Part shown: piece after piece, positions 1 through 64,000 of the stretch
Position numbering within the stretch: position 1 is the stretch's first letter
Layout of the letters: every line of letters starts with the position of its first letter
From: Microbotryum violaceum
Taxonomy: Eukaryota
Reading direction: 5' to 3'
DNA: 64,000 nt
NCBI GenBank assembly: GCA_001244265.2
Contig: CDLV01000004.1
Span: 744,001-808,000 of the forward strand
The notes under the pieces: generated by a model
Told to the model about the DNA's origin: nothing
Seen by the model: the letters and a program-made list of their open reading frames with translations, nothing else
Database searches by the model: none
Program-made: the position numbers and the translations under genes

Positions 1-890
1 GTTCGGGGGGTTCAGCGTTGTCACCAAATCCCAGGCTTCGAAATAGCGGATCCATCGTGGAGGGAGCAGGGCCTTCGTCTTCCTCACTGCGCGTTCCCAC
101 TGTGGAGGAGGGTGGCAAAAGTAGGCCCACCAGATCCAGACCCACGAGCGACGATGTGGGTTGGGGCCTGATTTGGGCAAGGTAAAGGGGGTGCGTTCGT
201 TCGCCGCCTGAAGGCGAGTGCGGATGTCGAAGAGGTGCCGAATGAAGCAGCCGTCCGGGTCCCGAAGATGAAAGACCCACTTGGCGTGATCGACCGCGAG
301 GCGCCGAGGTAAGTCAATCAAGCCAAAGCCGCCGTGGTCGAGAGGGGTGCAGAGGCGCAGCCGAGAGACCTTCGGGGTTTCTGAGATCCGTCCGAGGCTC
401 GACCGTGGATAGCGATCATGACCGCGTCCTCGATCTCCTTGACGACGCTCTTGGAAGCTGGGATGAAACGATTATGGTAGAGAATCTTCGTGTAGCAGTA
501 GATATTGATTATCGAACATTTCGCTGCGTACGGAAGGTCGTACATTGGGATGGATCGTATCCGGGCGACGGTCGCGGACTTGACCTCCTCCCAGCCCGCA
601 TCCTCGGCGATGTCCACCCCAACCTGCACTCCCAGGTAACGAAACTGCGAGTCGCTGAGACGCCAGGACCCGAGGTGTGAAGGGATCGGACGGTCCCTGA
701 ATGACCCGAGGGGTAGAGGAAAGATTTGGCGTTGCTGAGCTTGCTGGCACTTGCCCGCTCGTACAGCTCGATCGCCCGATTGAGGTGGTCGAGGTCCGAG
801 GTGTCGTGGAGAGCACAGCAGGCATCGTCGGCAAAGAGAAGTTCTCGTATGGTTGGGAGTCCCGGGCTCGCGCGCCCCCTCCGGGGGCGC
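1..890 (-). pseudogene. Non-LTR retrotransposon (L1/Tx1-like) reverse transcriptase fragment, frameshifted
   Basis: ELLFADDACC (RT catalytic motif), YERASASKLSNAKS and FRYLGVQVG are split across ORFs 509-934 and 318-959. Confidence 0.85.
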
Positions 891-1087
891 GTTAATCCAA
901 ATTTCCAACGCGTATAATAAGCCCATAACTGCACGCGCCTCGTTCGGACGCGACGTCAACGTTCAGCGCTCAGCGCTCAGCTCACACCATTTACCGCCTT
1001 CTCACGTTGACTCACCCCGCCCATCCTACAACTACGCACCACCCCCCAACCCCACATCCACACCCAATCGGATCGCACCCACCCACG

Positions 1088-2931
1088 ATGCCACCCGCCG
1101 CCACTCCCGAGCTACTCGCTGCCGAACCGGGGGACCTAAACACCATTGGAGTCTAGACGTTGCTTTCCCAGGTCAGTCCTCTCCACTCTTGTACGTTCCT
1201 AACCAGACCAGAATATGTACTCAGAGAAACTGTTGACAAATACTATACAGTGTATGCGATGGCGTTCATCGATGATGAGACGATCGTTTTGGGAGGCGGT
1301 GGGGGTTCGTCCAGGACTGGAGTCAAGAATAGGTTGGTGAGTTCATCCTATTTCGCAAAAGATGTATCAAAGCATCATATCTCCCGATCTAGTTCGTCTA
1401 CAATCGTAACCCCGACCCGCGCCTTCATCTCGTTCGATGACGTTGCAGTTCTCCGCGCGCTGACTCCCTCTCTGATTCCCTGGAAACAGAGCATGCACAA
1501 GATCGACCTCGAAAAACGGCAATTCCACCTCAAAACCGAATACGACTTGTCCAAGACCGAAGATGCGCCGATGACGATCGTCGTTTTACCCGAGGTCCGT
1601 TCGGGGACAGAGAGAGAATGTGGGGATGGATTCAGATGGTAGCTGATCGTTGTTTATGATCAGACGAAATCATTGGTAGCCGGAATCAATTCGGATGCGC
1701 AAACGCTCGCAAGGGGGAAGAATGAGAACCTCAGAGTTTTCACCTACTCCGACAAAGAGTGACTTGGCCCTCCCTCCGTATCCTCGAACCATCCCCCACT
1801 CCCAAAGGCTGACCCTAATCGTCACCCCCATAGGATCATTTACCAGAAACGAAAACAAATCCTTCGCTCCACTTTAGAAGATCACTATCAAAAAGTTACC
1901 GCTTTCGCGAGGACCAAACCTTACCTCCATATGATCGCTTTGGGTTCAACCGATAGTCAATTCTCCGTGTTGACCTTTCCGGAATTGCAAGAGGTTTTAC
2001 CGACGATCGAGTACGATGGTGACGAGATGTTTGATGTCGATTTTCATGATGATGCTACGATGGTCAGTTTCAGGGGAATGCCAGAGCCTTCGGGGGAGCC
2101 TTCGGGGGATAGAACGGGAATAGACTGATCAAACCCCGCCCTTTATCGAACCCATCGCGACAGGTGCTCGGAGCCAGCGCCAATAAACTCTGCATCTGGC
2201 CTACCCAAGTCCCCGAGGATAAATTCGAACCTCTTTCCGCTCTACAAGTGATCGAACGCCCCACCGTAGCCCCCCATTCATCGTGCACGTTCCGCGCCGC
2301 CAAATTCGGTCGAAAACTCACTAAAGATCATATCTACACGATCGTTAATTCGACCCCTAAAGTGAGAAGTCGTAAACCGGGCAAAAATGATAAAAAGAGT
2401 TTTGTGAGCGTTTGGGATGCGAAAGAGTGGAAGTTGAAGAAGACGAGGAAGGTTAGTATGAAGCCGATTACGGCGTTTGATATCAGGTTAGTTTTAGCGC
2501 TATGGACGAGTGATCGATCGGGCTAGAAAAGCTGATATGATGATGTGATGATGTGATGATGTGGGTGAGACAGTTCGGACGGAACGATGTTGGCATACGG
2601 TTCTTCGGACCTATCAGTAGGAGTCCTAGACGCTCAAACATTACGACCGATCGTTACCATCCTTTCCGCTCACGGCTTTCCAGTCACTTCCTTACAATTC
2701 TCCCCTTCCGGACACCTCGTCGTTTCAGGCTCAGCGGATAATTCGGTACGGATCATTCATGTACCGCCGAGGGATAAGAGGGGGACTGAAGGGAGGGGTT
2801 GGAAAATGGGGTTGGTGTGGACTTTGGTGGTTTTGGGACTGGCGATTTGGATTCAGGGCGTTTGGTTTGGGCAGGGGGTGAGGGAGGAGGAGGGGAGGGG
2901 GAGGGGGCGGCGGTGGGCATGTAGGGCTTGA
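1088..2931 (+). CDS. SEC12: SEC12/PREB-like Sar1 GEF (WD40 repeats, C-terminal TM), about 7 exons
   Basis: Splicing gives AFP|VYAMAF...LGGGGGSSRTGVKNRL (Sec12 K-loop), EDAPMT, WD40 repeats (AHGFPVTSLQFSPSG..VSGSADNSVRI) and a C-terminal TM segment. GT-AG introns include 1172-1250, 1337-1489 and 1595-1663. The start codon is uncertain (see findings). Confidence 0.88.
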
Positions 2932-3196
2932 GGGTGATGAAATGAGATCTAGAGCCGGCGTGGTTATTTTATGCTGTATAGTCTTCCACTTTTTCCCAGT
3001 GTTGCATCAAAAGGTGCTTTACCCAATTCAAGGTCGGTGAATTCGAAAAACGAGTGAGGTCACGACCTCGACCAAGCTCGAGTCAGACGACGCACGCTCA
3101 CGACGACGTACCTCGTGACCCGACCGCCGCCGTCCGCTGTCACTCTTACACCGCACTCCCTACTTCACATCGACTCGGACAAAGCGAACAAAAGTC

Positions 3197-3699
3197 ATGT
3201 CTTCCCCACCCAATCTACTCGCTGGATACCCCGCTTCAGGTTAGTACCCTTAAACCACTTCTGGGGCTCCCTGTAGTAAAGGTATGGGAACAAGGGACGA
3301 CGGTGGAGAGATTGTGGGCAGCAGCACTTGAAGGGGAGGCGGAGAGGAAGGAAGGTGGGGTGGGGTTTTACCGCCTTCCGGGCGCCGGTACGACGTCTAG
3401 TAGTAGTAGTTCGATTGCGGAGGGATGGAAAGGGGGTATGAGGTTCTCTAAGTTGTGGTGAGAAGGTTTACTGAGAACACATTTTTGCGCTTGGTTCACC
3501 ACATTTTTTTGGGGGGGGGGGGGGGGGGGGGGGGGAATCAACGTAGTCAAAGTCGGTGGAGTACGTCATGCCGATTTGAGTAGTTCGCCACCGAAGCATC
3601 TTCAGTGAGTTTCGAAAACTTGACCGATTCAATGTACCCCTTTTCGTCTCCCAACTAGAATTCACCGGAAAGAAGAGGGTTTTATGGGAGAGAACTTGA
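3197..3699 (+). CDS. Possible small spliced gene of unknown function
   Basis: Open frame to 3461 followed by GTGAGA/GTGAGT donors and AG acceptors. I could not build a consistent reading frame and recognised no domain. Confidence 0.25.
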
Positions 3700-4271
3700 C
3701 CGAGCTGATTGAACGCGTCGATTCATTTTAAGTTTCAACCCCTCCTCCTCTACCCCCGGCGGCGGCGTTAAACGAAGGACTTCGATGAGCAAGCCTTGCG
3801 CTGGAGCTGCTCAAGAGACCGAGCAAGGCGCCAAAGAGGGAGGGACACGAGACTTTGAAGGTCGATAAGGAGAGGGAAGGGGGTTATCCAAGGCCTGAGT
3901 GAGGGGCTTGGGGATGGACGATGGACGATGGGGATGAGGGGTGGGGTCACGGTGGGCTTGGCTGGATTTGTCAGTGATCGAGGGGGAGGGGGTACTTGGC
4001 AGGGTTTTCCGAGCACAGTGGGGTGTTTGTGGTGTCGCGCGAGATCCTTGTTTTCTGTAGTTCTAGTGATTTTTCAACATATACTTCCCTGAATTGGATC
4101 GAGAATTTAGACAATTTGCCCGACTCGATCGCCAAACTGATTCGGGTGTACGAACTGGCTAAAACGAACGCGGGTTTCGCTCTTGACATCATCCCAACTT
4201 GGGCCCGCTCGAATCGCCCGTTTCTTCTTTCAACCACCACACCTTCATCCCAACGCACCCAATCACGCATC

Positions 4272-6040
4272 ATGTCGGACAAGGAAACCTTGTTATCGAT
4301 GGGATTCTTTGAGGCGCAGGTAAGGTCGAGCAATAAGCTATACGACGTGTTTGAGAGAGGTGCTGACGTATGCGCTCCCCACCCCCTTTGTCGTGTTCCT
4401 GATCGGACCTACGACGCGTAATCGTGCTCATCAATCATCTTATTTCGAATCAAACCATCGTTCCCTCCTCCCCACCCACAAAACACTTTCCCACACCTCG
4501 TCCAACCCACCTCCAACAGGTGATCAAAGCCCTTTCAGCGACGAAAAACGCCGGTCTTTCCCAAGCGTTGGACTACATCGATGAACACGCGAATGAACCG
4601 AGCGGGTTCTGGGACGTACCGTTTGAGAAACCGGCCAAGACTACGACGGGGGTTGGGGAGCATGAGGAAGGGGATGAAGAAGGTGCGCCTGGTGGGGCGG
4701 CGGAAGCGAAGGTACGTTTTTTTTAGGTGTTTTTCAATTCCAGAAAGAGGGGGTGGGGGTTGAAAGACTATGTTTCTTTTCTTTGGCGTTATTATTTTAA
4801 CGCTACGTTTTATGCTCCGAAATTATCCCCTTGCTCCTCGCCCTTTGGCGAAAAACTTTCCCCCCCCCCCCTCCCCCACAGAGTCTGACGTGCACCGACT
4901 GCGGTAAACGCTTTCGCAACCACGCTTTGGCAAGCTATCATGGAGAGAAGAGTGGGCATGAGAACTTTGAAGAGGTGCGTAATTGGAGGAGGGGTCGGCT
5001 TGTTGAGTAGGGGAGCGTTCGGGAGAGTTTTACGCACTAATTCCACGCTGGTTCGTTTCTTGGTTCTGGTGTCGTTGGATTTGTTCGATGACTCGGCAGT
5101 CGACGGAAGAGACTTCCCCTTTGACCGAGGAAGAAAGAAAGGCCAAACTAGCCGAGGTGGGTTTACGACCATGGGAATGAGCACTTTGCCCTCCACTTCC
5201 CTATTGCCTCTCGCTAAAGGACCCCCCCCTTTTTCCCCGTAACTCCCAATCACAGCTACAAGAACGTATGCTCGCCAAGAAGAAACTCCAACAAGCCAAG
5301 GACCGCGAAGAAACTTTGAAGAATGATGCGATTCATCGTAAAACCGGTAAAGACCAAGCGCAAATCAAGGCCGATCTACAACTCAAAGCGGCGCAACAAG
5401 AGGCTGCGCAAAGGGCCAAGGATAAATTGGAGGATGCGCAAGCGAGGGCGACGATCAAGGCTCAGATCGAGGCGGATAAGAAGGCTAGGTTGGAGAAGGC
5501 GAAGAAGGAGAAGGCTTTGAGGGAGGGTGGGATCGTCGATGTTGGAGAGGAGGCGGCGGAAATAACGGCGGGGACGAGTGCGGGTGGGCTCAAGAGTGCG
5601 AGTGCGCCCGTCAAAACGTATGATCAGACGAGGTTGCAGATTAGGGTACCAGATGGCCCGCCTTTGGTTCATGCTGTAGCTTCGACGGAGACGTTGGGGG
5701 CGGTGGTGGAGTGGATCCAGGGGCAGACGGGCCTGGATGAACCGGGTTTGAGTTCGGCATTCCCAAGGTGAGTGTTGCAGTCATGGCATGATGCGTTAGT
5801 TGAAGAATTTTATTGGGCTTACCCTATGTGTTTGCTTTGGGTGGTGCTGTAGCAAAACTTACTCGCCGAGCGAGTACGGCAAGACGATGTCCGAGTTGGG
5901 TTTGGCGCCTTCGGTGAGTTATAAATTTCTACAACCTCCTCGTCGTGGAGGAACATAATAATTCACTGGCTCTTGAGCGTGATATAATTCTATGATTGCT
6001 TGCATCGAAACTTTCCTAGGCCGTTCTCATGGTGGTCTGA
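4272..6040 (+). CDS. UBA + C2H2 zinc finger + coiled-coil + UBX protein (UBXN1/SAKS1-like Cdc48 adaptor), 7 exons
   Basis: MSDKETLLSMGF..|VIKALSATKNAGLSQALDYI (UBA); CTDCGKRFRNHALASYHGEKSGHENFEE (zinc finger); IKAQIEADKKAR; TRLQIRVPDG...FP..ELGLAPS|AVLMVV* (UBX). Introns are canonical and the TGA is at 6038-6040. Confidence 0.92.
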
Positions 6041-6106
6041 GTGGTACAGGAACCAAAAGACAAATGTGAAGGGTTTGAGCAAACTTTCCGGGGCGCTGGC
6101 GGTGTA

Positions 6107-6270
6107 CAGGGAGTGCTAACTTCGCCAACAACTTCAGGCGCGCGCGCGCGCTTGAGGCCCGCTTGCGGCCCGATTAGGCATGAAGTTGGCGAAGTTAGCA
6201 GAGGCGTGGGGGAAGTTGGCAGAAAGGCGGGGGAAGTTGGCATTGGCCCACGGGAAGTTAGCAGAAGTCA
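6107..6270. repeat. Inverted repeat plus GAAGTT(G/A)GC array; candidate DNA transposon end
   Basis: TGCTAACTTCGCCAAC is the reverse complement of GTTGGCGAAGTTAGCA (~6185-6200). About five GAAGTTRGC copies follow, and the region starts TA|CAGGG. Confidence 0.5.
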
Positions 6271-6671
6271 CGTGTCCCCCGCGGCGCGACAATCGCATCG
6301 AGCTCTTTCTCAGCCCCCTACCTGTCCTGATCTATGTATGCCCAACGTCCGCACTTCTTCGGCCTTCGAGCCAACACAACGTACTTTGCCACGTCACCGC
6401 AAGACTCGCCATCAATTGTTGATCTCATCCGATGCCGTTCAGCAAAGCCGATCGAAACGATTTGGCGTGAACAGCACGCCTGGGCGAGACACTGAACTAG
6501 CACACTTTACACTTTACGTTGACAAAGACACGGAGTTGGGCTGTAATCCAATGCTCATCAACCTACATGAGCCATCGATCGAGCAAGACCGCCATTAATC
6601 TAGCATCACGAGCGCACCGACGTCAGGCTCCCGAGGTCCGCCGTCCACCGCGTTCCATCGTCGTCAACCGC

Positions 6672-7930
6672 CTACAACGTCCCAAAGCATTCTTGAAGAC
6701 GATCAGACCGATAAAGAAGCAAGTAGCAAAACTTGGAATACCCGCTGAGCAATACCTTCAGATAAGCCAAGTTCAGGAGTCGCCAATAAGGATCAGGTCG
6801 GAGCCAACGTTGGTCGACCACTATCGTTGGACTACGCAAGAAGTGCAGGTCAATGGTAACAGCTCGAACACTAAGGGTCTTCTCGGTGATATCCTTTGCT
6901 AAGCTTACATCCATCGTCACAACATCTGCCATGAAGTAGAGCCGTTCGAGAAGAGGTACCGTGAGTCGTCGCCCGACCAATAGCCCGTTCCCCCTGCCGC
7001 TCCATCTCGTGTACTGAAGTCGGCGTTTCTGTGTTCCCCGTTCCCAGAGGAGTGACTAGAAAGAAATCCGTTCATACTCCGATACCCAGTCCGACTCGTT
7101 CAACGCATCTATAGTCACTTTGAGCTACCCTTCGCTTCGACTTTAGTTCTACCGAGCCCACCCGGTCCGTATGGTCGAAGATCCGAACGGACGCCGTCTC
7201 TCAAGTGAGCAGAGCACCGGACAAAGTTAGTTACTACTAAAAAGAATCGAACACACTTTACAAGCATCAGACGGCAAGAATGTCGGGTCTTGTGCTCCCT
7301 CGGCGATTGAGGATTTGGAACTGCGGCGGGACGAAATCGTGACTCGATGCAACCACTAAGATCGGAACACAAGGAGGATACAGATTGGCTCCACGACCTG
7401 CCATCCAGCGTGCCATCACTTCGCACTACCAACAGCCTTTGTATGAAGCTCGCAAGAAGAAGGACTGGCGTGAGTTCATGCTCGGCGGACCATATGACAA
7501 GATCTTCTGACCTCGGCTTGATCCTTATCGGCATCAGTATCGATCGGCATCCTTCCCTGCGCTTCTCACATGGGCATCCTCGGTATCTTGATATTTCATC
7601 GACCTTCAATTTACGAATTATTCCACCATTCAGGATGTGCTCCAATGGATACCAGCGCAACAAAACGGTCCTCAAGAACGGTGATTCGAGACTCGTTGGT
7701 AGTTCGGATTGGCCTCGCCGAACCAGCGATCTCAATCGACCGGTGCCTTACTCTAAGCATTGGAACTCCAACACGGTGAGATGTTCGTACAGTTTTTGTG
7801 GAAGCCATTTCTGGTAAAGCAAAGGATATATCATGTAATCCACGTGTTCAAAGCTTGTTTGTTTCATTGCTCTGTACACTGCTGTCCGAGCTTTGAAAAG
7901 GCTTTGAAGTGCACCTCGGGCAGACATAAA
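6672..7930 (-). pseudogene. Degenerate ORF remnant of unknown function
   Basis: Collinear minus-strand ORFs 7748-7969, 7115-7735 and 6672-6980 separated by stops; no recognised domain. Confidence 0.25.
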
Positions 7931-8111
7931 AAATACGCCTAAACAGGCGCGCGCGCAGCGCCCCCTCACGTGCCTTCCAAGTCACTGCCCCAGCGGGGTG
8001 TACCCTTGCTACCCAGGGTCATCCCAGGATGGCAACCATCCCTCGGCCATCCCACGGCCGTCCCGGCCCCGTCCCAAAGCCATCCTCAGAATATCCACCT
8101 TTTTTTCTATG

Positions 8112-8192
8112 TTGAATGTCAACCCTCGAGTTGTTTCGTCACCGTCAGCTGGTGACACTGCATACGTGAGTTATCCCTTGACATGGCTGTGC
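8112..8192 (+). mobile_element. Helitron internal fragment
   Basis: Near-identical to 15040-15120 and to the reverse complement of ~18325-18405, both inside Helitrons. Confidence 0.7.
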
Positions 8193-8194
8193 TC

Positions 8195-9300
8195 TTTTTT
8201 TTTTGACTGGGGCTCATAAATTGCTATCCTTCGGGTTGGCTGGGACCGCTACAAAAAGAGCTAAAGGAGGTTATAAAGCAACGACGGCAAGCAGTTGGGT
8301 GAAAGTCAAACCCCTGCGCGCAAAGAGCGCTGCGCAGATCAAAACCCGCCGAGCACCTAACGCGGACTCCAACGGGCGGTGAGTACTGCTGCCGCTTCAC
8401 GTCCCAAGAGCGGGACCAAAGATACTCGAAAATCAGGCAAGAGCGCCTAGAGAAAGAAGGGGGAGAGTATACAGAAAGTCACGACTGGGGATACGGAGAA
8501 CCAGGAATACTAAGACAGAGAGGAGGGGAACACACCCGAGGGGCCAAGGGAGGGGGTCGAAGCCGGAGATAAAGGTCCCCAGGGACTAACAGGCCGCAGC
8601 CAAGCCCCAGCTACTCGTCACCCGACAGCGCCTGATGTCCTCCCTTGGCTGAATCTCGAGTGCTGGCTGTTGAGCCGTCGGGGCCGAGAGAAAAGCGATC
8701 CAGTACACCGAAACGAGCCTCGCCTTGACGCGAGGATATTGACCAGAAACGAGCGACCTTCCTTCCCGAGCCATGCCGTAGATCTTGGCCAACGCGAACG
8801 AACGAACCATTCGACGGAATCCAACACACGGCTTAGGAGTAAAAGGAGAAGTGGCTGAAGCGTAGTCAACAACCGAGCCACAGGAACGAGAAGAGGAAGG
8901 GAAGGGAAAAAGGGGGGAAAGGAGAGAGAAAAACTTCACAAAGCCTCCAACGCAAAGACGATCGTACTGGCTTGCCGATCCATCCAAGAACGAAAACCGC
9001 TACTGCGCAAAGTAGAGAGAGAGAGAGACAGAGAGGTGCGCGGCCTTCCACTGCGCAACAAGTTTCGAGACAGTCAGCTTCTGAAAGAGAAGTCGACCTC
9101 CGAAAAAGAAGGGAGGAAAGGAGGGGAGGAAAATGGGAAGGAAGGACTTAACTCGGTCATCATACCTCCCAATCTCGAGCCCCAGCCACAAAGCCCGCTC
9201 GAGAGAAAAAATCTCGCTCGAACGCTCTGAGTGCACTGGGGAGCGAGGGAGGGGCCACGACCTTGTCCAGCTCGAACCGCTGATGAACGCGCCAGCGGAA
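8195..9300 (-). mobile_element. Probable 5'-truncated LINE 3' end (ORF C-terminus, long 3' UTR, poly-A)
   Basis: T-tract at ~8195-8205 (poly-A on minus), pyrimidine-rich UTR and short terminal ORF (..RAFERDFFSRAGFVAGARDWEV*), with Helitron sequence on both sides. Confidence 0.45.
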
Positions 9301-10728
9301 GTCTCTGTGCTGTCGGGTCCTTGAAGTCGTGTGTTGGTGGCCTCGGCCGGGTCGATCAGCCATGTCTGGGCAAAGGCTGGGCGTTGATTCACGGCAGGGA
9401 TCAGGGCACCGAGTCAATGATAGAGGCGGCCGAACACGCGAAACACGGGAGGTCCTAGAGTGCCCACTTGGGTTTGGTCCCAGTGGGCAGCGAGCGAAGT
9501 AAAGGATAGTGCGTTATTGTAAGACCGGGCATTCTCGCGAAATGCTTTAGCGTCTGTGTAGGTGCATCGCACAGTTCAGCATGTGGGCCATACTGCAGAG
9601 AGATGTTGTTGGACGGAGCAACTGACCGCTATCCGAGCCTTGAAGAAGCTGCCGATACTCGAGATTGGGCTGGGGAGGGGAGGTAGCCGCACCTTGCCCT
9701 GCGAGCAGCACGCGCTGAAGTGTCTGGTCGACTTGGACCTTTCGCACTCCCAGTGCCGAGCCTTACAGTGGGTGCACACGGCCGTCTGGGGGCCGAGGTC
9801 GTCGCGGATCGAAACGTGGGGCTTGAGGGGTTTGAGCGCGATTCGAGCCCGGCGAACCCGCCTTTGCGGAGGAGGTGGTGGTGGGGCGAGCCCAGCGTCG
9901 AGTTGGCCATCGCGCTAACCACGCTGTCCGTTCTGCACAGCTGCACGGCGGGCTCGTATACGTGTCGCAATGCCAAGATCGGTTGAATTGTTGTCATGAC
10001 GCGCCGGGGGGCCGATTCTGTTGATCGGTGCGGGACGAAGAGGAGGGTCGAGCCGCGGGGCGCCCAGCAGCGGGCGCTCGAGCAGGCCCATGGTACGCTG
10101 CCACCCTCGCGCCCAAGAACTTGGCGAGGTTGCGATGACCCTCCCTGGCGACCTTGGGACCGGGGCATTACACAGTAGCGAAGGTTTGTTCTTGAATGAA
10201 TGTCACTAAAATTAGATGAGAGTGGGAGGGAGAAAGGAAAGGTTCGAGGAGTGGCACAGGATTATTTACGTGGTTTGTTTTGTTGTTTAGCCCCTAATGC
10301 CGGTGGTCGACTGCCGGACGGGCAATGACACGGCGGGCGCGCCGCATCACGTGACAATGGTTAGCCCTCGCCCCGCGCGTCAGCCGCCAGGCACCAGGCG
10401 GAGCTGTGCTGTAGAAGCAATGTCATGCAAAGCCACGCGCTTGCCGTCCATTAAATGCAATATAAGTGTAAGCACTGTTTGACGTCAACTGAAAAAGGAA
10501 AGAAAAAAAAACTGGGAGCGCTGTAGCTTCGTTGGAACGGCGCGGAAAATACAAAAGTCACCACAGGGCTTGTACATGACTTCTGATCGGAACCCCGGCG
10601 CCACAGGCAGGTGCGGCAGACACAACAGTATGCTGGTGCATCCACCACAGGCGGCCCTCCGGGCCGCAACCTAGTTAAAAACAGCGATTTTAGGTACATT
10701 CCTCAACTCACCTTTTTTTATATATAGA
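9301..10728 (-). mobile_element. Helitron 5' portion with Rep N-terminus
   Basis: CTHCKARHWECE..FSACCSQGKVRLPPLP and PAFAQTWLIDP (Helitron Rep N-terminus). Shared with 36480-37390. Ends in TCTATATATAAAA on the minus strand. Confidence 0.85.
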
Positions 10729-10852
10729 GGTAGTAAAGGCCAAAAAAGGGCGTTTTTCCGCATGCGCCTCTGGCTGGGCTTTCTGGGGTCCTTGGTCACG
10801 CGACAGGACGTTGGCGATCAAAACGGTATTCAATACCGTTGATGCGGGAACG

Positions 10853-12655
10853 TGTATGATTCGTCTTGATGGCATGTGAAGGGCGGTGTAAAGGAGGCCG
10901 CCGGAGACGTAAACAGTCCCAACTTGTAGCGCAGTGTTGACCGTGGTGTCAAAGAGCATGGTGATACTGGAAGGAAGGTGGATAGTGAAAGGAAGTGCGG
11001 GGAAGTGATGAAGAGGAGAGAGAAAGAGAAACGGAAGTCGGAATTGAAGTTGTGGATGGTGGAGTCTTGGAATCAAAGGCGGAGTCCTGCCAGGAGTGGG
11101 TCACAATTCGACGAGCGCGTGATCAATTGCAAGAGTTCCCTGGGGCAGGGCCGGCGGAAGCTTGATCGGAGCGTTCCCTGTTTCGGCCGCGGCGCTTTGC
11201 TGTTCCAGGAGTTACCCCACCCTTTGAGAGCTGCGCTCCTGAGCGGCTTGAGACTCGCTGCGGGGCCGATTTCGCGGCGCGAGGGTGCTGAATGTGGAAT
11301 TGCTCGACGAGGTCGATGGCGTGATCAAGAATGTAGTCTCTAACCCATTGTGGATTAGTGTCTGAGAGAGGTCCACACCATTGAACAAGATATTGGAGGG
11401 CACCACTTCGAGTGCGAGAGTCAAGTATTGCCTCAATTTCGTGTTCGTCATTGCCGTCGATGATAGTGACAGGAGGTGGTGGTCTGATGCGTCCTTTGAT
11501 AGTTGATTCGTGGTATTTCCACAAAAGCGAAACGTGTATGACGTTGTGGACGCGAAGGGAGGGCGGTAGTTCCAGGCGAAAAGCGGAGCGCCCAACAGGG
11601 CCAAGGATTTTGAAGGGTCCCAACCATTTGAAGTCAAGCTTCTTGGATTCGCGCACGGTTTCAATGTTCCTGGCACTTAGCCACACAAAGTCGTCTCTCT
11701 TGAATTGGGGGTTCTCGTTCCTTGTCTTGTTATAGTTCCTTTTCATTTTGGATATCGTGGCAGCAAAGTCGTACCGCATAAGGGCATGCGTGTCTCGGAG
11801 CGTGTCGTAGTGGTTCAATGTGAACGTGTTTTGAGTTTTGCTGCTGTAGCTCGGAAGGGTGAGGTTGACTGTAGGGTGATATCTGTAATTCGCGAAAAAT
11901 GGGGTCTGTTTGGTGGACAAGTGTTTCATCAAATTGTAGGCGAATTGCGCAAGTGGGAGGAGATCTTCCCAGTCGCTCTGCCGATGGTTGGTGTAGAGAC
12001 GGAGATATTGCTCGATAATTTGGTTGAGCCGTTCGGTTTGTCCGTCCGTTTGAGGGTGAAACAAAGTTGAAAGGTTGGTCTTGACGCGAGTGAGCTGGCA
12101 GAGACACTGCCAGAAGTCAGAAGTGAAGACCGAACCTCGGTCGGAAATGATGTCCTTAGGGAGTCCGTGAGAGGAGACAATGAAGCGGTAGAAGAGGTAG
12201 GCTATCACGGGTGCTGTAGCACCTTCTTCCTTGAAAGGAATGAAGTAGCCCATCTTGGTAAAACGATCGATGACGACGAAAATTGAATTGTTGCCTTGAA
12301 CGATTTGGGTAGTTTGACATTGAAGTCCATGGCAATGGACTGCCAAGGGCCGTCGGGGATTGGTAGAGGTTGAAGGAGACCGTGGGGTCGGTCGCGACGA
12401 GTCTTGGACCGTTGGTATAGGTCGCATGTGGCGATGTAGTTGGTGACGAATTGTTTGGCGTTTGGAAACCAGAATTCCCGCTTGATAAGGTCAAGTGTTT
12501 TCTCAATGCCGGGATGTCCTGCACTTGGTGCATTGTGGGTAGCTTTGAGGACGGCCAGTCGCGCTCGTGTATCGTTGGGTACAAAAGGCTTGCGATTCCA
12601 GAGTGAGCAGTCTTTGTGGATCCCCCAACAATGGTGACCGAGTTTTCTTGACGCA
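10853..12655 (-). mobile_element. Ty3/gypsy chromovirus fragment: integrase, chromodomain and probable 3' LTR
   Basis: [15 protein letters not shown] zinc finger, [48 protein letters not shown] purine tract precedes the presumed LTR near 11216. Confidence 0.9.
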
Positions 12656-13153
12656 TGCGGCAGGCATTTGTTGTTCCCATATTCGTTGCAGAGCTTCCAC
12701 GACAACCACTTCGGATGTTGCGAGCTCGAGGTGGCGATGGGTAAGGTGTGAAGAGCAGGAGGGAGAAAGATGGAGAAGCCTGCGCCTCAGTTTAAGCCGG
12801 ACTAATAGAATGTCGTGGAAGGTCGCAGAACGTCGTGGAGTGAAGCCCGAAGCAGAGGGTCAGGTGCCAGGCTGCTTTGATGGGAAATGGAACCTCGACG
12901 AACATGGACGGAACGGTCTGTCGCCACGTGGTTTGTCTCCCGTTCTCTGACGTTCTTTGACGTCGACGTGGTAGACACGCAAAACAGTCTGCTTTGGAAC
13001 ACATAGAGTCACGTGCTATTCAATGGAACCTCGGCAAACGTAGGCGAAACGGTCTGAAACAGCGTTAGCTAGCTGGGACGCTGGACCGAGAGCTGCCTAT
13101 GACGTCACGCGATGTGGTTTGTCTTTGTCTCAGGACGTTTTACTACCTCTTTA
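12655..13153 (-). mobile_element. Non-autonomous Helitron 5' segment
   Basis: 12745-13140 matches 18425-18840, which abuts a 5'-TC terminus. Confidence 0.75.
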
Positions 13154-14600
13154 CTAGGTTCGGCGGCGCGCTCCGCGCGCCACCTCACACCGTAACCGTT
13201 GACCTGCAATGTGATGTACTTGGTTGCAACAGCTGCGGTACTGCTGAGTAGCGGAAGCGTAGTGGTTGAAGTCGGGAGAGAAGCGTGCGACGACGATCAG
13301 ATATACAGAGCCTTCATTCCATCACTGAACTCCTTTTTCGTTCTCTGGGAGCCCAATGATGGGCTCAGACCGTCGTCGAGACCCGCATCGAGTGTGGAGC
13401 AACGCCATCTCGGTGAAGTTGATACTCTGAAGATACTCGATTAAGAACAGTGATGCGTCTTCGTTTTCGATCGAATCCGCGCTGTAGAACGCTTGAGCGT
13501 CACCCGGCAGCAGGTCGAGCCCCATGCCATTGATGTGATCCACCTGCGAATTTTTGGGCGCCAGTTTTGCTCGCTCTCGGAAGTATTCGACTTTTTCGCC
13601 TATCGACATATTGTCCAGTTCGAGCGCGGGGACAGGATAGACGTGTCTGATCAACCCGGAGCTGTTCCTTGTGGTCGCCGGCAGAAGCTCACGTGGGAGC
13701 GCGATAGAGTCTTCTGTTCTGTTCGCCGAGCCGTCCCCAACTCCGAAGAAATCTGCAAAGCGCTGTGCCTTTGCCTGTTCCGTTTCGGTCATGCGGTCTG
13801 CAGCGGCCAGAAGCCAGAAGACGCATTGTTGGTCTGCGCTCGCACCGTGCCATTGTTAGTATAGGGTCTAAAGGTCAGGCGAGGACTACTACTTACAGAG
13901 AGATCCCTGCAGAAGTCAGCATTCATGATGCGAGCATCGACGATTTGTGCAGGCGATGACTTGGAATAAGGGGAAGGCATTGCTTCGGATCCTCTGTGAT
14001 GTTACAGTCCAACCGGTCAGTCAGTCATGCTGCCCTGTGCCTTGCTTTTAAAAGATTGGCACATACCTGCCAACACGACGGTCACTCCGCCGAACCGAGC
14101 CATTGAGGATCTGCCACGGGATGGTGAGCCGCAATTCACGCAATCAGAGCCCACGTTCGCCGAGGTTCCATTTCCCATCAAAGCAGTCTGGCACATGAGT
14201 CTCTGCTTCCCAGACGACCGGTTTTGCGTGCCTGCCACATCGTAGTGTAGTTCCTTCAACCATTCAGTTCTGCCACTGCCGAGCAGTCATCTGCAAGCTT
14301 TCACGTCCCGTCTCCTGTACAACAATCTTCACGGAGAGCAGCGGGGCAGCAGAGACGTCGGCAGCTGCTCGCGTTCCTCCTCTGCACATTCCGACTCCTC
14401 CCGACTCCCGCTCTAATCGCACAGACGCCGCCGCCAGCAACCTCGAACAATCGCCGAAGCTCAGCGGCAACGATGCCTTCGCCAGAAGCAGCAGCGCGAA
14501 ACCGATCAAGACGACGTCGCGCAAACTGGTTCGTCAAGTCAACTGCACCGGCAGCAGGCAGTCTCAATGTCGCACGGCAAGTACAACGGGCCCGCAGTTC
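13154..14600 (-). mobile_element. Helitron 3' portion with PIF1 helicase remnant
   Basis: [32 protein letters not shown]. The 3' hairpin GGCGCGC-GGA-GCGCGCC is followed by CTAG at 13154-13157 and then T. Confidence 0.88.
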
Positions 14601-14714
14601 TTCACCTCCAAGCTTGAGATTCGTTCGTACTTGAATCAGTTCCGGACCTCGGGTAGCGTCGGCCAGTGCGCCAATTCCGCCGTTAGGGGCCCCGCCAGCG
14701 TGTCACGGGCTTGC

Positions 14715-16692
14715 CGACACTGGGCTTCACTCCACGACATTCCGCGGCCTTCCGGGACATTCTATGAGCCCGGTTTAAACTGAGGCGCAGGCTTCTCCAT
14801 CTTTCTCCCTTCTGCTCTTCACCCCTGACCCATGGCACCTCATCCCAACACCAACTTGAGCTCGCGACATCTGAAGCGGTCGTCGTGGAAGCTCTGCAAC
14901 GAATACGGGATCAAGAAATGGCTGCCGCATGCAACATAGCTACGAATTCGAGTAAGTAACTTCATGAACTGTGCTCTTGGTGTGGGATTGTTCAGAAGCT
15001 AACTACCAAGCAGAAATTCCTTTCAACATGTCCTCTTTGAATGTCAACTCTCGAGTTGTTTCTTCACCGTCAGCTGGTGACACTGCGTGCGTGAGTTATC
15101 CCTTGACATGACTGTGCAGTCTTAGATATGACGGAAAAACTAATACGAAAAACAGACATTGAAAGTCAGTGAAACAGCGGAAGGATTGATTTTGTACGGT
15201 TGAGAATCCGGGTTATCGGCACACTAAATGTGAATCTTCACTGCCATTGCTACAGATGGACAACAGCAAGAATACTGATAGTTCTGTAGGACAAATCACG
15301 CAAAAAAAAGAAGGGGTTCCCTGCATTGCGGCTCACCATTTGTGGCAGATCCTCAACGGCTCAGTTCGGTGGCATGATGGTTGTGTTGGCAGGTGTGTGC
15401 CGATCTTTCAACAGCACAGCGCAGGGCAACATAACTAACTGACCAATTGGGCTATAACATCACAGGGGACAAGTTTTCTCAAGATGCCTTCCCGTTATTT
15501 CCAAGTCATCGCCTGCACAAATCGTCGACGCTTGTATCATGGAATGCTGAATTCTAGGGGGAAGTCGAGGTGTTGCATCTAACTGTAAGTAGCAGTCCTT
15601 GCCTGACTTTGAGACCCTATACTAACAGCGGCACGGTGCAAACGCAGGCAAACATGCGGACATTGAACCGACCCGAACTATGCCCGAGACAAATCGGCCT
15701 CGAGCTTGCGACACCCGAAGGGGTCGTCATGGAAGCTCTGCAACGAACACGGAACAAGTTTTCTCAAGAAACTGTGCAGCATGCAGTATAGATCCCGTGG
15801 CAGATCCTCGACGGCTCGGTTGCGTGTAGTGACCGTCGCGATGGCAGGTGTGTGCCAATCTTTCAAAAGCAAAGCGCAGGGCAGCATGCTTAACTGACCG
15901 GTTGGACTGTAACATCACAAGAAATCCGAAGCAATGCGTTCCCGTCATCCTCAACGGCTCGGTTCGGTGGAGTGGAGTGCCCGTCGTGTTGGCAGGTATG
16001 TGCCAATCTTTCAAAAGCAAGGCGCAGGGCAGCATGACTGACTGACCGGTTGGACTGTAACATCACAGAGGATCCGAAGCAATGCCTTCCCGTTATTCCA
16101 AGTCATTGCCTGCACAAATCGTTGATGCTTGCATCATACATGCTGACTTCTGCAGGGATCTCTCTGTAAGTAGTGGTCTTTGCCTGACCTTTAGACCCTA
16201 TGTTAACTACGGCACGGTGCGAGCGCAGACAAACATGCCTCTTCAGGCCCCTGCAGACCGCATGACCGCAACGGAACAGACGAAGGCACAGGGCTCTGCA
16301 GATTGGCTCTTAGGAGTTGGAGACGGCTCGGCGAACAAAACATAAGACTCTATCGCGCTCCCACGTGACCTTCTCCTGCAGGCAACCACGAGGAACATCC
16401 TGGTTGATCAGACACGTTCATCCCGTCCCCGCGCTCGAACTGGACAATATGTTGATAGGCGAAAAAGTCGAATACTTCCGAGAGCGAGCAAAACTGGCGT
16501 CCAAAAATTCGCAGGTGGATCACATCAACGACATGGGGCTCGACCTGCTGCCGGGTGACGCTCAAACGTTCTACAGCGCGGATCTAGCTTTCCGTTACTG
16601 AACAGTACCGCAGCTGTTGCAGCGAAGTACATCACATTGTAGGTCAACGGTTACGGTGTGAGGTGGCGCGCGGAGCGCGCCGCCAAACCTAG
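14715..16692 (+). mobile_element. Non-autonomous Helitron with internal duplications and PIF1 remnant
   Basis: PIF1 fragment 16317-16601; three copies of a ~130-170 bp unit (~15340, 15800, 15945); 3' hairpin followed by CTAG|T at 16689-16693. Confidence 0.85.
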
Positions 16693-16730
16693 TTATCCTT
16701 AAAACTATCCTTAAAACTTATAAAATAAAA

Positions 16731-18863
16731 TTAGGTTTGGCGGCGCGCTCCGCGCGCCACCTCACACTGAAAATCAGCAGTTCTGTTACATCATTGCAGA
16801 TGGCTACGGTTTTACGCTGCTTTCATCTATGTTTTCGGGAGTTCTTGCAGGACTGGACAGAAGTTCCGAGCTTTGATCATCGGCAGCTCCACCTTGCCGT
16901 CGTTGCGACTTGCCCTGAATACTGGAGGATCCCGTCCTCCCAAGCGTTCAAAGTCCCAGTGGAAGGCGTTACACTTCCGACACAGAAGATCCATTGCACC
17001 TAAGTCGTGTCAAGGGTAGGCTCCCGGCAGTGGACGCAGTGCAATCGGTGACTGCGGTGGGTGGATGTCGCCGTGCGTTCAGTTCCTGCGGTGGAGGCGA
17101 TTGTCCAACGCAATCATTTCTCCCTGATCTCCTGGAGGTGGACTGATTCGTTGTGATTTGGCAAAGGCAGGGTCGGGCGGAAAACTGTGCGGGACCGGAA
17201 CGGAACGCTCTCGCTCAAGCCTTTCCCGTTGACAACGTCTTTGCTGATATTGAGACCTTCGAGAGATCGCAGCGTTCACAGGCGGTGGATCCATTGGATG
17301 ACGACATCCACCGGGACAGAGTGGACGTCAGGCGTTGGCTGGGGTGGAGGCGATTGATTGATAGAATCATTTGCTGCCTTTCCCTGAGTCTCCGCACTTG
17401 ATTTGCCCTAGATCCTCTGGAAGTAGAATGATTCGTCGATGTTGATATGGTAGAGGCAGGGTTTGGCGAAGAACCGTGTGGGACCGGACCGGAACGCTCT
17501 CGCTCAGGCCTTTCCCATTGACAATGTTGTTGCTGGCCTTCAGACCTCCGAGACGTTGTGCAGCTATCAGTATTTTTTCTGTTGTCCATCTGTAGCAATG
17601 GCAGTGAAGACTTGCATTTAGTGTTCCCATGACCCGGATTCTGTACAGTACGAAGTCAAGCCGCACCTCAACTTCCCCCCAGAAGTCAGCATTCCATGAA
17701 GCAAGCGACTTGGGTATAACGAAGAGGCATTGCTTCGGATCCCCTGTGATGGTACAGCCTTACCGGTCAGTTAGTCATGCTGCCCTGCGCTTTGCTTTTG
17801 AAAAATTGGCACATACCTGCCAACACGACGGTCACTCCACCGAACCGAGCCGTTGAGGATCTGCCACGAGATGGACTCAACTTGCCCCCAGAAGCCAGCA
17901 TTCCATGATGCAAGCGTCAACGATTTGTGCAGGCCATGACTTTGGAATACGGGGAGGCATCTTGAGAAAACTTGTCCCCTGTGATGTTACAGTCCAACCG
18001 GTCAGTTAGTCATGCTGCCCTGTGCTGTGCTGCTGAAACATTGGCACGCACCTGCCAACGCGATGGTCACCCCACCGAACCAAGACATTGAGGATCTGCC
18101 ACGGGATGATGAGCCGCAATTCACGCGACCAGAGCCTGTTTTCTTGAGTGATTCGTTACAACTATCAGTATTCTTGCTGTTGTCCATCTGTAGCAATGAC
18201 AGTGAAGACTCACATTTGGTGTGCCAATGACCCGGATTGTCAACCATATACGAAATCAATCCTTCCGCTGTTTCACTGACTTTCATGTCTGTTTTTCGTA
18301 TCAGTTTTTCCGTCATATCTAAGACTGCACAGTCATGTCAAGGGATAACTCACGCATGCAATGTCACCAGCTGACGGTGAAGAAACGACTCGAGGTGACA
18401 TTCAAAGAAGACGTGTTGAAGGGAAAAGGTGTGAAGAGCAGGAGGGAGAAAGATGGGGAAGCCTGCGCCTCAGTTTGAACCGGACTCATAGAATGTCGTG
18501 GAAGGCAGCGGAACGTCGTGGAGTGAAGCCCGAAGCAGAGGGTCATGTGCCAGGCTGCTTTGATGGGAAATGGAACCTCGATGAACGTTGGAACCTCGGC
18601 GAACGTGGACAAAACGGTCTGTCGCCACGTGGGTTGTCTCCCGTTCTCTGACGTTCTTTGACGTCGACGTGGTAGACACGCAAAACAGTCTACTTTGGAA
18701 CACATAGAGTCACGTGCTATTCAATGGAACCTCGGCAAACGTAGGCGAAACGGTCTGAAACAGCGTTAGCTAGCTGGGACGCTGGACCAAGAGCTGCCTA
18801 TGACGTTACGTCACGTGGTTTGTCTTTGTCTCAGGACGTTTTTTATTTTATAAGTTTTAAGGA
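16731..18863 (-). mobile_element. Non-autonomous Helitron with both termini
   Basis: 5' A|TCCTTAAAACTTATAAAA at 18863; 3' hairpin plus CTAA|T at 16731; no TSD, as expected for Helitrons. Confidence 0.82.
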
Positions 18864-19007
18864 TTACAGTGTTATATGGACCAACTACTTCCTGAATATA
18901 TGCTCCTTAGCCTCATTGAATAAAATCAAGTGAAGCGCCTTTTGATGGGATTTTAGCACAGAAACTTGTTGGGGTCAAGAAAGCAATCCGCCCGCTTGTG
19001 TGCAAGT

Positions 19008-19225
19008 ACAGGCTTCGCAGTTACGTATGCAAAGTGTAAGTGAGGTCAAACGTTAAGCGCGTGTTAAGCGATCCTTAAGCAGGGCGAGTCATCGCAGCGC
19101 TGGCTATGCGCGGATTATGAGGTTCGCCCAATTCAGCCGCGTGCGTATGCGTCCTTATGCACATCTTATGCACCGTTAAGCGCGCGTAATTTCGGGCGAA
19201 TCCTTAAGCGGGTTCGCGCGCGTGG
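19008..19225. repeat. TTAAGC/TTATGC short-repeat array; candidate transposon subterminal region
   Basis: About 10 T(T)A(A/T)GC motifs mixed with CGCG runs. Confidence 0.45.
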
Positions 19226-20911
19226 CCATTTTGCTGATGGGACCTAGTCGTTGGCTGAGGTCGAAGCAGTCGTCATTACCGGTACCAATAGGGTCGAGAA
19301 GTTTCGCGAGTGTAGAAGCAATAAGCACTGCCATTCGAGCGAAACGAATAAGGTGCAGAAGCGAACAGGCATTTCTCTCGCCTACTCCACTCTAAACGCG
19401 GTTACTACTTGAGACGCTGCCAGAGGCTTGTGTGTCGTTTGACAGCGCCGTGTCGTCGATCTGAGCGATCTGAGCGCCGACTACGTTTGAGAGTCCGGGA
19501 GAAGACTTAGCGAGAATCGTGGAGCAATGGGCGCAGTCGCGGACATTTTCTCAGTAGTCGTGCATATTAATGACAGTAACTCAAAATCTAATCAAGCTCT
19601 GTGAGCCTGCGCATAACCCGCGCGCGCGCCTCCGTTTCTCCCTTTGCCTCTTTCCGTTCACGTGTTCAGCCCTTCTCCCACCCAACTTTCTGTCCCCTGC
19701 CACACGGAAGCTCAGCAATGGGAGGATCTGCATCCGGGAATGACGAGGAGATTCAAAGTCTGAATGGGAAGGGCATGGTGAGCTCAGCTTGGAGTAATTG
19801 TTCTGACTCAAGGGTGTGCTTCGCCACGTTCGGGCTCAGGTTCGGGCTGATTCGGGCTGACTCACGTTCGGGCTAAGTCGGCCAACTTTTCGCTGACGTG
19901 TCGCCTCGGTCCACGCCCTGCAGCCAGAAAGTACCTCGATGCGGATGGCATGTACGTACGAAACGACAAAGGCGATATGAGCTTGTGTGAGTTTAATTGC
20001 AAGCACGAGCAAACTGACAACGTCCCTTAAGATCGGCTTCGCGTAGGTCCCGGCAATTTCAACGAGCAGAACCCGACCACCGACTAGCTCTGACTTTCTT
20101 GCACCACTCGTAACATTCCTCGACCCAGTAGGTGATGCAGTAGCGGCAGAGATTAGAACACCTGTTCCGTTCCAAGTGTTTGGGCCGCTTGCGGAGATCG
20201 GCTTGGAATGGTCTCACAGCTAGCAACTGCTCGAAGAACATCATCCCAAGGACGCGCTCAGACTCGTCTGTGCCAGAACAAGCACCTACACTATTGTGGA
20301 GGAACATGCTGTTTCGAAGCAGTAGGAATCGTCAAGTATGTAAGTAACACGCGCCGGTCCTTACCTTGACTGTGCAATCACTTCTCCCTCGGCCCTTGCA
20401 GAATCGACATGTTTACTTGCGGTCACATCGGATGACCGGCTCTAGAGGCCCGGGCCCGTCAAGAACCAAGAAGACCAATCAGAACCTCAACAGAAGCCTA
20501 CAGATCATCTACAAGAGGAACCTTGGCAACCGTCGAAACGAAGAGGAACAAGACAAGGATCAGGGACAGGACAAAGAAGACGTCAAGGAGTTGGAACGCA
20601 ATTGAAGGACTTGAGGAAGCGGAGCACGCGCGGCAGCTGCGGATGATTTGGACGCCAACAATCTAAACCATCCGGCTACGGGTCAGATATGGTAACGAAG
20701 GTAGACACTTGCTAGCACTAATACATACCACAATATGTACTACGACATCTGGCATGCAATATAAAATGGCTGCATCAACACTAGTAATATGAACGCGAGC
20801 ATTAGTAATTTATGATACAGATCCTGATGAGTAAGCTAATGCCAATTGAGCTCGCACTAGCAATTAATGATATAGAACCTAATGAGCAAGCTGATGTGAA
20901 TTAAGCTCGAT

Positions 20912-21070
20912 CACGCTCCCGAAAAGAGCCCCTATTGAGACGTTTTGGATGGTATTACCCACTAAAATTGGAAATACCCGAACCGAAGGGAATACCGTCT
21001 GCTTGGGTAATACCCAACCAGCGAGTATTACCGTAGCCCGGGGAATACCCATCTGAATGGATATTCCCCG
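20912..21070. repeat. ATACCC/TTACC array; candidate DNA transposon end
   Basis: Starts CACGCTCCCGAAAA and has about seven TACC(C) motifs in both orientations. Confidence 0.4.
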
Positions 21071-22049
21071 CCAAAAATGTCGCTCAGTGCAAGTCAAGGG
21101 TCTCGAAGATAAAGGTTTTCGGACCCTTCGACCAGTCGATCATGGCTCACGTCTCGGCAGCCCTCAACGTTGCCATGAAGTGGGCTGAGCTCGCGGTCGA
21201 GCACCAGTCGTCGTGGGCCCGGGCAATGGAGCGCCCGGTGGACGATCTCATCGAGGCGCGTGGCCGCATTCAAGCCATGGAGGAGGCAACGCTGAGGATT
21301 GGAAGCCAATTCTTCCTCTTCTCAAACCTGTAGTGTGAAAGGCACAAGATTGCTCTCGAGCCTCACTGGTTCCGAGTCCAAACTGAAAGGATCAAACGGT
21401 GTAATTTGCAGGCGAAGAAAGACTACTAAAAGGACTAAGGTCAAGAGATGCGTCCAATCCTGCGTTCGTGAACACGCATGTTCTTCCTGTAAAGGCCAGC
21501 ATGAGGCTTATATCCATGTTGGGTCCGCATGTCCGAGTTGGCGCGTCTGTATCACCAACCTTTCCCCACTCTTGTGTCGTACCGTCACTTGCGCCTCATG
21601 TCCGCACCCTACGATTTGAACCGCTTCCTGTGGCCCTTTCTGAGGTTGTTACCTCTCAGGCATCGCGTGGCCGGCCTCCGTTCTCTGGTTCAGGGGTCGA
21701 ATCCCCCACCATTCGCGCTTCCCCACATCCGTGTACGTGTAGACGCCCGATCCCGACGGACCGGCTAGTATGGTATAGCAAAGCGGTCGATCAAAAATGA
21801 TATGGAACGATAAGGGAAAACGATGGAACCGAGACCGAAGACGAGAAAGACAAGAGAGGGGCTCAAACCGAGAAACAAGACCGAGTACGAGAACGAAACA
21901 CGCAGACTGGAGGCTGGAGACTGGAGACAAGAGACGAGACTTGAAACACACAGAAAGTGAGAGCCAGCTAAGATGCTGTATTGGATCCTAGAAGTGGTCT
22001 GCCTAAAACTAAATGCCACCGTCGAGGTCTCCAGCAAAGGTGCGCCTCC

Positions 22050-23632
22050 AGCCTATGTCACCACCGCGTCCACTAGGCCCCCTTTACTTACCCTTCATCG
22101 CCGTTACGGCCATGCCCCTATCCAGGCCATTAAAAGGCTGGCGGCATCCGGTCAGGTGAAGGGTTTGGATTGGACCTATAGTGACTCCGAGTGTGTAAAG
22201 TTCACATGCAATGCCTGCCTAGCCTCCAAAACCCATCGGTCACCTTTCCCCTCGTCGTTGTCTCACGCGGCCGAACCCCTCGCCTTGGTGCACTCGGATG
22301 TCCTGTTGTTCCCAGAGGAATCTATCAATCACTCCCGTTACATTGTCACGTTCGTTGATGATTACTCAAGGAAGACTTGGGTGTACCCAATCAGCCACAA
22401 GAGCAATGTGCTGCCAATGTTCAAGGACTGGCTGTTGGAAATCAAGAATGCCACCGGTCGCCGTTTAAAAACCCTACGATCAGACAACGGAGGCAAATAT
22501 ATCTCGAGTGCTTTCAACGGATATTGTGCAGCCCGTGGGATCCGTCACAAATTGACCATTCCATACATGCCTGAGCAGAACGGTCGGGCCGAACGCGTCA
22601 ACAGATCCATCGTCGAAGGCACTCTTGCCCTCCTGTCGCACTCGGGCTTACCACGATCATGTTGGGATGAAGCGGCCGTGTGTTATATCCACACCAAAAA
22701 CCTATCATCTCACGCGGCCCTCAAGGGGGGAGTCCCTAATAATCGTTGGTCGGGTACCGCTCCGCTGGTGACGGCTCTCCGAGCATTCAGATGCCGCGCC
22801 TGGGCTACCGTCCCGGGTCACCGACGCGACAAACTCGATCCGAAGGGCATACCTCTCGTTTTTGTCGGCTACGATCGTCATGCCAAAGCGTATTGGCTCC
22901 TTGACCCCGCTTCCATGTGCGTCAGCCTCAGCCGTGACGTCAAATTCGTGGAGGCCGATTTCCCCTTCCTCTCCATGCCCAAACGCGCGACAGCTCCGTC
23001 TATTCCGGGTTACCGCCCGATCGCTCAGCCTATGCTGCAACCTGAGGGGCCACGCGCGATGCCGTTGATCGCCGAGCCTGTCAAACAGCTCCCGCCGCCA
23101 AATGACGAACTCCCGGCACCGGATGACGATGCCGCCCCTGTCCGCAGCGACGCGACCGATGCCGCCGAAGTCCTGCCGCCGCCAGAGCAAGTCCCTGAAC
23201 CGCCTGCCAAAGTCAAGCCGGCGTGGGAATACAGCGATCTGGCAACAGTGTGTCCTGATCCGGGAAAGTATGGCGAAGTCAACCCGCGTAACATCATCGA
23301 GGGCCCGCGCACTTGTCGCCGACTTGTCCCAACCATGATCACGAAGGAGCGACTCGACAGAGGCCTTGGGTCCCAAACCGTTCCTCTTCCATCGGGAAAA
23401 CTTGGGTTTACGGGGTACAGTGGTATGACAGCACGGGGGGGTGTCAAAAGGGTATTACTGTTTCATCCCACTTAGAATAGTTTAGTATCTAGTTGTTGAT
23501 ATCAGCCGCGCGCCTCTAGCCTTCCAAGTGCGCGCACCCTTAGCCCTTCTCTCTCTTCTCCAACTATCTTTACTACCATCTACGGCTCTCATACTTACGT
23601 ACCTCATGCCTCGGGCCTCAGATGTTCTAAAA
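22050..23632 (+). mobile_element. Internally deleted Ty1/copia: GAG-pre-integrase, integrase, PPT and 3' LTR (23442-~23632)
   Basis: [49 protein letters not shown]/RNase H is absent, and a G-tract precedes TGTCAAAA. Confidence 0.9.
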
Positions 23633-23639
23633 TACCGCA

Positions 23640-23722
23640 CCCTTGTATCCTTACATGTGTTGACATGTGTAAGGATACGCCCGCGCGCGCACGTGACATG
23701 CGTAAGAATACGCTCGCGCGCA
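23640..23722. repeat. Hairpin plus direct repeat
   Basis: GTATCCTTACA...TGTAAGGATAC inverted pair; the unit TGACATGYGTAAGRATACGCYCGCGCGC occurs twice. Confidence 0.55.
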
Positions 23723-24524
23723 AAGAGCACTGGCTGCTGCTGGTGAATAATTGACTCTTTCCGCACACCAGTGGTTGTAAAAGTATCGCCATGCCCATTT
23801 TTGCACTAAGTTTAGTTATACATACTATTGCTGACCGCTATCATAGCCCCTACTGTACACTACATTAGTGATTGACAAGGCCAAAACTTCACTGGACCAC
23901 TGGGGCACAACTTTGTGAGTCAAACTTGCCATCAACATGAATGTTCCCCACTGTGATTTCCTCCAGGAGCACTGCACCGCTGGAAAACATTGTAAGAGGA
24001 GAGCATCGTCAGCTCTATTGATCTGCTTTTTTGGCGTTCCTGACACTCACTATCTCGCATTCATGAAAAAAAGCCGTCGCATCTTCCATCTTCCAGACAC
24101 CTTGTCCTTCTTCAAGAGTCCCTTTGGGTGGTAGACTTGACACTTTAATGCCAATATCGGTAGGATCGGAGGGCTCATGGTATAGAATCCACATTTCGTG
24201 CCACTGCCGCGTTAGCATTAGGTTGAAGGCTTGCAAGAAGTTCAATGCCTCCTTTTCTAGCTCGTAGAAAAGAACGGAAACTAATCCGCCAGCGTTCCTG
24301 TCCCCTATCGGCCTAGCGAGAGAGCCTTTGATTGCGTCGAAATGAGAGCATGCGGCCTCTTGCCCGTATCCAACCGTCGCGTTCGTAACGAAATGTGAAT
24401 TGTTGATGTTGTGCACTCCTGACCGAAGGCGCCAGACCATCTCTGGCATTTGGTCCGAAACACCGAAGCGTAGTGTAAGGCGCGGCTCCACTAGCGCCTC
24501 ACGACCGCCTCAAGCCACCGTGCT

Positions 24525-25521
24525 ATGACTCCGAGACCGGAGCAAAATCCGGGCGGAGACGCGAACCAGCAGCAGGAAGCCCAAGTCACCGTGCCGACCG
24601 AGACCAGTGTCCCAGACGCGATGACGACAGCTGGCGACAAACAACTCACTTCGACCGCTGCTCCTCCTGTGATACCTACAACGCATGCGGAAGAGAACAG
24701 GGAAGAACCAGGAGCAGGCCGAGCGCTGCCTCCCCCGCCTCCTCGTGCACCGAAGCCGTACGATCGTGTGCGCGAGATCACGCACATTTACGACGCGTTT
24801 GCCGACCGAGGTCCCCTAGAATTCAGGGTGGCCTTCAAAGGGCAAGGCAAGAACAAAACGGAATACGTCAAATCTTCCTCGCCGGAAATGAAACCCCTTT
24901 GGGACGAATACTACAACGGAGCGAGGAACATCCTGAACCGGTTTATGGAAAATCATGCCGAGTCGAAACTGGAGCTCCGAGATGCGCTGGTCGGTTCCAG
25001 CGCATGCAAAAAACTTGGTCAAAAGAGTAGAGCTGATTCCACCAAAGTTTTGGCTGACAGCGCGCCAAAGCGGAGCAACAACGTCTCGACCCAAACCATC
25101 TCACTCGGAAGGAGCGACAGGCTCGTTCGCGAGCGATTGAACAAAGGGCTGACGATAGTCGTCGGACCAACGCGCTCTTACAACTCGAAGTCGAGACGCA
25201 AGAGCTCACCCAACGCTGGCTCGAGGCCAACGGACTGATCCGCGACTACGCAGGCCCGCTTGGAAACCTGGGGGTCTACCGTCCGTTCCCCAGAAAGGGA
25301 TAACACATCAAAGAAGCCCAGACAGGACTTCGGAGGGGAGGGTGTAAGGCCGCCCCCCTTGAGACCAGGCCTTCGACCCCGTAGCCGACGTCAAGACTGA
25401 CACTGGCGCACGGACCCTCGGCCTCCCTCAATTGGGATGCCCTTCCCCATATCTCTCTTTCTCTCTTTCCTCTCACTGGGTAGTTTTACATCTAGCTGAA
25501 ACCCAGTAAAGACACCTTGCA
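24525..25521 (+). mobile_element. Gypsy-like 3' end: chromodomain-like ORF, PPT and LTR (25343-25521)
   Basis: EITHIYD..PLEFRVAFKGQG..TEYV, followed by GGAGGGGAGGG|TGTAAGG...CCTTGCA. Confidence 0.6.
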
Positions 25522-26035
25522 ACTCAACAAGGACAATTCTGCAGTTCCGTTTTTCCACACGGGCAAGCTCAAGGCCTACCGCTCAAATGATTCAGAATTA
25601 TTCCCAAGCCAAGAACCCGCGCACCCGGGACCGGTGGACGTAGGTGGAGAACCCGAGTGGGTCATCGAGGACATCGTCGATGAAAGGATCCGAGCGGGGA
25701 AGACTCAATATTTGGTCTCGTGGTTTCATGGCCGTCGGATAGCAATTCATGGGAGCCGGCCGAGGCACTGGAGGACACGGAGGCATTGGACCGCTGGGAA
25801 CATCGGAACGAGGAATGAGAGTGTTTTTTCAGAGGGGAGCCTTGTGTCAAGGAGGGGAGAGTGTAAGGCAAGGCCTAACAACGGGCCACAGGCATTAGAA
25901 ATAGAGATGCTTCTTCAGCTCTCTCTTCATTGAGCTGACACCAGAAGCTAGGTGAGTACTGATGTTCCCTATCTCAGCACTATAGTATCTCATCGAGCTG
26001 ACACCAGAAGCTAGTTGTAATCCATATAACTTGCA
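25522..26035 (+). mobile_element. Gypsy chromovirus 3' end: chromodomain, PPT and LTR (25862-26035)
   Basis: FHTGKLKAY..EPEWVIEDIVDERIRAGKTQYLVSW, followed by AGGAGGGGAGAG|TGTAAGG...TTGCA. Confidence 0.85.
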
Positions 26036-26170
26036 CCTGTCATCTTCGGTCACCAGTGAGGCTCCGCTGTCCGAGACAGCGTGCCTTCTACGGTCACTCT
26101 ACCGAACCGAGCCATTGAGGATCTGCCACGGAATGGTAAGAAGCAATTCACATGATGTCATGAACCAGTA

Positions 26171-26207
<37 letters not shown>

Positions 26208-26420
26208 TAGAACTAGCTCGCTTCATAGAGGGTTGGCCATACATAGTACCAAGCTGTCCACTCCCTTCAGAGAGGATATCACTAGTGGTAAAGCTTGGAC
26301 CCACTCTTGACACACGACCAGAGCCTGTTTTCTTGCGTGATTCGTTACAACTATCAGTATTCTTGCTGTTGTCCATCTGTAGCAATGGCAGTGAAGACTC
26401 ACATTTAGTGTCCCAATGAT
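26036..26420 (-). mobile_element. Helitron internal fragment interrupted by a solo LTR
   Basis: Matches 18060-18230 once 26156-26312 is removed. Confidence 0.75.
26156..26312. mobile_element. Solo LTR containing a long poly-T tract
   Basis: TGTCA...TGACA ends with a 5-bp TSD CATGA/CACGA. The empty site is seen at ~18120. Confidence 0.7.
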
Positions 26421-26434
26421 CCCATCAGCAACTT

Positions 26435-26650
26435 TGCCACTCGCGCTTTAGTGAAATTGAGTGAAATTTAGCGCACTTTAGTGCCAAAAGCGCACTTTTA
26501 GTGAAATTTAGTGCACTTTCTATAATCTCCTGTGGGTCACTAAATGACATTTAAAAGGCACTTAAGTGCACTTTGTACCATTTAATGGCTCCCGTGCCTT
26601 TTAGTGCACTTATAGTGCTTCTGCAACAGCAACCTGATTTCAGTGCTATC
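26435..26650. repeat. CACTT/TTAGTG array; candidate transposon subterminal region
   Basis: More than 10 GCACTT or TTAGTG motifs, many forming local palindromes. Confidence 0.5.
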
Positions 26651-28204
26651 ATGTGTATAAGCGTGCTTGAGCGCTCGATGCCTGGTAGTACTGGTACATG
26701 CTTGCATTCCACTCATCATCACAGTGCTAAGCACTAGGCTACTGCCAGCCAAACAATCTATTCTGAGTCCTTTTCTTACGTATCATTCGGCACCAACTGT
26801 GCCCTGTGCCTAAGTGCCAGGCCTGCCTCGAGCGAGTCTTCGGCCACTGCTTCGCCACCTGAAAACAGAAGCATACCCCCCCCCCCCCCCCGGCGGAAAC
26901 AACTCGTGTATGTCGCTACATCTGGTGATTGAGACTCACCTGAGAACTCCGCAATCAGGGGCATCACCTTTTCAACGCGCCTATTGATGGGACCGGTAGA
27001 CGAACGTTAGGTCGAATGTCGCAGGGATAAAAACCGCAGCTTAAGCGTAAGATACTAGACCAAAAGCCAGGGGGTGGTTGTCCGGCTGCGCCGCATTGAG
27101 GGAGGCCACCTTTTGGCTCTTGGCGCAAGCTGCGAACACGGCGACGAGATCGTTCAACAGTGAGTTTGACAGGTCGTTGCGGCCATCCTCAGTATAGACA
27201 TTCTTCTGGATCCTCGTGTGTTGTGAGCGCTCGGTCCATCTGGTCACCTCTAGTCCAGCGAAAGCTCTTTGTCGTGCCCGCCATGTCTTCGCAGCAAGAT
27301 GGTCCCATGGACTGTACCAACCCTTTCAAGACGCATGAATGTGCTGGCTGCACTGCGTCCTTCCTCTGTATTGCTAACCCCTACGCCTGCCTCTCCGCGA
27401 GTTGGGTCGCTCGATTCCATCGGCCTCCCTTGAGTAGAACAGCTTCAGGTGGCTACACTTATGAGCAGCTTGATGGGCAATCGGGTTGGCCAGTTCAGCG
27501 AGAAATGTGTATCGCGAGCATCGACAACTTGAGGCGGAACTTTCAAGTTTGTCGGCTGTGTAGAACCGAACACGCGTGAGCTTAGACCAAAATTTCGATA
27601 GTTGAGCTTGGTAGACGCACGATTGGTCGTGAGAAGCTGTTTGCCTTCTCAACGGCATCGAGTAGATGATAAGGTCGAGTACTGGGTGTGCTCGTCTTTG
27701 GACAACTCGATGTGAAGAGACGCGTCGGCGGGAGCGACATCGAAGGCGAGGAGCTCGGCGATCGTCATGTTCATGTTAGTGAGCGGCGATAATCAATCGA
27801 AGGCATCGTTCAAATAGTAGACCTGCATGGGATGATGTTGTCGTGCTATGCTCCAATCTCGGACCGAAGTGAAGCGGAACGGAACCTGCGCCCCTTCAAT
27901 ATCGAATCGGCCTAATCCCTCACAGCCACTTAACTCAAGTGATTACCGAAGATGGCTAGTACTAAGCGACTTGTTCAGGCGCGAGCATCGCTAAACGCGT
28001 CTCGAAACGAAGGCGAACGGGCCCAAAGTCATGCCGTAGGCTGCTCAGGGTAGGCCAAAATTGGGCCAACTCACGGGAAAATGTCAAAATCTAGACATGC
28101 GCCTCGGGGGCGAAACGTGTGTCTCGTCCCAAAATCTCAATATTTTGCAATGCGCCTCGACGATTTTCAGGATTTTGGGTCCTCAAAATGTCAAAAAAAA
28201 AATG

Positions 28205-29645
28205 CGCCTCCGGCTGGCTTTCGGGGGTCCTAGCCCTCTCTTGCTCCAACCTTCCACGTCGGAACCGAGCGAACGTCCGGGCCAGAGCCTGCAGCTCGGG
28301 CAGCAGGTGGTGTTTGGTGGACGTCCAAGCTGCTGGTGGATCGTTGGGCGTCTGGAGGAGGGCTTCGCTGTAAAGGGTGCGGACAATGGAAGTGAGGTAC
28401 TCGCAGGTCGCGTCGCCCTCGATCACGTGCAAACCCAGCTGGAATTTGCCCGGACCGATGTCGATTGCGCCCGGCACTTGGAACCGTGCCACAACCATTG
28501 AGTGCGTCGATTTGAGGACAGGAGCCCAAATTTTGTGGTCATGGAAGAGGTCGACCCAATCAGGCGAGACATAGATGCGGTCAAGGCGACGGCACGTGCC
28601 GGGCGCTGAGCGATTCATCGTGGCTCGTCCTTTGGGATGGTGGAGCCAATAGGGTCGAAAAGATTGTTGGCCGTGGCAAGGTCGCGCATCTCCTGACCCC
28701 TATAACTCGTTCCGTTTTGATTCTCCGAATCGAGGGGCTGGGACTCTACACAAATCCAGTCCCCCCTCGACTAGGAGCGCAGGCGGCGAGGGTTCGTCAC
28801 TTACGACTTGTCGGAGGGCGGTGCTGAGGTGTGAGGAAGCGTTTTTGTCTGGCTTGTCGGAGAAGGGCGCGTATATTGATACAACCCGAACTTCTGAATC
28901 ACCCACACAAAGGGTGGCGTCGGTGACTCAGTCCGGGAAAGAGAAAGAGGCACGAAGAGTGTTGGGAGGCGACTCAGGATCAATAGTAATGACCACGGAG
29001 TCGCTCTTCCAGAGTATGGCAGTGTTGTTGAAAGGAGTGAAGAGAGCGAAGAGCTTTAAGTCTTGGCACTCCTGAGTCCACTGGGCCACCCTTTCGGGGA
29101 AAGGTCGGCCAGTTTCGCTCAGGAGAAAGACGTCGGCGTTATGGGAGCGGAGATTGGAGAAAAAAGAGGCACGCTTACGGTCTTCATTGATTGACTGCAC
29201 GTTGGTGCAAGGTGCCGCTCCGCTTGCGCCTCACACTCACCCCTCCTTGAATCAATTCCCTCCTCCGGCTTGTGATGCAAACAATCGTACGTCATCGTCT
29301 TCTGAATCGCTTGAGATGCCTACAAAGGCGGTTGAATCGCCGGTGTCCTCATACACTCGGATTGCTGCAACCAGTCTCGGCCCTGGTGTTGGTCGTGAGG
29401 CTGTGAAAGGCACGAGATTGCTCTCAAGCCTCACTGGTTCCGAATCCAAACAGAAAGATCAAACGGTGTAATTCGCAGGCGAAGAAAGACTACCAAAAGG
29501 ACTAAGGTCAAGAGGCGCCCGTGGCGCCGCGCGCAAGTGAAGCTTAGGCCGCTGAGGTTGGCTGAGTTGTCGTGAGGCGTAAGCGGAGCGGTGCCTTAGA
29601 GTTGGCAGCAACAAAAGACACATTTGGGATCTTAGCTGTGCTCAT
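28205..29645 (-). pseudogene. LINE ORF2 N-terminus (APE endonuclease), interrupted and truncated
   Basis: SFVAAN|(insertion)|VQSIN..DVFLLSET, VVSIYAP, RRLDRIYVS, STHSMV; contains frameshifts. Confidence 0.88.
29208..29598. mobile_element. MITE with ~26-bp TIRs inserted in LINE ORF2
   Basis: AAGGTGCCGCTCCGCTTGCGCCTCAC (29209-29234) pairs with GTGAGGCGTAAGCGGAGCGGTGCCTT (29572-29597) with 3 mismatches. A degenerate CCAAC duplication flanks it. Confidence 0.75.
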
Positions 29646-31061
29646 CATCTTGGTCCATAGCGTCTTCCACGTCCTTGGGAGGTGCTTCTTGGTCTTCGGC
29701 TTCTTCGTCGGCCTCGTCGTCGGCGTCGGCGACATCGGGTCGGGCTTTGGGCGCGGCTGAGGGCAACGGCGTGGGCGAAGAGGGCTCTGGGGTCGGCTCG
29801 GAGAGTCGGAGGCTTCGAAGGCAGGCGCAGTGGGAGGGGCTTCACGAGTGGCTGGCGTGGAGAGCGCAGCAATCGGTTTGGATCGAGTTATGATCGATTT
29901 TGGCGTGGCCGGAGGAGGGCTGGGGGATGGAGAGGTGGTCTCTGAGCTGGGGGACTCGGAGGATTTTTCAACGAGGGAAGAGGCAGTTCCCTGGTTGGAG
30001 GCAGGCTGGGGGGCAGCTTGAGTGGCAGTATTGGAAGGGAAATTGACAGAGAACTCGGGGCGAGCAGTCCTCGACAAAGAATTGGGCTGAGCTCTGTTGG
30101 ACAGATCTTCAGTCTGGGCAGCCAGATCCTGTTCCACTTGACATTTTTTGGTCGTGCGGTTGGGGGCGGAGGCCGCGGGGATCGACTTGGACCCGGCGGC
30201 GGGGGCGGCGGTGGTGACAGTGGAGGGACCCTGGGGGCTGGACGCGTGACGGCCTGAGCAATGCTGGGTAGCGTGCGAGGTGCTCGCGCAGGACTTGCAT
30301 GCCGGGGCGACGGAGCAATCCTCACGGACGTGAGCCGCGGAGCGGCAGAAGACGCAGTGGCGCATGCCGGTGATCCTTAGTGGGATTCGCTCAGTGACAC
30401 CGTCACAAGCAATAGAAAGTGAGGCAGGGGGCAAAAAATCTACACCCTTAAGGGCAAGGATAAAGTCGTACACCCCAGAGATGTGTTTTGTCTTTCCAAT
30501 GTATTGGATGTGACGGCGGAGGACCGTGCCATAGGCAGCGATCTGCTCATCGAATAGGCAGAGGCCCTCGGGGTCGGAGAAAAAGCCCGTAAGGGTGCAT
30601 TGTACAACACCTCCTCTAGTAGAGCTGTACAGCTTCTCGACTTTGCACAGAGTCTTGCCAACAGTGAGGCCGTTGGAAACCAGGGTGTCGAGATCGGCGG
30701 CCTTGGGAAAGCAGAGGCCACGCTGACTCTTAATGACGCATGGCATCGCGCCGGTAAGGCCAGGGTAGTGTTTGTCAAGCGCGAGGAGGACTTGCTCGAC
30801 CGAGGTTGAGGGTGGGGTGTTGATGATGTCACAATTCTCAATGTTGTGCATCAGTGGATGGGCAGCGACGGCAGTCGAGGCGTTGGCGGTGGCGTTGCCG
30901 TGCTTCGCAGCGGAGCGGGCGCCGACCGCGGCGGAGTATGATTTGGTGGTGGTGGCGGGGGCTTGGCCGGGAGGATCGGGAGGGTCAGGGCGAAGAGGTG
31001 ATATAGCAGCAGGGCTAGCGTTGTTGGTGTTGTTGTTGTTGTTGTCCATGTTTATGCTCAT
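29633..31061 (-). CDS. LINE ORF1 (gag-like, two CCHC knuckles), frameshifted near the 3' end
   Basis: KSYSAAV, CVFCRSAAHVREDC, CKSCASTSHATQHC. An acidic tail in another frame (DADDEADEEAED..DDEHS*) overlaps the ORF2 ATG. Confidence 0.85.
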
Positions 31062-31109
31062 GGTGTTGAGAAGAGTGAAAAATCAAGTCACTCCGAAGAG
31101 GGGGCCGAT

Positions 31110-32190
31110 GCGAACTGCCTCAAAAAGCGATTCGCCGGTTGGCCAAAGTAGAAATTCGACTGTCTGCGCCGTCGGGTCCAAGTCGAGTTGCAGTGGCCTC
31201 GGCCGGGTTGATGGGCCATGTTTGGGCAAAGGCTGGGCTTTGATTAACGGCAGGGATCAGGGCGCCGAGTCGATGGTAAAGGCGTCCAAACACACGAAAC
31301 ACGCGGCTCCTAGAGTTACCATTCGAGTCTGGTCAAAGTGAGCAGCGAGCGAAGTGAAAGACGGCGTGTTGTTGTACGACCGGGCGTTTTCGCGGAATGA
31401 TTTAGCTTCTGTGTCGGTGGGTCGCACCGGCACAGTTCAGCATGTGGGTCTACTGCAGACGCATGTTGCTGGACGGAGCAACCGACCGCTATCCGAGTCT
31501 TTAAGCAGCTGTCGATACTCGGAAGTGGGCTGCAGTGGGGAGGGGAGGCAGCTGCATGCTGCACCGCGAGCAAGGGTCCGCATTAGATCTGATCTGATCT
31601 GATCTGACGGGTTCAGATCAAGTTCAGATCAATCAAGCCTCGAGAGAAAAAACAACCCCAAAAGTAGGCGGTACCTAGATGGTGCCATTATGTTTGAAAT
31701 GCCAACTGCGGCGCACCTGATCACTGCATGAGAGAGAAAGGAGCGCGCCATCTGCCATCTGGCATCGCCGCCGCATTGGGTGTCGGCCCCGCGCCACAGA
31801 AATACTACAGGGTATGGTCCTCCTCCGTCTGATGGGCCTTCGTTGCAGTGTCAGGTGCTGACTCATTGCAAACACTTTCTCATAGGGATCATGCGACCCA
31901 ATCCAGTCATAAAAGCGGGGAGCTCCTCCAAAAAGCGGCGGCTTAGCAAGGTGATCACTTTGGAGGATGATGAGGATGAGGGTGAGGATGAGTGGAAGAA
32001 GAAGATAAGGATTTCAACATGTAGACATGTAGAAGTCTTTATGTGCCATATTAGGCAGTTTCATGTATCAGATCAGATCAAGATCAGATCAATCAAGGCA
32101 GAATCAGAAAAATCCAGATCTGATCTGATCTGATCTGACGGTGAACTGATCTAATGCGGATCCTTGACCGCGAGCAGGACGTGCTAAAGC
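31110..32190 (-). mobile_element. Diverged Helitron Rep fragment split by a MITE
   Basis: FRVFGRLYHRLGALIPA..PAFAQ; homologous to 9320-9720 and 36480-36650. Confidence 0.8.
31571..32166. mobile_element. hAT-type MITE, 596 bp
   Basis: 19-bp TIRs CAAGG(G/A)TCCGCATTAGATC, perfect 8-bp TSD ACCGCGAG (31563-31570 and 32167-32174), and subterminal GATCT arrays. Confidence 0.92.
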
Positions 32191-32395
32191 CGTGACGTGG
32201 GGAGAGGTTTTCGGTCTTCTTGGGTGATTTTGGGGCGCGTTTGGACACCAGAACCTTTGCTCGTTAAGCAGCTGCAGAGAAACTGGGTTTGAGAGTATGC
32301 AGAGTCAATGGGTACACTTTGAACCCGATTTTTATCACATTGATTGCTTCCAAAGTACAACACAAAGCCTGATCCATAGTCTAGAGAAAAGCGGA

Positions 32396-34420
32396 TCAGG
32401 AGAAATGACTTGTTGGAAACCATCTGCGAGATAAAAACCTGAAAGCCAATCAGATCACAGCATGCTTGGGCTTCTAGCCCGGAACAAGCCTTACCTCGTG
32501 TCCACGCTTGCGATTAGTCCTTGCTCAATCTTCTCTTCTCCGCCAAGTAGCGCGAGCATGCGCCCAACGTTCGACGAGGCGCTCATCACCAACCCGTGCG
32601 TCACTTGAGCGAGCATTGTGATGTCGCGCACAAAGCCTTGCGCGACGCGCTCTCGGGCCTCAAAAGGCAGCATGTTGAACTCCAACTCGTCCTGCAACAA
32701 CGTGGAAAGCGCATATACCAGAGTCCACCCATTGAGCCTTGGGGCTTGGTGTTCGGAGTTCAGTGAAATAGTGGAGTGGACTCACAAAACCATTCTCAGC
32801 GACGCGCATACGTTGCTTTCCATGGATGGACTCGTCAGGAGCAATGACCTCGGATGGGTCTAGATCAGCAATGTCGATGACGTTGAAAGCTCTACCCAAC
32901 TTGTGCTTGGCAAACGCCGTCGATGCGGTGAGGCTGTCAGAGGCAACCAGGAGTACCGGTCGCTCGTCGAGGGAGAGAACGACACCAGTTCGCCGGACGC
33001 GCTCCACAAGGTGTATCGCAGCTACGAGATATTTCTCGATGGCGCGGTCATCGAGGTGGCTTGTCTTCGTTGGTGTGGCTTGCGGTAAAGTCGAGCGCCC
33101 GCCCGAAGTATCCATCAATGCCTGAGGTCCTATCCAGTTGATTTCCTTGTATTTGTCGCCTAGTCGAACATGCATACCGATGATGATCGGGGAAGCATCT
33201 CCACTCAATTGCTGTGCAGCTCGCAGCTGCCGAGTCAACGACTTGAGATTTGCCCGAGCGGCTCGCACGCGCACAGCTGCAGGCCTCGAAAGACGCCACA
33301 AGGCCGACAACGACTGAGCCTGTCGGGTAAATATAACCTGCAGCGCTGATGGCACCAGCTGGGATGCAAGCTTGAGCTCAGGCGTGGTCAAGCTGGCGCG
33401 ATCCGCAGCTAGGTGGACCAGCTCCTTCAGATCCTGGTGGTGAAGGACATCCATCTCACTAGGGGAAGTAAGGGTGTCCAACAGCGCTTTATCAAGCCCA
33501 TCGTTGTCTCGACTTCTCCACGTCACGTGGTCGAAGGTCGCCCAAGACTTGCGGACCGCGGCCTTATCAAGCGTCCTCGCTTTCCTGTCGAACTTAATCC
33601 TCGCCCTCCAGGTTGTCGAAGGCGGGGGCTTGCAGTCCAGCGCGGGGGCTTGGAAGACCGCCTCCCACGAGCCATAGTTCCACCGGGACGAATCGACCAA
33701 GAGGCTGTAGTTGAACATCTCGGCAAGAACCGCCATGCGGGTAAGCATGAGTACTTCGCTTCCGAAACCGTGTAAACCTGAATGCAGCACGACAAGTTGC
33801 GGTCTGATCAGTTTCTCTAGCCATGCAGAAAATATTATGACCCCGAACGAAGAATTCTTGAGCGCAAAACGAAACGCACCGGCCATGTTGAACAAAAGTG
33901 TTCGCTTGCATATTGCCGGCTTCTCGTTTGTGGAGACTGGTCGTTCCACGGCGTTGTATATCTTGTCAAGTCTCGAAGACGGCGACGACGACTGGGCCAA
34001 GGGCTCGTCGCCCCCGTCGGTCATATGCGCACCTTGATTCGCCGGTGCAAGCGACGAGTGGTGCCGATGCTTGTGCTCGTCATCGTGTCTGTGCTCGTGC
34101 CCAGGAGGCTGAGCTGTACCGGTTTCGCCTGGCACCCACGGTCGCTCGTCTCGAACGTTTCGCGATGCCAATTCGGCTTCGATGCGATGTTGTACGCCCA
34201 GGAGTATTTTTTCGGAGGGCCCAAAGACGACGAAGGCGGCTGTGAGAACGACGCAAATGAGGATCCGAAAAAACGCGAACTTGGAATGGGACCTGGCGAT
34301 GGCGATCGAGGCGTGGCGCATTTTGGCCATTGCTCGGCGAGGCGAACCCGTCGAGCCAACTGCCCCCGCCCCCCCAGGCGAACTCGGTGGGGTGACGAGC
34401 ACCGGTAACCGAGGCTTCAT
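32396..34420 (-). CDS. GT23/FUT8/NodZ-like alpha-1,6-fucosyltransferase-type glycosyltransferase, type II membrane, 4 exons, intact
   Basis: N-terminal TM (FFRILICVVLTAAFVVF); GLHGFGSE; IGMHVRLGDK; LLVASDS; GF|DELEFN; FVRDITML..LVMSASSNVGRM; SVDT|RWFPTSHFS*. Three GT-AG introns. Confidence 0.8.
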
Positions 34421-34867
34421 CCCCCTCAACGATGTTCTTCTTGCGCGAGACTACAATGCCGTTCTGCAATCGGCTGACCACTCCTCGACGGTGATGTTCC
34501 AGGAAGGCTCAGTGGGTGGCACTAGGGTTCCGCGTCTGGTGCCAGGGTTCGTGACAATGTCTGGGATGGTGATCAGGAGATTGTCGCGCGGAGCCTTGAC
34601 GCGACACCTCGCCAAATTGAATCGCGTCGAGTCGTCGTCTCGCAGGCGTCTGCGTATTCAGTCAATTTGCGATGTGTGCCGGTGGGTCGGTGTGCAGCGA
34701 AGAACGGCCGAGAAGTCGTCGGAACTCGGGCGTGCAAGGAGAACAAGGGGTTGGCGTGACAATAGCTCAGAAAGGGTTCGGGGTTTGACAGAAGGGGAAT
34801 GTGCGGCGCGACTCGTGCGGGCATTTAGGCCGTGAAGCGTTCCGCCGACGCGCTTTTACTACCTCTA

Positions 34868-37400
34868 CTAGGTTCGGCGGCACGCGGAGCGCGCCACCTC
34901 ACATTGAGAATCAGCAGTTCTGTTACTTTATTGCAGATGCCTACGGTTCTACACTGCTTTCATCTATGCGCAATCTTTGCTGACCTTGAGACCTTCGAGA
35001 GATCGCAGCGTTCACAGGCGGTGGATCCATTGGACGAAGTTGATCCTCGGGCAGTGGACGCAGTGCACTCGGTGACTGTGCGGCGACATCCACCGCGACG
35101 AAGGCGTTCAAATCCGCGCTGTAGAAGGTTTGAGCGTCACCCGGCAGCAGGTCGAGCACCATGTCGTTAATGTGATCCACCTGCGAATTTTTGGGCGTCA
35201 GTTTTGCTCGCTCTCGAAGTATTTGACTTTCGCCTATTGACATACCAGTGGGAACCCGTTAAATTAACGGGAGGATCAAATTCAAAAAATAGCAGGATAA
35301 TCGAACAGTCTGCATGATATCAGCGCAGAGGTTAAGAAAACACAATACGAAATACAGCAAAGAAACAAAATCCATTCATCTTACATTCATTGCCGAAACA
35401 GCCTGCATGTCGCTTGTTGCCGGACTTGGCTTCAAACACTCGTGCAATGAGATCCGGACGGTTGCATGCTTGAACGGCCCCAGTGCAGCCTTGGTGTCCG
35501 GTGAGTCGGGGTCGTACGTCATCGTGGTGAGCAGCGGAGGCTTTCCATGTTTGACAACGCACGCCATCGCATCCTGGTATCGCTGCGTGATGTCGCGATT
35601 TGGTTCGGGGTTAAGCCGTTGATGCCTTGGGTCGTGGTGAGGCGTAGGTTCTCTTGATGTAACCGGATGTGTTGAGTCAATCGGTCTTGACTTGGGAGTA
35701 CATCCGTAATTCACGAACTCCAGGAAGGGACGTTGGGTGCAATGCGGGATTGAGAAGTACTCGTCGCGTTTGGCAAGTAGTGCGCAAAGAATTGTGAACG
35801 CGAGACTCGCCACCTCGACCCCTTTACTTGACCTTCGTCCTAGGTGTTCAAAAGTTCAATTTCAGTCTGTGCTTGCGCCTTCGGTAGAATGGAACATCAG
35901 AGAAAGAGCCGAAGACGCGTACGTTCGCCATCACCATCCTCTTCGTCCCCTTCCTCGCCGTCTTCATCCTCATTGTCGCGGTCTTCGTCCTCCTGTTCGT
36001 CTTCGTCATCCAGACCGAGACCGGCAAGTACCTCGCGCAATTGGACACCATTGTCGATCTGCTCTCAGTTTCTGGCGATTGGCGGCCTGGCTTGGTGGAA
36101 CCCGCGCAAAGAGGAATGTTGGGGTGGAAGCCATCTTCCCCTGCAGGAAAAAGTAGTGGGTAACGGAGAGGCATCGCGGACGGATGGAGCGAGCTAACGA
36201 TTTGGTACTTGGGCCGACCATCGGGACATCGATCACCGTGCACCTGGAGAATAAGGTCTTGCAGTCCACGATCTCCCGTGTTGGTGTCGGAATCGCAGAT
36301 AAGCATCGCCATTTCCGTGCTCGACGTAGGCGGGTTGTGGGTGCGTCGGTCCCCGCCTGGCGGAAGGCAGAGGCGCAGGATCCACTCTTTGGCCGTATCC
36401 CAACCTGCGCGAGGTTTGGCCGATGCGAACTCCCTCACAAAGTGATTCTTGGTACGCAACATGGATTCTAGCTTGGTCAGCGTTGAACTTTGTATGCGAC
36501 TGTCTGCGCCGTCGGGTCCAAGTCGAGTGTCGGTGGCCTCGGCCGGGTCGATCAGCCATGTTTGAGCAAAGGTTGGGCATTGATTCACGGCAGGGATCAG
36601 GGCGCCGAGTCGATGGTAGAGGCGACCAAACACGCGAAACACGGGGGGCCTAGTTCCCAGTGCTGAGCCTTGCAGTGGGTGCACACGGCCGTCTGCGGGC
36701 CGAGGTCGTCGCGGATCGAAACGTGGGGCTTGAGGGGTTTGAGCGCGATTCGAGCCCGGCGCACTCGCCTTTGCGGAGGTGGTGGTGGGGCGAGCCCAGC
36801 GTCGAGTTGGCCATCGCGCTGACCACGCTGTCCGTTCTGCACAGCTGCACGGCCGGCTCGTATACGTGTCGCAATGCCAAGATGTTCGAGGGAGTGGCGC
36901 AGGATTATTTACGTGGTTTGATTTGTTGTTCAGCCCCTAATGCCGCTGGTTGAATGCCATACGGGCAAATTGGTTGTTCAGCCCCTAATGCTGCTGGTCG
37001 ACTGCCGGAATGACACTCCACCGCCGGCGCACCGCATCACGTGACAAACGCCAGCCCTCGCCTCGCACGTCAAGCAGAGCTCTGCTGTAGAAGCAATATC
37101 ATGCAAAGCCACGCGCTTGCGGTTCATTAAATGCAATATGAGTGGAAGCATTGTTTTATGTGAGCGAAAAAAAAGAAGGAAACTACTGGGAGCGCTGTAG
37201 CTTCGTTGGAACGGCGCGGAAAATACAAAAGTCACCACAGGGCTTGTACATGACTTCTGATCGGAACATGGACACCACAGGCAGGTGCGGCAGACACAAC
37301 AGTATGCTGGTACATCCACCACAGGCGGCCCGGAGGGCCGCAACCTAGTTAAAAACAGCGATTTTAGGTACATTCCTTAACTCACACTTTTTTTTTACTA
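34868..37400 (-). mobile_element. Internally deleted Helitron (Rep and PIF1 remnants, 3' terminus present)
   Basis: [41 protein letters not shown]; 3' hairpin and CTAG at 34868-34871. Confidence 0.9.
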
Positions 37401-37409
37401 GTTAGGGTA

Positions 37410-37542
37410 ATTAGCCGCGCGCCTCTAGCCTTCCAAGTGCGCGCGCCCTTAGCTCTTCTCTCTCTTCTCCAACTATCTTTACTACCATCTTTGGCTCTCA
37501 TACTTACGTACCTCGTGCCTCGGGCCTCAGATGTTCTAAAAC
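37410..37542 (+). mobile_element. Partial copia LTR, same family as 23442 and 62273
   Basis: Near-identical to 23503-23632. Confidence 0.85.
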
Positions 37543-37596
37543 CGCCCTCGTCGCGACTGGCTTGAAAGACAAACTTGCGCTAGGTGAGAGCCCGGG

Positions 37597-47775
<10,179 letters not shown>

Positions 47776-50136
47776 TGAATGGTGCCGATGTCAGCCCACG
47801 CGCCGAGCAACCGGCTAGCGCGTTTTTCGCGTCGCGCCAAGACACCGCCCAGGGACAGGTACCGTCTTGTAATGGGAACTGCGCTTGTGGCAATCAGGAT
47901 CACGTCTTCGCTGCGATGGGACAAACCGGAAGCCAAGCCGGACCCGCCAGGAACAGCCACCGCTCGATGGGCAACCATCGTAGTAGAGGAGCCGCAAAGA
48001 GTCGCGCGGAGCACTACGCAAATGCGGACAAATGGGGCAAGATTGCAGATGGAAAGTTTGTCTGCGCAAACAACCAATGCCTCAACTGTTTCGGGTTTGG
48101 CCACCGGAAAGCTGGTTGCACCTCGAAGGACCCGGCCGGCAACAGAATGCGATACCTACAATCACTTCAAATCAACGTCCCGCTCCGAGGACACGCCTTT
48201 CACTTCGTGGAAGACCCCATCCCGATGAGCCTTGCCGATAGAATGGGCACCTCGTACCACTTCACAAATTACGCATTGGAAGTCAACGAGGAGATGGTAT
48301 TCCGCGCCGTCACCTCCAAGGAGAATCCGGAGCTCATTTTTGATACTGGAGCCACTGCGTCTCTTGTCAACGACAAGTCGCTCCTTTATGATTACGAAGA
48401 CTTGGATTCTCCTACTGTGATGGTTGATGCAACGGGAAACCGCACTCCGGCAATCGGGCGAGGCACGCTCAAGGCCGAGTTCAAGCTCGCCAACGGCACC
48501 GTGTCCAACATGTCAATTGCTCGCGTCCTGCACGTTCCTGGATTCGTCGTCAACCTCATCTCAGGACCATCACTTTGCAAGCAAAGTGTACGTATCGAGA
48601 TGGAACACGATCGCTGCGAGTTCGTTCAAAATGGCAAGACGTTTGCGATCGCCAAGCTCGTCGGTTCAAAATACATTTTTCAGGCTCGTCTCTATACCTG
48701 CAACCCAGTTGAAGCCCATACACTGACGGTCTCCGAACGCTCCAACTCCGCAGATCGCGAAATATGGCATCAACAATTCAGTCATTTGAATCTGCCCTGT
48801 TGGCTGGAGATGGATCGGAAAGGGACTATCATGGGTTTGAACAAAAAGGGGGGGGGGGGGGGGGGGGGGGGATTTTGACGTAGCTCAATGTGCGGGTTGC
48901 ATGCAAGGAAGAGGGTTTCATGCCAACATTCCCAAGGGGCCTGCCTCTCGCGCCGACAAGCCACTCCACACAATTCACACCGACCTATGGGGTCCCGTTT
49001 GTCATGAAAGCTTCAGTGGCGAGGTCATGGTCCTTGGCCTAGTTGACGACTACTCGTGTTTTCGATGGAGTGTTCCAATTGCCGAGAAGTCTGACGTGAC
49101 GACCACAGTCATCGAATTCATCGAAGAATGGAACAAAGTCGTGACTGCAACGTGTCTGTTTTTCACTCCAACAACGGTGGGGAGTTCATGAACAACGCCC
49201 TGAAGGTCTTCTTCAAGGATCGAGGGATTGAGCACAGAACCACAGTACCTTGCGCGCACTACCAGAACGGCCTCGTCGAACGGGGATGGCGCACCATGTT
49301 CGAGACGGTGCGGATCTGGCTGCTGGTCTCAGGGTTGCCACTGTCCTTCTGGGCATTCACATCAAACGCATTTACTTATGTGAGCAATCGTAAAACTACC
49401 GCCGCGTTACCAGGCTCGACACCTTTCGAAATGTACCACCTTCGCAAGCCCAATGTTTCGCGCGTTTGCGTATGGGGTTGCGTGGCATACATCAGGATTG
49501 CGCCGGAACGTCGTCCCTCGAAGATCGAACCGCCCCGGGTCAAGGCTCGCTTCATTGGCTATGCGGACCAGGGATGGATGTTCTGGCGGCCCGACACCAA
49601 CACGGTGTTTGTATCAGATGACGCGAATTTCGACGAGAGCTCTTTCGAGATTCAACGGGGGGAGTCAGACGAAGCTGCCCTTCGCGAGGATGCGCCGACT
49701 ACAATCTTCGGCGACGCTCCGGCCGACCCGGGCACCCTCCTCAACCTCAACCTCGATGGCGACAATGCTGTCGACCAAGATTTCGCTCCGACGGGGCCGG
49801 TCGAGCCCATGCTCCTGGTGCCGACGACAAGCGACGACTCCTGTTGCTGCCCGTCGAGCGTTGGCTGCGGGTGGCGATGGTCGAGATGCAACCCTCATCG
49901 GTCGGTTGAGCAATGTCTCCTGATTGTGAGCACACTCCCGCTGCGCCTGGTCGCGAGCGCCCTCCAGACAATGGCGGTAGAGTTCAACACAGTAATGGTC
50001 AAGAGCTTGCTCCTATTGTCCCCAACGGTCGAGCGCCAGCTCCTGTTGTTCCCAACGGTCAAGCACCAGCTCCTATTGCTGGCGACGGTAGAGCACCGCC
50101 TCCCGTCGCCTCCGTCGCCCGTCTGATGATGCTGAC

Positions 50137-53100
50137 TGTTGCAACAAAGACTAAGAGGTACTCCACGACTCAGCTCCGAGATACACGAGTGAGATGATGA
50201 GAATAGTGTGGAGAAGGAACCCAGAAGGAAAAAAGACGCAAAGACAAAGATAGGCGCGCGCGCAAAATAAAGTATTAACCAAGACTAATAGCAATGAGTT
50301 AGGCTCTCAGACCCCACTTCTAACACTCCCACCGGTCAAAGAGACTAACGAGACCATTCCAAGTAGCGCACGAAGTTGATCAAAGCGTTGAAATCCCAAA
50401 GGCTTCGTCATAATATCCGCGGCATTGACGTGGGTAGGGCAGTATTCAAGTTCGACCTCGCCAGAAGCAACCCGTTCTCAAACGAACAAATGAGAAATGT
50501 CGAAGTGCTTGGTTCGCATGTGATCGACCGGATCCTTGGCGATCTGGATGCATGCGGCGTTGTCCTCTTGAATGATAGTAGGCTGTGCTTGTGGAATGCC
50601 GACATCACCAGCCAAACGACGGAGCCAGATTGCTTCACGAGTGGCTGAGGATGCAGAGAGGATTTCGGCTTCGGTAGTGGATGTAGCGATCATAGATTGT
50701 TGCTTCGACTGCCAGGAGATAACGCCGCCAGCGAGCATTGATGCATAGGCTCCACCGATCTGCAAGATTCCGGGTCATCCGCAAACGAGGCATCGGAGTA
50801 GACCATCAATCGAGTTGTGAAACTGTTTCGATAAAGAATTCCCAAATCGATGGTGCTGTTGAGGTAGCGAAATATACGCTTGACCGCAGCCCAATCATCG
50901 ACAGTTGGACAGGACTTCTTTTGAGCAACGGCACGAACAGCAATCGCGATATCGGGTCGACATCGAGTGGACGCGTACTGCAGGGAACCCACAGCCGATT
51001 GGTACAATGACACATTGGCAAACGGAGTAGCATTGATTCGAAGCGAGGGCGATCGTCCATGGGCGTGATTGCACGGCGCTTGGATGGAGAAGCGAAATCG
51101 AACTTCTCGAGCATAGTGCGGACATACTTGCTTTGGTGAACGAGGATGTAATCTTTGGTGCGATGAATTTCGAAGCCCAGGAAGTAGGAGACGGGTCCGA
51201 GACGCTTGAGCTGGAAGGCCTTGTGAAGCGATCCGAGCTCGGAGTCCAAGAAGGACTGATTGTTGGACGCGATGAGACCGTCGTCAACATAGAGAGTGAT
51301 GATAGCAAACGAAGTGCCCGAATGTTTGATGTAGAGGCAAGCATCGGCAGTTGCCCTCATGTAGCCTTGAGACACCATGAGATTGTTGACGGCTTGATAC
51401 CATTCACGGGCGCCTGTTTGGTGCCATACATGGAACCCACGAGCTTGAGGCACTTGCCAGGGGATTGAGGATGATTCCATCCTTTTGGGTATCGAACATA
51501 GACATCCTCGGTCATCTTGCCGTTGAGAAAGGCGCAGTCGAAATCGAACTGTTCGAGATACAGGCCCTGAGCAGCAGCCAGAGCAATCAAGAACAAAATT
51601 GTTGAAGAACGAGCGACAGGAGCGTAGGTGTCATGGTAGTTGATGCCTGGGTGTTGAGCAAATACTTGAGCAACGAGACGAGCTTTGAAACAAATGATTT
51701 TGCCGTTTGCATCGCGCTTGATACTGTAGACCCAGATCGTGCCGAGTACCCGAATTCCTTCGTGCCACTTGACTTCCTGAAAGACTCCATGATGATCGAA
51801 TTGTAGAAGTTCTGAGACCATTGCCGCACTCCAATGGTTGCGATAGGTGACTTCATGGCTTCCTCGAATGTCTTGGGTATCTCGATGTCTTCTTCGGCGA
51901 ACACGGCAGCACAGTAGGCATCGTAAGAAAGCTTGTCGTGGAACATGGGTGGAGTATCCAAGACATCGACCATGATAGCCGAAATGATGGGAAGTATATT
52001 TTCCGGAGGTTGAGGTCGACGACGAGAACCAGCAGGAAGGATGTTGGAAGGATCAACATTCTCGAATTGGCCAGGATTTGGACCAGTGCGAACGATGGCG
52101 TAACCTTCACGAGGAGCGAGAGCGACTTCCGCCTCACCGTCGAGTGGTTCTTGAGGAACGACTGCAAGATACCCCCCTGTTGACCAACTCCAATTGGAAC
52201 CACCGGAGGAGGCTGTGGATCCGGCAAAGTTGGATCCACAACAGGTGAAGTTGGTGTAGACGGCAACACATCTGGCGGAGGATGAGGAGGATGAGGAGGT
52301 TGAGAATGATGAACGGGATCAGAAGCGTCCGCACGATCTTGAGACGAAGTGACGACGGAAGGAGTCTCAAGGAATGTGACGTGACGCGAAACGTAGACCT
52401 GTTTCGACGATTGGACCCAGACACGGTAGTTGTATTCACCGGAGTACCCGATGAAAACTCCCTGAATGGAGCGAGGTGCAAGCTTGGAGCGACGCTCCTC
52501 GGGAACGTGGACAAACGCCGTAGATCCGAATGGCTGAAGATGAGCAAGACTAGGCTTCTTGCCAAGAAGAACTTCGATTGCCGTTTTTCCTTGAATACGA
52601 GGATGTGGTCGACGATTGAGAACAAATGTCGCGACGGCCAGAGCATCTGACCAGAATTGCATGGGAAGACCGGAGTCGAGGAGCATTGATCGAACGAGAC
52701 CCATGAGAGATCCATTGAGTCGCTCTACTTGACCATTTTGCTCCGGAGTATAGGGGGCCGTGAATTCCACGATGATGCCCTGCTTTTCAAGAAGAGCCCG
52801 GAACAATGAGTTGTCGAATTCACGACCATTGTCCGATCTGACCCTCTTGAATTTTCTGTTCTGACCCGTTTGACGCTCGGACTCGGCTTGAAATTTCGAC
52901 CATGCTTCGATAATCGTCTCAGCCCTCTTGTCCTTTAGCACGATCGTCCATTTAGCCGTCGAATATTGATCCACGATAGCGAGATAGATAGTATCGCCAT
53001 GGTGATTGGGATGTTCGACAAACCCGAGATCGATGAAGACGCGGTAGAGTGCATGAGGCGCTTCGGTACTCTTGTTGGAGAAGGGTGATCGCTTTGACTT

Positions 53101-54862
53101 GGCCTGGATGCACGAGAAGCAAGGAGTAACCTTTTCGTCCTTCAGAGTGATGCCAGTGATAGCCCCGGATTTGACGGCCAAAACGATCGCCGCAGGAGAT
53201 TGATGGCCCAACTTCCGATGTGCTTCCATCAACGTACAGGTTCCAGTGAGACGCTTAGCTCCGACCATTGAAGGCGGTGAGGATGACATGATAGGCTGAA
53301 CGGGAGCTGCATCCATGACAAACCCCCGACCAGGAAGCGAGCGCAGAATCGACTTGCCGCGGATGCTGAAAATGAGATTGCTTTGGGGACCAACAGCGTA
53401 CATCATCGATTCCAACAGACGGTCGATGGAGATAAAACCGCATTGAGCACCGGGCATGTAGTAGACCCTCTTAATGGTGATACGAGCGCCATATGAGGTA
53501 AGAAACGTCACTGAGCCATGACCGGGAGATTCGATTTGAGATTGATTGGCGACAGAAATTTTGAGAGGCTCAGAGACAACGTCCGATAGGACCGACTTGT
53601 CTCCAACGCAATGGACATTAGCACCCGAGTCAATGATCCATGGAAAACGTGGCATCGTTCACGAATAGGGGAAAGTGTAGGTCATCAATGCAGATTCATC
53701 TACACCAATGGCAGCTACGTTCGAATTTGAGTCCGAGGAAGCGGGAGCGCTCGCATCCTTGTTCCTGCTTGGACAGAGACGCCAACCACGCTCGTGTCCC
53801 AGTGCTTTGCAGCGCGAACAATACGACTTGGAGTAGTCCTTTTGCGCCGTGGTGGAAATACGGGTGACGAGGCTAGTATTGTCAACTATCCGCGCGGATA
53901 ACGATTCCTTTTGTTTGTTTCGGGAATCAGCCATTTCGACGTTCATCAGGAGTTTCGGATAGAACGTGTTCCAATCCATGTGGATGTCGATGTCGGAGGC
54001 AAGGTTCCCAACGATCGAGTCATACTGGGCTGGGAGCGACCAAACGAGCATGCCTGCAAACAGCCAATGCGGAAGCGGAGCTCCGAGGTTCTGAAAATCG
54101 GTCATGGCGATCTTGACCTTGTTGACGAATTCCTTAAAAGGAATATCCCCAGAGTAAGGTTGCGCTAGAGTGTTGAGGAGGTCCATAGTGCGACTCGGGC
54201 GACCGTGAGAGTGGAGACCACGGAGGGTGTCCCACATCTCGTACGCCGAGGTAAGATGAATCAAGTGAGACATCTGTTCCTCAGAGATCGAATTGGCGAT
54301 GTACTTGCATGCCAAATCGTTGCGGCGGATGACCCGTTCGCGATATTCCGCGACCTTGTCCGCAACTTGAACGCTGGTGAGCCTGGGCGAGGCGTCCGAG
54401 TGCGCAGAACCAGAGCCCCCCCCAAGCCCGCTAAAGTCGGAGGAGGCTGGTTCAACTGGCGCGACGAACGCAGTTGCATGTGCGATAACGAGCGTGGACC
54501 GATAGTCCGCGACAAGGGAGTCGATGGATTGATTGACGACATCCCATACTTTGTCGGCTCGAAGATTGATAAACGCACGTTGTGACCAGCTCTTGTACCC
54601 TTGTGTGTCCTTGAGATACAAGTGATTGCCCGACCCGTTGGGGAAGTCGGATTCGCCCGTTGAGCTCATAACCTGTTGCAACAAGGACTAAGAGGTACTC
54701 CACAACTCAGCTCCGAGATACACGAGTGAGATGATGAGAATAGCGTGGAGAAGGAACCCAGAAGGAAAAAAGATGCAAAGACAAAGATAGGCGCGCGCGC
54801 AGAATAAAGTATTAACCAAGACTAATAGCAATGAGTTAGGCTCTCAGACCCCACTTCTAACA
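50137..54862 (-). mobile_element. Full-length Ty1/copia nested in a copia
   Basis: 189-bp LTRs 50137-50325 and 54674-54862; TSD CTGAC; PBS GGTTATGAGC; WIIDSGA, RSDNGREF and LYVDD motifs. Confidence 0.96.
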
Positions 54863-56521
54863 CTGACAACAACCCACCTGATCCGAATCAGATTCCTGAG
54901 ATGGCTACAAGCCGGTGGTGCCTACGACGGAGCGGACTTCCGAGTTAGCCAAACGCTGGGGTGCTCTTGCAGGGTCCCACCGTCGGGGGGGGGGGGGGGC
55001 GGAGCAGCAAGCAATGTTTGTCAACGTGGGGACCATCTTGGGAGATGTGATTCCCCTCAACGAGCTTCCAGAATGGGAACAAGTCCTCAACGTCGTCGTC
55101 AACCTCAAAGAATGCAACGATTGGACCAACCTTTTGTCGATTGTTCAAGGATGCACCGAGGGCATCAGCCGAATTATGGAACTTGAAGCGTACCAGGTCT
55201 GGACCGGAAGTCCCGACGAGCCAACATACAAGCAAGCGATGGCCGGCGAGGATCGCGAGGATTGGTCCATTTCCCTCATGACCGAGTACTCGATTCTAAA
55301 CGGCATGAACACATGGGACAAGGAGGCCACCGATCCGCCGCCAGGGGTTCGGGCAATCCCAACGAAGGTTGTCCTCACCCGCAAGCGGAATGACAAAGGT
55401 GACATAATCAAGTACAAGGCAAGGATTGTCGCACGGGGGGATCTCCAGAACCATCACGGGGAAACATTCTCACCGACAGCTTGAATCGCCTCCATCCGGA
55501 TGATCAACGTCATAGCTCACGTCAAAGGGTATCGGCGGCTTCAGTTCGACGTCAACAGCGCATACCTTCACAGCCACATCACCAAACCACTATGGATCAA
55601 GCTGCTGGACGGTTCCACCCATCGACTGCGCAAATCCCTGTATGGTCTCAAGCAGTCGGGTCGTGAGTGGAACAAGGTCTTGCATGCTGCGCTCGTCGAT
55701 CGCGGTTTCAAGTGAATGGAGGAGGACTTTGGGGTCTACCGAAGGGTTCGCAACATCGGGGGCGTCGATTGCACGGCTCTCTTGGCCATCTACGTCGACG
55801 ACGGTCTTCTTGCCGGCGACAACAATCTCGAAGGGTTCCTCAGCGAGTTCGATCAACAATTCAAGCTCAAGCTCGGCGAGGTCGAGTCATTCCTGGGGAT
55901 GAAGATCGCCACCGATGACGCATCGGGGATCATGACCATTGACCAGTGCCACCAGATCGAGACCATCCTGAACAATCACGGGTTTGTGAACGCTTCCGCG
56001 GTGGCAACCCCAACCTCCGACAGCGATCAGCACTCAGATGGAGGTACTGCTCATCTCAAAGCTCAACTATCGCCAGGTTGTTGGTGAGCTCCTCTGGGTC
56101 TCAGGATGCACAAGGCCCGATATATCCTATGCGGTCACCCAACTGTCAAGACACTGCGCCGATCCGAAACCGGAACACTTTAGGCAAATGCGGCGAGTTC
56201 TTCGCTATCTGCGCGGCACAATTAATCACCGACTCGAGTACAATTGGCACTTGGGAATCGATGTGACCTTGTACTGCGACTCGGATCATGCAGCGGAGAA
56301 ATTGGGGCGTCAATCAATTTCGGGTTACACAGTCATCATGGCCGAGGCGGCGATCACATGGGCGTCCAAGCGCCAAGTATCGGTTGCCACCTCCTCCGTC
56401 CAGGCCGAGTATCAAGCTCTCTCGGCTGCTGCCTGGGAGACGCTGTGGATTCGCTCTCTGCTGTTCTCACTCGGGTTCCCTCCGTCTTCACCCACCATCA
56501 TTCATGGGGATTCAACGGGAG

Positions 56522-56852
56522 TGTTGCAACAAGGACTAAAAGGTACTCCACGACTCAGCTCCGAGATACACAAGTGAGATGATGAGAATAGCATGGCTTT
56601 GCAGTAACTAACCTAAGAGGTACTCCACAACTCAGCTCTAAGATACACGAGTGAGATGATGAGAATAGCGTGGAGAAGGAACCCAGAAGGAAAAAAGACG
56701 CAGACATTTTTTTATTTTTATTTGATAGACTTCATTAACAGCATAATTATATTAATACCTAGAAATCTTCGGAAAGATAGGCGCGCGCGCATAATAAAGT
56801 ATTAACCAAGACTAATAGCAATGAGTTAGGCTCTCAGACCCCACTTCTAACA
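56522..56852 (-). mobile_element. Rearranged solo LTR of the 50137-54862 family
   Basis: TG...CA ends and TSD GGGAG. Removing it restores the RNase H sequence GDSTG|AIAL. Confidence 0.92.
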
Positions 56853-57796
56853 GGGAGCAATTGCTTTGGCCGATCACCTGACCTCACACGCGACCACCAA
56901 GCACATTGCAGCACACTACCACTTTACTCGAGAACTTGTCTCGAACGGCATCATCGAGCTCCGATGGATCAGGACCAAGGAGATGGTCGCGGACGGATTC
57001 ACCAAGGACTCTCGCACGCACCGCATGAGTCCTTTGTTCGGATGCTTGGAATGGTGGATGCTCCCTCGCCAGGGGGCGTGTTGGAAGGGACTGCGCGAGC
57101 AGTAATGGCTAGAAGCGTCTTTGGGGTTTTTGGGTAGTTTAAGCCATTTTTGGCCAGGGAGGCGCGGACTGCGTCAGCGGCTGTGCAGAGTCCTCTTGAT
57201 TGGTTCCTCACCAATCATTGACTCTGCTATCAACCGTTGACTGAAGTTCGTGTTCTCGTCTCCCTGGACCAAAGATCGCCTCGCATCGAAATTTAACTGT
57301 TGCCGCCGCGGCCCCGGCGGCTGCGGCGGCTGGCCCGGCGAGGCCTTGCCTCAACGGCCGCCATTGTAGTTCATGGCAATCCACATCTCTCATCTGTACT
57401 GCGCCAGAATAAAGAGCCATTCTTTGGACCCGTGGGGTAGAACTTCTGCACATGCTGTACAAGCCCTACACCATGCCTCTGTCCAGGCGGAGGCCTATGT
57501 ATTTTGGTACACTGTCAGCACCATCCCGGAATTACCTCCTACTCCCAGTACCATGGGCGATTACACCAGAGCTCCAGAACCATACCCGGACTGGCAACCT
57601 AGCGCCGCCGGGACCGTCCCGAGGTCATTCCAGCGTCCAACTTTCAGGCCGCCACCCATGTCCAGGGAGTTGCCGGCGAAGCGGAAAAGGAAAAAAAAGA
57701 AAAGAAGGGAAAAAAGGGAGGATGTCATACATTGCCAAAATAGGTATACATGTAATGTAATGATTCCACACGGTCTATACTACGGCTAAACAGGCG

Positions 57797-60700
57797 TTAC
57801 AGATACAGTCTGATTAAGCACAGAGGTCTGAGCCTGAGCAGCACTCGCGTTTGGACACAGACAGTCCTCAGCTTTCTAGCCTTGCCTTTCGTCGCCTTGC
57901 TATCCACACCCTGACAGAACCGTCGAGAGGGCGGATTTCCTGCAATCATCTCATCGGACTCCCCAAACTCCCTCCCGCAATCTGCGCACGGATTACGGCA
58001 CGGGTCTCGCCCCGAACCTTGCGAGCCTTTTGCTCGGCAGTCCGCACGTCCGCAAAAACGACAGTGCTTTTTACGCCTTTTTCCGGCTCCCTCGACTCCA
58101 TTATCAGCGGTCAAAGCAAGGGTCGCCGCACTTGTTTCTTGGAAAGCCTGTATGGCGACAGTTTGAGGTTCTGAAGCGACCACCTCCGCTTCCGAGCGCC
58201 GCCCCAGGGTTGGCGGAGCATGTCCGATCAAAGGTTTTGCCGGCAGCATGTCGACGTCTTGAGTGCAATCTGGGTCAAGCACTTTTTTTTGGAGCGTCTT
58301 GATGTCATCCCCTGCCATTGCCAAAGTTGCTTAAGCATTGGCGAGCGTCGTACTTTTTGACATCCAAGTGATGATGTGCTCGGGCATCTATTGAATGGCA
58401 CGAACGTCGTTAGCCCGGTTTGCGTGCGAGTCGGTGTGAGTGAAAGAACGCCCACTTTATAGAAGACACCATCACCATCTGCGTACTGATTCCAATCTCG
58501 AGTTATCTTGTTCACGCGCTTCTCTTCGCTCCAGTCTGGTGGCACGCGGCTGAGCAAGTACTTGAAGAGCGCGCGCTCTTTTGGAGAGTGCTCGTGCAGA
58601 ATCACAAATCGAGTTCCTTGGCGTTCAGCAAGCCAGTCATGCCGAGGCTTCAGACGTTGTACTGTTAAAGTTGTCGATGTTGGCCAGCTACGTGGTTTCC
58701 ACTCGAGAGGTTCCGAGCGTGGGACAGGGGTGAGAGGCACATACGTCTCGAGGTTGAGCCCTGACTGGGAGCTCTTTAACAAGTCGACGCGTGCCACACC
58801 TAAGCGCTCCGAGGACTCCGCGTATAGCGTCGGATCGATGATCTTGGAGGCTGTGGACTCGCGGACAGGCAAAAGATGTGCGGTTTTTTGTCGCAGTCGA
58901 TACAGATCCAGAGTGAGCCATAAGTCGAAATGACCGATGAAAGCCACCCCAGTTCGATTGTATGTGCCAACCTGCAAGTTTGAATCGTGAATGAGCTTCT
59001 TGTTGCATGTAGTCAACACGACCGATACACGTGCCGACTGACTGTAAGATTGTGTCCTAGTACATAGTCCAGCAGGCGAGCGTTTGCATGACGCGGAGTG
59101 ACGCCTGACTTAGCGAAGCGCGCGCGGAGATTTCGATGGATGCCACCTTCGAGGCCGTTCTTGCCGCGCCAACCTGAATACAAGCGGACACCATCATCAG
59201 CTTGTTCCATCAGGTCCACGACAACGTCCGAGGTCGGTGTAAAGCTCGATGCCCACTGGATCAGAAAGCTGTCCCTTTCGAACGATTCCGAGACATCTTT
59301 TCGCGGCGAGGAGTGCAGCCTTATTGAAGAGGGGCTGCTTTGTTTTAGCATCGAGCAACGACCCGAACGCCTCGAAAACTTCCCTGACCAATGGCTCAAG
59401 AATGCTTGGAGGAGGAATCGTTCGTCGGACACGCTTCCAGATGTATTTGGCGTGAGCGGGCGACCGTGTGGCTTCGTCGAAAGTCATCATCGCTTTGGCG
59501 ACTCGTATCGACACTAGGTACTTGTCGTCTAGGTTGACGACATAGATGGCATCGGAGAGAGCGCGAAGGAAAGCTCTTGTAGCTCCGTGCTTTTTCGATA
59601 GATAGATCCTCTGGAAAAAATTGGAAAGGATCCATGAGAATTCGGGGTTGGGGATCATCGAGCAACGAGGCTGACCAGATGAAAGAGATGAAAATCGAAT
59701 GAGCCTCAAATCAAACTCAACCTAGGAACCGGAGGGACCAACCTTTGTTTCCGTCGGCAGCGTCTAAGATGGCCGAGATCTCAACCGCAGTCGTCTTGCA
59801 ACGTTCGAGTAAGAGCGCTTCTTCGAACTCAGCGGTCGCCGCATCGAGACTGTCGTTGAAGTCCTCCGTGTGCTCTTCCATCTCCGTTTCTCTCGTGCAG
59901 GAATTCGCTACGGCGCCAACGTCCAGTGCTTTTGAAAGCGAAGATATCTGAGCCGAGGACAGCGACGGCTTGTGAGCGGACGTGAACGTGTGAGCTGAGC
60001 TGTGGACGGAACTCTCGATGGTGACCTCATCGTCCAAGTCGACCACGAGAGCATCGAGCGCAAAAAGCAACGGGAATGATCCGTCACCGCATTGGGAGCG
60101 AACGTTGCTGTCAGTGTTCTGTTTAATTGAGAACGCTCGTAAGGCCAAAAGATCACGCTGTGGAAAGTCATCGCAGTTGGTGTTGTATTTGGGAACGAAC
60201 GCTCCAGGAATGAGGATTTGCGTGATGGCAACGACAGCGCGGCTCTTGTCCCATTTGAATCCGTGAAACTCGGGTGGAGGCGCGCACATTTCGTTGATCA
60301 AGGAATCAACTGTCTGGATGACACCCCCCGCGATTGGACGATCAGGTTCATACATGATAGCGACTTGAGTGCCCACACGCGGAAGTACCAGAGGCGACAA
60401 TGGTCGCGTGTGACTTTTACTGATTGCCTTGTAGACGAGAAGCGACGCGTAGGTGTTGAGTGCAGCGTACATGATGTGGCGTGGGGGCAGCGTCGTCTCA
60501 GCCCAATCCATTGATCGACGAACTGATTCGTCTTTCGGCAGCCGTTTCTTGAGGAAGCGTTTCGAAAAGTGCGCGAGGCTTCGAGATCCAACTCCTCTCC
60601 CGAGCATGTGGCCGTTCAGGTTCGCGTGCTGCGCCAGGTCCAATCCACCGCAATGCTTGAAGGTTTCGGTAAGACTGATCGGATTCTCCTCATCGATCGC

Positions 60701-62875
60701 AAGTTCCCAGCGCTCCGCGTTTGTGATGGCGTTGACAATGCGAGTGAGGTCGCCAGCAACGCCGACACCCACTTTCAAGATATCCGCGCGTTCGAGAAAA
60801 TGCCCAAAGGGCGGGGCAAACACCATTTGACGCACTTTTGTATGATCTGCAAGAGCTGTAGACATACAACAATTTGGTAATTTTTTTTGTTCGACTTTAA
60901 GTGGAAGAGCACGGGTACGAAAAGCTCACTTGAATCACATGAATGAACAAGTCTCCCTCCAGTGATTCCCAGGCGAATTGGACGACGTCAACGGCTTTCT
61001 TGGGGGCCGCAATGGCCATGTTGTGATACGAGTTTGCGGGAGCATTTGCCCATTTGGCGTCAACACCAACCACAAGTTTTCCGTCTTTGGGGATGTTTTC
61101 TGTTATCTGCCTCAGCACTTGGGTCAACGCAGAAACGGTGTTCACTAGAATAGGGGTTGTCTCAGGAGGTAGCATGAGGTCGCCTTGGCGCGGGCCTGCG
61201 TTGGTGCCGAGAATCGGAGCAAGCGAGGGGAGCGTTTGTATCAAGAATGTAGTGTCTTGGTCGGGCTGATCCGTGTAGCAGATGGATGGTTGTTCGTGAC
61301 CATACAATTTCAGATGCTTTGACATGTCCTCGAGTGGTGATTCGAACGGCGCGTGGCCTTTGGTTGCGGTGAGGACGGTGAGTCGAACTTCGCTGTACTC
61401 GTTTCCGACCATCAGGAGCGCATGAAAGGGAGGAATGCCATTGATCTTGGCGATTTGCTTCGGGACCTGAGATGAAGAGAGACTCATTGGGTTAGCACAA
61501 TTCGAATTGATCAAGAGTTTGCTTGCCCCTTTTCCAAGTTCTCACCTTGTAGCTGTGATCGCGTGACATGATTGTGCAAGGGGCCAATGAAACATGGTGG
61601 CGTATGAGCGACTCGTGTCTGAGAATGGGCAAAGCAAAGAGGGTCAGCAGAGAAGATTAGAAGCAAGTATCCGCAATGCTTGATACTACAATCCGGCCTT
61701 ACTCTTCTATTTTCGCATTGAAAAAATTCGCAAGAACCTTCGATGTTGGCACATAGCCGAAATTGCCCGCCGGGTCATCCCAATCACTGATGTCCTGATA
61801 AGGTCCCGGCTTTTGGCGCGCGAGCATGGCCGACCTATAGTCGAGCTCCAGCCTGTTGTGGGCGGCACGATGAAAGCAGACAAGCATGTCGGAAATTTGC
61901 TCGGCTCCCAGACCGTAGTGGAAGGAAGATCGCACTAGATCGAACACCTCCGAGGTAACGGCGGTGCGATGTGACAAACAGAACGGGAACATCGAGCGCA
62001 GTGATGGATCCAATTGGCCAAGGACCTCTGGCGACCAAGGCCGATACGTTTTGGAGCACTTGTAAGAGCGGCCGATGAGATAGACGGACTCGCGGAGACC
62101 ACACGCTCGGCGTGGCCGATCCAAGAACCCGTTCAGCCTCAACATGTCTTTTTTGAGGACGGCTTCGTTGAGCTCGCACTCCATGCACCACAGGCCAACA
62201 CCCGCTCGCTTGTCATCTGGCTGGCCAATCATTAGGAGGGGATCCCAAAAGAAGAACTGTGGTGCGTAGATGTTTTAGGAACCTGAGGCCCGAGGCACGA
62301 TGTACGTAAGCACGAGAGCCAAAGAAGATAGTAAAGATAGTTGGAGAAGAGAGAGAAGCGCTAAGGGCGCGCGCACTTGGAAGGCTAGAGGCGCGCGCGC
62401 GGCTAATATCAACAACTAGGTATTAAACTATTCTAAGTGGGATGAAACAGTAATACCCTTTTGACAAGATGTCCAGATTGGCGTTGGAGATGCGGCCGTC
62501 ATAGAGCCTAGTCCAAGCCGACTTGACAGGTAGAAAACCGTGAACGAGCTCATCACCGCTCTTGTGGTCGTGTGCTTTGTTGGAATAGTTGTTAACATGC
62601 CTGATATGCGCGAGGTGGTGGGTCGTTTGCGTTTGGAGCCAAGCGGGGTGCTTCCAACGTTCACTTCCTTTGGTTGCCCCTGTGGCGACTTCATCTTCGT
62701 CGCCGTCGTAAAGCTTACCGCCTCCTTCATTGCAAAGGGGTACGCCAGCCTCGATGAAATCTGACGCCTGCATGAAGGCTTTTACCTCTACTGGCAATGG
62801 CCAAGTTGACTGCGGGCATTGCTGGCTCGAGTGTAATACACCCCGTTGGAGTGTACACCTGAGCAACGACGACAA
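57797..62875 (-). pseudogene. Spliced DDE transposase-like gene (DUF6729-like N-terminus) with internal WRN-type 3'-5' exonuclease and C-terminal Cys-rich finger
   Basis: FFFWDP..C..C..YLIGRSYKC..FPFCLSHR; SRDHSYK; GNEYSEVR; CYTD; VGVDAKW..KVGVGVAGD..LDL..SL..LPKDESVR..DW..YAALNTY; LMDPFQ; RGKNGLEGGIH; GHFDLWL; CRFCGRADC. Confidence 0.75.
62273..62466 (-). mobile_element. Solo copia LTR inserted in the transposase-like gene
   Basis: Reverse complement of the 23442 LTR, with TSD AGATG. Removing it restores NANLDI-YAPQFFFWDP. Confidence 0.9.
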
Positions 62876-62899
62876 GGATCACAGGACCAAAGTATGTAG

Positions 62900-64000
62900 A
62901 ATTGACACTGGACACTCGTATCAGTCGCTGGAGAGAGACTAAGAGTGCCCAGGCGCGCGTCTCCTCTTCCTAAGGCCCAGGTGCACGGGCCTTACACTCT
63001 CCACCACCTAAACCAAACTCCCCTCCCTCCTTACACCCTCCCTCCTTGCCTTGTCCTCCCCCGCCTTCCCACTCTCCCACTCTTCCAACGCTGCGGTGTC
63101 TTCCAGGTGTGAGCATGGCTCCCATGTGTTGTCGCTGTCTGCCCCCCCTTCCATTTCACCAAGAACCTCTTCCTTGACCCCTTCCCCTTTTCGTCCACAA
63201 TCCGTTCTACCTCCCACTCCTCGTTTCCTTGGACGATAATGGCCGCTGGTTCCGTTGCCTCTCGTCCTGGGAACACCACCCCATTGTTCTTTACCCAGCG
63301 TCGGAGCTTGGAGGCGTGGAAGACGTTGTGCGACTTGTCCCCCGCCTTGAGCTTCAGCTTGTAATTTGAGGTTTCGGGTCGTGCTGCTAGGACTTCGTAG
63401 GGGCCGTCAAACCGGGGAAAGAGTTTGGCTGACCGTGCTTCCCCATCGGCCTTGTACCGCAGTCGTCGATCCCGCGAGTTGACTAAGACCATGTTGCCAA
63501 CTGCAAACCCGGGCTCCGGTTTCCTCGCCTTGTTGCTCTGGTTGGCCTGTCGGATCTTTGCAATTGCCAAATTGTCTCGGGCTTCCGCAACCGCTGCTTC
63601 ACGTTGTTCCACAATGGATTTGACTGCCTGTGACGTGGTTGAGCCCTCCACTGGGGTGATCGGTGTCAGCTCCGGCGTGAACCCAAGTACCACTTCAAAT
63701 GGCGTCTTCCCCGTCGACCTGTTCATACTGGAGTTGATCACAAACTCCACCGTAGCCAAGTGCTTTGACCAGTCATTTTGCCGTCGGTTGACCATTGTTC
63801 GCAGGACTTGGATCACGGTCCGATTTGTTCGCTCGCTTCGGCCATCCGTTTGTGGGTGGAAAGACGTCGATGTTGCCAGTTTCGTTCCCAGCTGGCCCAT
63901 GTACGCTCGCCAGAACTCGCTTGTGAAGAGCTTGTCGCGGTCGGAGACCAGCACTCGTGGCATGCCGAAGTGTCGATGCCACCCCTCAAAGAACCGGTCC
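62900..64000 (-). mobile_element. Ty3/gypsy chromovirus 3' part: integrase, chromodomain, PPT and start of the 3' LTR at 62996
   Basis: [44 protein letters not shown] is followed by TGTAAGG; related to 46240-47450. Confidence 0.92.

What the first reader, a model, noticed from the sequence alone, without database searches (positions are those of the whole stretch)
57797..62875. DDE transposase-like protein with a WRN-type 3'-5' exonuclease inside its catalytic core
Seen: after splicing and removing the solo LTR, one minus-strand gene reads in this order: Cys-rich N-terminus, RDHSYK (~61550), GNEYSEVR, YTD (~61270), a full DEDDy/WRN exonuclease (VGVDAKW ~61060 to YAALNTY ~60455), DPFQ (~59625), RGKNGLEGGIH (~59150) and a Cys-rich tail. 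Established: D..D..(C/D)xxH..N..E is the layout of IS256/ISL3/Mutator-type transposases, and their insertion domain follows the second D. Inference: the exonuclease sits at that point, suggesting a poorly characterised fungal DNA transposon group that carries its own end-processing nuclease. This copy is dead (frameshifts, catalytic substitutions).
Basis: partly seen in the sequence, partly recalled or inferred. Interest (0 to 1): 0.8.

Follow-up and report, generated by a model that had tools for sequence, protein, structure and literature searches.

The report
Dead Dada transposon with built-in exonuclease
This is a broken copy of a Dada-type DNA transposon, a family described in 2013 whose fungal members carry a WRN-like exonuclease inside the transposase, so the odd architecture is real but already known.

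Summary
On the minus strand of window 57,797-62,832 lies one spliced, decayed gene. It is colinear with 1,200-1,650-aa fungal proteins. The family order is DUF6729 zinc-finger region, D..D, WRN-type DEDDy exonuclease, small beta-barrel, acidic linker, DxxH, RGTNxxE, Cys-rich tail.

An AlphaFold model of a relative was searched against solved structures. Residues 326-1041, which span the exonuclease, align with the catalytic domain of the IS256-family transposase ISCth4 (Z 11.2). Residues 447-657 align with the WRN exonuclease (Z 24.7).

The architecture is not new.

The window copy is a pseudogene. It has three frameshifts, one in-frame stop, a 193-bp repeat insertion, an interruption at about 62,832, and substitutions in the exonuclease and DxxH motifs.

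Termini, target-site duplication and target could not be determined. Verdict: a new, Microbotryum-like member of a known kind, of low interest.

The parts
57797..62832 (-). Decayed, 5'-interrupted coding region of a Dada-superfamily transposase, the only copy in the window
   Evidence: tblastn of ten family proteins hits only this locus. The hits are colinear, for example P0016 aa 288-1512 and P0067 aa 413-1620.
62467..62832 (-). Remnant of the N-terminal exon. Homology stops at about 62,832, where a high-depth repeat begins.
   Evidence: P0001 aa 133-270 matches at 75% identity. Loose ends lie at 62830-62831 in X1, X18 and X19. A 2000-nt X13 contig aligns up to 62832 and runs on for 861 nt unlike the window.
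62268..62466 (-). Inserted 193-bp repeat plus one copy of a 6-bp duplication (ACATCT on the minus strand); a possible solo LTR
   Evidence: The joint 62267->62467 (skips 199 bases, 6 ambiguous letters) is in X1 (2 contigs), X13 and X19. Two further copies lie in the window.
61703..62267 (-). Exon with the DUF6729 / N-terminal zinc-finger region (CMEC 62176-62187, SYKCSK 62050-62067; 3 of 4 Cys kept)
   Evidence: Pfam PF20499 matches at E 8.3e-11. The family pattern is CPxC..x31-33..CxxxxC.
61619..61702 (-). Intron 1 (GT..AG)
   Evidence: X19 joint 61618->61703; sequence.
61546..61563 (-). First catalytic D motif, RDHSYK (family DHSHK)
   Evidence: Coordinates. D is kept in 27 of 28 relatives.
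61465..61543 (-). Intron 2 (GT..AG)
   Evidence: X19 joint 61464->61544.
61266..61406 (-). GNEYSEVR (61383-61406) and the second catalytic D in CYTDQ (61266-61280)
   Evidence: Coordinates. D is kept in 29 of 30 relatives. P0021 aa 394-447 gives a weak Pfam MULE match, E 0.077.
60449..61070 (-). WRN-type DEDDy 3'-5' exonuclease domain with two catalytic substitutions: ExoI VGVDAKW, ExoII KVGVGVAGD, ExoIII YAALNTY
   Evidence: The family profile matches the WRN exonuclease at 7e-39. VIA gives Z 24.7 to 2e6l_A and Foldseek gives E 4.2e-11.
60856..60929 (-). Intron 3 (GT..AG) inside the exonuclease; coordinates approximate
   Evidence: Sequence. X19 replaces 60817-60929 by 40 letters of diverged exon (tables 5 and 5c).
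60780..60800 (-). Frameshift 1 (frame change within the exon 59743-60855)
   Evidence: and comparison with P0002.
60029..60406 (-). Conserved small beta-barrel domain after the exonuclease
   Evidence: Family consensus GTPVxL..AxGxIS..VLVPGA. The model has pLDDT 77.7. The best match is Z 7.1, Tudor/PWWP/KOW/SH3-like, which is not specific.
59743..60028 (-). Acidic, poorly conserved linker
   Evidence: The equivalent stretch of P0074 (residues 768-836) has pLDDT under 50.
59671..59742 (-). Intron 4 (GT..AG)
   Evidence: X19 joint 59670->59743.
59617..59635 (-). DxxH motif read as DPFQ (H to Q), followed by frameshift 2 in a T run
   Evidence: P0005 of Microbotryum lychnidis-dioicae reads DPFH in one continuous frame. 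H is kept in 26 of 27 relatives.
59200..59207 (-). Frameshift 3
59136..59168 (-). Catalytic E motif RGKNGLEGGIH (family RGTNxxEGGVH)
   Evidence: Coordinates. E is kept in 23 of 25 relatives.
58970..59040 (-). Intron 5 (GT..AG), just after HNLTV (59040-59057)
   Evidence: X19 joint 58969->59041.
58389..58456 (-). Intron 6 (GT..AG in the window sequence)
   Evidence: X19 joint 58388->58457, listed ends TA..CT with 1 ambiguous letter. Sequence; exon frames.
58331..58333 (-). In-frame TAA stop
   Evidence: MPEHII at 58370-58387, stop 18 codons later.
57908..58066 (-). C-terminal Cys-rich cluster (CxxCx4C..Cx3CxxC..C)
   Evidence: Coordinates. The same cluster is in P0035, P0064, P0067 and P0082 and in P0114 and P0124.
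63031..63999 (-). Flanking Ty3/gypsy-type pol end (SH3_Tf2-1 and chromodomain). Not part of the element, but probably the retroelement that interrupts it.
   Evidence: Pfam hits. Depth in the read laying bins from 62684 upward is about ten times that of the Dada body in X1, X18 and X19.

Best explanation
The locus is a dead copy of a Dada-superfamily DNA transposon. It belongs to the fungal lineage whose transposase carries an internal exonuclease, the lineage first described as Dada-1_LB and Dada-2_LB of Laccaria bicolor.

The intact protein is built as follows:
- AT-hook-like RGRP motifs.
- A CCCC zinc-finger region, which is Pfam DUF6729.
- An RNase-H-like DDE catalytic core of the C/DxxH class, whose nearest solved fold is the IS256-family transposase ISCth4.
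- A Cys-rich C-terminal tail.

Between the strand that carries the second D and the DxxH helix, the core is interrupted by about 450 residues. These hold a WRN-type DEDDy 3'-5' exonuclease, a small beta-barrel and an acidic linker.

Shown here: the domain order, the conservation of both sets of catalytic residues across the family, and the fold of both nuclease modules.

Inferred: the DDE site cuts and joins the transposon ends in a cut-and-paste reaction, and the tethered exonuclease trims 3' ends or flaps made during excision or integration, as Kojima & Jurka proposed.

The window copy cannot do any of this. It is interrupted at its 5' side, carries a 193-bp insertion, three frameshifts and a premature stop, and has lost the exonuclease ExoI E and ExoIII D and the DxxH histidine.
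For: Motifs and order.

Family architecture: 17 of 26 long relatives scanned carry both DUF6729 and DNA_pol_A_exo1 in that order. The window is colinear with them.

Conservation in the 30-sequence alignment A2:
- Transposase residues: D1 27/28, D2 29/30, DxxH D 26/27, DxxH H 26/27, E 23/25.
- Exonuclease residues: D 28/30, E 29/30, D 27/29, Y 29/30, D 29/30.

Fold, from the AF2 model of P0074 (pLDDT 72):
- VIA-align against 48,161 chains gives WRN exonuclease 2e6l_A at Z 24.7 over residues 447-657.
- ISCth4 transposase 6xg8_A scores Z 11.2 with 217 residues aligned over model 326-1041.
- PFV integrase 4bac_A scores Z 10.1 over 342-1036.
- So the two halves of the core pack together across the insertion.

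Sequence: the family profile matches WRN at 7e-39, EXD2 at 4e-24 and mut-7 at 3.5e-16.

Literature: PMC3706591 (main text read) describes the DDE plus DxxH motifs, the N-terminal CCCC and C-terminal CCHC fingers, the introns, and the DEDDy exonuclease between the second D and DxxH in Laccaria bicolor and Ectocarpus. The spacings it gives for Dada-U6_DR (D567, D635, E811; first Cys 178 residues before D1) fit P0021 (D361, D431; DxxH to E 154 residues).

Laccaria: the C-terminal half of the family occurs in L. bicolor S238N-H82 (P0138, E 1.4e-68; motifs DPWH and RGTNSTE).

Multicopy: there are 8 rows from Lentinula raphanica, 3 from Ephemerocybe angulata and 2 from Mycena floridula. At least two divergent lineages occur in Microbotryum (P0001/P0005 against P0002/P0003).

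Decay.
Against: No direct comparison with a Repbase Dada sequence could be run, because Repbase is not available and the paper's alignment is a closed supplement. Membership therefore rests on architecture, motif spacing, host range and one L. bicolor hit that covers only the C-terminal half and has no Pfam match.

No animal relative was recovered by sequence. Every organism-named hit is fungal (23 of the 32 hits carry an organism name). Only the ESM Atlas pointed to Chordata clusters, and that is a lead, not a test.

The hallmark of well-defined Dada elements is insertion in tRNA or snRNA genes with a 6-7 bp TSD. It was not seen. There were 0 tRNA and 0 Rfam hits in the window, 0 tRNA genes in 29 metagenome loci and 0 Rfam hits in 18. 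No termini could be defined.

The exact CCHC pattern of the paper was not verified in the Cys-rich tail.

The model protein P0074 itself has N in place of the DxxH aspartate.

Two of the three frameshifts lie in or beside homopolymer runs, and no listed contig of the likely same organism (X1) spans them. They could be assembly errors. The insertion and the 5' interruption are structural.

The role of the exonuclease in transposition is untested anywhere, to my knowledge.
Confidence: 0.85

Rival explanations
1. The gene is a domesticated, host-retained descendant of a Dada transposase, like dDada of cyprinid fish, rather than a selfish element. The window copy would be a recently lost version of it.
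For: Contigs of run X19 that are about 96-97% identical to the window are spliced at all six introns. P0005 of M. lychnidis-dioicae reads through the DxxH and E region in one frame. The DPFQ motif recalls the DxxQ of dDada (PMC8869645, passages). Copy number in Microbotryum looks low: only 2 hits in the word-index search and 3 close hits in the HMMER scan.
Against: The window copy is broken and lies among retroelements. Microbotryum holds at least two lineages only 37-58% identical to each other, on different contigs. Related Agaricomycetes hold many paralogues. The catalytic residues of both nucleases are conserved family-wide, as expected of active elements. X19 is only guessed to be RNA, and transcription also fits an active transposon.
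Confidence: 0.07
2. The family is a separate, still unnamed superfamily of IS256/Mutator-like transposons that only resembles Dada.
For: No direct sequence link to a named Dada entry was made here. No small-RNA-gene target was found. 'DUF6729' occurs in 0 papers of the library.
Against: The one described group with a DEDDy exonuclease between the second D and DxxH is Dada of an agaricomycete, Laccaria bicolor, and the family studied here is spread through Agaricomycetes including L. bicolor. The motif set and spacings agree. The L. bicolor families are named without a target in Table 1 of the paper.
Confidence: 0.05
3. The arrangement is an artefact: a transposase fragment and an unrelated WRN-like exonuclease gene lie side by side and were read as one gene.
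For: The Microbotryum gene models are fragments. P0001 holds only the N-terminal part, and P0003 holds only the exonuclease.
Against: The same order occurs in one continuous protein in 17 of 26 long relatives from many genera. The spliced X19 contigs listed lie on single exons or cross one or two introns. The AF2 model packs the N- and C-terminal halves of the core together around the exonuclease.
Confidence: 0.02

Closest known systems
Dada superfamily, exonuclease-bearing families Dada-1_LB / Dada-2_LB (Laccaria bicolor) and Dada-1_ES (Ectocarpus); Kojima & Jurka 2013, PMC3706591
   Same: Both have the DDE triad plus DxxH, an N-terminal CCCC finger, a Cys-rich C-terminus and introns. Both place a DEDDy exonuclease between the second D and DxxH. 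Both occur in basidiomycete hosts, and neither shows TIRs.
   Different: The host here is Microbotryum-like (Pucciniomycotina; nearest full-length relative Sporobolomyces johnsonii P0016). No tRNA or snRNA target or TSD was seen. This copy is dead. A conserved beta-barrel follows the exonuclease, which the paper's main text does not mention.
IS256 family / ISCth4 transposase (PDB 6xg8) and eukaryotic MuDR/MULE
   Same: Both have an RNase-H-like core with a C/DxxH motif, an alpha-helical stretch before E, and a TNxxE-type motif around the catalytic E (the MULE/IS256 form of that motif is recalled, not from a call). ISCth4 is the best transposase fold match, at Z 11.2 with 217 residues aligned.
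   Different: Sequence similarity is below threshold: Pfam MULE scores 13.9 bits against a cut-off of 27.6, and no transposase appears in the profile search of PDB sequences. In ISCth4 the CxxH motif follows the second D by 21 residues; here the distance is about 440-460 residues.
WRN / EXD2 / mut-7 (Nibbler) DEDDy 3'-5' exonucleases, Pfam DNA_pol_A_exo1
   Same: The fold and all five DEDDy residues are shared family-wide.
   Different: Here the domain is embedded inside a transposase core, not attached to a helicase or standing free. In the window copy the ExoI E and the ExoIII D are substituted.
dDada, domesticated Dada-U6 of Cypriniformes (PMC8869645, passages only)
   Same: Both are Dada-derived, both have the DxxH motif changed to DxxQ, and both show transcripts.
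   Different: dDada is an intact, orthologous, conserved gene. The window copy has frameshifts, a stop and insertions.

Membership tests
Dada superfamily | [quoted passage not shown] | tested here: met
   Family: D 27/28, D 29/30, DxxH D 26/27, H 26/27, E 23/25. The window keeps D, D and E, but H is Q.
Dada superfamily | RNase-H-like transposase fold related to MuDR/hAT/P/Kolobok/IS256 | tested here: met
   The model of P0074 matches ISCth4 6xg8_A at Z 11.2, rmsd 4.2, 217 residues aligned, model 326-1041. It matches PFV integrase at Z 10.1. These are 2 of the 50 rows listed; the other 48 are exonuclease matches.
Dada superfamily | N-terminal CCCC zinc finger about 135-180 residues before the first D | tested here: met
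   CPxC..x31-33..CxxxxC was found by pattern in 10 of 22 relatives, 172-195 residues before D1 in the nine where D1 was also located, and is in the consensus. The window keeps 3 of 4 Cys. The spacing differs in detail from the paper's Cx4C..Cx2C.
Dada superfamily | C-terminal CCHC zinc finger | tested here: inconclusive
   A Cys-rich cluster (CxxCx4C..Cx3CxxC..C) is present in the window and in P0035, P0064, P0067, P0082, P0114 and P0124. The exact C-C-H-C pattern was not established.
Dada superfamily (fungal and brown-algal families) | [quoted passage not shown] | tested here: met
   In the window the order is D2 at 61266-61280, exonuclease at 60449-61070, DxxH at 59621-59635.
Dada superfamily | Introns in the transposase gene | tested here: met
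   Six GT..AG introns read in the window. All six are removed in X19 contigs and in none of the DNA runs X1 and X13.
Dada superfamily | 6-7 bp target-site duplication; no terminal inverted repeats | tested here: inconclusive
   No inverted repeat brackets the locus. The ends could not be defined in the window or in metagenome copies, so no TSD could be read.
Dada superfamily | Site-specific insertion in multicopy small RNA genes (tRNA, U1, U6) | tested here: inconclusive
   There were 0 tRNA and 0 Rfam gathering hits in the 64-kb window and only chance-level hits at E up to 5 in 56-64 kb. There were 0 tRNA genes in 29 loci and 0 Rfam hits in 18 loci. Split gene halves would escape these scans. 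The paper names no target for the L. bicolor families.
Dada superfamily | Significant sequence similarity to a named Dada transposase (Repbase) | not testable with these tools
   Repbase is not held and Dataset S1 is a closed supplement. Indirect evidence only: P0138 of L. bicolor S238N-H82, E 1.4e-68, C-terminal half only.
MuDR / MULE (Pfam PF10551) | Match to the MULE transposase domain above Pfam's cut-off | tested here: not met
   Best match is P0021 at 13.9 bits, E 0.077, against a cut-off of 27.6. There was no hit in the 4 other full-length proteins scanned at E up to 10.
DNA_pol_A_exo1 (PF01612), WRN-like | Pfam match and DEDDy residues | tested here: met
   24 of the 26 relatives scanned match at E up to 0.001, 22 of them above the 23.6-bit cut-off. 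The window's own piece scores only 13.2 bits, E 0.077, with E to K and D to N substitutions.

The most novel reading that the evidence does not exclude
The exonuclease-bearing fungal Dada lineage may differ from animal Dada in more than the extra domain. It may not target small RNA genes at all: none was seen beside the window copy or in the metagenome loci scanned (29 for tRNA genes, 18 for Rfam families). It may still be live or co-opted in the anther-smut clade, where a copy about 96-97% identical to the window is transcribed and correctly spliced at six introns. If so, the built-in WRN-like exonuclease and the adjoining beta-barrel could mark a mechanistically distinct branch, for instance one with 3'-end trimming coupled to cleavage.
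Probability: 0.2. Interest if true: 0.4.

Novelty: new member of a known kind. Interest (0 to 1): 0.15.

Why it matters
The result corrects a high first-stage score. The striking architecture, a proofreading-type exonuclease inside a transposase core, is genuine but was published in 2013 as a feature of fungal and brown-algal Dada transposons.

- The family extends into Microbotryomycetes (Microbotryum, Sporobolomyces).
- Pfam DUF6729, which no paper in the searched library mentions, corresponds to the N-terminal zinc-finger region of these Dada transposases.
- A predicted structure supports the split RNase-H core, with an IS256-family transposase as the nearest solved fold.
- A conserved small beta-barrel follows the exonuclease.

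The function of the exonuclease in transposition remains untested.

Tried and rejected
- Whole genome: none is held, so no copy census, termini or TSD could be obtained from the host genome.
- Pfam on the window pieces: only DUF6729 passes. The exonuclease piece scores E 0.077. No MULE, ISL3, KDZ or CACTA family appears.
- Pfam at E up to 10 on five full-length relatives: only a sub-threshold MULE hit and a DUF6431 hit at E 0.64.
- Profile of A2 against PDB sequences: exonucleases only, no transposase.
- Foldseek on the whole model: every row listed is a 3'-5' exonuclease domain or a complex that contains one. The transposase match appeared only in the VIA-align search of all representatives.
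- ESM Atlas with P0021 850-1262: unnamed Chordata and Basidiomycota clusters, and one cluster with DUF6729 on 12% of members. This is a lead only.
- Animal relatives by sequence: none recovered. One search was limited by my own E cut-off of 1e-10.
- Literature: 'DUF6729' gave 0 papers. 'Mutator-like' plus 'exonuclease domain' gave nothing relevant. Iyer et al. 2014 (PMC3918813) is not held. PMC5751038 and PMC6446971 do not mention an exonuclease. The Microbotryum TE preprint does not mention Dada in its main text.
- Sequencing runs: no RNA holder was listed. X18 and X19 are only guessed to be RNA.
- Small RNA targets: ARAGORN and Rfam found none in the window or in the metagenome loci.
- Inverted and direct repeats around the locus: only chance-size matches.
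- Termini from metagenome copies. L003 and L017 are 84-87% alike, with a left boundary near TCATACCGGTGTC, but the right end runs off the L003 contig. L008/L012 and L037/L047 gave no crisp boundary.
It was repeated with the closer alignment A5.
- RIP-like index of the Dada body: -0.17, not raised. The two exonuclease substitutions are nevertheless of the CGA-to-CAA type.
- Beta-barrel domain: best Z 7.1 and no chain at Z 8 or more, so no specific family can be assigned.
- Tandem 20-bp arrays after the ORF: found in only 2 of 24 loci, so not a family feature.

Full report
**What is in the sequence.**

Stop-to-stop frames on the minus strand between 57.8 and 62.9 kb, read with the DNA, give one split gene.
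- RDHSYK, 61546-61563
- GNEYSEVR, 61383-61406
- CYTDQ, 61266-61280
- VGVDAKW, 61050-61070
- KVGVGVAGD, 60749-60775
- YAALNTY, 60449-60469
- MDPFQ, 59621-59635
- RGKNGLEGGIH, 59136-59168
- a Cys-rich tail, 57908-58066

The exon 61703-62267 matches Pfam DUF6729 (E 8.3e-11). The exonuclease piece matches DNA_pol_A_exo1 only weakly (E 0.077). tblastn of ten family proteins against the window finds only this locus. The hits are colinear with full-length proteins, for example P0016 aa 288-1512.

**Splicing and insertions.**

I laid contigs of four public runs on 54-64 kb. Run X19 (organism B, guessed to be RNA) holds contigs about 96-97% identical to the window. They skip 61619-61702, 61465-61543, 59671-59742 and 58970-59040, each with CT..AC on the + strand, which is GT..AG on the coding strand. 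They also skip 58389-58456, where the window itself reads GT..AG. They replace 60817-60929 by 40 letters of diverged exon, which removes the intron at about 60856-60929. The DNA runs X1 and X13 show none of these joints. The six introns are therefore real, and a close relative is probably transcribed.

A joint from 62267 to 62467 is present in X1, X13 and X19. It shows that 193 bp plus a 6-bp duplication were inserted in the window copy. The same repeat occurs at 23451-23632 and 37416-37542. It starts with TG and is high-copy by depth. Whether it is a solo LTR was not shown.

Homology ends at about 62,832. There, contigs of three runs have loose ends, a 2-kb X13 contig continues unlike the window, and depth rises about ten-fold in three of the four runs. 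Upstream lies the end of a Ty3/gypsy-type pol.

**Decay.**

Exon-by-exon translation and tblastn frames show the following:
- one frame change in exon 59743-60855 (about 60790)
- two frame changes in exon 59041-59670 (about 59620 in a T run, and about 59203)
- an in-frame TAA at 58331-58333

P0005 of Microbotryum lychnidis-dioicae reads DPFH..RGTNGLEGGIH in one frame across the same stretch.

The window has K where 29 of 30 relatives have the ExoI glutamate. It has N where 29 of 30 have the ExoIII aspartate. It has Q where 26 of 27 have the DxxH histidine.

One caveat applies. Two frameshifts lie in or next to homopolymer runs, and none of the listed X1 contigs spans them, so assembly error is not excluded for those. 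The insertion and the 5' interruption are structural.

**The family.**

An HMMER scan of 1.84 billion representatives with the 402-aa exonuclease ORF gave 99 hits. Of 26 hits scanned with Pfam, 17 carry DUF6729 followed by DNA_pol_A_exo1 in proteins of 1,050-1,650 aa.

Named members come from these sources:
- Agaricomycetes: Hericium, Pilatotrama, Antrodiella, Amanita, Grifola, Mycena, Lentinula, Armillaria, Agaricus, Laccaria and others
- Microbotryomycetes: Microbotryum lychnidis-dioicae, M. silenes-dioicae, Sporobolomyces johnsonii

Several genomes hold many paralogues. Lentinula raphanica gives 8 of the 32 rows.

The alignment consensus reads, in order:
- RGRP AT-hook-like motifs
- CPxC..CxxxxC
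- DHSHK
- TNExGEIR
- YTDN
- D.EW..KVG..D..YAALDA (the exonuclease)
- GTPV..VLVPGA (a beta-rich block)
- a variable acidic linker
- VLKDxFH
- about 150 residues
- YRCxRGTNxxEGGVH..HNL
- a conserved tail, in many members ending in a Cys cluster

Both catalytic sets are conserved.

**Fold.**

An AlphaFold2 model of P0074 was built with a 30-sequence alignment (pLDDT 72). It has strands 346-352, 370-375 and 381-387, helix 396-408 and strand 416-419. This is the usual beta1-3/alpha1/beta4 of an RNase-H fold, with D350 and D420. Next come the exonuclease (about 450-657), a beta domain (about 672-755) and a disordered stretch. The model then resumes with strand 875-877 and helices up to 1034.

Foldseek ranks the WRN exonuclease first (2e6l, E 4.2e-11, TM 0.87 on the target). 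VIA-align against 48,161 chains gives three relevant matches:
- 2e6l_A at Z 24.7 over residues 447-657
- at rank 30, the ISCth4 transposase 6xg8_A at Z 11.2 (217 residues aligned, model 326-1041, chain 151-391)
- at rank 42, PFV integrase at Z 10.1 (model 342-1036)

The other 48 listed rows are exonuclease-type matches confined to about 443-773.

ISCth4 is an IS256-family transposase with D175, D241, E348 and C262/H265 at the start of its alpha-helical insertion domain (PMC7780238, passages). The two halves of the core therefore pack together around the inserted exonuclease, and the insertion lies before the C/DxxH motif, not in the usual insertion domain. By sequence, the family profile matches WRN (7e-39), EXD2 and mut-7, but no transposase. 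Pfam MULE stays below threshold.

**Comparison with what is known.**

A full-text search for transposase plus DEDDy led to Kojima & Jurka 2013 (PMC3706591). I read its main text. It defines the Dada superfamily by these features:
- a DDE transposase with a DxxH motif
- distant similarity to MuDR, hAT, P, Kolobok and IS256
- an N-terminal CCCC and a C-terminal CCHC finger
- introns
- 6-7 bp TSDs
- no TIRs
- insertion in U6, U1 or tRNA genes

[quoted passage not shown] This is the architecture found here, in the same fungal class.

The residue spacings given for Dada-U6_DR fit P0021 once the insertion is set aside. The C-terminal half of the family occurs in L. bicolor S238N-H82 (P0138). Muszewska et al. 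2017 (PMC5751038, passages) count 1,023 Dada copies in fungi of four phyla.

I could not align against Repbase or the paper's Dataset S1, so membership is inferred, not demonstrated by sequence.

**What was not found.**

No tRNA or Rfam family lies in the window. ARAGORN found no tRNA gene in 29 related metagenome loci, and Rfam found no family in 18 of them. No inverted repeats bracket the locus. Pairs of related metagenome copies gave at best one boundary. The termini, TSD and target of this lineage therefore remain open. The paper also names no target for the L. bicolor families.

**Mechanism.**

Shown: two conserved nuclease modules in one polypeptide, with the folds of an IS256/MULE-like DDE transposase and a WRN-like exonuclease.

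Inferred: DDE-catalysed cut-and-paste transposition, with the tethered exonuclease trimming 3' ends or flaps. The small beta-barrel that follows may help hold nucleic acid. Its best match is Z 7.1 to Tudor/PWWP/KOW/SH3-like barrels, which is not specific. None of this can operate in the window copy.

**Verdict.**

The locus is a new, dead, Microbotryum-like member of the known Dada superfamily.

Noticed in passing
window 62268-62466; 23451-23632; 37416-37542: A short repeat of about 193 bp (TGTCAAAAGGG...CCTAAAA on the strand of the Dada gene) occurs three times in the window at 89-93% identity. Its depth in the read laying bins is several times to about twenty times that of the Dada body in the two DNA runs. 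In the Dada copy it is flanked by a 6-bp duplication. The copy at 23.5 kb abuts a copia-type integrase ORF (21961-23475). It may be a solo LTR or another short element.
   Followed up: partly
window 58389-61702 (six introns): Contigs of run X19 (organism B, guessed to be RNA) are spliced exactly at the six predicted introns of a copy about 96-97% identical to the window. The family is therefore probably transcribed in a sister lineage. Whether that copy is intact was not visible.
   Followed up: partly
window 60029-60406 (-); P0074 residues about 672-755: A conserved beta-rich domain follows the exonuclease in the whole family. Folded alone (pLDDT 77.7), it resembles small SH3/Tudor/PWWP/KOW barrels only at Z 7.1 or less. 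It is not mentioned in the main text of the Dada paper.
   Followed up: yes
L003 11480-12007; L017 15015-15496: Two related metagenome copies carry an array of 23-26 tandem 20-bp units (consensus about GTTCGAAACAGTGGGCTCGG) some 700 bp after the transposase stop codon. The GTTCGAA core recalls a tRNA T-arm or B box (recalled, not tested). The array is present in only 2 of 24 loci examined.
   Followed up: partly
L047 839-3295 (+) and 5912-3493 (-): One metagenome contig holds two partial copies of the transposase gene in tail-to-tail inverted orientation. This is either a real inverted duplication or an assembly artefact.
   Followed up: no
window 54000-64000: Where the four runs differ from the window, the window more often has A or T where the runs have G or C. 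In X1 there are 77 A>G plus 75 T>C changes, against 51 C>T plus 52 G>A. This fits extra C-to-T decay in the window's repeat copies. The TCG-based RIP-like index of the Dada body is nevertheless not raised (-0.17).
   Followed up: partly
window 59621-59635: The DxxH motif reads DPFQ. The domesticated fish gene dDada also has DxxQ (PMC8869645, passages). This is probably coincidence, since the close Microbotryum relative P0005 has DPFH.
   Followed up: partly
window 29544-31082 (-), 32660-34450 (-), 35848-36936 (-), 38095-38949 (+), 24495-25238 (+): Five long stop-free frames (247-596 aa) have no Pfam match at E up to 0.001. They lie in a window otherwise rich in copia and gypsy remnants.
   Followed up: no
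family proteins, N-terminus (e.g. P0067 aa 99-109, P0016 aa 94-103): Full-length Agaricomycete and Sporobolomyces members start with one or two RGRP/GRPRK AT-hook-like motifs (Pfam AT_hook below threshold). This part is missing from the window copy, which is interrupted at about 62,832.
   Followed up: no
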